Source: an uncultured Candidatus Saccharibacteria bacterium
GTDB taxonomy: Bacteria; Patescibacteriota; Minisyncoccia; Phycocordibacterales; JAACPR01
Assembly (NCBI GenBank): GCA_964507955.1
Contig: CAZDRR010000002.1
Coordinates: 2,665 to 54,851 of the forward strand
DNA length: 52,187 bases
Reading direction: 5' to 3'
Shown: positions 1 to 52,187 of the stretch, in pieces
Position numbering within the stretch: the first letter of the stretch is position 1
Layout: the number at the start of each line of letters is the position of its first letter
The notes under the pieces: generated by a model
Database searches by the model: none
Seen by the model: only the letters and a program-made list of their open reading frames with translations
Told to the model about the DNA's origin: nothing
Translations under genes and position numbers: made by a program

Positions 1-344
1 CTATTCCTGGTGCAAGTGCCCTTACTGCTGCTTTATCTATTTCAGGTTTACCTTTATCAGAATTTACTTTTGTCGGTTTTTTGCCACATAAGAAAGGAAG
101 ACAAAAAAAACTTGATCAAGCACTTTCTTTTGCTCACACTGTTGTGTTTTACGAATCTACACATAGGATAATCAAATTACTGGAAGAAATACATCAGCGT
201 CAGCCAGAAAGAAATATTATCATCTGCAAAGAGATTACAAAGGTTCACGAGAGAGTTCTTGTGGGGACAGCATTAAATTTGGTTGATGAATTTTCAAAGA
301 ACCCATCTTTACAAAAAGGAGAATTTGTTTTGATTTGTGAATAA
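1..344 (+). CDS. rsmI: 16S rRNA (cytidine1402-2'-O)-methyltransferase, 5'-truncated by window edge
   Basis: Frame open from base 3: IPGASALTAALSISGLPLSEFTFVGFLPHKKGRQ...VFYESTHRI...KEITKVHE...KGEFVL, typical RsmI C-terminal half. Confidence 0.92.
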   Translation, partial: IPGASALTAALSISGLPLSEFTFVGFLPHKKGRQKKLDQALSFAHTVVFYESTHRIIKLLEEIHQRQPERNIIICKEITKVHERVLVGTALNLVDEFSKNPSLQKGEFVLICE

Positions 345-380
345 TTTTGGATAAATAAACCTTTCATTTATAATACGATT

Positions 381-698
381 ATGAAAGTGTATAAATTTGT
401 ATTTTTAGTAGGTTTTTTGAATCTCATTATTCCATTTTTAGGTATCCCGTTTATATATAAAGAATACACATTAATCTCACTTGCAATAATTACACTTGCG
501 TATGGACTAATTTTGAGGACTGTTGAAAAGGAGAGAGAATTTAATAAAAAACAAAGACAGTATACTGAAAAACAGATATTGCAAGAAAGAAAAATAGAAG
601 ATGTTGTTGATATGAATGAAAAAATTTCTCAAGTTGATGTTGGGCCAAAAAGAAGAGGGAGAAAACCTAAACAGGTACAAGAAACAGTCTATGAATAA
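381..698 (+). CDS. Small hypothetical membrane protein (2 N-terminal hydrophobic segments, charged tail)
   Basis: 105-aa ORF; TATAAT at 369-374 six nt before ATG; stop overlaps next start (ATGAATAA). Confidence 0.75.
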   Translation: MKVYKFVFLVGFLNLIIPFLGIPFIYKEYTLISLAIITLAYGLILRTVEKEREFNKKQRQYTEKQILQERKIEDVVDMNEKISQVDVGPKRRGRKPKQVQETVYE

Positions 699-1875
699 AT
701 TAATTATAATTGCAATAATAGCAAGTTGTGTGATAGGTGGATATGTCTATCTAGAATCTACTAAAACCTCTGCAACATATATACCAAAATCAAACATTAA
801 ACAGGATTCATTAAGCATAGATTCGGTTCAGAATAACTCTTCTAGTGTTATACATATAAAAACACCTAATCCTGTCAAAGCTATTTATATGACTGCATGT
901 GTATTGAGTACTAATGAATTTAAAAAAAGTTTAGTTGATTTAATTGATCAAACAGAGATTAATTCAATTGTCATAGATATTAAAGATTTTAGTGGGACAA
1001 TTTCATTCCCTACAAATAATCCAAAACTTGTCGGCACACAAGGGACTGGTTGTAAAGCAAAAGATGTAAAAGAATTTATTGAAGAATTACATAAAAAAAA
1101 TATTTATGTAATCGGCAGAGTTACTGTATTCCAAGATCCTGTTATGACTAAGCTTAGACCTGACTTGGCTGTAAAAAGGGCAAGTGATGGTGCTGTTTGG
1201 AAAGACAATAAAGGAATAAGTTTTGTAGATGTTGGTGCAAAAGAACATTGGGATTATATTATAGAGCTTGCAAAAGAATCTTACAGTATTGGATTTGATG
1301 AAATTAACTTTGATTACGTTAGATATCCATCGGATGGAAATATGAAGGATATCGCGTTTACTCATAGTGATGGAAATAATAAGCCTGAGAGTCTTAGAAA
1401 ATTTTTTGAATATCTACATGGACAATTAAAAGATAGTGGAATTGTTACGTCGGTAGATCTCTTTGGTATGACAACTACAAATTATGATGATCTTAATATT
1501 GGACAAGTTTTAGAGAAAGCACTTCCTTATTTTGATTATGTTGCGCCTATGGTGTATCCATCACATTATCCTGATAATTTTAATGGTTGGAAGAATCCTG
1601 ATGACTATCCACATGATTTAATTTATTTTGTAATGAAATCAGGTGCTGATAGAGCAGATGCATTGAAAAATGCAACAAGTACTCCGGCTGACATAAAGGC
1701 GCGGGTAGGCAAACAACAGCTTAGAACTTGGATTCAAGATTTTGATTATGGAGGGGATTATGGACCTGTTGAAGTTAGGGCTCAGATAAATGCTTCAGTT
1801 GAAGCAGGAGTTCCTTCTTGGATGATTTGGGCACCAAGTAATAAATATACAAGAGACGCACTTAAAAGTGAATAA
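691..1875 (+). CDS. Membrane-anchored putative glycoside hydrolase (DUF4015-like TIM barrel)
   Basis: N-terminal anchor; INSIVIDIKDFSG, GRVTVFQDP, GFDEINFDYVRYP, APMVYPSHY, WIQDF motifs. Start moved from 616 to ATG 691, which overlaps the upstream stop. Confidence 0.75.
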   Translation: MNKLIIIAIIASCVIGGYVYLESTKTSATYIPKSNIKQDSLSIDSVQNNSSSVIHIKTPNPVKAIYMTACVLSTNEFKKSLVDLIDQTEINSIVIDIKDFSGTISFPTNNPKLVGTQGTGCKAKDVKEFIEELHKKNIYVIGRVTVFQDPVMTKLRPDLAVKRASDGAVWKDNKGISFVDVGAKEHWDYIIELAKESYSIGFDEINFDYVRYPSDGNMKDIAFTHSDGNNKPESLRKFFEYLHGQLKDSGIVTSVDLFGMTTTNYDDLNIGQVLEKALPYFDYVAPMVYPSHYPDNFNGWKNPDDYPHDLIYFVMKSGADRADALKNATSTPADIKARVGKQQLRTWIQDFDYGGDYGPVEVRAQINASVEAGVPSWMIWAPSNKYTRDALKSE

Positions 1876-1883
1876 AAATAAAT

Positions 1884-3626
1884 ATGATAAAAACAATTCA
1901 GTTTTATAAAAAAGTAGTTTCTTACTTTAAGCCTTTTAGGGGTGTACTTTTTATATCTTTTCTGCTTTCCATAATTCCTTCTGCACTCATGTCTTCTAAT
2001 CAATATGTTTTAGGAAAAATTGCAGATGCACTTTTTGCACAAAATGATTTATTAATAAAAAAGTTTATTATTTTATTAGCCGTATTACTCGTTGCAAAAC
2101 AATTTTTTTCTAGATTTGAAACAATTTTTGATATAAAAAAGATTGAATTTTCATTGGGAACATATTTATCAAGAATTACATTAGAAAAATCATTTAATCT
2201 GTCCTTAGGACAATTAAAACAAGAACATTCTGGCTTTAAACAAGATGTATTAAGAACTGGAGCTAATCAGATGAATCAGCTTATGTTCATGATTGTATAC
2301 GAGGTTGTTCCTTTGATTACTACAGCAATTACTGCTGCTGTTGGACTTTATTTTTTAAATATTAATTTTTTATATATCGTACTTATTTTTTCTTTTCTCT
2401 ATTTTGGTATAGGTTCATATCTGAATAGAAAAATGAGAGAACCTATAAAGAATCTCATTAAGAAGAGGATTGAAATAAATAAAATCTTCGTTGATATTTT
2501 ACAAAATTTATTCTTATTAAAATTCTCAAACAAGATGAAGCAAACAAGTTCAAGACTCGAATCTGTTCAAGAGAAGCATAATGAGTTTGGAATAAATATT
2601 TGGGTTAAATATAACTATACTCAAATAATTAGTGATATCATTTTGCTTATTTATTATGTTGCTTGTGTCTGGTATTCATTATTCTTAATTAAGACAGGAT
2701 TAATGTCAGTGGGAATGTTTATACCTCTTACTGCTTGGATGATGTCTGTTGCCTCATCAGTTGGACAACTGAGAAAATGGCAGAGAAGATTAATGATTGC
2801 TCAATCAGATATTGAAAAAATGTTTGATATGCTTGAACAAAAATCTGATATAGTCATTGATCCACATGCACGGTCTATTAAAAAATTAGAAGATAGTATT
2901 TTGTTCGAAAATCTACAATTTGATTATAAAGATGGTAAAAAACGTGCACTAGAAAATATAAACTTTGAGATAAAAAAAGGAGAAAAGGTAGCACTTGTCG
3001 GAAGGTCTGGCTCAGGAAAGACGACAATAGTATCACTATTACTTCGCTTGTACGATCCTCAAGAGGGCACTATTTTAATTGATGGTATTGATTTAAAATC
3101 TTTAGTATTGGAGGATTGGCATAATATGATTGGATATGTTCCACAAGAAGGAGATTTACTTGATATTTCAATAAAAGAAAATATTCTTTTTGGCACAAAA
3201 AAGAGGATAACTAATAAAGAAATTGAAGATGTTCTTGAAAAGGCTGGTATAAAAGAGTTTATTCATAATTTACCAAATGGTATAGATACAATTGTAGGGG
3301 AACGAGGTGTTAAATTATCTGGTGGACAAAAACAGAGAGTATGTATTGCACGAGCACTCATCAAGGATGCTCCACTTTTGTTGCTTGATGAAGCTACTTC
3401 TAGTCTAGATAGTGAGACAGAAACTGTTGTCAATAAAGCAATATGGGAGATGCTTGGAGACAAAACAGGTGTTGTTATTGCGCATAGATTGAGTACTATT
3501 ATTGATGCAGATAAAATTATAGTAATGGATCATGGAAAAATTGTAGGTATCGGAACCCATGAAGAATTGATAAAAACAACTCCGTACTATAAAAAATTAG
3601 TAGATGCACAAAATGTTAATTTATAA
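1884..3626 (+). CDS. ABC exporter, fused permease/ATPase (MsbA/MdlB-like)
   Basis: N-terminal TM domain; Walker A GRSGSGKTT, signature LSGGQKQR, LLDEATSSLD, H-loop IAHRLST. Confidence 0.93.
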   Translation: MIKTIQFYKKVVSYFKPFRGVLFISFLLSIIPSALMSSNQYVLGKIADALFAQNDLLIKKFIILLAVLLVAKQFFSRFETIFDIKKIEFSLGTYLSRITLEKSFNLSLGQLKQEHSGFKQDVLRTGANQMNQLMFMIVYEVVPLITTAITAAVGLYFLNINFLYIVLIFSFLYFGIGSYLNRKMREPIKNLIKKRIEINKIFVDILQNLFLLKFSNKMKQTSSRLESVQEKHNEFGINIWVKYNYTQIISDIILLIYYVACVWYSLFLIKTGLMSVGMFIPLTAWMMSVASSVGQLRKWQRRLMIAQSDIEKMFDMLEQKSDIVIDPHARSIKKLEDSILFENLQFDYKDGKKRALENINFEIKKGEKVALVGRSGSGKTTIVSLLLRLYDPQEGTILIDGIDLKSLVLEDWHNMIGYVPQEGDLLDISIKENILFGTKKRITNKEIEDVLEKAGIKEFIHNLPNGIDTIVGERGVKLSGGQKQRVCIARALIKDAPLLLLDEATSSLDSETETVVNKAIWEMLGDKTGVVIAHRLSTIIDADKIIVMDHGKIVGIGTHEELIKTTPYYKKLVDAQNVNL

Positions 3627-3671
3627 AAACACGGCTTTATATAAGCTTTTTTTATGATATTATAGAAAATT

Positions 3672-4946
3672 ATGATTCCATACAAACATATACACTTTAT
3701 AGGGATAGGAGGAATTGGAATGTCTGCACTCGCACGGATGTGTCTTTCATATGGAATTAAAGTTTCGGGCTCTGATGGAAATGATTCTCAGATTCTTAAA
3801 GATTTACAATCCGAAGGTGCTGAAATTTTTATCGGACATAACAAAGAACACATTCAAAATTCAGTAGATTGCGTTGTATATACTCTTGCTATTGATGATT
3901 TGAATGAAGAGTTGCAGGAATCTCGCATTAAAAATATACCTCTTTATACATATGCACAGATGCTCGGAGAAGTATCAAAAGATATGTACACGATTGCTGT
4001 TGCAGGAACACATGGAAAAACAACAACAACTGCTATGGTTGCAGATGTGTTTTTAAAAAATAATAAAAAGCCTCATGTAATTGTTGGAAGCCTTCTTGCA
4101 CAGACAGGATCAAACTATATTCATGGAGAAGAGGATATTTTTATAGTTGAAGCATGTGAATATAAAAGATCATTTTTAAATTTAAATCCAAATATTTTAT
4201 TAATTACAAATATTGATGAAGACCACTTGGATTATTATAAAGATCTAAATGACATTCATGATGCATTTAGAACTTTGGTTCAAAAAGTTCCAAAAGAAGG
4301 ATTTATAATTTGTGATAGTGATGATAAAAAAGTAAAGCCTGTTATAAAAGATTGTTTGGCAACAGTAATTGATTATAAAAAATATATTTCAGAAATTCCG
4401 GAACTTACAGTACTTGGTGATCATAATATTCTGAATGCATCGTTAGTGTTGGCACTTTCTAATATACAGAATTTTGATTTTCAAGTTTCAAAACAAGCTC
4501 TCTCTGATTTTAAGGGAACATGGAGGAGGCTTGAATTCAAAAAAGATTTTGGTGCTTTAAAGTTGTATGATGATTATGCACATCATCCGACTGAAATTAA
4601 CGCTGGAATATTAGCATTTAAAAAACGTTTTCCAGATCTTCCACTAATTCTTGTATTTCAACCTCATTTATATTCAAGAACAAAAGAGCATTTTAATGAA
4701 TTTGTAGAAGTGCTTGCAAAAGCAGATATGGTTGTTGTTCTACCTATTTATGCAGCGAGGGAACCTCAAGACGACTCTATTAATTCTCAAATGCTTGTTG
4801 ATGCGTTAAAAGAAAGAGGGGCTCATGCACAATATACTTCAGATTTTGAATCAGTACAAAAAGATATTAGAGAGAATAAAGATAAGCCAGCCGTTGTTGT
4901 TACTGTCGGGGCAGGAGATGTGTATAAGATAATTGATCAATTATAA
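3672..4946 (+). CDS. murC: UDP-N-acetylmuramate--L-alanine ligase
   Basis: HFIGIGGIGMSALA, AGTHGKTTTT, EACEY, DDYAHHPTEI, FQPHLYSRT. Confidence 0.93.
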   Translation: MIPYKHIHFIGIGGIGMSALARMCLSYGIKVSGSDGNDSQILKDLQSEGAEIFIGHNKEHIQNSVDCVVYTLAIDDLNEELQESRIKNIPLYTYAQMLGEVSKDMYTIAVAGTHGKTTTTAMVADVFLKNNKKPHVIVGSLLAQTGSNYIHGEEDIFIVEACEYKRSFLNLNPNILLITNIDEDHLDYYKDLNDIHDAFRTLVQKVPKEGFIICDSDDKKVKPVIKDCLATVIDYKKYISEIPELTVLGDHNILNASLVLALSNIQNFDFQVSKQALSDFKGTWRRLEFKKDFGALKLYDDYAHHPTEINAGILAFKKRFPDLPLILVFQPHLYSRTKEHFNEFVEVLAKADMVVVLPIYAAREPQDDSINSQMLVDALKERGAHAQYTSDFESVQKDIRENKDKPAVVVTVGAGDVYKIIDQL

Positions 4947-4959
4947 AGTAATTAAAAAA

Positions 4960-5000
4960 CAATTAAAAAGGTGGACCCAAAGGGTCCACCTTTTTAATTG
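4960..5000. terminator. Perfect 19-bp inverted repeat, GGACCC-N3-GGGTCC family copy 1
   Basis: caattaaaaaggtggaccc-aaa-gggtccacctttttaattg directly after murC. Confidence 0.85.
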
Positions 5001-5035
5001 CTAATCAATACAAGCTACCTTATAATAAAAGACAA

Positions 5036-6904
5036 ATGACAAACCCAAATAAAGTAGTATATTTTGCCGAGACTGATGCACGTAATTCTCGTGTTAAGTT
5101 TGGAATAAAGCAAAAAGATCGTTCTCGTCATATCTATGTAATTGGGAAAACTGGTATGGGTAAGTCTACTCTTCTTGAAAATATGGCTGCTCAAGATATT
5201 CAAGATGGAAATGGAATGTGTTTTATAGATCCTCACGGAAAGACAGCAGAACTTCTTCTTGAGTATATTCCAAAAGAGCGAATCAACGATGTTCTTTATT
5301 TTGCTCCATTTGATATGGAATATCCTATTTCTTTTAATATTATGGAAGATGTTGGATACGACAAAAGACACCTTGTTGTTTCAGGTCTAATGAGTGCATT
5401 CAAAAAAATATGGAAGGATGCGTGGTCTGCTCGAATGGAATATATTCTTTCTAATACATTATTTGCACTGCTTGAATATCCTGATGCTACATTATTATCT
5501 GTAAATAGAATGCTTTCTGATAAAACATTTAGAAAAAAAGTTGTTGAAAATATTACAGATACGGCAGTAAAAAGCTTTTGGGTAGATGAGTTTGCAAATT
5601 ATACGGAGCGTATGGCAGCTGAAGCTGTTCCTGCTATCCAAAATAAAGTTGGACAGTTTACTTCAAATCCTCTTATTAGAAATATTATTGGTCAACCAAA
5701 GTCCAGTTTTGATTTAAGAGAGATGATGGATAGTAAAAAGATTATTATCGTAAACTTATCAAAAGGACGAATGGGTGAGTCAAATGCTCAACTTTTAGGG
5801 TCTCTTCTTGTTACAAAAATTTATCTTGCTGCAATGAGTCGTGCTGATGCTGGTCCGCATGAGATTGATTTACTTCCTGATTTCTCTCTTTTTGTTGATG
5901 AGTTTCAGTCTTTTGCAAATGAATCATTTGCCGATATTTTATCTGAAGCCCGAAAATATAAATTAAATTTACATATCGCTCATCAATATGTAGAACAGAT
6001 GCCAGAAGAAGTGCGTGCCGCTGTATTCGGTAACGTCGGTACACTTGTTACGTTTAGAGTAGGTTCAACTGATGCTGAACTCTTTGAAAAGGAATTTGCT
6101 CCCGTATTTACACAACAAGATATCGTAAATCTAGGTTTTGCTCAAATTTATCTACGGCTTATGATTGATGGAATTGGTTCTAAGCCTTTTTCTGCTCGTA
6201 CATTGCCACCTCTACCTGCACCAGAACAAAACAGTACATTTGAGGCTGTGGATGCTTCTAGACGCCAATTTTCAAGACCACGAGCAGAAGTAGAGGAACT
6301 TGTTAAAAAACTTACGAATATGGGTAAAGCAGAAGAACAACAAGCAAAATCCAATGTACAACCCAAAAAACAAGAGAGTAGAAGTGAAAATAAAACCAAA
6401 AGTCGTTCAAATTCTGAAGCAAGAATAGAAAAAAAAGAAACTCTTCAGCAACAAAAACCCGCACTCAGTAAAGATAAAGAGATTGAGCTTAAGAGACAGC
6501 TTGAAGAGGCTAAAAAGAAAGTTATTGATGAACTAGATGTTCAGATAGAGCAAGATCAACAAACAGAGAATGAAATTTCTCTTAAAGAAATTGTCGCGAA
6601 ACCAGGACAAAAAGAAGTTACAAAAGAAAATAAAAATGCACTTAAAGATGCTCTATTAAAGGTTCTTCAACAAAATGGTGCAACTCAAGAAGAGACTAAA
6701 ACATATTCAAATACATCTGTTAGTATTGAAGATACTGTTAAACAAACTCATTCCGAAAAAGTTGTTGTTGAGATAGGGGAGATTCCTAAATTAAATAAAG
6801 AAGAAGATATTCAAAACGAACTTCCAAAGCAATCCGGTTCTGTTGTAAAACCAGGAGAAATACCAGAAGATCAATTGAAGAAGTTACTTGAGGTTGAGCA
6901 GTAA
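5036..6904 (+). CDS. VirD4/TrwB/HerA-like P-loop ATPase (type IV secretion system DNA-binding-domain / DUF87 type) with long charged C-terminal tail
   Basis: Walker A GKTGMGKS, IDPHG, Walker B LFVDEFQ, SEARKY...HQY; about 190-aa low-complexity E/K/Q tail; promoter TTGCTA(4998)-N17-TATAAT(5021). Confidence 0.85.
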   Translation: MTNPNKVVYFAETDARNSRVKFGIKQKDRSRHIYVIGKTGMGKSTLLENMAAQDIQDGNGMCFIDPHGKTAELLLEYIPKERINDVLYFAPFDMEYPISFNIMEDVGYDKRHLVVSGLMSAFKKIWKDAWSARMEYILSNTLFALLEYPDATLLSVNRMLSDKTFRKKVVENITDTAVKSFWVDEFANYTERMAAEAVPAIQNKVGQFTSNPLIRNIIGQPKSSFDLREMMDSKKIIIVNLSKGRMGESNAQLLGSLLVTKIYLAAMSRADAGPHEIDLLPDFSLFVDEFQSFANESFADILSEARKYKLNLHIAHQYVEQMPEEVRAAVFGNVGTLVTFRVGSTDAELFEKEFAPVFTQQDIVNLGFAQIYLRLMIDGIGSKPFSARTLPPLPAPEQNSTFEAVDASRRQFSRPRAEVEELVKKLTNMGKAEEQQAKSNVQPKKQESRSENKTKSRSNSEARIEKKETLQQQKPALSKDKEIELKRQLEEAKKKVIDELDVQIEQDQQTENEISLKEIVAKPGQKEVTKENKNALKDALLKVLQQNGATQEETKTYSNTSVSIEDTVKQTHSEKVVVEIGEIPKLNKEEDIQNELPKQSGSVVKPGEIPEDQLKKLLEVEQ

Positions 6905-7651
6905 TTTTCTTAGTATTATTTTTAAAATCCAAAATATATAACTTTGAAAATAATTAGGATATTGTTTTTTATAGTTTTTAATAGTCTTGAAACTATTTAT
7001 TGTTTGCCTTAAATTTTTTGTTTGTGTCTCTCCATCGGGGTTAATCAAATATTCTGTTGTATATTCATCTAAATTTATAAATTTTCCAATAAGACCGAGT
7101 TTTAACCATAATGCGTAATCTTCCAATAAATAATTTTCAACCTTATAAGGATCTTTCTCTAAAACCTCTTTTCTAAATACTACAGTTGAATGAATGAAAG
7201 GATTTTTTCTTAGTATTTTTTTTCTGATTGATATGTCACTGATTGGGTAGTTACTTTTTTTTAGAATTTGACCTTTTTTAAAAAAGGCTTGAGTTCCAAC
7301 AAGAACATAGTCCTTATTGCTTTCTAAGAAATCTATTTGCTTCTCAAGCTTGTCTTCTGTTATCCATATGTCATCTCCATCTATTCTTGCTATATATTCT
7401 CCTTTTGCGATAGAGATACCATTATTGAGGTTTTTTATTAGGCCAAGGTTAGTATTATTTTTTATATAGACTATCCTTGAATCGTTAAAAGAACGAATAA
7501 TATCATCTGTCTTGTCGGATGAACAATCATTAATTATGATAAGTTCAAAATTTTTATATGTTTGTTGTAGTACGCTCTTAATTGAGCGAGTTAATGTTTT
7601 TTCAACATTGAAAGCTGGAAGTATTATGCTTATTTTTATATCTGTATCCAT
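6884..7651 (-). CDS. Glycosyltransferase family 2
   Basis: ISIILPAFN, IINDCSSD, ARIDGDD, HSTVVFRK, EDYALW. Confidence 0.9.
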   Translation of the reverse strand: MDTDIKISIILPAFNVEKTLTRSIKSVLQQTYKNFELIIINDCSSDKTDDIIRSFNDSRIVYIKNNTNLGLIKNLNNGISIAKGEYIARIDGDDIWITEDKLEKQIDFLESNKDYVLVGTQAFFKKGQILKKSNYPISDISIRKKILRKNPFIHSTVVFRKEVLEKDPYKVENYLLEDYALWLKLGLIGKFINLDEYTTEYLINPDGETQTKNLRQTINSFKTIKNYKKQYPNYFQSYIFWILKIILRKLLLNLK

Positions 7652-8418
7652 GTTTTAGGTAAAATATTTAATTCGTCTGATTTTTTGTTTGTAGTCCATT
7701 GTTTGGGTGCTATAACTATTTTACTAGAATTTTGATTAAGCCATGCACCCCACCAAGAAAATGTTGAATTTGCTATTATATTATGTTTACAATATGACAT
7801 AAGTATCAATTCTTCACATTCGTTTAGATTTGGGTTTGAAACATATACTGCAGTATCTACCTTTAAATTTTCTTTTACCCAATTAATATCATCTGAAAAG
7901 ATAAAAAAAACGGGTGAAGATATTAACTTTGTTATTTTTAAAATCGCATATTCATAATATGAAAGATTGCAAGTACCATGATATTTATTTGTTTTAGGAT
8001 TTGCAACATAATCACCACGGCGGATATGAATTGAAACTGAGTTAGAATTACTTTTGATTTGCTCTGCAAGTTCTTGTGCGGCGGGTGAGAGAGGCTCCTT
8101 AAGAGTAATCTCATTACGAATTATCTGCTCTATTGATTTAAAATATTTTTCAGACTGGAATAGATTATAATTTCCAGATAGTTTTGAGTATATTTTCTTA
8201 GAAAGTTTTGTTAATATATTTTCTTTTTTATTTATAAAAATAATAGATTCTGGAATATTAAATTTTTTTAATAAAAAGGGGCGGGAAGTATCTTTTAATA
8301 TTTCTTTAAAAAAAGAAATATTAAAAAGAACTTTTTTGTTTTTTTTAATTAAACTTCTACCATATGCATATTGAAAGAGTTGATTACCAAGCCCTCCTTT
8401 TATGTCTATTGTTTTCAT
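7636..8418 (-). CDS. Alpha-1,2-fucosyltransferase-like (GT11)
   Basis: GGLGNQLFQYA, SIHIRRGDY, IFSDD, IIANSTFSWWGAWL. Confidence 0.9.
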   Translation of the reverse strand: MKTIDIKGGLGNQLFQYAYGRSLIKKNKKVLFNISFFKEILKDTSRPFLLKKFNIPESIIFINKKENILTKLSKKIYSKLSGNYNLFQSEKYFKSIEQIIRNEITLKEPLSPAAQELAEQIKSNSNSVSIHIRRGDYVANPKTNKYHGTCNLSYYEYAILKITKLISSPVFFIFSDDINWVKENLKVDTAVYVSNPNLNECEELILMSYCKHNIIANSTFSWWGAWLNQNSSKIVIAPKQWTTNKKSDELNILPKTWIQI

Positions 8419-8427
8419 GGTTTTTAA

Positions 8428-9192
8428 CTATTTTTTAATAAACCAGAAACAGCCGCATGCATAATAAGAATCTTTTATATCTTCTTTTTTTGCATATCTT
8501 ATTAATCCTCCTTGTTCATCTCTTTCTGGTATAAATGCAAATTCTTTTAATTCGAATTGTTCATCACATACCATACTAATAATTTGATCATAGGAATATA
8601 TTCTGTGAGCGTTATACTCTATTCGGGGTGTTTTGCCTATTGGTACGACTATAAGTAAAGATCCTTCTTTTTTAACTACTCTTTTTAATTCATTAACTGC
8701 TTTAATGTCATCATTTGGACCTACAGGATCACCATACCTTCCTATTCCTACATGTTCGATTGTATGCATACATGATAATGAAGATAGGGAGTTTGATTCA
8801 AAAGGTAAATTACATAAGTCTCCAGGGTGTGTTTCTAAGTCAGATAAAATAAGATCTGCTGGTCTATAATCGTAAAATTTTATTGGTGTGAAAGCAGATA
8901 CGATACCTGCAAAAAAAAGACTTGAAGATATATCTGTATGAAAATCAGGATTTATTTCTCGTACAACTCTTGCTGCCCAGGATGTATGGTAAACATAATG
9001 TCTGTCAAAATGCGTTGTCTTGGTTCTCTCATTTGTAATAGGGTATAGATCTAATGGTGAAATCTTAAAACCTCTTTTTTTGTCTGATAATTTTTTAAAT
9101 TTCAGTAATTGAAATAGTACAATCACTGATTTTGGATTTCTTAGTACTCTATAAAATTTAAATAATATCTTTCTAATTTTGTGATTATTCAT
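8428..9192 (-). CDS. DUF268-like SAM-dependent methyltransferase-fold protein
   Basis: DRHYVYHTSWAAR, SLSCMHTIEHVGIGRYGDP, LLIVVP...NAHRIY. Confidence 0.75.
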   Translation of the reverse strand: MNNHKIRKILFKFYRVLRNPKSVIVLFQLLKFKKLSDKKRGFKISPLDLYPITNERTKTTHFDRHYVYHTSWAARVVREINPDFHTDISSSLFFAGIVSAFTPIKFYDYRPADLILSDLETHPGDLCNLPFESNSLSSLSCMHTIEHVGIGRYGDPVGPNDDIKAVNELKRVVKKEGSLLIVVPIGKTPRIEYNAHRIYSYDQIISMVCDEQFELKEFAFIPERDEQGGLIRYAKKEDIKDSYYACGCFWFIKK

Positions 9193-9195
9193 GTT

Positions 9196-9891
9196 TCAAT
9201 CATTAAGCTTGTAATCTTCATTAATATAAAGAGTATTTATATATGTTTCTGCAATTTTTCTATAACGTATTTCTTTCATAAAAGAATCATATTCTTCATT
9301 TACCTTTTCTCCTCGTTTATTTTTTTCATACTCAAGTGTTTCAAGTAATATGAATGAGGGTCTATATTTATTCCAATTATTTGTTTTTAAAATTTCAAGA
9401 TCGTATCCTTCGGTATCTATAGACATAAAATCTATATGTTTATCTTGCACATAGAAATCGAGTACATTCTCCAACCTTTTTGTATCTATATTAAGAACAC
9501 TTTTAATTTTATGTCCCATTAATTCATATTTATCTGCGATTTCTTTATCAAATGTAGACAGAGTATCTTCTTTAAATAGGTAAAAAGGAAGGATGGATTC
9601 TGTACTAGAAATTCCTATATTTAAATTTATATCTTTTGGCCTTTTCTTTTTAAATAATTGTAGATTAAATGGATTAGGTTCGATATTAATTCCATGCCAA
9701 CCCAGTCTATTTAATAGGTAGGTGTTATTTAACTTCTTTGGATGATTTGCTCCTATATCAATGTAAAAACCTTTATAATTCGGTTTATTAATTATACTAA
9801 GTAGTATAATATCTTCGCCATTTTGAGAGTACACGACTTGGCTTCCAAATAACTTTAATCTTATCTTCCTAATTAATTCAAAGTATTTCAT
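9196..9891 (-). CDS. FkbM-family methyltransferase
   Basis: YSQNGED, YIDIGANHP...NNT, GWHGINIEPNP, FMSIDTEGYD. Confidence 0.9.
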   Translation of the reverse strand: MKYFELIRKIRLKLFGSQVVYSQNGEDIILLSIINKPNYKGFYIDIGANHPKKLNNTYLLNRLGWHGINIEPNPFNLQLFKKKRPKDINLNIGISSTESILPFYLFKEDTLSTFDKEIADKYELMGHKIKSVLNIDTKRLENVLDFYVQDKHIDFMSIDTEGYDLEILKTNNWNKYRPSFILLETLEYEKNKRGEKVNEEYDSFMKEIRYRKIAETYINTLYINEDYKLND

Positions 9892-10811
9892 TTTTTGTAG
9901 TTATTAATTATCTCTAAGTAAATTTCAGTAGTTTTTTTATTTGTAAAGTTTTGTTCGTTGTATTGTCTTGGCGTAAATGTATTAAGTTTATTTAAAAATA
10001 TATTTAATTTTTCTTCAAAATCAAGACTATCTTTAAAGGTTAGACCACACTCGTCGGTTAGATAAGGACAACTGATTTTTTCTGATGACCAAGAATATTC
10101 TTTATATTGCCACATTTGATTATCCCATACAAGGGTAGGCACGTTTCTTGCCCAGGCTTCATGTAAGGCCAAACCCTGACTTTCAGAAGGAGACAAATAT
10201 ATCATAAATTTAGATTTATTTAGTTCCTCAAAATATTCTTTCTGATTAAAATCTCCATAAGAGAGTAATTTATATTTTTCTCCTCTCTTATCTAGTGTTT
10301 GCAAGATATCTTGCAGCAATTTTTCGGGTATATTTTTTATGAAAATTAAAATAGTATTCTTATTTTGTTTTTCCGTGGGATTATTAATGCAGAAAACACC
10401 AGATGGCCATATTTTTATTTTGTTCTCCAGAGAAGGCTTTATTGAGCAGAAAAAATCTTTAGGCCACTTTGAGGGGAAGAGTATGATATCAATTTCTTCA
10501 TTAGTAAGTATTGCGTTTGAGTCTTCGGGTGTGACGGATATTATTGGGCCTGCTACTAATATAAAGTTTTGTTTTTTTACTTTAGCATTTATCATACTCT
10601 TTAATGCTTCAACACCACTTAGTACATGAATAATTTTATACTTTGCTTTTAAAGGATTTACTTCAAATTTAATATTAAGTTCTTGTAGTCCAGATATTAA
10701 ACTTTTGAACACTGCATCAGGTCCTGTTTTTTTTCTTATTATTTTTTTAAAAACCCACTTCCAAAATTCTTTTTTAAGAGGAGAATTTGTTCTTGTATAG
10801 ATTGTAATCAT
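9888..10811 (-). CDS. Putative GT-B glycosyltransferase
   Basis: C-terminal EX7E motif ESQGLALHE followed by AWARNVPTLV; position in glycan cluster. Confidence 0.7.
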   Translation of the reverse strand: MITIYTRTNSPLKKEFWKWVFKKIIRKKTGPDAVFKSLISGLQELNIKFEVNPLKAKYKIIHVLSGVEALKSMINAKVKKQNFILVAGPIISVTPEDSNAILTNEEIDIILFPSKWPKDFFCSIKPSLENKIKIWPSGVFCINNPTEKQNKNTILIFIKNIPEKLLQDILQTLDKRGEKYKLLSYGDFNQKEYFEELNKSKFMIYLSPSESQGLALHEAWARNVPTLVWDNQMWQYKEYSWSSEKISCPYLTDECGLTFKDSLDFEEKLNIFLNKLNTFTPRQYNEQNFTNKKTTEIYLEIINNYKK

Positions 10812-10812
10812 T

Positions 10813-11463
10813 TTATTCTTTAATTATAACACCATCAACGGCGACCAATCCCGAAACTCCTAATGTTTTTATTGAGTTAACTTTATCTTTTGATATCAAT
10901 GTATGTAATATTTTTTCTATAGAAACTCCTATCAGTAAAAAAGGTATTGAAACTATCAGTAGTATTTTAAACTTTAAGAGCTTTGATAGAGGTAAAGCAT
11001 ACAATCTTGTTGAATAACTTTTTTCTTTTTCTAAGAAATTATAAGTATTAGAATTCCAATTTTCTATATTAAAATTTGCATTTAGCATGTATCTGCCACT
11101 TATTTTAAAAAATAGTCTGTAATCATTAATATTTTTTATGTTTTTGATTACATGTATTGCTTTATATACTATAGCAATTTCTCCTAAACCTTTAAACTTA
11201 CTATTTATACAGAGCTTAATAATAGGATTATTTCCTAGATAGAAATATCCATTTGCTAAATCTTTGAAATGATTCTCATAGTTTGTTTTACCAGCTTCAA
11301 ATATAAATATTTGTGAAGTCGGACTATATTTTTTAATAGACAAAATCGTACCTTGAGTTTGAAGAAGCCTTTCTTTTTTTGAATATATTGATCGTATATT
11401 ACTATAAGAAAGAGGTTTATTGTTTGAATCTATTACAGAAATTATTAGAAACACATCTTGCAT
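10813..11463 (-). CDS. Hypothetical glycan-locus protein
   Basis: 216-aa ORF tightly packed in operon; ERLLQT...SIKKY and FFKISGRY segments resemble uncharacterised glycan-cluster proteins. Confidence 0.6.
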   Translation of the reverse strand: MQDVFLIISVIDSNNKPLSYSNIRSIYSKKERLLQTQGTILSIKKYSPTSQIFIFEAGKTNYENHFKDLANGYFYLGNNPIIKLCINSKFKGLGEIAIVYKAIHVIKNIKNINDYRLFFKISGRYMLNANFNIENWNSNTYNFLEKEKSYSTRLYALPLSKLLKFKILLIVSIPFLLIGVSIEKILHTLISKDKVNSIKTLGVSGLVAVDGVIIKE

Positions 11464-11469
11464 ATTTGA

Positions 11470-12348
11470 TTAATTAATTTTATTTACCAAGTTTTCCCAG
11501 TAGTCAATTTGTTTATTTGATAACGATGTATTCATCCAGGCTCTTGTTTCATCACCATTCAATATGTCTAGCAGACTACCAAAATCAAATATAAAAATAT
11601 TTTTGCTGCTTTTGGTAAGGAGTCTTTTTTGTAAAACTCTACCTGCGCACCCCATGGCTATAACTATTAGTGTAAAATTATCATTAGAAGCATCAATCGC
11701 TCCCATGGTTTCTTTTTCTATTCTGTCTATTTCTGAATATGAAAATTTAGGATTAGTTTTTATATAATCTCTGGGATGTAATACTTTCTCTACAATATCT
11801 GTTTTTAGGTCTTTGTTGCCTACAAATATAGGATTTGTTGATTTGATCTTTTTTAAAAAATCGATACAGGCATCTTCATTTGAAACTGCTAAATATGAAA
11901 GTGCTACATGAGAATATATCTTTTCTCCTATAAAGTATTTAAAACACTTTTTTAGAATGGAGCTTGCCCATTCATCTGATGAACTATGATACCCGGGTCG
12001 CATATCATGTTCTTTTCCAAATTTTTCAGAATGTATTGGAAGACATTTGTATATATGATCACCATTCAATTCAAAAGCTTCTCTCATTTCATATGAAAAT
12101 GTATTTGAGGAATACTGTAATAAATCATCCAGTCCTAATAATAAATTTACATCTCCATCGCCAAAGCGCAGGTAAGCCCCTCTTTTTTTATTCTCTATTG
12201 CATTAGAAATGTCCTGTATTGTTTTTAGAGGCGACTGAATTTTTACAGAAGAAGGGAAATTAATAAAGGATATGCTTGTAAATAAAAATTTTATCTTTAT
12301 CCAATAAAGCTTTGATTTGTTTAAGATTTTTCTTATTATATATTTCAT
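11470..12348 (-). CDS. Putative GT-D fold (DUF1792-like) glycosyltransferase
   Basis: YLRFGDGD, VIAMGCAGRVL, IFDFGSLLD motifs. Confidence 0.6.
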   Translation of the reverse strand: MKYIIRKILNKSKLYWIKIKFLFTSISFINFPSSVKIQSPLKTIQDISNAIENKKRGAYLRFGDGDVNLLLGLDDLLQYSSNTFSYEMREAFELNGDHIYKCLPIHSEKFGKEHDMRPGYHSSSDEWASSILKKCFKYFIGEKIYSHVALSYLAVSNEDACIDFLKKIKSTNPIFVGNKDLKTDIVEKVLHPRDYIKTNPKFSYSEIDRIEKETMGAIDASNDNFTLIVIAMGCAGRVLQKRLLTKSSKNIFIFDFGSLLDILNGDETRAWMNTSLSNKQIDYWENLVNKIN

Positions 12349-13190
12349 ATTTTCAAAAAATAATCGGGGTATAGTTTGTTTGAAATTTCATTCACTGTGT
12401 TATTCCAGTTCTTTGGAGCTATAACTATATTAGCATGATTATTTAAAAAGGCTGCCCACAGACTAAAAGTACTATTTGCTATCACAATATATTTATAGGT
12501 ACTTATGTGCAGTAAGTCTAGTAGTGGGTCTTTAAAATTAGTCTCAACAAAGTTATAATCATTTTTTTCAGGTAAAATCTTTTTTGCGTAATCTATATCT
12601 TCACAAAATATATTAAATTTAGCATTAGGTTCTGTTCTTTTTATTATGTTAAGTGCTTCTGTATAATAGTCTCTGCTACAAATACCCTTTACATTTGGTA
12701 TGTTCAAATAGTCTCCAGCTCTAATATGTATTGCAACCAAGTCAATGACTTTGCTGTCATCTTTTTTCATATTTTTACTAGCTAACAAAACTTCTTTAAT
12801 TGAAGTTATGTTTTTTTGTACATATTTATAGCATTGCCAGTATCCATCAAAATATCCTTCACTTTTTGATAGTATGTTTGAATCATACATATGGGGATAT
12901 TTTTCTTCTATATAGTATTTAGATTTATTTAATATAAATTTAGGTATATGAGGTAATAAATAAACTAATATCGCATAAGGAAATTTTAAATGTAAACATT
13001 GAATAATTTCTCCCTTTGAAGCAATTTTAATATCTTGTATTCCTGAAAGTTCAAAACTTCTTGATTGATTTTTATTAAAAAAACTAGTATCAAATTTTAC
13101 GATTACATTTCTCTCTGCCGATAATCTTTTAGCAAAAGCATATTGAAAGAGTTGATTTCCAAGACCTCCAGATAGTTTAATTATTATCAT
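12345..13190 (-). CDS. Alpha-1,2-fucosyltransferase-like (GT11), second paralogue
   Basis: LSGGLGNQLFQYAF, FDGYWQ, AIHIRAGDY, VIANSTFSLWAAFL. Confidence 0.9.
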   Translation of the reverse strand: MIIIKLSGGLGNQLFQYAFAKRLSAERNVIVKFDTSFFNKNQSRSFELSGIQDIKIASKGEIIQCLHLKFPYAILVYLLPHIPKFILNKSKYYIEEKYPHMYDSNILSKSEGYFDGYWQCYKYVQKNITSIKEVLLASKNMKKDDSKVIDLVAIHIRAGDYLNIPNVKGICSRDYYTEALNIIKRTEPNAKFNIFCEDIDYAKKILPEKNDYNFVETNFKDPLLDLLHISTYKYIVIANSTFSLWAAFLNNHANIVIAPKNWNNTVNEISNKLYPDYFLKI

Positions 13191-14058
13191 TTTTATATTT
13201 CATTATTAAATCTATCCAATAGGGCATAAATAGGGCTTTTTTATCTGATTTGTTAATTATGTTTTCAAACATATCACTCAAATTTTCTTCTGTATATTTT
13301 TCCAAATCTTCCCATTTCTCGATTACTAATAAGGGGAGTTTTAGTTTTTCGAAATATTCTGTAAAGACACTCCTCTCTACTATTGGTATTGAGTTTAAGT
13401 ATAAGGCCTCCCAAGTTCGGTGACAGTCCGGACCATTTCCTGGTGGCGAAGCTATAAATTTATATCTTGAAGATATATCAAAGTATTCCCTCTGAACAAG
13501 GCGTGAAGTTGTTGTTTCCGCTAAGGGTAATTTGTCTAATATGTCTAATATTTTTTTTCTTATATTTATATTTGTGTTTATATTAAAATTGTAAAATATT
13601 TTATTTAATTCTTTTTCTGAATCCTTCAGCTTTTCTATGGATTGTATTACTATATTTTTTTTATCACCGAATCTACTGTAAATACCTATGGGAATCGGAG
13701 TAATTTTTTCATGCTTTAATAATAAATTTTCGGCAAACCAATGAATAATTTTCTTCTCATTCGCATAAATAAGAAAGTCAGTGTCTATACACATATCTTC
13801 GTTATGTGATATGAGTATAAAATTATTTTTTATATTAGGATAAAGAGATTCAAAAAAAGTTTTTAGATAATTTGTTCTTACAAATATAATGTCTCCATTT
13901 TGAACATCAAGAGGTTCAAAAGTTATTGATTCATCAAAGATATGTTGTGCTAAAGATCTAAAAGAATCCCCACTTATATATGGCCAATTAGTTGGTCGGT
14001 GAAGTTGAAGTGATTTTACAAAGAATCTTCTTATGAGAGTTTTAATTTTTAATAGCAT
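13177..14058 (-). CDS. Exostosin/GT47-like putative glycosyltransferase
   Basis: C-terminal KFIASPPGNGPDCHRTWEALYLNSIPIV motif; N-terminal YISGDSF. Confidence 0.6.
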   Translation of the reverse strand: MLLKIKTLIRRFFVKSLQLHRPTNWPYISGDSFRSLAQHIFDESITFEPLDVQNGDIIFVRTNYLKTFFESLYPNIKNNFILISHNEDMCIDTDFLIYANEKKIIHWFAENLLLKHEKITPIPIGIYSRFGDKKNIVIQSIEKLKDSEKELNKIFYNFNINTNINIRKKILDILDKLPLAETTTSRLVQREYFDISSRYKFIASPPGNGPDCHRTWEALYLNSIPIVERSVFTEYFEKLKLPLLVIEKWEDLEKYTEENLSDMFENIINKSDKKALFMPYWIDLIMKYKNDNN

Positions 14059-14061
14059 AAT

Positions 14062-15360
14062 TTATTTATTAGTTAACATTAGCAGTATCATTTTTCTTGG
14101 TTTTTTAAATAAAAGTAATGAAATAGGTATTATTGTGTAAGAGATTAGTGTTGCTATCGCTGATCCAACTATTCCATATTGAGGTATTAATAATATATTT
14201 AATAAAATATTACTTAGCATTCCTGTACATGTAGAAATAAATATTACAAATTTCATATTTTCATTTATGAGATAACTTGTAGAGAGATTAGTTAAGAATG
14301 TTCCGATGTTAGACCATATATATATTTGAAGAACTGTTGCGCCACCTATGAAACTTGTCCCAAATACAACTTTTATTATCTCGGAGGCAAATAGTGTAGT
14401 AGGTAGTGCTATCAATAATGAACAAACTATTAATGAAAGAGTTAGTATCTTTAATCTCTTTATATATAGTTGTTCAGAAACTTTTTTTGCATTTACAATT
14501 GCGGGGAACAGGGAACTTACTAATATATTTGGAATTAAGTACCAGACTTCAGATAGTCTAACGGCTGAATCGTATAATCCAACAGATTCTGTATCAATCA
14601 TATATTTTATGAGGATTTGGTCCATTCTTGCATATATCAACGCAAAAGCAGAAGAGAAGATGAGTGGCCATGAATCATGTAATAGTCTATAAATAATTTT
14701 CTTGTCAAAAGAGAGATTTCTAAAAGAACCATATATTTTTTTTCTGTAATATATAAAACCTATTGCATATAAAATAGATTCAAGCAGAAGTACAAAGGCT
14801 AGGTATAGTACACCTTTATTAAAAATAACAACTGTTATTTTTAATAAATTCAAAATAATTGTTATGTATAAAGATAGTAATGAAGGAAATTTTGACTGTA
14901 CATTTGATTGAAATTCCAAATTTATTATATGGAAAGAATTAAAAAAGAACCCAAGACTTAATATAAAAATTAGGTATAAAGAAACATCTTTCGGAGAAAG
15001 TAAAAGCGCAAATGAAATACAAAGAATTATTGTTAATATTGAAGTTATTATTCTCAATATTAAAGCGGAGCCCAAATAGATGTTTTTTCGTTCTGGATAT
15101 TTTATTAAATCTCTGTAAAGTACTTGATCAATTCCTAATACTGCCAGAAACGAAAAAATAGATATAAAACTCAATGCATAACTTAGTTGACCGTAGTTAG
15201 TTGGTCCTAGATTTCGTGCGATATAGGCTGTCGCTATAAAAGAAATAATAAGACTTGATATCTTTCCAAAAAACATCCAGCCTGTATTTTGAAAATATCT
15301 CTGGAACCCAGTATGGTTCCATTTATCTATAAGGTATGTTTTTGACAGGTAGTTACTCAT
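14062..15360 (-). CDS. wzx: Wzx-like oligosaccharide flippase
   Basis: About 12 hydrophobic segments; ARNLGPTNYGQLSYA, RMDQILIKYM...VGLYDSAVRL, IPQYGIVGSAIATL. Confidence 0.88.
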   Translation of the reverse strand: MSNYLSKTYLIDKWNHTGFQRYFQNTGWMFFGKISSLIISFIATAYIARNLGPTNYGQLSYALSFISIFSFLAVLGIDQVLYRDLIKYPERKNIYLGSALILRIITSILTIILCISFALLLSPKDVSLYLIFILSLGFFFNSFHIINLEFQSNVQSKFPSLLSLYITIILNLLKITVVIFNKGVLYLAFVLLLESILYAIGFIYYRKKIYGSFRNLSFDKKIIYRLLHDSWPLIFSSAFALIYARMDQILIKYMIDTESVGLYDSAVRLSEVWYLIPNILVSSLFPAIVNAKKVSEQLYIKRLKILTLSLIVCSLLIALPTTLFASEIIKVVFGTSFIGGATVLQIYIWSNIGTFLTNLSTSYLINENMKFVIFISTCTGMLSNILLNILLIPQYGIVGSAIATLISYTIIPISLLLFKKPRKMILLMLTNK

Positions 15361-15399
15361 TTGTGTTCCTTTTTGCTATATGCTAAAAATACTACACAT

Positions 15400-17532
15400 A
15401 TGACAAAACACAATATCTGGAGTATTTCCATTATCGGATTATTATTTGCCTTATTATTTACACCACTTGTGGTTGCAACTAGTTTATATTTTCCATATGT
15501 AACTGGAAAAGTTTTTACTTTTAGAATAATAACAACAATTGCAATGATTTTGTGGCTTATTCTTATTGTTAATAAGCCACAATTTTTGCCTAAAAAATCT
15601 TGCATCATTACTGTTGCTGGACTATTTGTATTATGGCTAGCTATTGCGAACTTTTTTGGTTCAGATATACAAAATTCATTTTTTTCAAATTTTGAGAGAA
15701 TGGAGGGTTGGTTCACACATTTATATTTGTTTGTCTATCTACTTATTCTTTCTTCAGTGCTTCAGTCTGAAAAAATTTGGAGTTGGTTTTTGAATACTTC
15801 TATTGTCGTTGCGAATATTATCGCTTTGAAAGCAACCTTTGACTCACAATTAAGAACACAAGTTTTTTTGGGAAACTCGACATATGTTGCTATTTACATT
15901 CTATTTAATCTTTTCTTTACAGTATTGTTTTTATACAGATTAATTAAAAAGAAAACCAAAGAAGATGCATTAAAATATTTTGGGATTATTTACTATATTT
16001 CTTCAATTATTTTATTCGTGTATGTTATTTTTAGAACTCAAACCAGAGGTACTGTTCTTGCATTAGTTTTCTCTTTTATTCTATTTCTTATTTTATCCGC
16101 GATATCTTATTGGAAAAATAAAAAAGTAAGAATTGTAGCAAGTATACTTTTGATTGTGGCCATTGCTGGTTCTGTGGTGTTTTGGCAAAATCGTGATATT
16201 GCTTTTATTCAAAATAATCCATTACTTGCTAGAATCGCAACAATCTCGGCATCAGAAGGTACTGGTAAGGCTAGACTTGTTAACTGGGGTATTGCAATAG
16301 AGGGTATAAAAGAAAATCCTGTAATGGGTTGGGGACAAGAAAATTATTCTCGTGTTTTTGCACAAAAATATAATCCTAATATGTATGCGCAAGAGCCTTG
16401 GTTTGATAGAACACATAATGCGTTTCTTGATTGGACTATTCAAGGAGGTTTGATTGCATTATTGCTGTATATCTCTCTATTTATTGTGTCTATATATTTA
16501 ATTAAAACTTCTTCTTCATTACATAAGACTGATAAAAATATATTAGTGTCTCTTATTGTAGCGTATTCAATTCATAATATATTTGTATTTGATAATTATT
16601 CGAGTTATTTGATGTTTTTCACTTTGCTTGCGTATATCGTCTATCACTCAAATAAAGGAGAAATCAAAATATTTGACGACAAAAAGAATATTCAAGCCAT
16701 TTCAATTTTTATTGGAATTCTAATTGTTGTTGCTTCTTATTTCACAATTAGCAAACCTCTTTTGGTTGCTAATAATCTTATTGATGCACTTTCTGAAAAA
16801 GATCAAGCTAAGTCTTTAGATATATATGAAAAAATTATTAATAAAAATAGTTTCGGTAATACAGAAGTAGGGATACGACTTATGACTGAGGTACAAAAAT
16901 ATTTTTCTATTGATGATCCAAAAGTTATTCAACGATATGTTGATCTTACTACAAAATTAGGTAATGAATTTGAAAAAACAGACGACGTGAGAAGATTAGA
17001 AACATACGGAGGTTTTCTGATGCAGATAGGGGATGTTCAATCATCAATTCGAGTATTAGAAAAAGCAAAATCCCTTGCACCTAACAGACAGAATAACCTC
17101 TATACTCTTGGGATGACATATATAAATGCGAATAATCTTGATAAAGCAAAAGAAGTTTTTAAACAGGCATATGAGGTTCAAAAGGAAAATGATAGAGCAC
17201 GAACATATTATGGGGCTGTGCTATTGTTGTCTGGAGATAAAAGCGGAAGCGAATTAATAAAAGGATATTCAACAAAAGATGGATTCTTCCTTTCTATATT
17301 TTCTAGATTAAAGCAATATAAAGAAGTAATAAAGATAAGAGAACAAATTAAAAAAGATAATCCAATGGATTATCAAAATCAAGTTTCACTTGCTGTTGCA
17401 TATTATCTAGATAAACAAACTGCAAAAGCAATCTTAGTAATTAAAGATGTACAAAAAGCTGTTCCAGAGTTTAAACAACAAGGAGATTATCTAATAAAAG
17501 AGATGCAAGCAGGGAGGAATATAATTAAATAA
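15400..17532 (+). CDS. O-antigen ligase / O-oligosaccharyltransferase-family membrane protein with C-terminal TPR-like repeats
   Basis: About 12 TMs; TQTRG, ARLVNW...IKENPVMGWG.EN, DRTHNAFLD (Wzy_C motif); helical TPR-like C-terminus. Start moved to ATG 15400. Confidence 0.85.
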   Translation: MTKHNIWSISIIGLLFALLFTPLVVATSLYFPYVTGKVFTFRIITTIAMILWLILIVNKPQFLPKKSCIITVAGLFVLWLAIANFFGSDIQNSFFSNFERMEGWFTHLYLFVYLLILSSVLQSEKIWSWFLNTSIVVANIIALKATFDSQLRTQVFLGNSTYVAIYILFNLFFTVLFLYRLIKKKTKEDALKYFGIIYYISSIILFVYVIFRTQTRGTVLALVFSFILFLILSAISYWKNKKVRIVASILLIVAIAGSVVFWQNRDIAFIQNNPLLARIATISASEGTGKARLVNWGIAIEGIKENPVMGWGQENYSRVFAQKYNPNMYAQEPWFDRTHNAFLDWTIQGGLIALLLYISLFIVSIYLIKTSSSLHKTDKNILVSLIVAYSIHNIFVFDNYSSYLMFFTLLAYIVYHSNKGEIKIFDDKKNIQAISIFIGILIVVASYFTISKPLLVANNLIDALSEKDQAKSLDIYEKIINKNSFGNTEVGIRLMTEVQKYFSIDDPKVIQRYVDLTTKLGNEFEKTDDVRRLETYGGFLMQIGDVQSSIRVLEKAKSLAPNRQNNLYTLGMTYINANNLDKAKEVFKQAYEVQKENDRARTYYGAVLLLSGDKSGSELIKGYSTKDGFFLSIFSRLKQYKEVIKIREQIKKDNPMDYQNQVSLAVAYYLDKQTAKAILVIKDVQKAVPEFKQQGDYLIKEMQAGRNIIK

Positions 17533-17533
17533 C

Positions 17534-17561
17534 TTGCATTATTCTAAAAGTGTGATACTAT
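17534..17561 (+). promoter_or_regulatory. Sigma70-type promoter of small RNA 1
   Basis: TTGCAT(17534)-N16-TGa-extended TACTAT(17556-61); +1 predicted at G17568; overlapping TATAAT at 17559-64 is an alternative. Confidence 0.7.
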
Positions 17562-17567
17562 AATCTT

Positions 17568-17637
17568 GTGAGTGTTGGTATATCCAACTCCACGAATGTC
17601 TGCGAAAGAGCCGCTCTAGAGCGGCTCTTTCGTTTTT
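17568..17637 (+). ncRNA. Candidate small RNA 1 (about 70 nt: 35-nt unique part plus terminator)
   Basis: Promoter upstream, imperfect hairpin GUGAGUGUUGG-UAUAU-CCAACUCCAC, then 30-bp palindrome and U5; no credible ORF. Confidence 0.6.
17603..17637 (+). terminator. Intrinsic terminator, perfect 30-bp palindrome
   Basis: cgaaagagccgctct|agagcggctctttcg followed by ttttt. Confidence 0.85.
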
Positions 17638-17657
17638 AGAAAAATAAATAATTTAAT

Positions 17658-17709
17658 TACAAAAAAATAAAAACTTTCTATTAAAATAGAAAGTTTTTAT
17701 TTTTTTGTA
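17658..17709. terminator. AT-rich perfect 23-bp inverted repeat, likely 3' end signal of RNA 2
   Basis: tacaaaaaaataaaaactttcta-ttaaaa-tagaaagtttttatttttttgta. Confidence 0.65.
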
Positions 17710-17787
17710 TGAACTCTATGAACCGTCGGGTGCCAACTCCAAGTGAATGCCTAAGTGAGTGCAGCCGACGGTTCATAGAACTCACAC
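17707..17787 (-). ncRNA. Candidate hairpin small RNA 2 (81 nt)
   Basis: On the minus strand 23 contiguous pairs including 3 G-U (these are A/C mismatches on plus), C-C mismatch, 3 more pairs, 27-nt loop; the promoter places +1 at the first base of the stem. Confidence 0.7.
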
Positions 17788-17793
17788 AAATAT

Positions 17794-17821
17794 ATTATAT
17801 GTGAATAAATTTTTTTTACAA
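17794..17821 (-). promoter_or_regulatory. Sigma70-type promoter of small RNA 2, with TTATTCACA DnaA-type box in the spacer
   Basis: Minus strand TTGTAA(17821-16)-N16-TATAAT(17799-94); TTATTCACA at 17808-17800. Confidence 0.7.
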
Positions 17822-17937
17822 AAATGTTATTAAAGTATTTTTTAATAAAATTTTATTTTTTAAAAATAAAAAAACAAAATATTTTTTAAAATTATTTTTT
17901 AAAAAATAAAAATAATTTTTTTTAAAAATTTTTTTAG

Positions 17938-17946
17938 TTATCCACA
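17938..17946 (+). promoter_or_regulatory. Perfect DnaA box within an extremely AT-rich tract
   Basis: TTATCCACA; preceding 120 bp (17821-17940) has 4 G/C. Confidence 0.5.
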
Positions 17947-18061
17947 AAATTATTTTTAAAAAAATTGTTTTAATTTTTTTATGAGAGAAAATAATAATAG
18001 GTAATAATTAATTCAAGTCGAAATTATTACTTATAATTATAGGTAATTATTTTTCAAAAAA

Positions 18062-18175
18062 ATGCCAGCAAAAAAGAAAGCAGCAAAAAAAGTTGCTAAG
18101 AAAAAAGTAGCAAAGAAAGCAAAAAAAGCTACAAAAAAAGTTGCTAAGAAAAAAGCAACAAAGAAGCGAAAATAA
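18062..18175 (+). CDS. Histone H1-like Lys/Ala-rich mini-protein (37 aa), missing from ORF track
   Basis: MPAKKKAAKKVAKKKVAKKAKKATKKVAKKKATKKRK*; TATAAT at 18032-37 upstream and terminator just downstream. Confidence 0.85.
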   Translation: MPAKKKAAKKVAKKKVAKKAKKATKKVAKKKATKKRK

Positions 18176-18182
18176 TTTCTCA

Positions 18183-18212
18183 GAAAAACCCATACGAAAG
18201 TATGGGTTTTTC
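18183..18212 (+). terminator. Intrinsic terminator, GAAAAACCCAYAC family copy 1
   Basis: gaaaaacccatac-gaaa-gtatgggtttttc. Confidence 0.85.
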
Positions 18213-18242
18213 AATAATCTGTAATTATGCTATATTTGCACC

Positions 18243-20750
18243 ATGAAATTTTTACGTAATATATTTGCTGATCAGAATACAAAAACCCTTAAAAAGTACT
18301 ATACACTCGTGGAGAAAGTAAATGCTTTTGAACCTGATATAGAAAAACTCTCAAATGAAGAACTAAAAGCAAAAACTCTTTATTTTAAGTCTCTTTTAAA
18401 TGAAGGAAAAACACTAGATGATATCTTGCCTGAGGCCTTTGCTGTTGTTCGAGAAGCCTCAAAGAGACTTTCGGGAGAAAGACATTATGATGTACAACTT
18501 ATTGGAGGAATGATTATACATGATGGAAAGATTGCTGAAATGAGAACAGGAGAAGGAAAAACACTTGTTGCAACATTGCCAGCATATCTTAATGCGCTTG
18601 CAGGTAAGGGTGTTCATGTTGTTACTGTTAATGATTATCTCGCAAAGAGAGATGCAGTTTGGATGGGGCAAATTTATGATTTTCTTGGATTGAGTGTAGG
18701 TATTATTAATGGTGATCAATCATATGTATATACATCTCAAAAAGAGAACGAAGAAATTGATGAAGAACGAGACGAAGAGGGTTCATATAATGTTATTGAT
18801 GAATTTTTAAAAAAAGTTTCTCGTGTTGAAGCATATAAAGCAGATATTACATATGGGACAAACAGTCAGTTTGGTTTTGATTATCTAAGAGATAATATTG
18901 AATATCAAAAAGAAAATATTAGACAAATTGAACATGCATTCGCGATTGTTGATGAAATTGATTCTATTTTGATTGATGAAGCGCGAACACCACTTATTAT
19001 TTCTGCACCATCAACCGATCCTGAAAATTTATATAAAGTATTTTCACAAATTGTTTCTACATTTGAAAAAGAAACAGACTATACTGTTGATGAAAAACAT
19101 AAAGCTGTCCATCTTACCGATTCTGGTATAGAAAAAGCTGAGAAAGCTTTGGGAGTTGAAAGTATTTATACAGAAAAAGGAGTTAAATATGTTCACCATC
19201 TTGAAACTGCCGTAAAAGCACATGCCTTATATAGAGACAATAAAGAATATGTTGTACGAGACAATAAAGTAATTATTGTTGATGAGTTTACAGGAAGGCT
19301 TCAACCAGGAAGAAGATGGTCTGATGGTATTCATCAAGCTATTGAAGCAAAAGAAGGTGTTCAAATAGAGCAGGAATCTAAAACTTATGCATCTATTACA
19401 TATCAAAACTACTTTAAGATGTATAAAAAACTTGCAGGTATGACAGGAACAGCGATGACTTCATCTGAAGAATTTTTTAAGGTGTATCTTTTGGATACCG
19501 TTGTTGTTCCAACACATCGACCAATACAAAGAATTGACAGAGATGATCTTATTTTTCAAACAGAAGAGGGTAAATTTAGAGCAATAACAGCAAAAATAAA
19601 AGAATTAAACGCAAAGGGACAGCCTGTACTTATTGGTACTGTGTCTATTGAAAAAAATGAAATGCTTTCTGCATTTTTAACAAAAGAAGGTATCAAACAT
19701 GAAGTGTTAAATGCAAAAAATCATGAAGAAGAAGGAAATATTATTGCACGAGCGGGTCATAAAGGTGCGGTAACAATTGCAACAAACATGGCAGGGCGAG
19801 GAGTTGATATCAAGCTTGGAGGCGTTCCTTTTAATAAGGAAGCTTATGAAGAAGTAAAATCATTAGGAGGAATGTTTGTTATTGGTACAGAACGACATGA
19901 AGCAAGAAGAATTGATAACCAGCTTAGAGGTCGTTCCGGACGACAAGGAGATCCAGGAGAAACACAATTTTATGTTTCAATGACAGATGATCTTATGAGA
20001 ATTTTCTCAACTGATCTTGTAAAAAATATGATGGGAAGACTTGGAATTCCTGAGGATCAACCTATTCAAAATAAAATTATTACACGTTCTCTTGAGAGTG
20101 CACAAGAAAAAATAGAAGGAATTAACTTTGATTCAAGAAAACAACTTCTTTCATACGATAATGTACTTAATACACAACGAGAGTCTATTTATAAGAGAAG
20201 ACGTGCAATATTAATTGGAGAAAATCAAACTCTTGAAGAAGAATTGAAAGAAATAACTTCACTGCAAACAGATATTAATGATACTGTACAAAAAAAGATA
20301 ACTGAAATTGGAAAAGAGAATTTCATGCAATTGTTTAGAAGATTCTTACTTCAAAGTATAGATACATTTTGGATTGATCATCTTGAGGCTATGTCTTATG
20401 TAAGATCTGCAGTTGCACTTAGGGCATATGGACAACGAGACCCGCTTATTGAGTATCAAAAAGAAGGAAGAATTATGTTTGAAAATTTAAAAAATGTAAT
20501 TACAAATAGAGTTGTTGCTCTTATACAAAACATAGATGAACAAGGGTTTAAACGAGAGGAAGAACGAGTTAAGGAGGCTATGAAACAAGCACAAAAATCA
20601 GGAGGGAATGATGTTAATGCTTCTATTTCTTCAAAAGAAGATTATGGTAGAAACGACTTAGTTACTCTTATTAAAGATGGTGTTGAACAAGTTATAAAAT
20701 ATAAGAAGGCACAAGACCTGTTATCATCTGGTTGGGAAATTAAAAAATAA
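18243..20750 (+). CDS. secA: Preprotein translocase ATPase SecA
   Basis: MRTGEGKT, VTVNDYLA, DEIDSILIDEARTPLIIS, ATNMAGRGVDI, RRIDNQLRGRSGRQGDPG. Confidence 0.98.
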   Translation: MKFLRNIFADQNTKTLKKYYTLVEKVNAFEPDIEKLSNEELKAKTLYFKSLLNEGKTLDDILPEAFAVVREASKRLSGERHYDVQLIGGMIIHDGKIAEMRTGEGKTLVATLPAYLNALAGKGVHVVTVNDYLAKRDAVWMGQIYDFLGLSVGIINGDQSYVYTSQKENEEIDEERDEEGSYNVIDEFLKKVSRVEAYKADITYGTNSQFGFDYLRDNIEYQKENIRQIEHAFAIVDEIDSILIDEARTPLIISAPSTDPENLYKVFSQIVSTFEKETDYTVDEKHKAVHLTDSGIEKAEKALGVESIYTEKGVKYVHHLETAVKAHALYRDNKEYVVRDNKVIIVDEFTGRLQPGRRWSDGIHQAIEAKEGVQIEQESKTYASITYQNYFKMYKKLAGMTGTAMTSSEEFFKVYLLDTVVVPTHRPIQRIDRDDLIFQTEEGKFRAITAKIKELNAKGQPVLIGTVSIEKNEMLSAFLTKEGIKHEVLNAKNHEEEGNIIARAGHKGAVTIATNMAGRGVDIKLGGVPFNKEAYEEVKSLGGMFVIGTERHEARRIDNQLRGRSGRQGDPGETQFYVSMTDDLMRIFSTDLVKNMMGRLGIPEDQPIQNKIITRSLESAQEKIEGINFDSRKQLLSYDNVLNTQRESIYKRRRAILIGENQTLEEELKEITSLQTDINDTVQKKITEIGKENFMQLFRRFLLQSIDTFWIDHLEAMSYVRSAVALRAYGQRDPLIEYQKEGRIMFENLKNVITNRVVALIQNIDEQGFKREEERVKEAMKQAQKSGGNDVNASISSKEDYGRNDLVTLIKDGVEQVIKYKKAQDLLSSGWEIKK

Positions 20751-20766
20751 AGGGTATTATATAGAT

Positions 20767-21912
20767 ATGAGACTTTTGTATCTATTAATTACCTTGTTTT
20801 TCCTTGTTCCAAACAGCTTATTTGCCTTTGATGGAAAAGTTGCCCCAGATATATCAATTAGTGAGAATTATGTGTCTGATACCAATATCTATCTTGCAAG
20901 TTTGCATACTTGGTTTAATGCAACATATCAAAAAGATGTAACTTCTGTATCTCTTGAACAGACAATTCATGGAACTGTGTATGGTGATATTATTGCACTA
21001 GGAAAAAAAGTTAATATATCAGGAGAAACTTTCGGTGATGTAAGGGTTTTTGGAGATACTATAACTATATCTGGTGTTGTAGATGAAGATCTTGTTGTTG
21101 TAGGAAGACATGTCATCGTATCAAAAGACGCAATTATTAATGGTGATACTTTAATTCTCGGTCATACTGTTGAACTTCAAGGACAACTACTTGGACAGAG
21201 TCAAATAAATTCAAGTAAAATAGTCGTTTCAGGTGAAATTTCAGGACCCACAACCTTAACTGGATCGAGAATAAGTTTTATCTCAGGATCAAAGATACTT
21301 TCTCAAATTTCATATTTTTCACCACAAAGAGCTTTTTTTGAACAGGGTGTAGAAATTCAAAAAGAACCGAGTTTTAACCAAATTGAATCAATAAAGCAGA
21401 ATGATTTTATTAAAAGAGTATTTCTTGGCTTTGTAAGTTTTTGGGCGATAATTAAATTAATTGCAACACTTTTCGTTATCTTTGTTCTTACACATTTATT
21501 TAAAGTTCATGTTCAAAAAACTTTAGAATTTATAAAAGCTGATAAGATTAAAAATGCGATTATCGGTCTTATTTCTTTTATTGTTACTCCGATTGTAATA
21601 GTAATTCTATTTGCAAGTCTGATTTTGATACCAGTATCTATTATTGTTGCATGTATATTTATAATATACATTATGTTGTTGCCTGCAATGAGTGCTATTA
21701 TTCTTGCTTCTTTATATCAATTATATGTGCAAAAGAAACCAAAAATTAGTATAGAATTTAATTTAGCAGCACTTATGTTAATAGGAATAACTTTTATCGG
21801 ATTTATTCCGTATGTAGGCTCTTTAGTTACATATATATTATATATGATATCTTTTGGAACAATGATGAGATATTTATACGAACAAATTAGAAGGAAAAAA
21901 TTAAGTTTATAA
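20767..21912 (+). CDS. Membrane protein with bactofilin/polymer-forming-like beta-repeat region and C-terminal TM bundle
   Basis: Signal-like N-terminus; repeated I.G.V.GD motifs (IHGTVYGD, ISGETFGD, ISGVVDED, INGD); about 5 TMs at C-terminus. Confidence 0.6.
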   Translation: MRLLYLLITLFFLVPNSLFAFDGKVAPDISISENYVSDTNIYLASLHTWFNATYQKDVTSVSLEQTIHGTVYGDIIALGKKVNISGETFGDVRVFGDTITISGVVDEDLVVVGRHVIVSKDAIINGDTLILGHTVELQGQLLGQSQINSSKIVVSGEISGPTTLTGSRISFISGSKILSQISYFSPQRAFFEQGVEIQKEPSFNQIESIKQNDFIKRVFLGFVSFWAIIKLIATLFVIFVLTHLFKVHVQKTLEFIKADKIKNAIIGLISFIVTPIVIVILFASLILIPVSIIVACIFIIYIMLLPAMSAIILASLYQLYVQKKPKISIEFNLAALMLIGITFIGFIPYVGSLVTYILYMISFGTMMRYLYEQIRRKKLSL

Positions 21913-21915
21913 CAT

Positions 21916-22788
21916 ATGAAAATAGTGACCCATAATGATAGATTTCATGCGGATGATGTGTGTGCTATGGCTACGCTAAGGATTTTGCTTGGAGATACAA
22001 TCACTGAAGTTCTGAGAACACGAGATCAAGATATTATTAAAAACGCAGATATTGTGTTTGATGTTGGACATATATATGATCCTGATACAAATCGCTTTGA
22101 TCATCATCAAAGCGAAGGTGCTGGTAAAAGAGAAAACGGAATCCCATATGCTTCTTTTGGCTTAGTTTGGAAAAAATACGGGAAAGAGATCTGTAATTCA
22201 CAAGAGGTTGCAGATTTAATTGAAAAAAAACTGGTTCAAGTAATTGACGCACATGATAATGGTTTTATTATTGCTGACTATAAATATCCAAACATAAGAG
22301 AATATACAATTTCTACAATTTGTGGAATTTTTGGAGCAACATGGAAAGAAGAAGATAATTATGACAAAGCTTTTTTTGAAGTAGTAGAACTTATAGAAAA
22401 AATTTTACGAAGGGAAATAAAGATAGCTCAAGATAAGATTGAAGCAATTCCATTTGTAGAAAGAGCATATCAAGATGCAGAAGATAAGAGAATAATTATA
22501 CTTGATGGATATTATCCTTGGAATGACGTACTTAATAAATACAAAGATGTTTTATTTGTTGTTTCTCCAAGTAAAGATGGAAAACAGTGGAGAGCTGAAT
22601 CAGTTCAAGAGGAAGGTTTTATAAATAGAAAAGGTTTTCCACCTGCATGGGCCGGACTTCGGGGTGCTGATTTAGAAAAAGTAACAGGAATTCCCGGTTC
22701 ACTTTTTTGTCATAGAGCAGTATTTCTTGCAGTCGGTAACACTAAAGAAGTAGCTATAAAACTTGCCAAAATTGCTTTAGAATCGTAA
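21916..22788 (+). CDS. MYG1-family (UPF0160) DHH-like exonuclease
   Basis: VTHNDRFHADDV, RTRD, DVGHIYD...FDHHQ, YASFGLVWKKYG, WAGLRG, FCHRAVF. Confidence 0.92.
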   Translation: MKIVTHNDRFHADDVCAMATLRILLGDTITEVLRTRDQDIIKNADIVFDVGHIYDPDTNRFDHHQSEGAGKRENGIPYASFGLVWKKYGKEICNSQEVADLIEKKLVQVIDAHDNGFIIADYKYPNIREYTISTICGIFGATWKEEDNYDKAFFEVVELIEKILRREIKIAQDKIEAIPFVERAYQDAEDKRIIILDGYYPWNDVLNKYKDVLFVVSPSKDGKQWRAESVQEEGFINRKGFPPAWAGLRGADLEKVTGIPGSLFCHRAVFLAVGNTKEVAIKLAKIALES

Positions 22789-22800
22789 AGTAAGCATCTT

Positions 22801-23757
22801 ATGTCATTTGTAGACGAGTTAAAAATACATCTAAAAGCAGGTAATGGAGGCGATGGAGTCGTTCGTTGGCTTCATATTAAAGGGAAAGAATATTCTGGCC
22901 CTGCAGGAGGTAATGGTGGGCGTGGAGGAGATGTATATGTCCATGCGGTTAGAAATTCTTCTATTCTTGAAAAATATACTCAAAAAGTAGAGATGCACGC
23001 AGGTAATGGAGAAGATGGTGGCAATAGAAGTAAGACTGGTGCTGATGGTGAAGATATTACAATTGATCTTCCACTTGGTTCTTATATAAAGAATCTAGAG
23101 ACAGGAGTTGAGTATGAGCTTCTTGAAGATAATCAAACTATAAAAATTCTTCACGGAGGTAATGGGGGTCTTGGAAATGAAATGTTCAAAGGTCCAATCA
23201 ATCGTGCGCCCGAACAGCAAACAGATGGTAAACCAGGAGAAGAAGCTGATTTTTATATTGAACTTAGATTGATTGCTGATTACGGTTTGATAGGTCTTCC
23301 TAATGCAGGTAAGTCTACACTTCTTAATACTCTTACTAATTCAAAATCAAAAGTGGGAAACTATAATTTTACAACATTAGAACCACATCTTGGGGATATG
23401 TATGGAATTATGATTGCAGATATTCCAGGGTTAATTGAAGGTGCAAGTGAAGGAAAAGGCTTGGGACATAAATTTCTCAGACATATAACAAGAACAGGAA
23501 CACTTCTTCATTGTATATCTGCCGAATCGAGTACTATTAAAGATGATTATGAAACAATTAGAGCTGAGCTGAAGGCATTTAATCCTGACCTTATCAAAAA
23601 AGAAGAAATTATCTTAATAACAAAAGTTGATTGTATTGAAGATATTGATATTTTCAAAAAAGAGTTACTTAAATCTTTTAAAGATAAAGAAATCTTATTT
23701 GTATCTGTTCTAGATGATACTTCTATTGAAGCTCTCAAAAAAAGACTTACAAAATAA
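22801..23757 (+). CDS. obgE: GTPase ObgE/CgtA (no C-terminal extension)
   Basis: [56 protein letters not shown]. Confidence 0.96.
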
Positions 23758-23797
23758 GTCATATCGTTAGATGATAATGAAAAAGTTGTAACAAAAT

Positions 23798-23806
23798 TGT
23801 GGATAA
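23798..23806 (-). promoter_or_regulatory. Perfect DnaA box upstream of the pilin gene
   Basis: TGTGGATAA (reverse complement TTATCCACA), intergenic, about 30 bp upstream of TATAAT 23835-40. Confidence 0.4.
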
Positions 23807-23888
23807 CTAAATAACCCTTATTTTTCAAAGAGAATATAATACAAGTATAAGTTTAATAGTCGTCGTAAGACACGGAAGCTGTTAAATT

Positions 23889-23910
23889 TATTAATTAACG
23901 TTAATTAATA
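23889..23910. repeat. Perfect 22-bp palindrome in pilin 5' region
   Basis: tattaattaac|gttaattaata. Confidence 0.7.
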
Positions 23911-23929
23911 GTAAGTTTTTATTAAAAAT

Positions 23930-24397
23930 ATGAATACAAAGACAAAAGGTTTTACATTGATTGAACTTCTTGTAGTAATCGCTATCATCGGTATTCTTTC
24001 TTCTGTAGTGTTGGCATCGCTCAACAGTGCACGAAACAAAGGTGCGGATGCTGCGGTTAAAGCGAACCTCAATGGTATACGAGCACAAGCAGAGCTTTAT
24101 TACGATACTAATAGTAAATATAATGTTACTTCTGGTACAGCACTCTCAGGTACCGGTTCAGCTGGAGCTGTTTGTGGAGTTACTACTGGTATGTTCTCAG
24201 ATACTAATATCACAAATGCTTTATCACAAGTTGCTGGTCAAATGGCAGGTACTGCAACAATGACATGTACAACAAATACAGCAGGAGATAAATGGGCAGT
24301 TTCTGTAAGTGTTCTTAAGGGAGCTGGAACTTCATGGTGTGTTGACAACTCCGGTTGGTCAAAAGCAGGTACTGCGGCATCAGGTGTTTGCTCTTAG
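23930..24397 (+). CDS. pilA: Type IV major pilin-like protein
   Basis: Class III signal KG|FTLIELLVVIAIIGILSSVVLASL; Ser/Thr/Gly-rich variable domain with 4 Cys, ending in Cys-Ser. Confidence 0.9.
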   Translation: MNTKTKGFTLIELLVVIAIIGILSSVVLASLNSARNKGADAAVKANLNGIRAQAELYYDTNSKYNVTSGTALSGTGSAGAVCGVTTGMFSDTNITNALSQVAGQMAGTATMTCTTNTAGDKWAVSVSVLKGAGTSWCVDNSGWSKAGTAASGVCS

Positions 24398-24420
24398 TAA
24401 ATCTGTTTTTTACATCTAGA

Positions 24421-24486
24421 TTCAAAAAAACCACCGTTAGGTGGTTTTTTTGAATTCAGGTCGCGCCTACGGCGCGACCTGAATTC
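24421..24486. terminator. Two abutting perfect hairpins after pilin
   Basis: ttcaaaaaaaccacc-gtta-ggtggtttttttgaa (15 bp) overlapping gaattcaggtcgcgcc-tac-ggcgcgacctgaattc (16 bp). Confidence 0.85.
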
Positions 24487-24524
24487 TTATGATTTAATAA
24501 AATAAAATGCTATACTTAAAGCAT

Positions 24525-25331
24525 ATGATTGCAGTATTCACACTATATTTTTTTGTTTTAGGAATTATTATCGGTAGTTTTTTGAATGTAGTTATTTTTA
24601 GATATAACACTGGAAGAACATTTGGTGGACGCTCATCCTGTATGTCTTGCAAAACTCAACTCACATGGAAAGAGTTGATTCCTATCTTTTCTTTTTTGTT
24701 TCAAAAGGGAAGATGTAAAACATGTAAAACAAAATTGAGTATTCAATATCTTATTGTTGAACTAATTACAGGCTTACTTTTTGCTGGTAATTTTTTGTTT
24801 ATCTTTGCAAAGACTGATTCCATCTTTCAGTTTGTTGGCACCGTAGGTTTAACAAGCTGTATTATTGCGTGCATGGTTATAATTTTTATATATGATGTAA
24901 AGCATAAAATTATTCCAGATTTATTTTCATTTACTGCTTTTGGACTGAGTATTGTTCTTATTTTGTTTTTATTTCCTTATATTTTAATCCCTAGAATTCT
25001 TGCATCGGGTATATTTTATTTTGTTGTATGGTTTATTTGGAAAGTATCAAAAGGAAGAATGATTGGACTTGGTGACGCAAAATTATTACTTTCAATTGGT
25101 ATGACACTTGGATTTGTGTATGGTTTATCTGCGATTTTTATTGCGGCTTGGTTGGGAGCTGCATATGTCATGTATATTTTGTTGAAAGTACGATTGAGCA
25201 AGACTGCTAAACATATTACAATGAAAACAGAAATCCCATTCGGACCATTTCTTATCTTAGGATTTTTGATTGTGTATTTTACTCATATCGATGTGACTAA
25301 CATAACATTCTTATTAGAAAATTTTTCATGA
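24525..25331 (+). CDS. pilD: Prepilin peptidase (A24)
   Basis: GSFLNVVIFR, RSSCMSC...CKTC Zn site, YDVKHKIIPD, GLGDAKLL, IPFGPFL; start moved to ATG 24525. Confidence 0.93.
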   Translation: MIAVFTLYFFVLGIIIGSFLNVVIFRYNTGRTFGGRSSCMSCKTQLTWKELIPIFSFLFQKGRCKTCKTKLSIQYLIVELITGLLFAGNFLFIFAKTDSIFQFVGTVGLTSCIIACMVIIFIYDVKHKIIPDLFSFTAFGLSIVLILFLFPYILIPRILASGIFYFVVWFIWKVSKGRMIGLGDAKLLLSIGMTLGFVYGLSAIFIAAWLGAAYVMYILLKVRLSKTAKHITMKTEIPFGPFLILGFLIVYFTHIDVTNITFLLENFS

Positions 25332-25915
25332 AATACCATAAACAAAAAGGTTTTACTTTGATTGAGATGGTTGCCGTATTAGGTATCTTTATGGTCCTTA
25401 CTTCTATTGTAATTTTTAATTATTCAAAATTCAGAAGTGATACGATCTTAACCAACATGGCATATGAAGTCGCATTAACTATCCGTGAGGCTCAGATTTA
25501 CGGAGTGTCTGCTCGTAGTTCAGGTGCTTCATTTGAAAATGCGTATGGTATTTTTATTCCTTCATCTTCAGCAACTCAGTATTCTGTATTCTCAGATACG
25601 AGTGGAGATTTAATATTTTCTGGAGACAGTTGTTTATTAAGTGGTGGTGATAATTGTACTACTACATACAATTTTCAAAATAATATAAAGATTTCTCAAT
25701 TAGATGTAAAAATCGGAAGTAGCTGTCAACCAGCAAGTAGTTTAAGCATCTCATTTAAAAGACCAAATCCCGAGCCAATAATTAGAAGAAATTCCGGAAA
25801 TGAGGCTATAAGTCTCGCACAAATAAAAGTCTCAACTGCAGAAGGTGTTAGTAGATATGTAGTAATATATGGTAATGGGCAAGTTGCTGTTCTTAATGAA
25901 TCACAATGCAATTAG
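25328..25915 (+). CDS. Type IV minor pilin (FimT/GspH-like)
   Basis: KG|FTLIEMVAVLGIFMVL. Confidence 0.85.
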   Translation: MKYHKQKGFTLIEMVAVLGIFMVLTSIVIFNYSKFRSDTILTNMAYEVALTIREAQIYGVSARSSGASFENAYGIFIPSSSATQYSVFSDTSGDLIFSGDSCLLSGGDNCTTTYNFQNNIKISQLDVKIGSSCQPASSLSISFKRPNPEPIIRRNSGNEAISLAQIKVSTAEGVSRYVVIYGNGQVAVLNESQCN

Positions 25916-26490
25916 AAAAAAATAAAAAAAGAATAGCAGGATTTACACTTATTGAACTTCTTGTTTCGATTGCACTTTTTTCTATTGTACTTACAGTTAC
26001 TCTTGGTTCTATTATGACTATTGCTGATTCAAATAAGAAGGCACGATCTCTTATGTCTGTTACTAACAATCTTAATTTCGCTATTGATAGTATGGTTAGA
26101 AGTTTTAAATCTGGAGAAATTGATGTTAATCCTGTATTTGATTTTTCTGGTGGTGATAATAATTGTTTTTCAACAAAGGAAATTGATTATGGTACTAATT
26201 CTGAATTTGCTAATACTCGACGTCCAGTAGAGTATTGTTGGATTGAAGATAATGGTGTTGGTGATGCAAAAAAGGGAAAAATTGTAAAAATTGTTAATGG
26301 AGATACAATCGATCTTACTTCTCCTGATGTTGATGTTGATTATCTTAGATTTGAAGCGCCTACTCCTGTACAAGGAAGTATTCAACCAATGTTATCAATT
26401 ATGATTGAAGGTAAAGTAAAAATTTCTGAAAAAGTTTCTTCACAATTTTCTATTCAAACTTCGGTCTCACAAAGAAGGTTAAATATTTAA
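25906..26490 (+). CDS. Type IV minor pilin (PilW/GspJ-like)
   Basis: AG|FTLIELLVSIALFSIVL; C-terminal QTSVSQR. Confidence 0.85.
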   Translation: MQLEKNKKRIAGFTLIELLVSIALFSIVLTVTLGSIMTIADSNKKARSLMSVTNNLNFAIDSMVRSFKSGEIDVNPVFDFSGGDNNCFSTKEIDYGTNSEFANTRRPVEYCWIEDNGVGDAKKGKIVKIVNGDTIDLTSPDVDVDYLRFEAPTPVQGSIQPMLSIMIEGKVKISEKVSSQFSIQTSVSQRRLNI

Positions 26491-26493
26491 TAT

Positions 26494-27060
26494 ATGAATA
26501 ATTTCAATAATAAAAAAATATCTAACAAAAAAGGGTTTACTATTATAGAGACTCTTGTTGCGATATTTATTTTACTTGTTTCTACTACTGGACCTCTTAC
26601 ATTTGCACAAAGTGGTCTTCGTTCATCATTTCTTGCACGAGATCAAATTACGGCTTTTTATATAGCGCAAGACTCTATTGAAACATTAAAAAATATAAGA
26701 GATAACACTTCACTCTATAATCGAAATCAATCAAGTTCAACAAAAGTTCCTTGGCTTTTTGATTTTGGTGTATGTAGTCCAAGTGTGTTAGGTGAAACTG
26801 TTACCTGTAACTTTGATGATGCACAAGCACAATCTTGCGGTGATAGTGACTGTACTACACCTTTATATTTTGATTCTGAAACAAAGAAATTTAGTATTAC
26901 ATCAAACTCAAGAACAGTTCCTTCAAAGTACATTAGAACAATTTATGTCACAGAATTAATTCAAGATAGGGAGGCTCAAGTTATAGTAAAAGTTGAATGG
27001 GATTCAAATTTTTTTGCTACAAAGAGAATTATTATTCAAGAGAATATTTATAATATATAA
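26494..27060 (+). CDS. Type IV minor pilin (PilV/GspI-like)
   Basis: KG|FTIIETLVAIFILL; AFYIAQDSIETLKNIRD. Confidence 0.85.
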   Translation: MNNFNNKKISNKKGFTIIETLVAIFILLVSTTGPLTFAQSGLRSSFLARDQITAFYIAQDSIETLKNIRDNTSLYNRNQSSSTKVPWLFDFGVCSPSVLGETVTCNFDDAQAQSCGDSDCTTPLYFDSETKKFSITSNSRTVPSKYIRTIYVTELIQDREAQVIVKVEWDSNFFATKRIIIQENIYNI

Positions 27061-27062
27061 GC

Positions 27063-29629
<2,567 letters not shown>

Positions 29630-29636
29630 GTTTATC

Positions 29637-29701
29637 AAAACAAAAATATCTTTAAGAGTTAGGGCTCATTTTTAAATAACTTTTGAAGATATTTTTGTTT
29701 T
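29637..29701 (+). terminator. 25-bp inverted repeat (2 G-U pairs) with 15-nt loop after ligA
   Basis: aaaacaaaaatatctttaagagtta ... taacttttgaagatatttttgtttt. Confidence 0.6.
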
Positions 29702-29737
29702 AATGACATATTCTGTGATTTTTGCTAGTATAGCCCT

Positions 29738-30022
29738 ATGAATAGTAAAGATATTAAGCATTTAGCAACTCTCTCAAGACTTCATCTAAATGATGATGAG
29801 ATTGATGCATACACAAAACAATTCGATGAGATTGTTGCCTATGTAGATAAAATTAAAGAAGTGACATCTGATTCCGACTCCGAAGTTATTGAATCTAATG
29901 AGGTTAAAAATGTGCTAAGAGAAGATATCGTAAGATCATATCAAAACCCAGAACAAATAATTAACGAAGCTCCTTCTCATCAAGATAATTTTGTTAAAGT
30001 TAAAAAGATTTTAAATCAATAA
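29738..30022 (+). CDS. gatC: Asp/Glu-tRNA amidotransferase subunit C
   Basis: IKHLATLSRL, NVLRED, FVKVKKIL; directly before gatA. Confidence 0.92.
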   Translation: MNSKDIKHLATLSRLHLNDDEIDAYTKQFDEIVAYVDKIKEVTSDSDSEVIESNEVKNVLREDIVRSYQNPEQIINEAPSHQDNFVKVKKILNQ

Positions 30023-30025
30023 TTT

Positions 30026-31429
30026 ATGAGTCATACACATCTTACAATTGAAGAAATAAATACAAAACTTATTTCAAAAGAACTCACAGTTGCAGAACTT
30101 GTTGATGCATATCTTTCTACTATTTCTGAAAAAAATAAAGAACTCAATGTATTTATCAAGATACATACTGATTTTATTAAGGAGCAAATTGTCCATGCTC
30201 AAGCAATGATTGATTCAGGTAAAGCAACTGTACTTACAGGTATTCCAATTGCAATCAAGGATAATATTCTTATTAAAGGTGAAGAAGTAAGTGCTGCTTC
30301 AAAAATTCTAGAAGGGTATAAAGCAACATATGATGCAACTGTTATATCTAAATTAAAAGAACAAGGTGCAATCCTTATTCCACGAGCTAACATGGACGAG
30401 TTTGCTATGGGAGGTTCTACCGAATTTTCTGCATATGGAGTAACTAAAAATCCATTTGATACAAATCGTGTGGCAGGAGGTTCATCAGGAGGAAGTGCGG
30501 TTGCTGTTGCATCAGGAATGTCTGCGCTTGCACTTGGTTCTGATACGGGAGGTTCTATTCGACTTCCTGCTTCATTTTGTGGAATTGTTGGGCTTAAGCC
30601 AACATACGGAAGTGTTTCTCGAAATGGACTCATGGCAATGGCAAGCTCATTTGATGTAATTGGACCTTTTTCACATACTGTAAAAGATTCAAAAATTCTT
30701 TTTGATGTAATTAAAGGAATTGATCCTCTTGATCAGACAACAGTTTTAAAAGAAATTTCAAGTGAAGTTAAAAAAATTGGAGTACCATATCATTTTTTAA
30801 AGTCAGGAATCGATCAAGACGTGCTTGAAGTATTTAATTCAAATATTGAAAAATTAAAATCGCAAGGGTATGAGATTGTAGATATTTCACTCCCAAGTTT
30901 TGAATATGCACTTTCTATTTATTATATTCTTGTTCCAGCTGAAGTTTCATCTAATATGTCTCGATATGACGGAGTTAAATTTGGTCAAAAAATTGAAGGT
31001 AAAGATTTGATTGATGACTATTTTCAAACAAGAGGAAAACTTCTTGGTGAAGAAGTAAAACGAAGAATTATGCTGGGAACATATGTATTATCAGCTGGAT
31101 ACTCCGATGAGTATTATAGAAAAGCGTGGACTGCACGAAACAAAATCAAAGATGAAGTTAAAAAAGTTTTTGAACAAGTTGATGTTATTGCGATGCCTGT
31201 ATCACCGATGCCTGCATTTAAGATTGGAGAAATGTCAGCTGATCCTCTTAAGATGTATCTTGCTGATATATTTACTGTATCTGCAAACGTTGCTGGTGTT
31301 CCTGCAATTTCTATTCCTGCTGGAAACGTTGTACGAGAAGAAAAACAACTTCCTGTTGGATTACAACTTCTTGCGCCATGGCACGGGGAAGAAAGACTCT
31401 TTAATGTCGGACAAAAGTTTGAAAAATAA
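30026..31429 (+). CDS. gatA: Asp/Glu-tRNA amidotransferase subunit A
   Basis: GIPIAIKDN, NMDEFAMGGS, GGSSGGS, LGSDTGGSIR, MYLADIFTV. Confidence 0.97.
   Translation: MSHTHLTIEEINTKLISKELTVAELVDAYLSTISEKNKELNVFIKIHTDFIKEQIVHAQAMIDSGKATVLTGIPIAIKDNILIKGEEVSAASKILEGYKATYDATVISKLKEQGAILIPRANMDEFAMGGSTEFSAYGVTKNPFDTNRVAGGSSGGSAVAVASGMSALALGSDTGGSIRLPASFCGIVGLKPTYGSVSRNGLMAMASSFDVIGPFSHTVKDSKILFDVIKGIDPLDQTTVLKEISSEVKKIGVPYHFLKSGIDQDVLEVFNSNIEKLKSQGYEIVDISLPSFEYALSIYYILVPAEVSSNMSRYDGVKFGQKIEGKDLIDDYFQTRGKLLGEEVKRRIMLGTYVLSAGYSDEYYRKAWTARNKIKDEVKKVFEQVDVIAMPVSPMPAFKIGEMSADPLKMYLADIFTVSANVAGVPAISIPAGNVVREEKQLPVGLQLLAPWHGEERLFNVGQKFEK
31399..31422 (+). repeat. 24-bp direct repeat, copy 1 (3' end of gatA)
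   Basis: ctttaatgtcggacaaaagtttga. Confidence 0.85.
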
Positions 31430-31443
31430 AATATCTTTAAAAG

Positions 31444-32523
31444 ATGAAATCTCAAGATCTCTATATACACGAACTTGATATCTTAAGAATGTTTGCGGCC
31501 GTTGCTGTTGTTATTTTTCATTTCGGAATATGGTCATATCCATTTCGTATTGGATTAATAGAGCCTATATTTCAGAGTGCTAATATTGCAGTAGGTTTCT
31601 TCTTCTTTCTTTCGGGCTTTATTTTGGTGTATGTAAGTAGAGAAAATTTTAAAAAGTATAGTTTTGATATTAAAAATTTTTATAAAAAACGATTAGTTAG
31701 AATACTACCAGCTTATTTTTTGGCGATGTTTTTAATGGGGTTGGTGTACCCACTTCATTTTGGGTTTTTCCCTGATATAAAGCATTTTATTTTAGAAATT
31801 TTATTACTTCAATCTTGGATACCTGGTTCTGTTACAAATGTTAATTTTGTTGCTTGGTCTCTATCTGTTGAAATTTTCTTTTACCTACTTTTCCCATTGT
31901 TATTTAAGATGTTAATTAAAAATTCAAAGACTTTTGTTACTCTCGCATCTGCTTTTTGGGTCATAACAAATGTGTTTGTACTTCTCTCTGCTTTTAGTTT
32001 TAATCAAGATAACATCACTATTAATCAGTTTACAAAGTTTTTTCCATTATTCCATCTTAATATCTTTATGTTCGGAATGTTTTTTTCAAAACTTTTTATT
32101 ACAAAAAATGTATTTGTTTTAAAACTCCAGAGCCCAATAGTTTTTATTGGTACAATACTATTTTTTATTATATATGCTCAATTAGTACCTAATCAGATGT
32201 TAATTGGTCAACATGATGGTTTACTATTGCCATTATTCATTACTCTTGTTTTTGGAGTTTTCTCTCTGAAAGGAGTATATAAGAAGATTTTAAACAACAG
32301 ACTGTTTATGTTGCTTGGTAAAGCAAGTTATGGAATCTATATTTATCAGGTTGTTATCTACTATTTTATGTATTGGTTTTATAAAAAGATTGGAGTTTTT
32401 GATTTACTTAAAGAAGAAGGAAGGTTTTTTGTTTTTTTAGTAGTCTTACTTTTTGCATCAGTCTTGTCTTATGAGTTTTTTGAGAAAAAAATTAGAAATC
32501 TTTTAATTAAACATAAAATATAG
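31444..32523 (+). CDS. Acyltransferase-3 (OafA-like) integral membrane O-acyltransferase
   Basis: LDILRMFAAVAVVIFH, FFFLSGFIL, KRLVRILPAY, WSLSVEIFFYLLFP, LGKASYGIYIYQ, SYEFFEK. Confidence 0.92.
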   Translation: MKSQDLYIHELDILRMFAAVAVVIFHFGIWSYPFRIGLIEPIFQSANIAVGFFFFLSGFILVYVSRENFKKYSFDIKNFYKKRLVRILPAYFLAMFLMGLVYPLHFGFFPDIKHFILEILLLQSWIPGSVTNVNFVAWSLSVEIFFYLLFPLLFKMLIKNSKTFVTLASAFWVITNVFVLLSAFSFNQDNITINQFTKFFPLFHLNIFMFGMFFSKLFITKNVFVLKLQSPIVFIGTILFFIIYAQLVPNQMLIGQHDGLLLPLFITLVFGVFSLKGVYKKILNNRLFMLLGKASYGIYIYQVVIYYFMYWFYKKIGVFDLLKEEGRFFVFLVVLLFASVLSYEFFEKKIRNLLIKHKI

Positions 32524-32537
32524 AGTGAATAAGGAAC

Positions 32538-32561
32538 CTTTAATGTTGGACAAAAGTTTGA
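32538..32561 (+). repeat. 24-bp direct repeat, copy 2 (gatA 3'-end remnant)
   Basis: ctttaatgttggacaaaagtttga, 23/24 identical to copy 1; reads FNVGQKFEIL* in the gatA frame. Confidence 0.85.
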
Positions 32562-32574
32562 GATACTATAAGTA

Positions 32575-33579
32575 ATGGCAGAAATAAAAAAAGATGCACC
32601 AAAAGATGACAGACATTGGTTTATTGCTTTTTTTCCTGTAATTGCTTTATTATTTTTGATAATTCTCGGTTCGCGGATGAGTGGCGAAACAATCTTTGGA
32701 GAGAAAATCAAAAATGTAGAAAATGATCCAATTGCAAGTAAGAGAAATATTTTTAGTATATATGAATGGATTGGGACTGGTCCACTTGGAGAAGATATAC
32801 GAATTATAAATACAGAAAAAGTATCTGTTCGTAATCAGCCTGCAGGAGCAATTGTTGGTACACAAAACAAATTACAAACAGGTGTATTGCGAGAAGGTCC
32901 AGTTTTGATGTATGACATTGTATGGTGGGGTATTGACTATAAAGATGCACCAGATGGTTGGGTTGCACAAGAATCTATTTCTTCAAAAATAAAGACAGTA
33001 CGTTTTTTTAATATTATTCCCATTACATACGGTTTCTATAAGCCAATAGGGTATATATTATTGGTAATTTTATTAATACTATTTCTATATTACAAGTTTG
33101 GTCTTACAAAAGAGGAGGATATATGGAGAAAAAAACTAGAATTGAAAAGAGAACAATATAAAGAAAAAGAGATTCCTCTCAAAGAAGCTATTGAGCAAAA
33201 GCCTGATGTTGAAGAAATACCTGGATTTCAAACAGAAGAAATTATGCCTGTTGAATTACTAGAACAACAGGGGAGATGGCAACATATTCAAGATTTAATT
33301 AAATCTTATAATATGAATGATTGGCGCCAAGCTATTATTGAGGCAGATATTATTCTTGAAGAAATGTTAGAAAAGATGGGGTATGATGGAGTTACTATTG
33401 GAGATAAATTAAAAAATGTTGAGAGATCAGACTTTATTACTCTTGATAAGGCGTGGTCAGCTCATAAGGTTAGAAATCAGATTGCACATGATGGTTCTAA
33501 TTTTAAACTTACACGAGAAGTTGCGGAGAAGACAATCAAAGATTTTGAAGATGTGTTTAAAGAGTTTTATTATATTTAG
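32575..33579 (+). CDS. Two-TM protein with SH3b-like middle region and C-terminal HEPN/DUF4145-like domain
   Basis: TMs near residues 14-32 and 155-175; WWGIDY...DGWVAQ (SH3b-like); AIIEAD...TIGDKLK...AHKVRNQIAH. Confidence 0.65.
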   Translation: MAEIKKDAPKDDRHWFIAFFPVIALLFLIILGSRMSGETIFGEKIKNVENDPIASKRNIFSIYEWIGTGPLGEDIRIINTEKVSVRNQPAGAIVGTQNKLQTGVLREGPVLMYDIVWWGIDYKDAPDGWVAQESISSKIKTVRFFNIIPITYGFYKPIGYILLVILLILFLYYKFGLTKEEDIWRKKLELKREQYKEKEIPLKEAIEQKPDVEEIPGFQTEEIMPVELLEQQGRWQHIQDLIKSYNMNDWRQAIIEADIILEEMLEKMGYDGVTIGDKLKNVERSDFITLDKAWSAHKVRNQIAHDGSNFKLTREVAEKTIKDFEDVFKEFYYI

Positions 33580-33585
33580 TTAAAC

Positions 33586-33664
33586 AAAAACACTGCGAAA
33601 TTTTTCTGTTGTAGGACCCGGCTATTACACCACCCAGACTCCAGAAAAATTTCGCAGTGTTTTT
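33586..33664. repeat. Perfect 23-bp inverted repeat with 33-nt GC-richer loop between convergent genes
   Basis: aaaaacactgcgaaatttttctg-[ttgtaggacccggctattacaccacccagactc]-cagaaaaatttcgcagtgttttt. Confidence 0.85.
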
Positions 33665-33668
33665 TATT

Positions 33669-34667
33669 CTAAATTTCAGAAACTTTAAAATCTACGGGTG
33701 CATTCTTCAAATACTCTTGGATTTTCTCTTGTGTAAGAAGACCTGCTTGTGCTCCGATGTACTGCACAACTGACATTGAATTAATTGGACCCCAGAGCAA
33801 GGCTTCTTCAATTGGTTTTCCAAGGGCGATTGCTGATGTAATTGTTGAAGCAAAAGAATCACCAGCACCGGTTCTATCTATTGGTTCTTTTGGATCTGGG
33901 TATGGGGGAACAAATAATGTTTTGCCTTCGTATAATGTATACGCACCATTTGGTCCATCTGTAATAATCGGAATTTGAGGTCCTAATTCTTTTATTTTTT
34001 GTAAAAGAATCTTGATATCTTGTTCTTGTGTATTAAGGATTCTTTGGGCTTCTTCTTTATTACAAAAGAATAAATATGTATGGGCATATAATTCTTTTAA
34101 ATTTTCATACCCTAATTTCATCTGAAATGTTCCTGGTTGAAACGCGAGTTTTACAGAAGAATTATTTTTTAAATACTCTGAAATTACTTTATGAAAAGGA
34201 AGGGAATTTTCAGCAAGAGAACTTAAATAGATAAACTTAGGTTTTGAAATCTTTGGAAGAGAATAAGGGAATTCGGTATGTTTTACAAGTATTGTTCTCT
34301 CTGCTCCTAAACGAAGCACATAATGATAATTTGATTTTAAATTTTTGTGAATAAAAATATACTTTGTTCCTACTCCTACTTTCTTTAATGATTGTATTTG
34401 TTCTTTTCCAAAACTATCATCTCCAACATTTGATATGAGGGCAGATTTTAGTCCAAGTCTGTGTGCTGCAACAGATGCATTTGCACTATTACCAACCGCA
34501 GGAACAACAACGACATCTTTAAATGGAAGTTTGTCTCCAAATTTCATGCAGAGCTCTTTGTCTCCTTTAGGATTATCTGTTTCTACCCATGCTTGATCAA
34601 GTTCAATAAATGCATCAGTTACAATATCTCCAATACCAATAAAATCTAATTTTCCAAAGTTAAACAT
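33669..34667 (-). CDS. PfkB/ribokinase-family carbohydrate kinase
   Basis: GNSANASVAAHRLG, VGDDSFG, FCNKEEA, ITDGPNGA, DRTGAGDSFAS. Confidence 0.92.
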   Translation of the reverse strand: MFNFGKLDFIGIGDIVTDAFIELDQAWVETDNPKGDKELCMKFGDKLPFKDVVVVPAVGNSANASVAAHRLGLKSALISNVGDDSFGKEQIQSLKKVGVGTKYIFIHKNLKSNYHYVLRLGAERTILVKHTEFPYSLPKISKPKFIYLSSLAENSLPFHKVISEYLKNNSSVKLAFQPGTFQMKLGYENLKELYAHTYLFFCNKEEAQRILNTQEQDIKILLQKIKELGPQIPIITDGPNGAYTLYEGKTLFVPPYPDPKEPIDRTGAGDSFASTITSAIALGKPIEEALLWGPINSMSVVQYIGAQAGLLTQEKIQEYLKNAPVDFKVSEI

Positions 34668-34728
34668 ATGAAGATTATATCATAAAAGTTATTAGCTCTT
34701 AGTTAATAGCTTTGTTATACTGATGTAT
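34668..34728. promoter_or_regulatory. Compact divergent promoter region (pfkB-like / fba)
   Basis: Minus TGa-TATAAT (34679-74) 6 nt before ATG 34667; plus TGt-TATACT (34716-21) 7 nt before ATG 34729; imperfect inverted repeat aaagttattagc/gttaatagcttt between them. Confidence 0.7.
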
Positions 34729-35586
34729 ATGACACTTAAAGAAGTAATTTTGGACGCTCAGGCACGTAAAGTAGCAATCGGGCATTTTAATGTATCTAAT
34801 TTAGAAGCAGTTCATGCGATCAAGTACGCTGTGCAAGAAACCGGTTTTCCTGCAATTATTGGTGTGTCTGATAATGAAGAAGAATTTTTTGGACAAGATG
34901 AAATTGTCGCACTTGTAAAACTATATCAATCCCAAGGTTTACCTATTTATCTTAATGCCGATCATGCGTATTCTGTTGAACGAGCAAAGAAGTGCATTGA
35001 CGCAGGTTTTGATTCTGTTATTTATGATGGAGCAGAATTATCTCATGAAGAAAATATTAAAAATACAAAAGAAGTTGTAGACTATGCAAAGTCAAAAAAC
35101 TCAAACTGTTTAATTGAAGCTGAAATTGGATTTATAGGTAAATCATCTAATTTGATGGATTCTATTCCAGAAGGGACTGCTTTAGAACAATTTTTGACAA
35201 AACCCGAAGAAGCAAAAGCATTTGTAGATGCAACCGGTGTGGATTTATTAGCTCCAGCAGTTGGAAACATTCATGGAATGCTTAAAAATATGAAACAACC
35301 AAATCTTGATATTGGGCGAATTGAGAATATCTCAAAAATAACAGGAATCCCACTTGTACTTCATGGTGGTTCTGGAATTAGTGTCGATGATTTTAAAAAA
35401 GCAATTGCGTGTGGTATGTGTATTGTTCATATTAATACTGAGATACGACTTGCATTTAAGACTGCACTCGAGAAGGGTATTGCAGATAATGTTGATCAAG
35501 TTGCTCCATACAAGATTTTAAAGCCAACACAAGATGCAATGAAACAAGTTATTATTGAGAAATTAAAAATATTCAATAATGTTTAA
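34729..35586 (+). CDS. fba: Class II fructose-bisphosphate aldolase
   Basis: AIGHFN, NADH (normally HLDH), GFDSVIYDG, EAEIG, AVGNIHG, LHGGSG, HINTEIR; start moved to ATG 34729. Confidence 0.93.
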   Translation: MTLKEVILDAQARKVAIGHFNVSNLEAVHAIKYAVQETGFPAIIGVSDNEEEFFGQDEIVALVKLYQSQGLPIYLNADHAYSVERAKKCIDAGFDSVIYDGAELSHEENIKNTKEVVDYAKSKNSNCLIEAEIGFIGKSSNLMDSIPEGTALEQFLTKPEEAKAFVDATGVDLLAPAVGNIHGMLKNMKQPNLDIGRIENISKITGIPLVLHGGSGISVDDFKKAIACGMCIVHINTEIRLAFKTALEKGIADNVDQVAPYKILKPTQDAMKQVIIEKLKIFNNV

Positions 35587-37234
35587 AGAAATTTTTATTT
35601 CATTACAAAAACAAATACAAGGTGATGTTGTATATGATGAGAATACTTTACAAAAGTATAGCCATGATACTTCTTTATTTGAAATAAAACCTCTTGCTGT
35701 TGTATATCCAAAAAATTCTTTGGATATTGCATCAATTGTTAAATTTGTTCAAGATAATAAATTTACAATTCCAAATATTTCAATTACTGCTCGAAGTGGA
35801 GGGTCTGATATGACAGGTGGTGCAATCGGACAAGGATTAATTATTGATGTAACCAAATACATGAATTCATTTGAAATATTTTCAGATGAATTGTATGCAC
35901 AAATTCAACCAGGTGTTTTTTATAGAGATTTTGAACCACAAAGTCTTAAAAGTAATCTTATTATGCCGGTATATCCTGCATCAAGAGATCTTGCCGCTTT
36001 TGGTGGAATGATTTCAAATAATTGTGCTGGAGAAAAATCTCTTTTGTATGGTCAAATGAGAAATTTTGTTGAGAGTGTTACATGTATTCTTTCAAATGGA
36101 AGAGAGTATGAATTTAAAGAAATCTCATTCAACGAAGTAGAACAAATAATTAATGGTAATGATGAATTTTTGTCTGGAATTTACAGAAGAATATTTCATC
36201 TTATTGATCAAAATTATAATTTTATACAAGAAGCAAAACCTAAGACCAAAAAGAATTCGTCGGGATATGCTTTGTGGGACGTCATGAATAAAGAAAAACA
36301 AACATTTAATCTTGCACAGTTGATTGTTGGATCACAAGGAACACTTGGTTTAGTTACAAACTCAAGAGTAAGACTTGTACAAGAAAAAAGATTTAAGAAA
36401 ATGATAACAGTATTTTTGCCGAGTTGGAATAAGTTACCTCAATTAGTAAATTCAATTCTACCGTATAGACCAGAATCGCTTGAAGTTTTTGATGATACAA
36501 CTCTTAAACTCGGACTTAGGTTTTTTCCTCAAATTGCAAAGCGGGTAGGTAAATCACTCTTTTCGTTCATAGTCGGATTCATTCCGGAGTTTTTTATTGG
36601 AGTTAGGATGCTTGGGCTTCCAAAATTAATAATGATTATTGAGCATACTGCAGATACCCAAGAAGAGCTTGATGAAAAAGTAAAAAATACAGAAACTGCA
36701 CTCAAAAACTACAAGGCACTATTTAGAACAATCCATGATGAAAAAGAGGGTGAGAAATATTTTGTTGTACGAAGAGAAAGCTTTAATTTATTACGAGAAA
36801 AGGTAAAAGGAAAAAACACAGTTCCGTTTATTGAAGATTTTTGCGTACAACCAGAAAGTCTTCCTGAATTTTTACCAAAACTTTTGGCAATATTAAAAAA
36901 GAATAAAATAAATATAAATATTGCAGGACATGCAGGAGAGGGTAATCTTCATATTATTCCTCTTATGAATTTAAAAGATGATAAAGAACGAGGGAAAATA
37001 ATTCCTGTTGCTCAAGAGGTTTATAGATTAGTCCTCTCTTATAGGGGCACCATTACAGCTGAACATAATGATGGAATTATTAGAACACCATTTCTTAAAG
37101 ATATGTATGGTGAAAGAATGAATCTTTTATTTAAAGATATTAAAAATATTTTTGATGTAAATAATATATTTAACCCCGGCAAAAAGGTTGGTGGGACACT
37201 GGAGGATGTGAAGAAGTGGATGAAGAGAGGGTAA
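35579..37234 (+). CDS. FAD-binding oxidoreductase (GlcD / D-lactate dehydrogenase-like), no Fe-S domain
   Basis: ARSGGSDMTGGA, PAS...AFGGMISNNCAG, GSQGTLG, GHAGEGNLH, GTITAEHNDG, FNPGK. Confidence 0.88.
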   Translation: MFKEIFISLQKQIQGDVVYDENTLQKYSHDTSLFEIKPLAVVYPKNSLDIASIVKFVQDNKFTIPNISITARSGGSDMTGGAIGQGLIIDVTKYMNSFEIFSDELYAQIQPGVFYRDFEPQSLKSNLIMPVYPASRDLAAFGGMISNNCAGEKSLLYGQMRNFVESVTCILSNGREYEFKEISFNEVEQIINGNDEFLSGIYRRIFHLIDQNYNFIQEAKPKTKKNSSGYALWDVMNKEKQTFNLAQLIVGSQGTLGLVTNSRVRLVQEKRFKKMITVFLPSWNKLPQLVNSILPYRPESLEVFDDTTLKLGLRFFPQIAKRVGKSLFSFIVGFIPEFFIGVRMLGLPKLIMIIEHTADTQEELDEKVKNTETALKNYKALFRTIHDEKEGEKYFVVRRESFNLLREKVKGKNTVPFIEDFCVQPESLPEFLPKLLAILKKNKININIAGHAGEGNLHIIPLMNLKDDKERGKIIPVAQEVYRLVLSYRGTITAEHNDGIIRTPFLKDMYGERMNLLFKDIKNIFDVNNIFNPGKKVGGTLEDVKKWMKRG

Positions 37235-37272
37235 TTTTATGAATTATTTTCTTTAAGAAAAAGGTTTTTTAG

Positions 37273-37340
37273 AAAGCACCTATATGCAAAAAGAGCGGGA
37301 AATTTCAAAAGGATACAACCTTTTTGCATATAGGTGCTTT
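37273..37340. repeat. Perfect 21-bp inverted repeat with 26-nt loop
   Basis: aaagcacctatatgcaaaaag-[agcgggaaatttcaaaaggatacaac]-ctttttgcatataggtgcttt. Confidence 0.85.
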
Positions 37341-37399
37341 TCTCTAAAAAAGGCTGGATATATTGCCTTTTCTCAAAAATTCTGTATACTGCAAGGACT

Positions 37400-38029
37400 A
37401 TGTTAAAACTTAAAGCAGTAAAACGAGATGTAGCAGAAAAGCCAGAAGAAATTAGAGAATCTGGCGCTATTCCTGCTGTATTTTATGGTCCAAAAGAATC
37501 TTCACAAGCAATTACTGTGAAGGCATTAGAATTTGATAAGGTATTTAAGGAAGCAGGAGAATCAACAGTTGTTGTTCTTGATGTAGATGGAACAGAGCAC
37601 GAAACTCTTATTCATGATGTTGCGTATCATCCGGTGCGAGGAAATGTAGCTCATGTTGATTTTTATGTAATTGAAAAAGGGAAGAAAGTACAAGTTAATG
37701 TTGAGCTTGTATTTGAAGGAGTTTCTCCTGCAGAAAAAACTCTTGGTGGAACACTTGTAAAGGTTATGCATGAAGTTGAAATTGAAGCTATGCCTAAAGA
37801 TCTTCCTCATGAGATAGTTGTTAGTGTAGAATCACTTGTAGATTTTGACTCAAAAATTACAGCTGGAGATATTATTATGCCTGCTGGTGTAACACTTCTT
37901 ACAGATCCTGAAGAGGTAGTTGCTCTTGTACAAGAAGCAAAAGAAGAATCTGATGAACCAAGTACACCAATTGACATCTCATCTATTGAAGTAGAAAAGA
38001 AAGGAAAGAAAGAAGAAGCTGCTGAATAA
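37400..38029 (+). CDS. rplY: 50S ribosomal protein L25 / Ctc
   Basis: IPAVFYG, HPVRGNVAHVDFY, IEAMPKDLPHEIVV; start moved to ATG 37400 because the ORF-track extension spans promoter TTGCCT-N16-TATACT. Confidence 0.95.
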   Translation: MLKLKAVKRDVAEKPEEIRESGAIPAVFYGPKESSQAITVKALEFDKVFKEAGESTVVVLDVDGTEHETLIHDVAYHPVRGNVAHVDFYVIEKGKKVQVNVELVFEGVSPAEKTLGGTLVKVMHEVEIEAMPKDLPHEIVVSVESLVDFDSKITAGDIIMPAGVTLLTDPEEVVALVQEAKEESDEPSTPIDISSIEVEKKGKKEEAAE

Positions 38030-38038
38030 TTAAGATTA

Positions 38039-38075
38039 AATAAAAGCGCGGACCCACAGGGTCCGCGCTTTTATT
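38039..38075. terminator. Perfect 17-bp inverted repeat, GGACCC-N3-GGGTCC family copy 2
   Basis: aataaaagcgcggaccc-aca-gggtccgcgcttttatt. Confidence 0.88.
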
Positions 38076-38115
38076 ATGGTTTAACCTGTGTTTTTTTGAT
38101 ATACTAGTAAGACAT

Positions 38116-39441
38116 ATGAAATTAAAGAGTTTTTTGAGTTTGTTTATTTTTCTTATTGCTAGTTTTTTAATTATTGGTACTACGTATGCTCAATCAGAAG
38201 AAGAACTTAAGAAAGAGCTTGAAAAAACAGAACAAGAAATAAAAGAACAAGAAGCTAAACTTAATCAACAAAAAGTAAAATCCAATCAAATTCTAGGTGA
38301 AGTTAATAAGTTGACAGGCCAAATTAAGACAGTACAAAAAAATATTGATGCAAAAAATTCTATAATTAAAGAAATTGGTTCGGACATAAAATTAAAAGAT
38401 CAGACTGTGTCTCAACTTAATAATAAATTAGATCGAAGTACAGAAGTACTAGCGGAGCTGGTTCGTGCAAAAAATAAAATTGATGATGTGTCCTTATTTG
38501 AGATTGTTACAACTAATGAAAATCTTTCAGATTTTTTTGTGAAGGTAGATTCTGTTGCACGAATACAAACCACTGTGGATGATCTATTGGATAAAATAAG
38601 GGAGTTAAGAGGACTTACTGAAGAAGAAAAGAAAAAATTAGAGGAGAAAAAATATAGAGAACAGGAAATTAAAGCGAAGATTGAAGTCGAGAAAAAACAA
38701 GTTGCTGTAAAACAGAGTGAACAAAAAGATTTATTAGCTGCATCTAAGGCCGTAGAACAGACTCATGAACAAGAACTTGCCGCAAAAAGAGCAAAAGCAG
38801 CTGCGATAAGAAGTGAACTGTTTAAACTACGTGATACCGGAAGTATTACATTTGAACAGGCTTTACAATATGCAAAAACAGCATCTCGCGTTACGGGGGT
38901 TAGAACAGCATTTATTCTAGGTATTCTTAAACAAGAAACAAACATCGGACAATATCTTGGTTCTTGTGTAATTACAGATCTTGATAGTGGGGCGACAAAG
39001 AGTGTAAAGAGTGGAACTGTATTTGATAACGGAATTCATCCTACAAGAGACTTGCCAGTACTTCAGTCTCTTCTCAAAAGGCTAGGGCGGGATCCTCTTA
39101 ATACTTTAGTATCTTGTCCACAAGGATATGGATACGGTGGTGCTATGGGGCCTTCTCAATTCATACCATCTACATGGGTTATGTATGAAAGTAAAGTTGC
39201 CCAAGCACTTGGGGTTACAAATGCTGATCCATGGAACCCTCAACATGCAATCATGGGAACAGCACTACTTTTGAGAGATTTAGGAGCTGGTTCACAAACA
39301 TATTCTTCTGAATTTGAAGCAGCTGGACGTTATTATGCAGGGGGAAATTGGGCGACTGCAGGACAAGCTTATGCAACAAGTGTACTTAATCACGCGGCTA
39401 CATTCCAAGCAAATTCTGACTTCTTGGATACAGTACAATAG
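38116..39441 (+). CDS. Secreted coiled-coil protein with C-terminal lytic transglycosylase (SLT_2/MltB-like) domain
   Basis: Signal peptide, about 220-aa coiled coil, then ILGILKQET (catalytic Glu), GAMGPSQFIPSTW, NPQHAI, RYYAG. Confidence 0.85.
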   Translation: MKLKSFLSLFIFLIASFLIIGTTYAQSEEELKKELEKTEQEIKEQEAKLNQQKVKSNQILGEVNKLTGQIKTVQKNIDAKNSIIKEIGSDIKLKDQTVSQLNNKLDRSTEVLAELVRAKNKIDDVSLFEIVTTNENLSDFFVKVDSVARIQTTVDDLLDKIRELRGLTEEEKKKLEEKKYREQEIKAKIEVEKKQVAVKQSEQKDLLAASKAVEQTHEQELAAKRAKAAAIRSELFKLRDTGSITFEQALQYAKTASRVTGVRTAFILGILKQETNIGQYLGSCVITDLDSGATKSVKSGTVFDNGIHPTRDLPVLQSLLKRLGRDPLNTLVSCPQGYGYGGAMGPSQFIPSTWVMYESKVAQALGVTNADPWNPQHAIMGTALLLRDLGAGSQTYSSEFEAAGRYYAGGNWATAGQAYATSVLNHAATFQANSDFLDTVQ

Positions 39442-39521
39442 TCTTAAAGTGGATATAATTCATTGACTGGGTCAAGGGAAATACTTTACAAAATCAGGGT
39501 TTTTGATATAGTACTACAACT

Positions 39522-39731
39522 ATGAAAAAAGATATTCATCCAACATATCACGCGAATGCAGTAACCACATGTGCATGTGGCGCCGCTTTTGCTGTTGGTT
39601 CTGTTAAGGAAAAACAAGAAATTGAAATTTGTTCAAAATGCCATCCGTTTTATACGGGTCAAGAAAAAACAATTGACTCTGCAGGACGAGTTGAGAAGTT
39701 TAAGGCTCGAATGGCAAAATCAAAGAACTAA
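39522..39731 (+). CDS. rpmE: 50S ribosomal protein L31 (Zn-binding type)
   Basis: [29 protein letters not shown]. Confidence 0.97.
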
Positions 39732-39734
39732 CTT

Positions 39735-39771
39735 TACAAAAGCGGCAAGGCGAAGCCTTGCCGCTTTTGTA
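39735..39771 (+). terminator. Perfect 17-bp hairpin after rpmE
   Basis: tacaaaagcggcaaggc-gaa-gccttgccgcttttgta. Confidence 0.85.
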
Positions 39772-39781
39772 TTTAATCTAT

Positions 39782-40729
39782 ATGACATACGAAGAAGCAT
39801 TACAACACAAAGAAAATCCAAGGGTTCAATACTTCGTTTGCGAACTTGAACGACTTGAGAAATCAAAAGAGGATACTCAAGAGCTTTTTAATAATCCTGA
39901 TATGAGAGAACTTGCTGAAGAAGAACTCAAATCTATTGCTGAACAACAAAAGAATCTTTTATTACAAATTGAAGATAATTTAAAAAAAGAACAAGAGGAA
40001 GAACAATTCCCGAATGAAATTATTCTTGAAGTACGAGCTGGTGCCGGTGGAGACGAAGCATCTATTTTTGCATATGAACTTGCACAGATGTATCAACGAT
40101 ATGCTGAGAAACAAGGGTGGTCAGTTATGAAATTGGAAGAATCTTTAAGCTCTGTTGGTGGATACAAAGAGGCAACTTTTGAAATACGTGGACAGGATGT
40201 ATATAGAAAACTAAGATTTGAAACAGGCGTACATCGAGTACAGCGAATTCCAAAAACAGAGAGTAAAGGTAGAGTTCATACTTCAACTGCATCTATTGCT
40301 ATTTTACCAATGAGAAAGAAAACAAAGATAACTCTAAGACCAGAAGATCTTGAGATTGAAACATCACGTTCAGGAGGGAAAGGAGGACAAAATGTAAATA
40401 AGGTTGAAACAGCTGTTCGAATCGTTCATAAACCTACCGGATTTGATGTTCGATCTACTGCTCAACGAAGTCAGATTAAGAATAAAGAAACTGCACTCGC
40501 TATTCTTACGGCTCGAGTAGAACAATATTATGAAGAAATTGAAAATGCTAAATATTCAAATGAACGAAAAGAACAAATAGGAACCTCTGATCGTTCAGAA
40601 AAAATCAGAACATACAATTTTCCACAAAATCGAATTACTGATCATAGAATAAAAGAGTCGTGGCATAATATAGAGGGTATTATGGCAGGTGGTCTGGATG
40701 ATATTGTTGAGGCATTTGCTAAATTCTAA
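39782..40729 (+). CDS. prfA: Peptide chain release factor 1 (short N-domain)
   Basis: [20 protein letters not shown] (PxT), [24 protein letters not shown]. Confidence 0.95.
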
Positions 40730-40752
40730 TTTTTTTGGTACTATCCACCTAC

Positions 40753-41463
40753 ATGAAATCAGTAAATACAGACAATAAAAAAGCTATCGAATCAATGCTC
40801 TCAGTAGGAGCACATTTTGGATATGCAAAATCACGCCGACATCCTTCAACCAAATCTTTTATTGCAGGAAGTAAAAATGGCTATGAAATTATAGATTTAG
40901 AAAAAACAGCTGAGCATCTTGAAAAAGCTCTTGCTTTTGTTTCAGATATTGCAAAAGATAGAGGACAAATTCTGTTTGTTTCAACAAAAAAAGAATTTGC
41001 ACCAGTTATTAAAGATGCAGCACTCTCAATTGATCAACCTTATGTAATCGGTAGATGGATTGGTGGAACACTCACAAACTTTGAAGAAATTACAAAACGA
41101 GTAAAAAGACTTGAATCTCTCCTTGAACAAAAAACAAAAGGTCTTCTTGCAAAATATACAAAAAAAGAAAGACTTCTTATTGATAGAGAGATAGAAGATC
41201 TAGAGGAAAGATTTGGTGGTATTACAAATATGAAGTTTAAACCTAAAGCTGTATTTGTAATTGACAGTAAGCATGAAGATATTGCTGTACAAGAGGCTGT
41301 GAATGAAAAAATTTCAGTAGTTGGGGTAGCTAATTCTGATTGTGATATTGATGTATTAACATATCCTATTATTGCAAATGACTCTTCAATTAAGAGTGTT
41401 AAGTTTTTCGTGTCACAAGTTGTAGAAGCTTACAAAAGTTCAAAAGTAGAAAGACGGGCTTAA
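40753..41463 (+). CDS. rpsB: 30S ribosomal protein S2
   Basis: GAHFG, IIDLEKT, RWIGGTLTNF, IIANDSS; start moved to ATG 40753. Confidence 0.96.
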   Translation: MKSVNTDNKKAIESMLSVGAHFGYAKSRRHPSTKSFIAGSKNGYEIIDLEKTAEHLEKALAFVSDIAKDRGQILFVSTKKEFAPVIKDAALSIDQPYVIGRWIGGTLTNFEEITKRVKRLESLLEQKTKGLLAKYTKKERLLIDREIEDLEERFGGITNMKFKPKAVFVIDSKHEDIAVQEAVNEKISVVGVANSDCDIDVLTYPIIANDSSIKSVKFFVSQVVEAYKSSKVERRA

Positions 41464-41490
41464 TTTTAGTAGTTCTAACAGACATATAAT

Positions 41491-42072
41491 ATGAGTATTT
41501 CAACAGAAGTAATTAAACAATTGCGAGACGCAACAGGTGTTTCTATTATGCAATGTAAAAAGGCGCTTGAAGAAGTTGATGGTGACATTGAAAAGGCAAA
41601 AGTTATTTTGCAAAAGTATAGTAAAGCTGCTGCAGATAAAAAATCAGATAGAACTCTTGGAGCGGGCGCAATAGCTTCTTATATTCATCAGGGTGGAAAA
41701 GTTGGTTCGCTTGTTGAATTGATGTGTGAGACAGACTTTGTTTCAAAAAATGAAGAATTCCAATCTCTTGCAAAAGACATAGCAATGCACGTTGCTGCTC
41801 TTGCACCTCAATTTCTTAGAAAAGAAGATATAAAAGAAGAGGATATGATTGCTGCAAAAGAAGTATATAAAGAAGAAATTGAAGGAAAGCCAGAGGAGTT
41901 AAAAGAAAAAATTCTTCAAGGAAAACTGGACGCATATTTCAATGAAAAAACTCTTCTTGAACAAGCTTTTATTAAAAACCCTGAAAAAACAATCAAACTT
42001 ATGTTGGATGAAGCAATTCAAAAGTTTGGAGAAAAAGTTGAAATTACTCGATTTACTAGATATTCAATCTAA
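41491..42072 (+). CDS. tsf: Elongation factor Ts (short form)
   Basis: IKQLRDATGVSIMQCKKAL, ELMCETDFV, LLEQAFIKNP. Confidence 0.96.
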   Translation: MSISTEVIKQLRDATGVSIMQCKKALEEVDGDIEKAKVILQKYSKAAADKKSDRTLGAGAIASYIHQGGKVGSLVELMCETDFVSKNEEFQSLAKDIAMHVAALAPQFLRKEDIKEEDMIAAKEVYKEEIEGKPEELKEKILQGKLDAYFNEKTLLEQAFIKNPEKTIKLMLDEAIQKFGEKVEITRFTRYSI

Positions 42073-42110
42073 AAGATATTAGCTAGAGGTTAATCTCTTT
42101 AGCTTATTTT

Positions 42111-42419
42111 ATGGTAGTAGAAATTACATTGATTATAGTTTCATCGAGCATACTATTTTTAGTCTATTTTTCTAGAGTAAAAAATAATGGTTTAAAGACG
42201 TTTTTATTTTCAGAAAATTTTCTTAATTCAGCAGATGAAAAAATCTTTGATTTTGTTAAATTTGTATTTAAGATGTATTCTCTCTTGGAACAAAATGTGA
42301 CAACATTTGTATCTAAGATTCCACATAAAGTTGCTCATACCATTCATGAAGCATCTCATTCTTTGGCTGTAAAGAGTAGTAAATGGGTTGATAAGATTAC
42401 CCATAAAACCACAAAATAG
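42111..42419 (+). CDS. Small hypothetical membrane-anchored protein
   Basis: 102-aa ORF with N-terminal hydrophobic segment. Confidence 0.6.
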   Translation: MVVEITLIIVSSSILFLVYFSRVKNNGLKTFLFSENFLNSADEKIFDFVKFVFKMYSLLEQNVTTFVSKIPHKVAHTIHEASHSLAVKSSKWVDKITHKTTK

Positions 42420-42475
42420 GTGGATTTGAAATACTTCACAAAATTAAATAAATCGGTTAGAATGTCCTGTATTAA

Positions 42476-42551
42476 GCCACTTTAGCTCAGTTGGTAGAGC
42501 AGCCGTTTTGTAAACGGCAGGTCGTCAGTTCAAGCCTGACAAGTGGCTCCA
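42476..42551 (+). tRNA. tRNA-Thr(UGU), CCA encoded
   Basis: Acceptor gccactt/aagtggc, D-arm gctcagttggtagagc, anticodon arm gccgt-tttgtaa-acggc, T-arm gtcag-ttcaagc-ctgac; promoter TTCACA-N17-TAGAAT. Confidence 0.97.
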
Positions 42552-42558
42552 AAATCAC

Positions 42559-44097
42559 ATGCAAACAGATAAATACTATTTAAAAGTTGCTCATGCTCGC
42601 GATCTTACAGGTAGAGATAGGATTATTTACAGGATTTTTGAAATGATACCCGGACTCTTAACTTGGGGAACTTTTGTCTTAATTGTATTGTTATCAATTT
42701 TTAAACCTGTTTGGGCGGCGATATTTATTATTGCTTTTGATTTATATTGGCTTCTTAAAACCGCACACCTCTCATTTCACCATTATCATAATTGGAAACG
42801 ACTTAAGCATAATATGCAAGTTGATTGGCAAAAAATGCTTGAAGGAATCAAATATGAGCATTTCTATCACATGATTATTTTGCCTTATTATACAGAGGGA
42901 CTTGAAGTTATTGAGGGAAGTGTAAAATCTCTTCTTGAATCAAAATATGATAGAAAGAAAATGATTATCGTAATGGCATGTGAAGAACGTGCAGGTGAAG
43001 ACGCATATCAATATTCAAAAATTATAGAACAAAAATATGCTCATGAGTTCGGACACTTTACAATCTCTGTTCATCCTAAGGATTTGCCTGGAGAAATAAA
43101 AGGTAAAGGTCCAAATATTAGTCATGCAGCAGAACATACTCGTGTTGAAATTTTAGACAAATATAATATACCGTACGAAGATGTTATTGTTTCGGCTTTT
43201 GATATAGACACTGTTGTCGGAGAACATTATTTCGGTTGCCTCACATGGCATTTTTGTACGCATGAGAATCCTTACAATGCTTCCTTTCAACCTATTCCTT
43301 TATATAACAACAATGTATGGCAAACACCAGCAATTTCTCGTGTTGCAGCGATGACAAGTACATTTTGGCAAATGATTCAACAAGAGAGGCCTGAAAAGCT
43401 TGTGACATTTTCTTCACATTCACTTGCATTTAAATCTTTATATGAAGTTGGATATTGGCAAAAAAATATGATTTCTGATGATTCACGAATCTTTTTCAAT
43501 CTGTTCTTACTTAAAGATGGTGACTATACTGCTGTACCACTTTCATATCCTGTATCTATGGATGCAAATCTTGCACCAAAATGGACTCAAACAATAAAAA
43601 ATATTTATAAGCAACATTTTAGATGGATGTGGGGTGTTGAAAATATTCCGTATCTTCTTTTTGGTTGTATGAAGAATAAAAAAATTCCGTTTAAGAAAAA
43701 ATTTGAACACATTTTTGTTCAAGTAGAAGGTTTTTGGTCTCTTGCTACAAATCCAATTATGATTCTTGTTCTTGGATGGTTGCCAATTCTCTTGGGGGGA
43801 CCAGAATTTAGAGATACTGTTCTTTCATATAATCTGCCACATATAACTCAAATTTTGATGACTATCGCAACATCTGGACTTCTTCTATCTGTTATTATTG
43901 CTGCTAGTTTGTTACCAAAAAGACCAAAGCATCTTGAGGGGAAGAAATACTTGTGGATTCCTCTTACATTGCAATGGGTATTTGTTCCATTTACAATTAT
44001 ATTGTTCGGATCATTCCCTGGAATTGATGCACAAACAAGATTAATGTTAGGTCGATATGTTGGAGCTTTTTGGGTTACGCCTAAACATAGAAAATAA
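42559..44097 (+). CDS. Membrane-bound glycosyltransferase family 2
   Basis: TMs at both ends; KGKGPN, AFDID, ISDDSRIF, YKQHFRWMWG (QxxRW). Confidence 0.85.
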   Translation: MQTDKYYLKVAHARDLTGRDRIIYRIFEMIPGLLTWGTFVLIVLLSIFKPVWAAIFIIAFDLYWLLKTAHLSFHHYHNWKRLKHNMQVDWQKMLEGIKYEHFYHMIILPYYTEGLEVIEGSVKSLLESKYDRKKMIIVMACEERAGEDAYQYSKIIEQKYAHEFGHFTISVHPKDLPGEIKGKGPNISHAAEHTRVEILDKYNIPYEDVIVSAFDIDTVVGEHYFGCLTWHFCTHENPYNASFQPIPLYNNNVWQTPAISRVAAMTSTFWQMIQQERPEKLVTFSSHSLAFKSLYEVGYWQKNMISDDSRIFFNLFLLKDGDYTAVPLSYPVSMDANLAPKWTQTIKNIYKQHFRWMWGVENIPYLLFGCMKNKKIPFKKKFEHIFVQVEGFWSLATNPIMILVLGWLPILLGGPEFRDTVLSYNLPHITQILMTIATSGLLLSVIIAASLLPKRPKHLEGKKYLWIPLTLQWVFVPFTIILFGSFPGIDAQTRLMLGRYVGAFWVTPKHRK

Positions 44098-45074
44098 TGA
44101 AACCACTAACAAAAAAACAGAGATATCTTTCCATAACTATTCTTGCAATACTTTTTATTTTAGTAGCCCCAATAATTGTACTTTATTCTTTGGGTTATAC
44201 ATTTGATGAACAATTTACAATACAAAAAACAGGAGGAATTTTTATTCATTCTGATGTTGCTAATACATCAGTGTTTGTTAACAAGGATTTTTTTAAATCA
44301 AATGGAATTTTTATAAGAAATACTCTTATACAAGATTTAGTTCCTAATAAGAGATATTTAATAGAAGTTCACAAACAAGGATATCAAAGTTGGATAAAGG
44401 AGATTTATGTATACCCATCTATTGTTTCTGAAGGAAGTGTACTTATGTTACCTAATCAGTTTGAAAAAAGACAAATATTTAAATATGTTGATGAGGACGG
44501 TATTGCAACTTCTACTCCAACCATTAAGAATCAAACTAAGGCAAACAATCCAGAATTTATAACAATTTCTGAATTATTCGCTTCATCCACAAAAAATATT
44601 TCTGAAAAAAATATTCAAGTATCTACAATAAATGCTTCATCAACAACAAAGCAGAAGAGTAAAATAGAGTTGTTTTTTGAGAGCTTAAAAATTAAGGACT
44701 ATACAAAATTAAAAAACCTTATTGTTAACGGTGAAGAATCTTCTTGGCTTGATGCGGGTAATATTAAACTATATTGGATGGACGATATTGTTTCAATTCC
44801 ATATTACTATTGTAGTGGAGAAGAAGAACGAGTGTGCTCAAATGAAATAACACTTGATTGGAATGACGAAATTAAAAAATTTGAGTATCTTCCTGGAAGA
44901 AATGATGTTTGGATTGTGCTCACAAGTCATGGAATTTATGCAGTTGAAGTTGATGGAAGAACGCAAAGAAATATTCAAACGATTTATAAAGGCGAAAATG
45001 TTGATTTTCGTCTGACACAAACAGATAGACTTATTATCAAGGAGGGAAATTCTTTCTTTGAAATCAACCTATAA
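44097..45074 (+). CDS. Membrane-anchored PEGA-domain-like protein
   Basis: YSLGY...KTGGIFIHS...IQDLVP.RYLIEVHKQGYQSWIKEI. Confidence 0.7.
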   Translation: MKPLTKKQRYLSITILAILFILVAPIIVLYSLGYTFDEQFTIQKTGGIFIHSDVANTSVFVNKDFFKSNGIFIRNTLIQDLVPNKRYLIEVHKQGYQSWIKEIYVYPSIVSEGSVLMLPNQFEKRQIFKYVDEDGIATSTPTIKNQTKANNPEFITISELFASSTKNISEKNIQVSTINASSTTKQKSKIELFFESLKIKDYTKLKNLIVNGEESSWLDAGNIKLYWMDDIVSIPYYYCSGEEERVCSNEITLDWNDEIKKFEYLPGRNDVWIVLTSHGIYAVEVDGRTQRNIQTIYKGENVDFRLTQTDRLIIKEGNSFFEINL

Positions 45075-45132
45075 AATTTATTTTCTGCAGGTTGCATCCT
45101 TCTGGTTTTACATTAGAATAACTTTATAAACT

Positions 45133-45861
45133 ATGGAAAAAAACGAAAATATAGGACATGTGCACCCTAATACAGCGATGATAGAAGGTATTGTTCAAAT
45201 TTTTAAAGATATGGGGTTTGAAGTTGTAGAAGGTCCAGAGATGGAAGATGAATGGCATAATTTTGATGCATTGAATGTTCCTAAAGATCATCCTTCAAGA
45301 GATATGCAGGATACGTTTTGGCTTAGAAATTCAATGTTGCTTAGAACACATACTTCAAGTGTACAAATTAGGTATATGGAAAAACATAAACCACCTTTTG
45401 CTATTGTTGCTCCAGGAAAAGTTTTTAGAAATGAAGCTACTGACCGAACACATGAAGCGCAATTTTTTCAATTTGAAGCACTTGTAGTTGGAAAAGATAT
45501 TACTGTGGCAAATCTAAAATATTATCTTGAAACATTCTTAAAGCATGTGTTTGATGAAGAAGTTGAGATTAGGTTGCGACCAAGTTTTTTTCCTTTTGTA
45601 GAACCTGGATTTGAAGTTGATATGAGGTGCAGTGTGTGTAAAGGAGAGGGATGTCCTACATGTAAGCACTCAGGTTGGATAGAACTTCTTGGGGCAGGAC
45701 TCGTACACCCAAATGTTTTAGAATCAGTTGGTGTTGATAGTAAAGAATGGTCAGGTTTTGCTTTTGGTGTTGGTCTAGATCGAATTGTAATGATGAAGAC
45801 AAAGCTTGATGATATTAGAAATCTCTATACTGGAGATTTGCGAGTAATAAGACAATTTTAA
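45133..45861 (+). CDS. pheS: Phenylalanine--tRNA ligase alpha subunit (lacks N-terminal arm)
   Basis: NFDALN...HPSRDMQDTF, LLRTHTS, FRNEATDRTH, RPSFFPFVEP, GFAFGVGLDR. Confidence 0.96.
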   Translation: MEKNENIGHVHPNTAMIEGIVQIFKDMGFEVVEGPEMEDEWHNFDALNVPKDHPSRDMQDTFWLRNSMLLRTHTSSVQIRYMEKHKPPFAIVAPGKVFRNEATDRTHEAQFFQFEALVVGKDITVANLKYYLETFLKHVFDEEVEIRLRPSFFPFVEPGFEVDMRCSVCKGEGCPTCKHSGWIELLGAGLVHPNVLESVGVDSKEWSGFAFGVGLDRIVMMKTKLDDIRNLYTGDLRVIRQF

Positions 45862-45864
45862 TAT

Positions 45865-47751
45865 ATGAAAATTTCCTACAATTGGTTACAAGAATATTTT
45901 GAAAAACCACTCCCTAACCCAAAAGACTTGGCAGATTTACTTAATTTACGAGCACTTGAAGTAGAAGAAATTGAAGAAAAAGATGGTGATAGTATTTTTG
46001 AAATAAAAGTTACTCCTAATCGGGCACCTGATTGTTTAAGTCATATTGGAATAGCAAAAGAGGTTGCAATACATACAAAAATTCAAACATCTTTTAGACA
46101 GGTAGAACAAACAAAACAAGATTTTCAAACAACATGGAAAGTAGAAGCTTCTTCTGATTCTTGTGTAAGATATATGATGTGTGAAGTGCAAAATGTAAAA
46201 GTAGAAGAATCTCCTTTAGAGCTTAAACTTAAACTTGAGTCAATTGGACAACGATCCATAAATACAATTGTAGATATTACAAATCTTGTAATGTATGAAA
46301 TAGGACAGCCAATGCACGCATTTGACTCTTCAAAATTAGATGGAAAAGTTATTAAGATTGCATCTCCTAAAGATATACATTTTGTGACATTGGATAATAA
46401 AGAAGTGGAACTTACTTCTGAAGATTTTACTATTCAAGATGAGAAAGATAACCTTGCTATTGCAGGAGTTAAGGGTGGTAAAAAGGCAGAGGTAGATTCG
46501 AATACAAAAAATATTATTTTAGAAGCAGCAAATTTCTTCCCAGTAAAAGTTAGAAAGACATCAAGGAGAACTAATATACAAACAGATTCTTCTAAAAGAT
46601 TTGAAAATGGTCTTACTCCAAAATTAACAGAAAAGGCAATTCAACTTGCAAGTCACTATATTAAAATATATGCATCAGATAATTCAACAAAGTTTTCAAA
46701 TATTATTGACATATATCCTGATCCAATTTTAGAAAAAAAGACTATTCAATTAGATTATAAAAATATTTCAAAAAAACTAGGGATAGATATTTCAAAAGAG
46801 GATTTAGAAAATACACTTAAAGTACTAGAAATAGAATTTACTGTTTCAAGTGACTTATTGTATATGCTCCACGTACCATATGAACGATTAGACCTTAATC
46901 TTGAAATAGATATTATTGAAGAAATTGGTCGTGTGTATGGATATGAGCATATTAAACCTACAGTATTAAATTTAGAACCTAATTTGAATGTTTCTGTCTA
47001 CGATAAGATTGCAACAATAAAAACAATCCTTATTAAGAATGGATTTGACGAGGTTATAACATATTCGTTCGGCAAAAAAGGTGACATCTCTGTTGTTAAG
47101 CCTCTTGCAAAAGATAAATCTTATTTGAGAAAAAATTTAATAGTAGGATTAACGGATGCGCTTGAACTTAACTTCAAAAATAAAGATTTGTTTGCAGTAG
47201 ATACTATTAAGATCTTTGAGGTGGGACATGTGTTTACGGAACAAGGAGAAAAGACTGTGCTTGGTATAGGTATTAAGACATCTAATAAAAAGAATAAAAT
47301 AAAAAATATTTTAGATGAAACAATTAAAGATATTTCTTCTGTAATTGGATGTGAAATAAAAGTTAATCTGCTTGATCAACAAGAGATTATTGAAATAGAA
47401 CTAGATGAAATACTCTTAAAGGATTTTAATATTAATAATGAATTACATGAGTTAGGTTCTGTTATATATCAACCATTCTCTTTGTATCCATTTATGTCTA
47501 GAGATATTGCAGTATGGGCAAAAAATACAAAAACAAAATCTGATATAGAAAATATTATTACAAACTTAGGTACGGACTTGTTAATAAGATATGATTTGTT
47601 TGACGAATTTAGCAAAGATGATAGAACATCCTATGCTTATAGATTAGTATTCCAATCATCTGACAGGACTCTTACTGATGAAGAGATTAATCCGATCATG
47701 GATAAAATTTATACTACATTGCAATCAGATTCTGACTTTGAAATTAGATAA
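45865..47751 (+). CDS. pheT: Phenylalanine--tRNA ligase beta subunit (lacks B2 OB-fold)
   Basis: MKISYNWLQ, VTPNRAPDCLSHIG, VDITN, QPMHAFD, EEIGRVYGY, C-terminal RDIAV...LTDEEIN. Confidence 0.95.
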   Translation: MKISYNWLQEYFEKPLPNPKDLADLLNLRALEVEEIEEKDGDSIFEIKVTPNRAPDCLSHIGIAKEVAIHTKIQTSFRQVEQTKQDFQTTWKVEASSDSCVRYMMCEVQNVKVEESPLELKLKLESIGQRSINTIVDITNLVMYEIGQPMHAFDSSKLDGKVIKIASPKDIHFVTLDNKEVELTSEDFTIQDEKDNLAIAGVKGGKKAEVDSNTKNIILEAANFFPVKVRKTSRRTNIQTDSSKRFENGLTPKLTEKAIQLASHYIKIYASDNSTKFSNIIDIYPDPILEKKTIQLDYKNISKKLGIDISKEDLENTLKVLEIEFTVSSDLLYMLHVPYERLDLNLEIDIIEEIGRVYGYEHIKPTVLNLEPNLNVSVYDKIATIKTILIKNGFDEVITYSFGKKGDISVVKPLAKDKSYLRKNLIVGLTDALELNFKNKDLFAVDTIKIFEVGHVFTEQGEKTVLGIGIKTSNKKNKIKNILDETIKDISSVIGCEIKVNLLDQQEIIEIELDEILLKDFNINNELHELGSVIYQPFSLYPFMSRDIAVWAKNTKTKSDIENIITNLGTDLLIRYDLFDEFSKDDRTSYAYRLVFQSSDRTLTDEEINPIMDKIYTTLQSDSDFEIR

Positions 47752-47762
47752 TATTTTGTAAT

Positions 47763-47796
47763 AAAAAAACTCACCCCGCTAGTTTTGATAGCGGGG
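47763..47796 (-). terminator. Intrinsic terminator of the GC-rich mini-island (may also serve pheT)
   Basis: ccccgcta-tcaaaac-tagcgggg then tgagttttttt on minus strand. Confidence 0.75.
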
Positions 47797-47824
47797 CTGT
47801 TCACAAGTTTCGGCAGTACTCTGC

Positions 47825-48124
47825 CTACTTCTCGGGGAATGGTCCGTGGTAGCCACGGCGCAGCGGAATGGACTGGATGGACTTTTGGTCCAGTGTGAAG
47901 GCAAGTGGTCTTGCGACAAAGCTCGCTAACAGAAGAAAGTAACCGATAGCTCGTAGCTCAATGAGCAAGGCTGAAATGCCTATCATATAGATTGGAACCA
48001 GCAGAAGGAGAGCGGCTGAGATTCCATCGTCGTAGCCGAAGATTCTCATGTTCGGCCCCTTCTTCACATGAAGAATGAAGACGAAGATTGGCAGAAGTGC
48101 AAAGAATGCATCCAGGATTTTCAT
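47825..48124 (-). CDS. 99-aa hydrophobic hypothetical protein, about 50% GC
   Basis: Three hydrophobic stretches; own promoter and terminator; 150/300 G+C over 47821-48120. Confidence 0.65.
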   Translation of the reverse strand: MKILDAFFALLPIFVFILHVKKGPNMRIFGYDDGISAALLLLVPIYMIGISALLIELRAIGYFLLLASFVARPLAFTLDQKSIQSIPLRRGYHGPFPEK

Positions 48125-48168
48125 TGTCGTTCGGGGGTTTGTTGTTTGATGAACCGAAGTTCAATAAA

Positions 48169-48196
48169 ATATTACAACTATAATTATATATGTCAA
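48169..48196 (-). promoter_or_regulatory. Promoter of mini-island
   Basis: TTGACA(48196-91)-N16-TAATAT(48174-69), followed by TGAAC-TTCG-GTTCA hairpin. Confidence 0.7.
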
Positions 48197-48197
48197 A

Positions 48198-48243
48198 TAA
48201 AAGTGGATTTTAGGGCTATGTATAGCCCTAAAATCCACTTTTA
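48198..48243. repeat. Near-perfect 46-bp palindrome between divergent promoters
   Basis: taaaagtggattttagggctat-gt-atagccctaaaatccactttta. Confidence 0.85.
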
Positions 48244-48287
48244 ATGATTTGGATATAGTCATTCATTTTGATATAATAATGGAACAT

Positions 48288-50318
48288 ATGGCAAAAAAAG
48301 AAAAAGGATACGGAGCAGATGAAATTAGAGTTCTTGAAGGTCTTGAACCTGTAAGAGTTCGACCTGGAATGTATATTGGAACAACAGGACCAGATGGATT
48401 ACATCACCTAATCTGGGAAATTTTCGATAACTCAAGAGATGAAGCGATGGGTGGATATGCAAACAGAATCGAAATTGCTCTTTTGCCGGGCAACTATATT
48501 AGAGTCGTAGATAATGGACGAGGTATTCCTGTTGATAAACATAAGACTACAAAAGTTTCTGCTCTTGAAACTATTATGACAGTACTTCATGCCGGAGGTA
48601 AGTTTGGTGGAGAAGAAAGTGGCTACAAAGTATCTGGAGGTCTTCATGGAGTGGGTGCATCTGTTGTAAATGCACTTTCTGAACATACAGTTGCAGAAGT
48701 TCATAGAGATGGCGGAAGATTTGTTCAAGAATATGCACGAGGAAAAAAGAAAGCTGATGTTAAGAAAGTAAGTTCATCAGATATGAATGGGACAATTATT
48801 AGATTCAAACCAGATGATCAGATTTTTCCAAGTACAGAATTTTCATATGAAAGAATTGTGAATCATGTGAGACAACAAGCATATCTTGTAAAATCACTTG
48901 CTATTACAGTTATTGATGCACGAGAATACGCAGGAAAAATTGATTTAGATAAAATTTATTATATTGCCGATTCTGATGTAGAGGCACCTTCAAAAACTTT
49001 CTATTTTGAAGGAGGACTTAGATCACTTGTTGCATTTTATAATCAAATTCAAAAACCAGTTCACTCTAATATTTTTTATGCAGAAAAAGAATCTGATAAT
49101 GTTATGGTTGAAGTTTCGCTCCAATATGTTGATGATATTTCTCCTAGAATAGTTGCGTTTGCTAACAATATTTATAACCCAGAAGGAGGTACACATATTA
49201 CAGGATTTAAGACTGCTCTCACTCGAAACCTTAATAACTATGCAAAGAAGAATAAACTTCTCAAAGAAGGAGATTCATTTTCAGGAGAAGATGTTCTTGA
49301 AGGACTTACGGCTGTTGTTTCTATTAAGATGCCTGAGATTCAATTTGAAGGACAAACAAAAGCAAAACTCGGATCGGTTGAAGCACGAGGTGCTGTTGAA
49401 ACAGTATTCTCAGATGCATTTAATGAATATCTTGAAGAGAATCCAGATGATGCAAAAGCAATTATAAATAAAGTATATCTTGCTCTTAGAGCTCGAAAGG
49501 CCGCTAAAGCAGCAAAGGATTCAGTGCTTAGAAAAGGTGCTCTTGAAGGAATGACACTTCCAGGAAAGCTTGCTGATTGTCAGACCAAATCTGCAGAAGA
49601 AGCAGAGCTCTTTATTGTAGAGGGAGATTCTGCTGGAGGTACTGCAAAAACGGGTAGAGATAGAAGAACTCAAGCAATATTGCCACTTAGAGGAAAGATT
49701 TTGAATGTGGAACGAGCACGACTTGATAAAATGCTTTCTTCAGAACAAGTACGAAATCTTGTGGTTGCTCTCGGGACAGCTATTGGAGATACCTTTGATA
49801 TTACTAAACTCAGATATCATAAAATTATTATTGCAACTGATGCCGATGTTGATGGTTCACATATTAGAACTTTGATCTTAACACTATTTTACAGACATTT
49901 TAGACCAATTATCGATGGTGGTTATATATACATAGCACTTCCGCCACTATATAAAATTATGAAGGGTAAGGAAGTTATTTATGCATATTCTGATGAAGAA
50001 AAAAATAAAATTATAGGAAAGGAAGCCTCATCTTTGGATGAAATCCAAGAAGAAGAGGATATTGTAGAAGATGAAGATAATGCTGTTGCTAAAAAGACAC
50101 CCAAGTTTAGAATTCAAAGATATAAAGGTCTTGGAGAAATGAATGCTGAAGAATTAAAAGAAACAACAATGGATGCTCGAAATAGAATTCTTAAACAAGT
50201 TACTGTTGATGACGCTGTATTGGCCGATCAAGTATTTGATATGCTTATGGGTACTGATGTTCCTGCTCGAAAGTCTTATATCGTTTCCAATGCAAAGAAT
50301 GCAAATATTGATGTGTAG
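48288..50318 (+). CDS. gyrB: DNA gyrase subunit B
   Basis: VRVRPGMYIG, EIFDNSRDE, DNGRGIP, GGLHGVGASVVNALS, VEGDSAGG, ATDADVDGSHI, QRYKGLGEM; start moved to ATG 48288. Confidence 0.97.
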   Translation: MAKKEKGYGADEIRVLEGLEPVRVRPGMYIGTTGPDGLHHLIWEIFDNSRDEAMGGYANRIEIALLPGNYIRVVDNGRGIPVDKHKTTKVSALETIMTVLHAGGKFGGEESGYKVSGGLHGVGASVVNALSEHTVAEVHRDGGRFVQEYARGKKKADVKKVSSSDMNGTIIRFKPDDQIFPSTEFSYERIVNHVRQQAYLVKSLAITVIDAREYAGKIDLDKIYYIADSDVEAPSKTFYFEGGLRSLVAFYNQIQKPVHSNIFYAEKESDNVMVEVSLQYVDDISPRIVAFANNIYNPEGGTHITGFKTALTRNLNNYAKKNKLLKEGDSFSGEDVLEGLTAVVSIKMPEIQFEGQTKAKLGSVEARGAVETVFSDAFNEYLEENPDDAKAIINKVYLALRARKAAKAAKDSVLRKGALEGMTLPGKLADCQTKSAEEAELFIVEGDSAGGTAKTGRDRRTQAILPLRGKILNVERARLDKMLSSEQVRNLVVALGTAIGDTFDITKLRYHKIIIATDADVDGSHIRTLILTLFYRHFRPIIDGGYIYIALPPLYKIMKGKEVIYAYSDEEKNKIIGKEASSLDEIQEEEDIVEDEDNAVAKKTPKFRIQRYKGLGEMNAEELKETTMDARNRILKQVTVDDAVLADQVFDMLMGTDVPARKSYIVSNAKNANIDV

Positions 50319-50347
50319 TGAGTTGTAAATATTAGTGTTTTACTTTT

Positions 50348-50382
50348 AGCAAAAGGCGGACCCTTCGGGTCCGCCTTTTGCT
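50348..50382. terminator. Perfect 16-bp inverted repeat, GGACCC-N3-GGGTCC family copy 3 (between convergent genes)
   Basis: agcaaaaggcggaccc-ttc-gggtccgccttttgct. Confidence 0.88.
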
Positions 50383-50398
50383 CTAGTTTTCTAGCAGT

Positions 50399-51766
50399 TT
50401 AATTATTTACTTCTAGAGTTTCTGATTCAGTATTATTATTTTCTCTTTCTTCGTCTACATCATCGTCTGAATCCACCTTAACTTTAATTGAATATCTTCC
50501 TTCATCTATGTTGTCAAAATCAGCAATGATTTCTATTGATTGTCCTGGTCTAAGTGAACTATATGTTTTTGATCTGTATGAATCATCATTATTATATGGA
50601 AGATTGTCTATTTCAAACCTCCAAGATCCAGAAGATTCGCCTCCTTGATTTTTGACTATAAATCTTACTGCAGCAGTATCGTTCTCATCAATTTCATCAT
50701 CTTCAATAAATTTATTTCCAGAGATTCTACCTACTTCCATTGATTTTATGATTAGATCAGCATCTTCTTTGGAGTTATAAGAGCTTGAATTATTATTTGA
50801 ATTTGATCTTGAACCAGAAATCACTACACTTGCTTTGTTGTTTGATTCATTTGATTCAGAAATTTTATTTAATGGATCTGCAACAACTTCAATCGTTTGT
50901 TTTGAATTATCTTGTCCATCAAATCTAACTGTTATTGCAAGACCTTGGTTTGCTGCAAGAGATGCTTGAATAGGTGATGAAATTGTTCTAGATGGATTTT
51001 CTGCGTCGGTATATGAGAATTCCCATGGGCCAGTAGAAGTATTTCCATAATTATATACATGTATTACAAAGGTAGATTGAGAATCAATAGCACCAATATA
51101 TGTAATTGCAAGATCTTTAGTTGGTCTTGAGTAGGCTTGTGAGGATGTGTTTGAAGTATTTGTTTTTGTTGTTGTAATAGGTTTTGTTGTTACATTTGAT
51201 CCTGATAGTGAACCATTTGCGTTAAAAGGATTAGATGAAGTAGATGTTGAGTTTTCTTCTCCTTTAATAGTTATAGTTTTTGAACCTGATGCAATAGTAT
51301 TATTTTTTGAATCTCTATAACTAATGGTTACTACTGAATCAGCAAAATTATTTCCTTGTGTGAATAGGGGAACAATAGATATTGAATTCAAGTCCGTTCC
51401 TAATTTTAATGGAGTATCACAGATTACTCTCTTAGGACCATCTTGTGATTGGATATCAAAAAATAAGCCATCAATACATTTGTATGAGAAGAAATATTGA
51501 CCTGAGTCTTTTGGAGTGTATTCAAAAGAAAGAAGAATCGGTGATTTTACATCTACTGAGTCATTTTCTGTTTTTAATACTATTTCATCACCACTAATTG
51601 TTTTTTTGACTTGTGAAGATATGTTAGATCCAAGATTTGATAGATTTGAAACGGCTACAGGTACCATTTTAAATATAAAAATGACCAAAACAATGAATAA
51701 TATAATACCCCCTGCTATAAATAGGGTTTTTGCGACAAAATTCGCTTTTGATGAATTATCTGCCAT
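50399..51766 (-). CDS. Membrane-anchored surface protein with two CARDB-like Ig domains
   Basis: N-terminal TM; S/T/N-rich linkers; two repeats DL.I...V.N.G...S..W.F...D.....E..E.NN. Confidence 0.8.
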   Translation of the reverse strand: MADNSSKANFVAKTLFIAGGIILFIVLVIFIFKMVPVAVSNLSNLGSNISSQVKKTISGDEIVLKTENDSVDVKSPILLSFEYTPKDSGQYFFSYKCIDGLFFDIQSQDGPKRVICDTPLKLGTDLNSISIVPLFTQGNNFADSVVTISYRDSKNNTIASGSKTITIKGEENSTSTSSNPFNANGSLSGSNVTTKPITTTKTNTSNTSSQAYSRPTKDLAITYIGAIDSQSTFVIHVYNYGNTSTGPWEFSYTDAENPSRTISSPIQASLAANQGLAITVRFDGQDNSKQTIEVVADPLNKISESNESNNKASVVISGSRSNSNNNSSSYNSKEDADLIIKSMEVGRISGNKFIEDDEIDENDTAAVRFIVKNQGGESSGSWRFEIDNLPYNNDDSYRSKTYSSLRPGQSIEIIADFDNIDEGRYSIKVKVDSDDDVDEERENNNTESETLEVNN

Positions 51767-51775
51767 AGTGTTATT

Positions 51776-51804
51776 ATTCTATAACATAGATTGGTATATG
51801 TCAA
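51776..51804 (-). promoter_or_regulatory. Consensus sigma70 promoter of CARDB gene
   Basis: TTGACA(51804-799)-N17-TAGAAT(51781-76), 9 nt before ATG. Confidence 0.8.
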
Positions 51805-51892
51805 TGGTCTGTCTATGTCATATTTTTTATAAAAGCTTGAAAAAAAAGCCTGTTTATGTTACTCTCATAAGACTTAAAACAACCAAAGAAAT

Positions 51893-52048
51893 ATGTCACA
51901 AGATAAATTAGTAAAAATCAAATGTCAGGAAACTGGTGAAATCAAATACACTAGAAAAAACAAAAAGACTACTGAGCGAAAACTTGAACTACGAAAGTAT
52001 AACTCAAAGCTCAGAAAGCATACTGTATATAAAGAAGTAAAGAAATAA
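51893..52048 (+). CDS. rpmG: 50S ribosomal protein L33 (51 aa, not in ORF track)
   Basis: MSQDKLVKIKCQETGEIKYTRKNKKTTERKLELRKYNSKLRKHTVYKEVKK*; promoter TTGAAA(51837)-N17-TACTCT. Confidence 0.95.
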   Translation: MSQDKLVKIKCQETGEIKYTRKNKKTTERKLELRKYNSKLRKHTVYKEVKK

Positions 52049-52084
52049 AAAGAAAAACCCACACATTGTGTGGGTTTTTCTTTT
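52048..52084 (+). terminator. Intrinsic terminator, GAAAAACCCAYAC family copy 2
   Basis: aaaagaaaaacccacac-att-gtgtgggtttttctttt. Confidence 0.88.
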
Positions 52085-52141
52085 GCAAGTTTAAGATTAG
52101 GTCGTTATAATATAAGTAATAAATAAATTAATAATATAAAC

Positions 52142-52187
52142 ATGCAAACAGGAATCTTTGACAAAACACGGTTGGTTGCAAACGTAC
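52142..52187 (+). CDS. Start of an unidentified gene truncated by window edge
   Basis: MQTGIFDKTRLVANV...; promoter TTGCAA(52083)-N17-TATAAT(52106). Confidence 0.5.
   Translation, partial: MQTGIFDKTRLVANV

Follow-up and report, generated by a model that had tools for sequence, protein, structure and literature searches.

Downstream of a gene for a Wzy_C/TPR "ligase", three short sequence blocks occur twice within the window (the whole stretch of 52,187 nt of DNA that was analysed), and the second copy presents them in a circularly permuted order. This arrangement raises the question of whether the two copies encode RNAs that recognize one another and, if so, what such a pair would do. The initial annotation had read them as a dedicated two-RNA module. 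Judging from the sequence and its relatives, we consider it rather probable that two independent small-RNA genes are located here and that their predicted transcripts (hereafter, RNA 1 and RNA 2) constitute a dedicated base-pairing couple. Covariation supports the couple; the notion of two purely free RNAs does not stand in the same way, as the homology of RNA 2 to the leader of murB mRNAs points to an ancestral relation between a small RNA (sRNA) and its target.

Organization of the locus

All three blocks are found in the sequence at the coordinates given by the initial annotation. In copy 1, block A (GTGAGTGT) occupies positions 17568-75, block C (CCAACTCCA) 17584-92 and block B (GAATGTCTG) 17594-602, and in copy 2 the order is block C (17733-41), block B (GAATGCCTA, 17745-53) and block A (GTGAGTGC, 17755-62). 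As DNA the copies are direct repeats. The three differences between them, at positions 6 and 9 of block B and position 8 of block A, become U.G or G.U pairs when the copies are read on opposite strands, as had been claimed. The genes for RNA 1 and RNA 2 are separated by roughly 150 nt and do not overlap, and their complementarity is confined to 26 nt in the three blocks. Taken singly, blocks A, B and C occur elsewhere in the 52-kb window at chance frequency. The stop codon of the ligase gene lies at 17530-32, and the predicted promoter of RNA 1 starts 2 nt downstream of it.

Structure and predicted promoter of RNA 1

RNA 1 is predicted to extend over about 70 nt of the plus strand (17568..17637) and to comprise a 5' hairpin, a single-stranded block B and an intrinsic terminator. 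The 5' hairpin (17568-17593) is formed by pairing of block A (17568-75) with block C (17584-92), the two being mutually complementary within RNA 1 (GUGaGuGUUGG with CCAACuCCAC). Block B (17594-17602; GAAUGUCU) follows as the single-stranded segment, and the predicted terminator consists of a stem-loop at 17602-17633, the hairpin of which covaries, and a U-run to 17637. The folding energy of RNA 1 amounts to -34.9 kcal/mol (z = -7.5). Compensatory change affects 8 of the 21 base pairs in an alignment of 13 sequences, and three of these 8 belong to the 5' hairpin.

The predicted promoter (17534..17561, plus strand) is composed of a -35 box TTGCAT at 17534-39, a 16-nt spacer and an extended -10 element TGaTACTAT, with the TG at 17553-54 and the hexamer at 17556-61. 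Its position and the CTTGC and TGnTAYnnT elements are kept in 13 close loci; distant loci carry TTGACA/TTGACT-17-TATAAT-like boxes, always 6-7 nt upstream of GTGAGTG. The initial annotation had relied on predicted promoters for both RNAs, and of these a consensus scan lists that of the minus-strand RNA 2 but not that of RNA 1, because the -35 box of the latter matches the consensus in 3/6 positions only. The call for RNA 1 is made instead from the conservation across species of CTTGC-N16/17-TGnTAYnnT-N6 directly before GTGAGTG. Block A had been placed at the first nucleotide of RNA 1, and in agreement with this, conservation begins exactly at the predicted +1, 6-7 nt past the -10 box. Homologues of RNA 1 were recovered with covariance model R2 in about 30 distant loci, all of them with a GTGAG start. 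A second match of the RNA 1 model within the window, at 24397-24480, proved to be a pair of terminators and was rejected.

Structure, strand and predicted 3' end of RNA 2

RNA 2 is predicted to run from about 17787 to about 17655 on the minus strand, giving a transcript of roughly 130 nt with its own putative promoter, a hairpin and a terminator. The 5'-terminal hairpin (17708..17786) combines a 22-bp covarying stem with a conserved, nearly invariant apex that contains the blocks C' (17733-41), B' (17745-53) and A' (17755-62, all in plus coordinates). Across 14 sequences, 97.2% of the cells are paired and 17/28 pairs are changed on both sides, which was reached by 0/500 shuffles; among 25 distant homologues, changes on both sides are seen in 22/22 stem pairs. 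The assignment of RNA 2 to the minus strand is corroborated by the stem itself, which contains 32 G.U pairs when read on minus versus 6 on plus and has canonical pairs in 381/392 cells versus 355. Distant homologues, moreover, share their sense strand with the 5' end of murB mRNA. A possible resemblance of the conserved 27-mer to the 5' region of 23S rRNA plays no part in these arguments.

The predicted promoter of RNA 2 (17794..17821, minus strand) has a -35 box TTGTAA at 17821-16, a 16-nt spacer and a -10 box TATAAT at 17799-94, with 10/12 consensus matches. It puts the +1 near 17787, 1-2 nt ahead of the base of the hairpin. On the minus side, the pattern TTGnnn-16/17-TATAAT keeps a constant distance in 14/14 close loci, and in distant loci a TATAAT-like box lies 5-12 nt upstream of the RNA 2 hairpin.

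At the other end of the gene, a 100% complementary inverted repeat (17658..17709) with perfect 25-nt arms at 17658-82 and 17685-709 is flanked by an A-run and, at its opposite edge, by a T-run, and folds within the minus-strand transcript. From these features the palindrome is predicted to act as an intrinsic terminator in both directions and to supply the 3' end of RNA 2. Its sequence is itself unconserved, and a hairpin is found at the same place in relatives. The intergenic hairpin in loci L010, L013 and L092 has a T-run on the minus strand only, and a single hairpin is shared by both genes in L005, L008, L009 and L087, where the window has two (the RNA 1 terminator and the palindrome).

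Convergent promoters, direct repeats read in opposite directions and the bidirectional terminator shared in those last four loci are also what would be expected of a par/Fst-like type I toxin-antitoxin locus, with a small toxic peptide encoded by RNA 2 and with RNA 1 as the antitoxin RNA. This explanation is largely refuted by the behaviour of RNA 2, and we regard it as very improbable. Among 11 close loci, no RNA 2 reading frame is conserved in frame, start or length, in two of these loci no ORF reaches 12 codons, and no RNA 2 ORF shows Fst-like hydrophobicity. Evolution of the stem arms proceeds through compensatory base changes and not by codon rules, and the gene that follows the hairpin in distant relatives is murB. 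A plus-strand ORF was ruled out separately, with L002 stopping after 8 codons.

Complementarity and covariation between the two RNAs

The RNA 2 loop can pair with 26 of the 35 nt of the RNA 1 core. When the 35-nt core was shuffled, 2/100,000 sequences attained 26 nt paired with the RNA 2 loop, counting helices of 7 bp or longer. Both strands of the 52-kb window were scanned for duplexes with RNA 1, and the RNA 2 loop came out as the best partner, RNA 1's own antisense aside, by a small margin (-34.7 kcal/mol versus -30.9 kcal/mol for the next site; background, -12.3 +/- 3.9).

Covariation between the two RNAs, proposed as a check in the initial annotation, is observed. Block B is complementary to B' within each genome and differs completely in sequence between lineages: B and B' read CAAAGUAAAUAUC and GAUAUUUACUUUG in L073, CAAAGUAAAAUGUC and GACAUUUUACUUUG in L017, AAAUGAAUAUCU and AGAUAUUCAUUU in L075, GAAAAUCUA and UAGAUUUUC in L037, and GAAUGUCUG and UAGGCAUUC in the window. 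The mean energy of block B duplexes is -9.33 kcal/mol for cognate partners versus -5.36 kcal/mol for non-cognate ones, the observed sum being reached by 0/20,000 permutations, and for 22 lineages the cognate RNA 1 ranks within the top 5 of 23. In the A:A' helix, 96.9% of the cells are paired and 3/8 pairs show changes on both sides (UGC/GCA, UAC/GUA, CGU/ACG and UGU/ACA, for example), while block C provides a compensatory example in CCAAC/GUUGG versus UUAGC/GCUAG. Because complementary blocks of two separate genes covary, we infer that the RNAs pair. Blocks A, B and C are near-invariant in the window's clade, and the covariation signal therefore comes from the comparison of distant lineages.

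Individual loci depart from this pattern. A U-to-A change in block C of L009 makes for a better hairpin within RNA 1, yet it introduces an A.A mismatch in C:C'; one or two C:C' pairs are lost in L002 and L008, and A:A' has one mismatch in L017 and L073. The U.G wobble in B:B' is fixed across the whole clade with no drift to a Watson-Crick pair. The calculated net energy of pairing is about -5.5 kcal/mol for B:B' alone and about -7 to -11 kcal/mol for the three helices after opening of both RNAs, a modest gain since each partner is folded on itself. No cognate-specific complementarity of RNA 1 to the stem arms of RNA 2 or to the murB start region was found.

Sponges of sRNAs are well known, with RosA, SroC and 3'ETS-leuZ as examples, and the pairing described above could also be read in this manner: RNA 1 would be a general sRNA that acts on several mRNAs, and in the window's clade it would be titrated by RNA 2 as its sponge. 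RNA 1 is indeed built like a typical trans-acting sRNA, with a 5' hairpin, a single-stranded seed and a terminator, and a free-standing RNA 2 covers 26/35 nt of it. However, the seed-like block B changes freely together with B', which would be unexpected if it had other conserved targets, and the 52-kb window offers no convincing second target, the next-best duplexes being located inside coding regions. On balance, we hold a sponge of this kind to be quite unlikely. The occurrence of GAATGTCTG at 3718, considered as an additional target of RNA 1, codes for a conserved Mur ligase motif, GMS, and was discarded.

Distribution of the module and its link to murB

Relatives were collected by a protein-anchored scan of genome contigs; an exact-pattern scan of metagenome contigs gave L087 and L088 only. 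Both elements, with identical block order, are present in 14 related loci, which represent every relative with a ligase identity of at least 42%. Covariance models built from the window's clade alone detected diverged homologues of the two RNAs in about 25 distant Paceibacteria. The predicted module is widespread in Paceibacteria, in conserved synteny downstream of the Wzy_C/TPR ligase gene. Throughout the family A/A' (GUGAGUG / CACUCAC) and C' (UUGGAGCU) are near-invariant, and B drifts freely with compensation. The orientation of the genes flips between lineages with retention of RNA sense and complementarity; in most distant members the two genes are in tandem, and in the window's clade they are convergent.

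These flips bear on whether the repeats act as DNA, either as protein sites or part of a replication origin, or are simply a diverged duplication without any interaction. A perfect DnaA-box-like TTATCCACA and a very AT-rich repeat tract do occur 150 nt rightward, and a tandem duplication could yield the permuted order. Nevertheless this interpretation is disfavoured, and we give it scarcely any credence: the relative orientation of the copies changes among lineages while RNA sense and complementarity are held, the complementary blocks covary, and the G.U asymmetry, the flanking promoters and terminators and the onset of conservation at the exact +1 all indicate RNAs. A replication origin at this place was rejected in its own right, for apart from the one perfect DnaA-box-like 9-mer and the AT-rich tract, the GC skew shows no sign change at the locus.

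In 12 distant loci, RNA 2 is found as the 5'-terminal hairpin of murB mRNAs, with the base of the hairpin over the start codon. Relative to the end of the RNA 2 match, the murB ATG of these loci falls between -8 and +15 nt, the gene is identified as MurB by Pfam, and the mRNA is without an obvious Shine-Dalgarno sequence. In several other lineages RNA 2 is free-standing and strongly conserved with no adjoining murB. The window belongs with the latter: no murB was found in the 52 kb or in the loci of close relatives, and RNA 2 lies on the opposite strand and is followed by a terminator, so that it is not a murB leader here. The module is not essential for murB, since many Paceibacteria have the ligase gene followed directly by murB, leaving no room for the pair.

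The pair had been thought not to belong to a known family, and searches of Rfam 15 bear this out, with no match at the gathering score in the window's locus or in 12 distant loci. The gathering search of the whole window returned a tRNA only, and at E <= 10 the locus region gave only sub-threshold, terminator-driven matches, among them Enterococcus par-region models. A literature search for sRNAs in Patescibacteria or Parcubacteria, or for sRNA control of murB, found nothing relevant.

Proposed mechanism and role

The elements of RNA 1 are ordered 5'-A, hairpin, C, B, terminator, and those of the RNA 2 apex 5'-A', B', C'-3'. First contact would probably be made between the single-stranded block B of RNA 1 and B' in the apical loop, after which the 5' end (A) may engage A', and C may engage C'. 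Because the order within RNA 1 is A-C-B, RNA 1 would encircle the entire RNA 2 loop in antiparallel orientation. The 8-nt linker between A and C had been proposed as a bridge over the top of the RNA 2 stem. It would indeed lie opposite that stem in the complex, but it is not a mere bridge, being the top of RNA 1's own hairpin, and the juxtaposition of this hairpin with the RNA 2 stem would generate a four-way junction. The three intermolecular helices would then close the 35-nt RNA 2 loop in the manner of a triangle. Formation of the complex would amount to strand exchange, as in the window's clade A and C must first leave the RNA 1 hairpin and A' and C' must leave a short RNA 2 helix.

A compact four-way junction of this kind would equally suit a stable bimolecular structured RNA, serving as a scaffold or as a ribonucleoprotein core bound by a protein, and not as a sponge pair or a regulator with its target. 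In that case the invariant A/A' and C/C' would represent protein or tertiary contacts, and B:B' a clamp for which pairing is all that is needed, in keeping with the near-invariance of A/A' and C' across the family while B drifts with compensation. The maintenance of a free-standing, strongly conserved RNA 2 without a murB neighbour in several lineages also fits. On the other hand, the invariance of A and C could also be explained by a fourfold constraint (A with C and A'; C with C'), and no candidate for a linked protein gene was found near the pair besides the ligase, murB and secA. In 12 lineages the base of the hairpin holds the murB start codon, an arrangement that points to regulation, and we see a scaffold as an unlikely, though not negligible, alternative to a regulatory pair.

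Returning to the regulatory pair, its ancestral role was most likely the post-transcriptional control of murB, and with it of peptidoglycan precursor synthesis, by RNA 1. This assignment is suggested by the many members whose murB mRNA begins with the RNA 2 hairpin, the base of which overlaps the start codon. In the window's clade murB would have gone from the site, and RNA 2 would have been inverted and have gained a terminator, with strong selection persisting. Here RNA 2 is most likely either a free partner of RNA 1, as a decoy or antagonist, or part of a complex that is itself the working unit. More tentatively, and as one possibility for the family as a whole, the pair may be a new bimolecular RNA switch of candidate phyla radiation (CPR) bacteria, in which an sRNA threads antiparallel round the apical loop of a 5'-terminal hairpin by means of three permuted helices and a four-way junction. 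Such a switch could gate the expression or processing of murB mRNA, and in some lineages, including that of the window, it may have been released from murB to become an autonomous device with an output of its own.

The bacteria of the CPR are mostly uncultured and have very small genomes. A literature search for regulatory RNA systems in Paceibacteria or other CPR bacteria found no described system, and the present pair offers a concrete and testable case of RNA-RNA regulation, with covariation both within each RNA and between the two. Its link to murB would connect it to a step of peptidoglycan precursor synthesis. The geometry is unusual in that three circularly permuted blocks would let an sRNA encircle a hairpin loop, which is of relevance to RNA structure and to the design of synthetic riboregulators. 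Finally, one and the same hairpin forms the leader of an mRNA in certain lineages and a free RNA in others, which suggests a possible route by which decoy RNAs originate.

Comparison with known systems

The par locus of pAD1 has convergent promoters, direct repeats that are transcribed in opposite directions, a bidirectional terminator and several separate pairing segments (PMC7472228). The present module resembles its RNA I / RNA II (par/Fst) pair, of the Fst/Ldr type I toxin-antitoxin family, in the convergent promoters of the window's clade, in the direct repeats A, B and C, which would give rise to complementary RNAs, and in the use of more than one segment for pairing. It differs in having no toxin reading frame, in the circular permutation of the blocks, all of which are gathered in one hairpin loop, and in the identity of the partner RNA with the murB leader in relatives. 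The convergent layout seems to be incidental, as most family members have the two genes in tandem.

Recognition at an exposed loop or 5' end followed by strand exchange is known from CopA-CopT, ColE1 RNA I-RNA II, Sok-hok and IS10 RNA-OUT/RNA-IN, and the CopA-CopT complex ends in a four-helix junction. The predicted pairing of block A with the RNA 2 loop is reminiscent of IS10, where the 5' terminus of one partner binds the loop of its counterpart. Unlike cis-antisense RNAs of the CopA/CopT type, which are read from opposite strands of one DNA and are fully complementary, RNA 1 and RNA 2 come from separate genes and share three short permuted blocks.

Among trans-acting sRNAs, GlmZ acts on glmS in amino-sugar and cell-wall precursor supply, and OxyS makes two separate contacts with fhlA. 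The murB-linked members are similar to these pairs and to DsrA/RprA/ArcZ-rpoS in combining an sRNA that has its own putative promoter and terminator with a leader hairpin hiding the translation start. In contrast to regulators of the DsrA, GlmZ and OxyS type, RNA 1 would pair with the apex only and not with the stem arm over the translation start, and the "leader" in the window leads no gene. Since seed and target drift jointly, the pair also looks exclusive.

As a free-standing RNA complementary to most of an sRNA, the RNA 2 of the window is comparable to the sponges RosA (of RoxS/FsrA), SroC (of GcvB), 3'ETS-leuZ (of RyhB/RybB) and GlmY (of GlmZ). It is set apart from them by its deeply conserved 22-bp stem and by its apparent descent, as it either derives from an mRNA leader or gave rise to one.

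Block arrangement and chance expectation in the window

All six blocks reported in the initial annotation were found exactly where it had placed them. Blocks A (17568–17575), C (17584–17592) and B (17594–17602) lie in RNA 1, a predicted plus-strand small RNA (17568–17637), and their complements C′ (17733–17741), B′ (17745–17753) and A′ (17755–17762) at the apex of RNA 2, a predicted minus-strand hairpin RNA (about 17787–17655). The observed arrangement is real, and the three differences between the copies do become wobble pairs when these are read from opposite strands. When the 35-nt RNA 1 core was shuffled, only 2 of 100,000 trials attained 26 nt paired to the RNA 2 loop, counting helices of 7 bp or more. 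Across both strands of the 52-kb window, and setting aside its own antisense, the best partner of RNA 1 was the RNA 2 loop, by a small margin (−34.7 kcal/mol; runner-up −30.9). Such window-only statistics, for a feature chosen after reading the sequence, are not convincing by themselves; it is the comparative data that settle the question. An exact copy of block B, GAATGTCTG at 3718–3726 (+), occurs within the Mur ligase gene (3672–4946); it codes for the conserved G-M-S in the ligase's N-terminal motif, is at chance frequency and is not considered an RNA 1 target.

Structure of the two RNAs in close relatives

Contigs of relatives were fetched via homologues of the ligase, the Wzy_C/TPR protein encoded upstream of the RNA pair; genome contigs were scanned with the protein (their deposited names being Candidatus Paceibacteria, Parcubacteria or Patescibacteria) and metagenome contigs with a DNA pattern. 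In every locus with a 42–85% identical ligase (L001 to L010, L013 and L087 to L092) the module lies immediately 3′ of the ligase stop codon, surrounded by intergenic sequence that is otherwise not conserved, and the spacing of the RNA 1 and RNA 2 elements varies from ~90 to 240 nt. In one locus (L087, positions 1–219 of a 1-kb metagenome contig) the RNA 2 stem arms mismatch, the 5′ arm resembling one lineage and the 3′ arm another, and the contig is suspected to be a chimeric assembly.

Conservation of RNA 1 among close relatives begins precisely at GTGAGTG, which agrees with the proposal that block A starts at the predicted +1. This motif stands 6–7 non-conserved nt past a conserved TGnTAYnnT box, with CTTGC 16–17 nt further upstream, forming the predicted promoter; in distant lineages, TTGACA or TTGACT and TATAAT-like boxes occupy these positions. 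The predicted fold of RNA 1 (−34.9 kcal/mol, z = −7.5) comprises a 5′ hairpin, GAAUGUCU left unpaired, and a terminator. In three lineages the uppermost three pairs of the 5′ hairpin show compensatory change (variants UUGG/CCAA, UCGG/CCGA, UUGA/UCAA and GUGUUA/UAACAC); within RNA 1 itself, then, block A is paired with block C, a feature missed in the earlier reading. The 8-nt linker of that reading is the top of RNA 1's own hairpin, which lies opposite the RNA 2 stem in the inferred geometry.

For RNA 2, 14 sequences align without gaps; in their consensus a 22-bp stem leads through the short inner helix ACUC/GAGU to a loop of 17 nt. Of the cells in this alignment 97.2% are paired, and both-side changes are seen at 17 pairs, a result that none of 500 shuffles reached. 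Of 392 cells, 381 are canonical (including 32 G·U) when the alignment is read from the minus strand, versus 355 (including 6 G·U) from the plus strand. The predicted promoter (TTGnnn-16/17-TATAAT) lies on the minus side at a fixed distance in every close locus, and the hairpin following RNA 2 in L010, L013 and L092 has a T-run in the minus direction only; the predicted terminator in the window is a perfect 25-nt palindrome. The G·U asymmetry, the promoter side and the minus-specific T-runs bear out the minus-strand assignment, and point to a predicted RNA of about 130 nt that starts 1–2 nt before the hairpin. No conserved reading frame was found in RNA 2.

Covariation between RNA 1 and RNA 2

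Block B differs in sequence among lineages and is complementary to B′ within each genome. Duplex energies were calculated for every RNA 1 against every B′ from 23 non-redundant lineages, excluding the conserved A and C cores. The mean was −9.33 kcal/mol for cognate and −5.36 kcal/mol (sd 2.49) for non-cognate combinations, and the observed cognate sum was reached in 0 of 20,000 permutations; the cognate RNA 1 ranked first in 10 of the 23 lineages and among the top five in 22. The expected covariation was thus obtained for block B, and it extends to A and C. The three variable positions of A:A′ change together (UGC/GCA, UAC/GUA in four loci, CGU/ACG in L043, UGU/ACA), with 96.9% of cells paired and one mismatch in L017 and L073. 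C:C′ also changes in step, from CCAAC/GUUGG in the window to UUAGC/GCUAG in L017 and L073 and by replacement of C-G with U-A in L009; exceptions are an A·A mismatch in L009 and the loss of one or two pairs in L002 and L008. Because the complementarity persists across separate genes despite flips in their relative orientation, RNA–RNA pairing is its simplest explanation.

Covariance models R1 (RNA 2) and R2 (RNA 1), trained on the window's clade alone, recover both RNAs in about 25 of the Paceibacteria loci with ligases only 30–36% identical. Among 25 distant RNA 2 sequences all 22 stem pairs show both-side changes, in an alignment fitted to the covariance model and so biased toward structure. 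The apex there reads G[C/U][A/G]CUCAC, A, a variable block, then UUGGAGCU and NGCACCCG. Distant RNA 1 always starts with GUGAG[U/A/C]G; next come a hairpin whose length varies greatly, a CU(U)CCAA-like block and a variable block, and a terminator closes the RNA. In most distant loci RNA 2, with a TATAAT box of its own, shares the strand of RNA 1, whereas L083 and L086 have it on the opposite strand. The convergent pair described initially thus holds for the window but is one of two layouts. Adjoining the inverted RNA 2 of L083 is an inverted partial duplicate of its C′ block and upper stem (7628–7650, 7683–7705), possibly left behind by the recombination event that inverted the gene. The pair had not been recognised as a known family, and Rfam agrees: with release 15 a tRNA was the sole match in the whole window, with none credible in the RNA-pair region, and nothing was found in 12 distant loci.

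Association with murB

Gene order across Paceibacteria is ligase, murB, secA. In 12 loci (L028, L037, L038, L047, L049, L050, L065, L067, L071, L073, L077 and L084) the RNA 2 hairpin is the predicted extreme 5′ end of the transcript of murB, identified as MurB by Pfam. Relative to the end of the RNA 2 model match, the murB ATG is at −8 to +15 nt, falling within the 3′ arm in L050 and L084, and no Shine-Dalgarno sequence is evident in these 12 loci. In the window's clade and nine other loci (L016, L017, L043, L044, L055, L056, L062, L075 and L082) murB is absent from the site, and a terminator or U-run comes after RNA 2. Many loci have a ligase–murB spacer too short for the pair, and none was found there; in about ten loci of the L014–L086 set the spacer measures only 20–120 nt and contains no pair. 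Nowhere in the 52-kb window was murB found; a MurC-like ligase (3672–4946) and a transglycosylase are encoded, indicating that peptidoglycan synthesis is present. RNA 1 shows no cognate-specific complementarity to the stem arms or murB start region. Apex binding could conceivably affect murB expression through RNase III cleavage, junction remodelling or removal of the hairpin to leave a nearly leaderless mRNA.

Proposed geometry of the complex

The RNA 2 loop runs A′, B′, C′ and RNA 1 runs A, hairpin, C, B. Followed antiparallel around its closed loop, RNA 2 would present A′, (stem), C′, B′. RNA 1 has this order, its hairpin taking the place of the RNA 2 stem. On this basis the complex would contain a four-way junction in which the RNA 2 stem and the RNA 1 hairpin meet A:A′ and C:C′. 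A 35-nt loop cannot be closed by a straight 26-bp rod; bending is possible at the bulge between C:C′ and B:B′ (ACU in RNA 2; C or AUAA in RNA 1) and at the 1–2 nt between A′ and B′, in which case the three intermolecular helices could make a triangle. By nearest-neighbour energies, B:B′ alone nets about −5.5 kcal/mol; all three helices together, topology ignored, come to −7 to −11 kcal/mol once both RNAs have been opened. That A and C are nearly invariant is consistent with a fourfold constraint, A pairing with C and A′, and C with C′.

Genomic surroundings

The window has a G+C content of ~31%. The RNA-pair region lies between the 'O-antigen-ligase-like' Wzy_C/TPR gene (15361–17532, +; 723 aa) and a small Lys/Ala-rich ORF (18062–18175, +; 37 aa, MPAKKKAAKKVAKK...) made of 48-nt repeats, which is followed by secA (18243–20750). 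This ORF has no Pfam match; a 41–50-aa counterpart is kept immediately 5′ of secA in relatives, and the predicted product resembles a small basic protein of the histone-like or another nucleic-acid-binding type. It is preceded by a leader of ~100 nt (17965–18061), near-identical in L002, L004, L005 and L006 despite diverged flanks and containing nested inverted repeats (AATAATAGGTAATAATT / AATTATTACTTATAATT / ATAGGTAATTATT), which may be a cis-regulatory RNA or operator. A perfect DnaA-box-like 9-mer, TTATCCACA, lies at 17938–17946 (+) within an AT-rich repeat tract (17800–17990). secA is in view in 44 Paceibacteria loci, and in 21 of these, very distant ones included, one copy of the 9-mer lies 250–430 nt upstream of it in the same orientation. 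GC skew shows no reversal at the window's 9-mer, which is therefore probably regulatory and not oriC.

Two terminator hairpins stand back to back at 24397–24480, 3′ of a pilin-like gene (23930–24397), and the first (AAAAAAACCACCGTTAGGTGGTTTTTTT) closely resembles relatives' RNA 1 terminators. This site was rejected as a second RNA 1 copy, since the RNA 1 model matches solely via its terminator half. The surrounding cluster (23930–27629) encodes N-terminal methylation (type IV pilin-like) motifs and a prepilin peptidase (24507–25331).

Comparison with known systems

A literature search found no description of the pair. From comparison of the loci, the two-RNA pairing idea is supported by covariation, and the pair belongs to a murB-linked RNA family that is new and widespread in Paceibacteria. 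The closest architecture to the window's layout is the par locus of pAD1, with convergent promoters, direct repeats in opposite readings and a bidirectional terminator (PMC7472228). Where par has one shared terminator, the window has two hairpins, RNA 1's own terminator and the palindrome at 17658–17709; a single shared hairpin stands in L005, L008, L009 and L087. Unlike par, the pair is without the defining toxin frame. We rate it as a putative base-pairing sRNA with a structured partner and an unusual topology. CopA–CopT and IS10 RNA-OUT/RNA-IN are loop-initiated antisense pairs, and DsrA–rpoS and GlmZ–glmS involve sRNAs acting on leader hairpins; the predicted mechanism can be likened to the former two, and the pair also to the latter two. 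It is set apart from all four in being trans-encoded, in its permuted three-part pairing, in seeming exclusive to one partner, and in that this partner is, depending on lineage, an mRNA leader or a free RNA.

Follow-up and report, generated by a model that had tools for sequence, protein, structure and literature searches.

The locus

Directly upstream of secA, in a stretch of 52,187 nt that was analysed as a whole (the window), lies a micro-gene that is closely framed by control signals. The features of the locus, in the order of the plus strand and with an antisense frame placed last, are these:

17800..17937, no strand assigned: AT-rich tract of A/T runs; GC is 0.07 over 17800-17999 and A+T is 98% in the 60 nt before the DnaA box
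17938..17946, plus strand: perfect DnaA box TTATCCACA, forward with respect to the gene and 124 nt 5' of its ATG
17965..17998, plus strand: putative promoter, with a -35-like TTGTTT at 17965-17970 and an A/T-rich -10-like GAAAATAATAAT within 17987-17998
17999..18061, plus strand: 5' leader of ~60 nt, with hairpin H1 (GGUAAUAAUU / AAUUAUUAC) at 17999-18032
18062..18175, plus strand: the micro-gene, stop codon included; ATG start, 37 codons, product MPAKKKAAKKVAKKKVAKKAKKATKKVAKKKATKKRK
18183..18212, plus strand: intrinsic terminator AAAAACCCATAC-GAAA-GTATGGGTTTTT, with a 13-bp stem (A/U pairs included), a GAAA loop and a T-run
18208..18236, plus strand: candidate secA promoter, with an extended -10, TGCTATATT, and a -35 (TTTTCA) that overlaps the T-run of the terminator
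18047-18214, minus strand: Phe/Leu/Cys-rich antisense frame of 55 codons, a candidate if the micro-gene is not a protein gene

The composition of the product is extreme. As a preliminary description of this DNA had it, the 37-aa ORF is rich in Lys and Ala and free of acidic residues (K20 A9 V3 T2 R1 P1 M1; no D or E), and it reads KKVAKKK twice. Lys makes up 54% of the peptide and Ala 24%; its computed mass is 4105 Da (4.1 kDa), its pI 11.7 and its net charge approximately +20. For Lys content the ORF ranks first among 14,276 small ORFs of the 1.15-Mb assembly, of which it is the sole stand-alone Lys/Ala-rich member. Inspection of the sequence finds neither a hydrophobic segment nor a hydrophobic core, and neither a signal peptide nor an arrest motif of the SecM, VemP or MifM type. 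AlphaFold2 models the peptide as one continuous helix (residues 2-36, pLDDT 88.6). (A technical note: amphipathicity of this helix was considered and set aside; the periodicity peaks at 70 and 85-90 degrees, not at 100, and is not significant, with 66 of 1000 shuffles doing as well.)

Judged by its sequence and that of its relatives, the micro-gene is real: an unannotated and complete unit with a promoter and a terminator of its own, which is presumably translated in vivo.

A family of micro-genes

Relatives were located by DNA patterns and synteny, because protein searches are blind to this family. A strict scan across about 185,000 species for a DnaA box separated by 110-140 nt from MPAKKK (box-N110-140-MPAKKK) yielded 58 loci, where by our own estimate ~0.3 would be expected; 56 of these are mini-ORFs. 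Of 201 genomes sampled from the host order, 75 have matches to a relaxed pattern (83 matches, against 26 for a control pattern), which is at about background level elsewhere in the phylum, that is, beyond this class. The family comprises 67 distinct stand-alone orthologues of 15-103 aa in Parcubacteria-type genomes; the frame that the preliminary description had taken to be a gene thus recurs in relatives upstream of secA, these relatives being of the Parcubacteria type, and the outcome which that description had named as a refutation, a frame that relatives do not keep, did not come about. Most of the 67 begin with MPAKKK, and KKxAKK-type repeats run throughout the family, the number of repeats setting the length over its seven-fold span. 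The mean composition is K 48%, A 24%, R 7%, P 6%, T 6% and V ~6%; composition and N-terminus are maintained across candidate phyla notwithstanding the variation in length.

The coding signature is equally consistent. GC content of the loci ranges from about 28 to 46%; the AAA:AAG ratio tracks it while lysine itself is retained, Lys continues to outnumber Arg greatly at 43-46% GC, and the frame, with its ATG-CCN-GCN-AAR start, is kept in loci of up to ~46% GC. Against the closest relative (G005), 8 of 8 substitutions are synonymous, all of them at third positions, and the one indel is an in-frame codon; in 8 independent pairs, 22, 26 and 110 differences fall at codon positions 1, 2 and 3, respectively. 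To go by these comparisons, the peptide is under selection. The order of synonymous AAA and AAG codons also avoids slippery A-runs: runs of at least 9 A occur in 0 of 66 orthologue CDSs, against 22.6 +/- 2.6 expected when Lys codons are shuffled, and 0 of 500 shuffles came out this low.

How does such a family escape notice? The preliminary description had placed the ORF below the thresholds of gene callers, and here the claim holds only in its consequence. The hard length limit of Prodigal is 90 nt; the ORF, at 114 nt, exceeds it, and yet the peptide is absent from a collection of 15 billion proteins, as are 13 relatives of 23-103 aa. The peptide has no match at E <= 10 in Pfam (PF07432, the Hc1/HctA model, included), NCBIfam or the PDB sequences; phmmer brought up no match among 1.84 billion representatives; a word-indexed protein search with a 40-aa orthologue as query gave nothing at E <= 0.01; and Rfam had nothing over threshold in the window or in the leader of one relative. 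Since profile and sequence methods fail on low-complexity sequence, the blanks of the protein searches are no evidence of absence. Full-text searching of a paper library found no publication describing the family. The family is conserved across many candidate phyla of ultra-small bacteria, and its invisibility to gene callers, to HMM searches and in the protein collection shows in concrete terms how micro-proteins of extreme composition can go unseen.

Promoter, DnaA box and leader

The strongest features of the locus are ones that the preliminary description did not mention: a conserved DnaA box, a leader motif and a tight linkage to secA. Among 18 orthologous loci that had been found without using the DnaA box, 15 have a perfect forward box 122-221 nt 5' of the gene; the exceptions include G019, which has TTTTCCACA, with one mismatch, and G010, which lies at a contig end. 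When relatives are aligned on the box, TTGnnn follows ~27 nt and (g)ATAAT ~50 nt past the start of the box, a spacing that is fixed across lineages. Perfect DnaA boxes in this genome also precede dnaB, dnaX, ftsK and mraZ, and the promoters of two of these have the geometry of the micro-gene: TTGTAA at +28 and TATTTT at +53 from the box for dnaB, TATAAT at +50 for mraZ.

By the alignment with relatives, the promoter of the micro-gene is placed at 17965-17998. Transcription would begin near 18000, ~60 nt 5' of the ATG, and the DnaA box would lie at about -55 to -63, just before the -35. The TATAAT that the preliminary description had noted upstream of the ORF is present at 18032-18037, but the conserved promoter lies further upstream, so that the hexamer, which is conserved within the genus only, falls inside the leader. 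DnaA is presumed to bind at 17938-17946. DnaA-regulated promoters are known in model bacteria (dnaA, nrdAB and others); the likeness to them consists in a consensus 9-mer, TTATCCACA, just 5' of the core promoter and conserved in position, and the difference is that the micro-gene promoter has one box only. The conserved box offers a candidate case, open to direct testing, of transcriptional control by DnaA in CPR bacteria.

AT-rich tracts lie 5' of the box in relatives as well, even at a locus of 46% GC, and the tract at 17800-17937 may be curved or act as an UP-like element. The combination of such a tract with a DnaA box also brings oriC to mind, a reading that was rejected: GC skew keeps its sign here; dnaA sits on another contig, and three relatives, large or complete, have it at a distance of 131-355 kb from the mini-gene; and, a cluster of boxes lacking, there is one perfect box and one single-mismatch box.

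The leader folds at its 5' end into H1 (-6.1 kcal/mol, z = -3.7), the loop of which contains the conserved motif GTCGAA (18017-18022). GTCG is found 33-51 nt 5' of the ATG in 54 of 56 loci of the scan, and in 17 of 18 loci that had been found without the motif. Other lineages have a different hairpin, P1, followed by GGTCGA; it is 77.6% paired, against at most 57% for slid controls, and 6 of its pairs are changed on both sides. Built on R1, the commonest type of leader, a covariance model has only two confident matches in the host order, both before mini-ORFs beginning MAVAKK; R1 is a leader shape of other lineages, and what is shared with them is the GGTCGR motif alone. Two other readings of the motif were tried and rejected: as the mark of a regulon, GGTCGA shows no enrichment upstream of other genes in this genome; as the -35 of a leaderless promoter, it is followed by no -10-like element, discernible by eye, before the ATG. 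The leader lacks a Shine-Dalgarno sequence, as is normal for this genome, in which SD-like motifs are scarce (11% of genes, against 6% in a control window); before the AUG it has an A-rich stretch.

The terminator and its link to secA

The separate GAAA-tetraloop terminator of the preliminary description is confirmed at 18183-18212. It folds at -19.7 kcal/mol (z = -7.3; 0 of 200 shuffles are equally stable), its hairpin has a frequency of 0.87 in the folding ensemble, and there is no competing structure. A strong hairpin and T-run directly after the stop codon are found in 18 of 18 first-found orthologues; the stem sequences differ, so that it is the structure of the terminator, not its sequence, that is conserved. 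The distance from stop codon to stem varies over about 0-21 nt among the loci, and attenuation of the hairpin by a terminating ribosome was judged marginal.

In the putative secA promoter, which overlaps the T-run of this terminator, the extended -10 (TGCTATATT) ends 6 nt 5' of the secA ATG at 18243, which implies a leaderless secA mRNA. A TGCTATAWT element also follows the terminator in G005, G002 and G184. Such an arrangement is frequent here, a -10-like hexamer standing just 5' of the ATG in 30-36% of the genes of this genome, against 14-16% in a control window. Gene order is conserved in one direction: secA follows on the same strand, less than 600 nt downstream, in 52 of the 58 loci with enough downstream sequence, while on the other side the neighbouring Wzy_C/TPR gene can still be recognised in only a minority of about 10 in 61. 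Promoter, ORF and terminator are retained without secA in six loci. With a near-universal motif in its leader and a terminator interlocked with the secA promoter, the locus offers compact regulatory designs that synthetic constructs could put to the test. The neighbouring sRNA pair, with which the preliminary description had associated the ORF, is tied to it by co-location only.

What might the peptide do?

The preliminary description had seen in the ORF a minimal nucleoid-compaction factor suited to ultrasmall cells; as a whole, that interpretation is partly supported. We infer throughout what the peptide binds, and put at about an even chance the following account: the micro-gene is separately transcribed and translated into a polycation of charge ~+20, a nonspecific binder of nucleic acids whose likeliest target is the chromosome. 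The peptide would most likely bind the phosphate backbone without sequence preference, probably folding to a helix as it does so, and on the chromosome would act by charge neutralisation and by compacting or bridging DNA, in the way of the linker histone H1 C-terminal tail, of chlamydial Hc2 and of the mycobacterial HupB Lys/Ala tail. Its synthesis is probably coupled, through DnaA, to the state of replication and of the cell cycle, as suggested by dnaB and mraZ sharing the arrangement of the box. The structured leader with its (G)GUCGR probably adds post-transcriptional control, possibly autoregulation. If abundant, the peptide is probably a major determinant of DNA packaging or of reduced-ribosome stability in tiny cells. 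Two considerations temper this account. HU is encoded in the same genome by a separate gene, so that the peptide would not be the only nucleoid protein and the need for a dedicated compaction factor is not evident. And a role in the nucleoid does not explain the conserved adjacency to secA.

A bolder form of the same idea, which we hold to be unlikely, is that Parcubacteria-type CPR bacteria have a minimal "tail-only" chromatin: a free, H1-tail-like oligolysine helix of 15-103 aa, coupled to replication by the DnaA box and adjusted in level by the leader. A single high-affinity box would gate the micro-gene promoter, as it would at dnaB and the mraZ division cluster, so that the peptide would be made in step with DNA replication; the peptide itself, or another factor, would trim its level by acting on the (G)GUCGR element. 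If true, bacteria would here have their own counterpart of histone synthesis coupled to replication, and a widespread protein class would have been missed entirely by current annotation and databases.

RNA is an equally natural ligand for such a peptide, given the Lys/Ala tails of the Parcubacterial ribosomal proteins uS19 and uL23. The polycation might then be associated with the ribosome, stabilising reduced rRNAs, or serve RNA more generally as a chaperone or condenser; it would amount to a free-standing version of those tails. This explanation we regard as unlikely. The Parcubacterial uS19 bears an Ala/Lys-rich C-terminal tail of ~25 aa that is specific to it (PMC9297842) and the uL23 of this genome a Lys/Ala-rich N-terminal extension, matching the peptide in lineage, in composition and in a similar length (~25-35 aa); they differ from it in being covalently part of ribosomal proteins, where the micro-gene has a separate promoter, leader and terminator. 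A structured and conserved leader is typical of autoregulated ribosomal-protein operons, the promoter architecture suggests high expression, and RNA and DNA alike are condensed by tails of the MDP1 type (PMC13639343). But a seven-fold range of length is ill suited to a fixed ribosomal binding site (small basic ribosomal proteins are of near-constant length); the peptide matches no curated model or solved chain of bL34, bL36, bS21, bS22, bL37 or bTHX, by tools that are weak on low complexity; the micro-gene lies outside any ribosomal-protein operon; and its DnaA box is one that it has in common with replication and division genes. Binding might, alternatively, have no preferred target at all. 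An encoded bulk counter-ion, neutralising DNA, RNA and nucleotides in place of polyamines in a cell that makes no spermidine, would account for the extreme composition, for a length that is free to vary and for a gene that appears to be built for high and regulated expression; spermidine synthase was not found in this 92%-complete genome. A single missing enzyme in an incomplete assembly is weak evidence, however, and the conservation of an MPAKKK N-terminus, together with the KKxAKK spacing, points to something beyond bulk charge; this explanation is distinctly unlikely. Scarcely to be credited is a peptide that organises polyphosphate granules in the manner of the H1-like AlgP of Pseudomonas: it shares the Lys/Ala repeat composition of the AlgP tail, as described in PMC9239181, but PPK1 and PPK2 were both undetected in this genome, which makes polyphosphate an unlikely target.

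There remain explanations that do away with a function of the peptide. Like SecM-type leader or attenuator peptides, the micro-gene is immediately upstream of secA (52 of 58 loci), and it could be a regulatory leader or uORF, its translation or the termination at its hairpin setting the output of secA. The persistence of secA where the upstream neighbour is mostly lost, the overlap of the secA -35 with the terminator T-run and the start of the hairpin within 0-21 nt of the stop codon all fit. Yet the hairpin dominates its ensemble (0.87) and faces no antiterminator; secA is served by a conserved extended -10 promoter of its own, from which its mRNA would be leaderless; the six loci without secA keep the rest of the unit; composition and N-terminus persist across candidate phyla at lengths anywhere from 15 to 103 aa; the peptide has nothing like the signal peptide or arrest motif of SecM, VemP or MifM; and the interlocking of terminator and promoter signals supplies a mechanical reason for the conserved gene order. 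This explanation is accordingly very unlikely. Highly improbable, too, is that there is no protein gene here, and that the frame arose by chance in DNA rich in A, or that the locus holds a small non-coding RNA or the antisense frame instead. The genome is AT-rich, antisense frames are likewise open, HMM searches bring up no relatives and the transcript has structure in its 5' part; but the frame and its start survive at ~46% GC, the 8 differences from G005 are all synonymous and the sole indel is a whole codon, differences concentrate at third positions (110, against 22 and 26), slippery A-runs are avoided through synonymous codon order, and both promoter and T-run polarity agree with the plus strand.

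Known systems compared

The nucleic-acid-binding polycation that we favour has several counterparts of known function. One is the C-terminal domain of the eukaryotic linker histones H1 and H5; the H1 tail, disordered in the free state, becomes helical on DNA, and the H1 of kinetoplastids consists of the tail only. The preliminary description had called the micro-gene product histone-H1-like, and the H1-tail-like character is borne out: it is a Lys-rich basic tail with Ala, Pro and Thr. In both, Lys predominates over Arg, accompanied by Ala, Pro, Thr and Val; charge neutralisation would be common to both, and the single helix predicted for the peptide would correspond to the helix that the H1 tail forms on DNA. 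The peptide differs in having no winged-helix globular domain (PF00538 is unmatched and one helix is predicted), in being 3-6 times shorter than the H1 tail and in belonging to a bacterial host, without nucleosomes.

A close bacterial likeness is to the chlamydial Hc2 (HctB), a protein that condenses DNA in vivo and in vitro and which also consists of short Lys/Ala-rich repeats in variable number without a globular domain. PF07382 (HC2) is the only Pfam model that long members of the family approach: the four longest score 9.6-17.9 bits (E 0.0036-1.2), against a cut-off of 40. As far as such scores can tell, the resemblance to H1 and Hc2 is compositional and not one of homology. Length in Hc2 differs by repeat number (PMC2848022), though over 165-237 aa as against the 15-103 aa of the micro-gene family. 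Chlamydial HctA is under tight post-transcriptional control by the sRNA IhtA (PMC3469542), and such control of chlamydial histone-like proteins parallels the conserved leader of the micro-gene; Hc2 is a late developmental gene, in contrast, while the micro-gene has a DnaA-box promoter.

The KPAA tails of AlgP and PhaF and the tails of the actinobacterial HupB/MDP1 and HupS have the same Lys/Ala (PAKKA-type) repeat chemistry, but are fused to a folded domain (HU or others), whereas the tail encoded by the micro-gene stands alone. In their own proteins, these tails raise affinity for DNA (and RNA) and increase compaction.

A lysine-rich micro-gene upstream of secA

To judge by its sequence and that of its relatives, the short ORF 5' of secA is a real, conserved and unannotated micro-gene for an H1-tail-like polycation, set in a distinctive regulatory frame. 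Its features, in window coordinates, are these:

15361-17532, gene 5' of the micro-gene, a Wzy_C/TPR membrane protein
17938-17946 (+), DnaA box TTATCCACA, a perfect match
17965-17970 (+), putative -35 element TTGTTT, from the box-anchored comparison
17987-17998 (+), putative -10-like element GAAAATAATAAT, from the same comparison
17999-18032, leader hairpin GGUAAUAAUU/AAUUAUUAC of the own genus; -6.1 kcal/mol, z = -3.7
18017-18022 (+), leader motif GTCGAA, in the loop of that hairpin
18062-18175 (+), micro-gene ORF: ATG start, 37 codons, product MPAKKKAAKKVAKKKVAKKAKKATKKVAKKKATKKRK
18183-18212 (+), terminator AAAAACCCATAC-GAAA-GTATGGGTTTTT, starting seven nt after the stop; -19.7 kcal/mol, z = -7.3
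18208-18243 region (+), putative secA promoter: -35 TTTTCA overlapping the terminator T-run, extended -10 TGCTATATT ending 6 nt before the ATG
18243, start of secA, the next gene 3' of the micro-gene

The preliminary description was correct about the ORF (37 aa with 20 Lys, 1 Arg, 9 Ala and no acidic residue) and about its GAAA-loop terminator. The other residues are 3 Val, 2 Thr, 1 Pro and 1 Met; aromatic residues are likewise absent from the 37-aa peptide, whose computed mass is 4105 Da and net charge ~ +20, and for which AlphaFold2 predicts a single helix spanning residues 2-36 (pLDDT 88.6). Among the 14,276 small ORFs of the whole 1.15-Mb assembly it has the highest Lys content and is the sole stand-alone Lys/Ala-rich one. 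(A note on that assembly: the bin may hold more than one organism, since it is larger, at 1.15 Mb in 166 contigs, than its relatives at 0.5-0.8 Mb, and some of its short contigs have 40-43% GC and bear terminal tandem DnaA boxes (C152, C118).)

When 41 relatives were searched at the peptide level, and 201 genomes of the same order with a DNA pattern for MPAKKK, stand-alone mini-ORFs rich in Lys and Ala came up in the corresponding position: a 36-aa version flanked by the same two genes in a genome of the same genus (G005), 40- and 50-aa versions 5' of secA in two more (G002 and G003), and, in another family (G034; 46% GC at the locus), MAKKKKATKAKKTTKKVAKKKSTKRSKKR, again with that membrane protein on one side and secA on the other. 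A wide scan of ~185,000 species with the pattern TTATCCACA-N110-140-ATGCCNGCNAARAARAAR yielded 58 loci against ~0.3 expected by chance (our own estimate); 56 of these are Lys/Ala-rich mini-ORFs of 15-103 aa, one in a complete genome (CP174360.1), their records being labelled Paceibacterota, Parcubacteria, Nomura-, Kaiser-, Lipton-, Wolfe-, Gribaldo- and Uhrbacteria. The frame is kept in these Parcubacteria-type orthologues, often before secA, and 67 distinct orthologues were gathered in total. Two scan matches, L074 (PDUC01000037.1, labelled Acidobacteria) and L076 (CAVTBM010000001.1, labelled Bacteroidales), resemble one another: each opens with MPAKKKA at the usual distance from a DnaA box and then runs on in a Pro-rich frame (..PPPTIPPIPM..), not as a Lys-rich mini-ORF.

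A relaxed pattern (GGTCG-N25-55-ATG SCN RNN AAR AAR) is present in 75 of the order's 201 genomes, with 83 matches vs 26 for the reversed pattern as control; true prevalence must be higher, because the pattern misses the micro-gene's own genus, where the motif is AGTCGA. In the rest of the phylum matches occur at about background level. That the gene is unannotated holds for its family too: all 14 members tested (23-103 aa) are missing from a 15-billion-protein collection, HMM-based searches with the family returned nothing, and a full-text literature search found no description of it.

Evidence of coding

Substitution pattern, GC-following codon usage and avoidance of A-runs together identify the micro-gene, at the level of sequence, as a conserved protein-coding gene. 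Compared with G005, all 8 of its 8 substitutions are synonymous and in third position, and the sole indel spans exactly one codon; in 8 independent pairs of close orthologues, differences fall 22/26/110 by codon position. The AAA:AAG ratio tracks the GC content of the locus (14:6 at 30% GC, 6:21 at 46%) while lysine is retained, so that the abundance of Lys does not simply follow from AT-rich DNA. Long poly(A) tracts provoke ribosome sliding and polymerase slippage. When AAA and AAG were permuted among the same lysine positions (500 shuffles), 22.6 +/- 2.6 orthologues acquired A-runs of at least 9, against none observed (0/500 shuffles as low), and the summed longest A-runs came to 473 +/- 10 against 392 observed: since such runs are avoided, the order of synonymous Lys codons appears to be under selection for a readable frame. 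Antisense frames are also open here, solely because AAA/AAG read backwards as TTT/CTT; substitution pattern and signal polarity oppose an antisense frame as the gene.

Promoter, leader and terminator

Among 18 loci found without using the box, 15 have a perfect forward TTATCCACA 122-221 nt 5' of the ATG (122-124 nt in six of the 15); of those remaining, one has a one-mismatch box and one lies at a contig end. Anchoring all lineages on the box aligns TTGnnn ~27 nt and (g)ATAAT ~50 nt after its start, which places the box just 5' of the putative -35 element and would put the transcription start near 18000. The TATAAT of the preliminary description is present (18032-18037), but it lies inside the leader and is kept only within the genus, the conserved promoter being further upstream.

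Perfect DnaA boxes also stand 12-114 nt upstream of dnaB, mraZ, dnaX and ftsK in the same assembly (Pfam identities; C53:545, C60 and C67, both minus strand, and C82:1828), and the mini-gene shares its box-to-promoter geometry with dnaB (TTGTAA +28, TATTTT +53) and mraZ (TATAAT +50). (At dnaX the box covers the -35 position of a leaderless promoter.) These arrangements suggest binding and regulation by DnaA at the box; the micro-gene promoter is probably DnaA-controlled, and these genes are candidate members of a DnaA regulon in this CPR bacterium. A replication origin at the locus is ruled out by a GC skew that does not switch at 18 kb of the window and by a distant dnaA, which is on another contig here and 131-355 kb from the mini-gene in three large or complete relatives.

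Leader shapes vary by lineage, the commonest elsewhere being AAGCAGAnnUUCUCUU...AAGAGAAnnnUGC followed by GGUCGA (77.6% paired vs <=57% in slid controls, both partners being replaced in six of the pairs). Near-universal is (G)GTCGR, 33-51 nt 5' of the ATG in 54/56 scan loci and present in 17/18 of the unbiased loci; the only leader with a canonical SD (L093) is also without this motif. A missing SD is normal here, because SD-like motifs precede only 11% of genes in the own genome (6% in a control window); many genes look leaderless, with a -10-like hexamer directly 5' of the ATG in about a third. The leader motif often takes the form (A)GUGGUCGA(A), placed in the loop of a hairpin (window 18017-18022; L003, L008, L042, L047-L049), and GUGGUCGA recurs as the D-loop of a class-II tRNA (anticodon GGA; contig C21) of the own genome, which may be chance or mimicry of a D-arm. 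Further upstream, 17560-17790 holds a short RNA that ends in a terminator and a hairpin of 81 nt, both kept in G005 with compensatory stem changes (L002 1930-2110; L003 1740-1800 in relatives), whose string CCACGAATGT is also in G034; pairing of these two elements with the mini-gene leader is not evident.

A strong hairpin and T-run, of differing stem sequence, end all 18 first-found orthologues. In 52 of the 58 loci with enough sequence, secA follows less than 600 nt away in the same orientation, while a Wzy_C-type upstream neighbor is detectably retained in only a minority. TGCTATATT-type secA -10 elements recur in relatives; ending 6 nt before the ATG, the element implies a leaderless mRNA, and secA appears to be leaderless. 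The overlap of terminator and secA promoter signals offers a plain mechanical explanation of why the gene order is kept.

Possible functions of the peptide

Is the ORF, then, a leader peptide for secA? Its position invites the idea, which is very improbable: the terminator has no competing fold, six loci have the complete unit but no secA, the peptide keeps its composition and N-terminus while its length differs seven-fold, and the peptide lacks an export or arrest signal. Its composition (family means K 48%, A 24%, V/R/T/P ~6% each), a length that varies via repeat number, the absence of a hydrophobic core and the single predicted helix fit non-specific polyanion binding. DNA is the favored target, at about an even chance: the family's composition equals that of H1 tails, the chlamydial H1-like protein Hc2 and HupB-type tails, HC2 is the only Pfam model approached (9.6-17.9 bits vs a cut-off of 40), and the promoter is of a kind common to replication and division genes. 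By analogy the peptide would work like the known bacterial H1-like Lys/Ala-repeat proteins, although it stands outside all their families; the interpretation offered in the preliminary description finds partial support, in a real, conserved, unannotated H1-tail-like gene. The peptide cannot be the sole nucleoid protein, as the assembly also encodes one HU (C54:3241-3510), 47% identical to E. coli HupA.

The main rival to DNA, ribosomal or other RNA, is rather unlikely; it draws on the Ala/Lys-rich tail of Parcubacterial uS19 (PMC9297842), a like extension on uL23 of the own genome, and the structured leader, a common trait of ribosomal-protein genes under autoregulation. A bulk counter-ion, a role to which the failure to detect spermidine synthase in the whole assembly lends something, is more doubtful still, and polyphosphate is an unlikely target, neither PPK1 nor PPK2 being detected there.

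Lys-rich MPAKKK-type N-terminal extensions are also found in related genomes on RpoD (~35 aa), RecA and uL23 (L017 in G140, L015 in G173, L027 in G195, and contig C92 of the own assembly), which indicates that the same polycationic module is also used as a tail fused to proteins that bind nucleic acids.

Follow-up and report, generated by a model that had tools for sequence, protein, structure and literature searches.

In a 52-kb window of DNA from an uncultured Candidatus Saccharibacteria bacterium, i.e. the whole stretch analysed here and compared with related loci labelled L001 to L098, a single acyltransferase gene separates gatA from the gene that adjoins it in most of the closest relatives, and the last codons of gatA are present on both sides of it. 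This arrangement probably results from one old insertion of an AT3-type acyltransferase gene between gatA and its downstream neighbour, with the duplicated gatA end being kept by two distinct constraints. The gene was gained long ago and is fixed; the locus is neither a live mobile switch nor an excising cassette. A preliminary description of this DNA had proposed that a lone acyltransferase gene inserted into the 3' end of gatA and that the last codons were thereby duplicated, and the comparison with relatives supports this core proposal. The features concerned are as follows:

30026-31429, + strand: gatA, encoding Glu-tRNA(Gln) amidotransferase subunit A, 467 aa, ending ...FNVGQKFEK-stop (Pfam Amidase PF01425, 456 bits)
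31386-31422, + strand: left of the two copies of the gatA 3' end (core 24-mer at 31399-31422; repeat comparison)
31423-31443, + strand: left junction, comprising the new gatA end AAA TAA (K-stop) and a 14-nt spacer, followed by the acyltransferase ATG
31444-32523, + strand: AT3-only acyltransferase (Acyl_transf_3), 359 aa, sole cargo (PF01757, 116 bits)
32525-32561, + strand: right copy, the non-coding remains of what was originally the gatA 3' end (core 24-mer at 32538-32561)
32559-32574, + strand: predicted extended -10 promoter (TGAGATACT) and 7 nt, abutting the ATG of the neighbour (motif and conservation)
32575-33579, + strand: conserved downstream neighbour, a 334-aa membrane protein

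A domain search of the window ORFs identified housekeeping genes on the flanks of the acyltransferase and returned no Pfam or NCBIfam match for the neighbour protein, and a generic sigma-70 and terminator scan called no terminator between gatA, the acyltransferase gene and the neighbour.

The window contains the 24-mer CTTTAATGTYGGACAAAAGTTTGA exactly twice, on the + strand in both cases, and the search for further copies suggested earlier found no third one there. The two copies agree at 23/24 positions, the sole mismatch (GTC vs. GTT) being synonymous for Val in the gatA frame, and none of 100 dinucleotide-preserving shuffles gave a match even when up to three mismatches were allowed; the duplication, its single silent third-position difference and the presence of exactly one gene between the copies (the ORF at 31444-32523) were thus correctly described. 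Similarity reaches further upstream (35 nt at 86%) and, by reading of the alignment, the repeat amounts to 37 nt with 31/37 identical positions, of which the extension from 24 to 37 nt contributes 8 matches over 13 positions and may partly be due to chance. The longest unbroken identity between the copies is 15 nt. The left copy is still translated as the C-terminus of gatA; the right copy reads FNVGQKFEIL-stop in the same frame as gatA, and its first 13 nt (GTGAATAAGGAAC) have decayed and contain an in-frame TAA at 32530-32532. The right copy is found in all six conspecific contigs (L001-L006, independent assemblies from different samples) and both copies in all five that extend to gatA, L006 beginning inside the acyltransferase gene, with the occupied form also covered by contigs of public runs. 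Because the copies recur in independently assembled conspecific contigs, the duplication is not an assembly artefact, a possibility the preliminary description had allowed for.

An empty site, predicted earlier to end in FEIL-stop, is indeed present in five sister lineages of the genus (L088, L090/L091, L095, L096 and L097/L098), where gatA encodes 468 aa and is followed by GTA and then by the ATG of the same neighbour gene, which starts 3 nt past the gatA stop (L088, L090, L095, L096, L097). These sites carry …TTTAATGTTGGNCAAAARTTTGAGATACTATARGTAATGGC. The exact 24-mer of the right copy of the window is found in the empty L095, and the left copy departs from this ancestral sequence by one synonymous change (GTT to GTC). 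More distant Paceibacteria likewise have gatA followed directly by the MAD/EKK… neighbour, none of them being occupied between the two genes, and no other cargo was found at this position in any relative examined.

The occupied form is found in three species-level lineages, namely the species of the window, L087 and L089, which have both junctions in common. The left junction, TTTGAA[A/C]AATAA in the window and L089 and likewise in L087 after a 1-nt deletion, stands in place of the ancestral GAG ATA CTA TAA (EIL-stop); GAG is retained in all empty sites and right copies, and GAA is found in all left copies. The right junction reads GTGAATAA[G/A]GAACC-TTTAATGTT… in all three lineages. As the left and right junctions are shared by the window, L087 and L089, the insertion, on the evidence of these sequences, is a single old event which predates the divergence of the three lineages. 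In a maximum-likelihood species tree, the occupied lineages do not form one clade and the empty L095/L097 and L088 are nested among them; their monophyly is nonetheless not rejected (AU p = 0.31), the gene trees disagree and the species tree is poorly resolved, so that some lineages may have lost the gene through a deletion between the repeats, or the cassette may have spread via flank homology. Database clusters number 3 for the acyltransferase at >=69% identity vs. about 50 for the neighbour protein at >=53% identity, and a scan of metagenome contigs with the neighbour protein as query yielded only two short loci.

Regarding the cargo, residues 9-340 of the protein align with positions 2-322 of the 326 of the Acyl_transf_3 model (116 bits for a cut-off of 31), and the translation displays an N-terminal …LDxLRxxAxxxVxxxH motif (ELDILRMFAAVAVVIFH) and an RxxR motif (KKRLVRILP), which we take to correspond to the TM1 histidine and RxxR conserved in OafA/Oac. 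PF01757 is the only domain matched in the 359 aa and a C-terminal SGNH/GDSL domain is absent, which rules out the two-domain OafA/OatA type (AT3 + SGNH); the designation as OafA-like thus stands for the AT3 part but not for an SGNH domain. The ORF is intact in all occupied lineages, although in L001 and L087 a CAG replaces the TAG and the ORF runs to the TAA at 32530-32532 (362 aa). Its dN/dS of 0.18-0.20 (about 0.19) indicates purifying selection, and its dS between lineages is 0.5-1.0, near saturation and similar to that of the flanking host genes. Because of these values, the cargo is considered old and functional, that is, as far as substitution patterns can tell, a vertically inherited accessory gene. 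Orthologues are 81% (L087), 69% (L089) and 58% (L094) identical. The GC content of 27.6%, vs. 31.5% for the window, was judged uninformative for a membrane protein. The enzyme probably O-acylates a surface glycan, the presumed substrate.

Phage Sf6 Oac, an O-antigen acetylase, is an AT3-only O-acyltransferase. Like Sf6 Oac and other enzymes of this kind, the present protein is a multi-pass membrane protein of about 330-360 aa with PF01757 and no SGNH domain; unlike the phage enzymes, to which it is 24-30% identical, its nearest kin are chromosomal Paceibacteria genes (37-58% identity) and its host has no LPS. The phage serotype-conversion origin put forward earlier is not borne out, and a module of this type was rejected as a candidate on account of the housekeeping flanks, phage matches of at most 30% identity and a search of IMG/VR without any match.

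Why the two copies have stayed so alike may be explained by what lies just downstream. The motif TGAGATACT sits at -16 from the neighbour ATG, with 7 nt in between, and its hexamer begins with G (GATACT). Across the window, TGn[T/G]AnnnT is found at -20 to -14 from start codons 8 times vs. 0.8 expected (P about 2e-6), and Shine-Dalgarno motifs are almost missing. The predicted extended -10 and the following 7 nt are unchanged in all occupied and empty relatives except L096, and neighbour homologues of distant relatives, e.g. L019 and L022, have TGnTAnnnT just 5' of the ATG. Besides, in comparisons among occupied lineages the spacer from the acyltransferase to the neighbour shows 73-88% identity, vs. 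24-45% for the spacer between the neighbour and pfkB and 52-58% for four-fold sites across lineages. A generic sigma-70 scan called no promoter in the remnant, so that the earlier claim that the downstream copy runs into the extended -10 of the next gene is plausible from the enrichment of the motif and finds no echo in that scan. Among RNA runs, none was found to contain the locus. The remnant would thereby serve as the promoter of the neighbour. A structured RNA was rejected, its fold being no stabler than those of shuffles (z = +0.85), and Rfam at permissive thresholds gave nothing in 31000-33000. The left copy is held by gatA coding and the right copy by the predicted promoter, whose role is deduced from motif and conservation; because each copy is under a constraint of its own, a recombination core is not needed to account for their likeness. 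Gene conversion between the copies is unneeded too, as the empty L095 shows the right copy to be the ancestral sequence.

These observations can be assembled into one scenario. An AT3-family acyltransferase gene would have inserted once, before the three species-level lineages of this Paceibacteria genus split, between gatA and the membrane-protein gene. The ancestral last ~40 nt of gatA would have been double-purpose, encoding the C-terminus (…EERLFNVGQKFEIL-stop) and providing the start-proximal promoter of the neighbour. A surviving insertion would then have this stretch twice, the left copy closing gatA with a new K-stop and the right one remaining in front of the neighbour, and the present near-identity over 24 nt would be the part of a duplication of at least 37 nt frozen by coding and promoter constraints; the 13 nt on the 5' side of the remnant, supposedly unconstrained, would have decayed and now act as a back-up stop for the acyltransferase. 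As for its origin, we infer a Campbell-type single crossover, site-specific or homologous, of a circle of about 1.14 kb carrying a gatA-3'-like segment. When a circle joins the chromosome by one crossover, the homologous segment ends up duplicated on the flanks of the insert (PMC3240628). Here, as in Campbell-type integration, the insert is flanked by a direct duplication and an element-encoded recombinase is not required; however, the duplications documented for such crossovers or for homology-facilitated illegitimate recombination are 109-950 bp long (PMC3240628), when only 24-37 nt survive at this locus. A more general route, in which small circles with one gene and a replacement gene end enter the 3' ends of housekeeping genes of Patescibacteria through an undescribed cassette system, integrated either by a trans-acting recombinase or by the recombination machinery of the host using a few dozen bases, seems decidedly improbable, and it is just as doubtful that the acyltransferase would be a fossil example of it.

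The preliminary description went further in viewing the 24-bp duplication as att-like, with recombination between the repeats able to excise the cassette and switch surface acylation. In a live or recently live cassette of this kind, the 24-mer would be an attL/attR core at which a recombinase encoded elsewhere would integrate and excise the 1.14-kb unit, akin to a cis- or trans-mobilisable element (CIME). ICESt3-type elements and CIMEs sit at the 3' ends of fda, rpsI and rpmG in Streptococcus, and classical CIMEs, down to 1.2 kb in size, consist of cargo only and are devoid of integrase (PMC7563491). The geometry is indeed what integrative elements show at the 3' ends of genes, as the insert occupies the final codons of a housekeeping gene, short direct repeats flank it, one of them in the target gene 3' end, relatives have an empty site and the target is restored by an element-supplied end, with K-stop replacing IL-stop. 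Unlike in these elements, no integrase was found in cis or in a tandem element, the site holds one cargo only and no strain-level presence/absence variation is seen, all conspecific contigs being occupied; no integrase, transposase or recombinase domain was detected in the 47 ORFs of the window, in agreement with the earlier statement that none is nearby. The excised junction that was to be looked for was found neither in the six conspecific contigs nor in the contigs of eight runs, where an empty or joined form is likewise absent, rare excision products being invisible in assembler contigs. The same junctions are fixed across three lineages at dS 0.5-1.0 and the repeats of L087 and L089 have drifted to about 16-17/23 (own count). 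Coding and promoter constraints account for how well the repeat has been conserved in the window. Neither reuse of the site by other cargo nor the same element in unrelated hosts was seen; acyltransferase relatives at other sites lack such flanking repeats, as do the L094 acyltransferase and a 1146-aa gene inserted in L090, and in about 100 loci scanned no other direct repeat overlaps an ORF 3' end besides this case and its conspecific copies. Excision would moreover be a one-way loss and hence no switch. Since the insertion is old and fixed with the same junctions at such dS, the att-like site and excision switch are unsupported, and a live cassette is very unlikely. Other mobile units were also rejected, namely an integron gene cassette (no end inverted repeat of note, no significant fold, no integrase in the window) and an IS or transposon (no meaningful terminal inverted repeats at the insert ends, no transposase in the window, a duplication of 24-37 nt vs. 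short target duplications of 2-14 bp).

Two further histories were considered. Under the tandem-duplication/random-loss model of gene-order change, of which mitochondrial genomes are the best-known case, the new spacer should retain a short piece of the lost copy and the relocated gene should be free of mobile-element features. Under a local rearrangement of this type, the acyltransferase would first have stood between ligA and gatC, as in L094; the block acyltransferase-gatC-gatA would have been tandemly duplicated or, equivalently, a circle of the block integrated into gatA, and random loss of redundant copies would have left gatC-gatA-acyltransferase together with the final ~37 nt of gatA copy two, kept as the promoter of the neighbour. 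This accounts for a remnant devoid of mobile-element features, and in L094 the acyltransferase (58% identical) does lie directly after ligA in the same syntenic block, its ATG overlapping the ligA stop, two independent landings within two genes of one another being unlikely. Besides, the 22 nt 5' of the acyltransferase of the window match a hairpin arm just past the ligA stop at 19/22; the 13-mer within this match has no further occurrence in the window, and none of ~2900 random segments reached that score. In L087, however, the match is weak (P about 0.05), L089 has none, and as the spacers between ligA and gatC are only 41% identical between lineages, an old relic should no longer match at 19/22. 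The model needs an ancestral acyltransferase beside ligA within the genus, an arrangement seen only in the family-level relative L094, when five verified empty lineages have no acyltransferase at either position, which would require several independent losses, and no ligA-gatC spacer holds a remnant of it. Nor does gatA show a donor-like tract in its 3' part, as would be expected if DNA of an L094-like donor had entered by homology-facilitated integration, identity to L094 and L007 not being raised in occupied lineages. All in all, a rearrangement is unlikely. Alternatively, the ancestor of the whole genus might already have had the acyltransferase at this position, with the empty sites being secondary and generated by precise deletion between the repeats, which would regenerate gatA…FEIL-stop and the promoter. 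The nesting of L095/L097 and L088 among occupied lineages favours this, and since recombination between the copies yields exactly the observed empty sequence, the site itself cannot separate the two histories. Against it, monophyly of the occupied lineages is not rejected, the gene is found in only 3 of about 50 genus-level lineages, the more distant relatives are all empty, and 15 nt of unbroken identity is short for RecA-mediated recombination; ancestral presence is thus highly improbable.

A single old insertion provides a clean and dated case of a streamlined CPR genome gaining a gene within a pair of overlapping, closely packed genes, by duplication of a stretch common to the end of the upstream gene and the promoter of the downstream one, each copy then keeping one function. 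It is also a caution against taking every near-perfect direct repeat that frames one gene for a live recombination site, as two independent constraints can freeze an old duplication; no long-standing question is opened by the finding. The motif pattern suggests that this genus may use start-proximal extended -10 promoters inside upstream coding sequence, and the distribution of the gene suggests that acylation of surface glycans is an accessory trait which few of its members have. Elsewhere in the window, a polysaccharide gene cluster is located at 6884-17532.

The locus is organised around a direct repeat, the 24-mer CTTTAATGTYGGACAAAAGTTTGA, whose two copies border a single gene encoding an acyltransferase of the AT3 family (AT), as follows:

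30026-31429: gatA (Pfam Amidase, 456 bits), the end of which is the left copy
31399-31422, + strand: left copy of the 24-mer
31444-32523: AT, the only ORF between the copies (359 aa; Acyl_transf_3, 116 bits)
32538-32561, + strand: right copy of the 24-mer
32575-33579: neighbour gene, 3' of the right copy, encoding a 334-aa membrane protein with no Pfam or NCBIfam match

The preliminary description of a 24-bp duplication with one synonymous mismatch, enclosing exactly one gene, an acyltransferase, is borne out: the sole difference between the copies (GTC vs. GTT) is synonymous in the gatA frame, no match to the 24-mer arose across 100 dinucleotide-preserving shuffles, and no further copy is present in the window. 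Upstream, the similarity extends to 35 nt (86%), or to 37 nt with 31/37 identities when counted by hand (31386-31422 vs. 32525-32561). Six independently assembled contigs from different samples contain the region, the right copy being found in 6/6 and both copies in the 5/5 that reach gatA (L006 begins within the AT gene); in addition, the contigs of eight further public runs were compared with the region, and several of these runs have contigs that cover the occupied form, with AT present between gatA and the neighbour, from end to end. An assembly artefact was considered and rejected, since the arrangement recurs in the six independent contigs and in the public-run contigs. The AT stop is polymorphic (window 32521-32532), with TAG in the window, in the conspecific contigs L002-L005 and in the sister lineage L089, and CAG in the conspecific contig L001 and the sister lineage L087; with CAG, the ORF continues for three codons to a TAA that lies within the right copy, the remnant of gatA (362 aa).

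The closest species representatives are Paceibacteria/Parcubacteria MAGs with a gatA identity of only 50-61%. A protein search with the neighbour returned ~50 genus-level clusters (53-89% identity), for seven of which contigs were retrieved. The empty site predicted in close relatives was found in L088, L090/L091, L095, L096 and L097/L098, where gatA (468 aa) ends in …EERLFNVGQKFEIL and a stop, followed by GTA and then by the ATG of the neighbour. In distant relatives, a neighbour homologue (N-terminus MAD/EKK…) also lies directly 3' of gatA with no AT between. The site is occupied, as in the window, in L087 (neighbour 89% identical) and in L089 (72%). The empty site of L095 holds the exact 24-mer of the window's right copy, from which it follows that the right copy is the unchanged ancestral gatA end and that the left copy gained one synonymous change. 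In the empty-site lineage L090 (6073-9513; also in L091), a 1146-aa ORF with no Pfam match and no flanking repeats lies between the neighbour and pfkB.

Both junctions are common to the three occupied lineages. The left one reads TTTGAA[A/C]AATAA, which in L087 has lost 1 nt and gives …ENNF and a stop, and the right one reads GTGAATAA[G/A]GAACC then TTTAATGTT…. AT identity to the window (81% in L087, 69% in L089) keeps step with the flanking genes which, together with a dN/dS of 0.18-0.20 and a dS of 0.5-1.0, indicates a functional gene with long vertical inheritance; judged from these sequences, the insertion is one old event. Only three AT clusters of at least 69% identity occur in the protein database vs. 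~50 for the neighbour, so that within the genus AT is an accessory gene carried by a minority. A tree built from concatenated ligA, gatC, gatA, neighbour and pfkB sequences strongly supports just one grouping, that of the window with L087. It gives L088, L089 and L095/L097 no firm position, and a single clade of occupied lineages is not rejected by the AU test (p = 0.31). Trees of individual genes and sliding-window comparisons of the ligA-pfkB block (window, L087-L097) exhibit a mosaicism suggestive of homologous recombination between these Paceibacteria species; given the tree and the mosaicism, a later precise loss of AT, or spread of the cassette via flank homology, may have occurred. Sliding-window identities swap partners, the 5' half of the window gatA for instance being nearest to L088, not L087.

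Regarding the resemblance of the two copies, it is not a property of the element, since they have drifted to ~16-17/23 identities in L087 and L089. As part of the gatA reading frame, the left copy is under coding constraint. The right copy lies outside coding sequence, yet is 73-88% identical among occupied lineages, for comparison values of 24-45% in another spacer and 52-58% at four-fold degenerate sites. Its invariant part, TTTGAGATACTATA[A/G]GTAATGGC, is also unchanged, synonymous positions included, in the empty sites except L096; GAG is retained in every copy preceding the neighbour, but has changed to GAA in all three left copies. Shine-Dalgarno motifs are near-absent window-wide in this Paceibacteria genome and the extended -10 TGn[T/G]AnnnT is 10-fold over-represented at -20..-14 from start codons (8 observed vs. 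0.8 expected, P ~2e-6), e.g. before gatC (29723-29731), secA (18228-18236), pfkB (34674-34682, minus strand) and a murC-like gene, which suggests that leaderless or very short-leader mRNAs are the usual architecture. The proposal that the right copy runs into an extended -10 agrees with this enrichment and with TGAGATACT at position -16 of the neighbour, but a generic sigma-70 scan made no call at this predicted promoter. Distant neighbour homologues also display TGnTAnnnT near their ATG, sometimes within the last codons of gatA (L022), and the remnant exhibits no Rfam family match and no unusual fold. The gatA end would double as the predicted promoter of the neighbour, in which case only insertions that keep this stretch twice would be viable there. 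The first 13 nt of the remnant, which precede the conserved block on its 5' side, are decayed, as the predicted promoter constraint would leave them free; this decay would have created the in-frame TAA used as AT stop in L001 and L087. The right copy also contains a 10-codon mini-ORF, MLDKSLRYYK (32543-32575), whose TAA overlaps the neighbour ATG (TAATG) and which is found in L087 (MLSKSLRYYR), L089 (MLDKILRYYR) and, overlapping gatA, the majority of empty sites; a role in translational coupling on read-through transcripts is conceivable.

As initially proposed, a single AT gene was inserted at the gatA 3' end, as the empty sites attest, with no integrase nearby; the att-like, excisable part of the proposal is not sustained. 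Integrase, transposase and recombinase domains are absent from the 47 ORFs of the 52-kb window, every conspecific contig has AT in place, and the insertion is fixed in lineages whose synonymous sites approach saturation. The window comprises housekeeping genes (type IV pilin genes, ligA, gatCA, pfkB, fba, ribosomal proteins, pheST, gyrB, secA) and a polysaccharide cluster (6884-17532; GT2, two GT11, methyltransferases, Wzx, Wzy_C). The insert has no terminal inverted repeats, the joined (excised) form appears neither in the conspecific contigs nor in those of the eight runs (assembler contigs drop rare variants), no relative carries different cargo at the gatA-neighbour site, and ~100 loci examined yielded no comparable 3'-end duplication. 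The suggested switch of surface acylation falls as well, as excision would be a one-way loss.

As for the source of AT, the suspected phage serotype-conversion origin is unsupported, since identity to phage AT3 acetylases does not exceed 30% and an IMG/VR search returned nothing. The nearest homologue beyond the genus (58%) is that of the family-level relative L094, whose gatA and ligA are 65% and 63% identical; the next ones (37-43%) come in part from genomes labelled Paceibacterota/Parcubacteria, the two with inspected context having unrelated surroundings, and Bacteroidota homologues reach 33-36%. In L094, AT (4971-6041) lies in the same syntenic block but at another position, between ligA and gatC, with no flanking repeats and a likely ATG (4971) overlapping the last codons and stop of ligA. 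This arrangement suggests a local origin, i.e. tandem duplication of AT-gatC-gatA or circle integration of the block, followed by loss of redundant copies. A hint in the same direction comes from the 22 nt upstream of the window AT, which match a hairpin arm just after the ligA stop at 19/22 (none of ~2900 random segments scored as high), and from the 13-mer AAAATATCTTTAA, present at only two window sites, in the left arm of that hairpin, 14 nt after the ligA stop (29643-29655), and just upstream of the AT ATG (31428-31440). However, L087 and L089 show the hairpin match weakly or not at all, the ligA-gatC spacers hold no AT remnant, the 3' part of gatA has no donor-like tract, and independent AT losses would be required in all empty lineages, which makes such an origin unlikely.

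The locus is best read as an old, fixed single-gene gain in which a stretch serving both as gene end and as predicted promoter was duplicated, each copy being held by its own constraint. Integration of a small circle into the chromosome by one crossover would give exactly the observed topology; this crossover could have been either site-specific, the topology being like that of ICE/IME/CIME elements at gene 3' ends (PMC7563491), or homologous, a type of event after which the homologous segment was shown to be present in duplicate (PMC3240628); the data are compatible with either. That Patescibacteria in general capture cassettes at the 3' ends of genes by an undescribed route is improbable, and the loci examined provided no support for it.

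Elsewhere in the window, an ABC transporter gene contains a 34-nt direct repeat (85%; 1885-1918 vs. 3568-3601) pairing its first codons (MIKTIQFYKKVV) with an in-frame segment close to the C-terminus of the same protein (LIKTTPYYKKLV), the second copy being devoid of ATG; the similarity may be fortuitous or stem from an ancient duplication within the gene. Besides, the neighbour and pfkB genes, which are convergent, are separated by a spacer (33586-33664 and its L087/L089 equivalents) that forms a long hairpin, the arms of which vary between lineages with complementarity kept, the window loop bearing an extra GC-rich insert.
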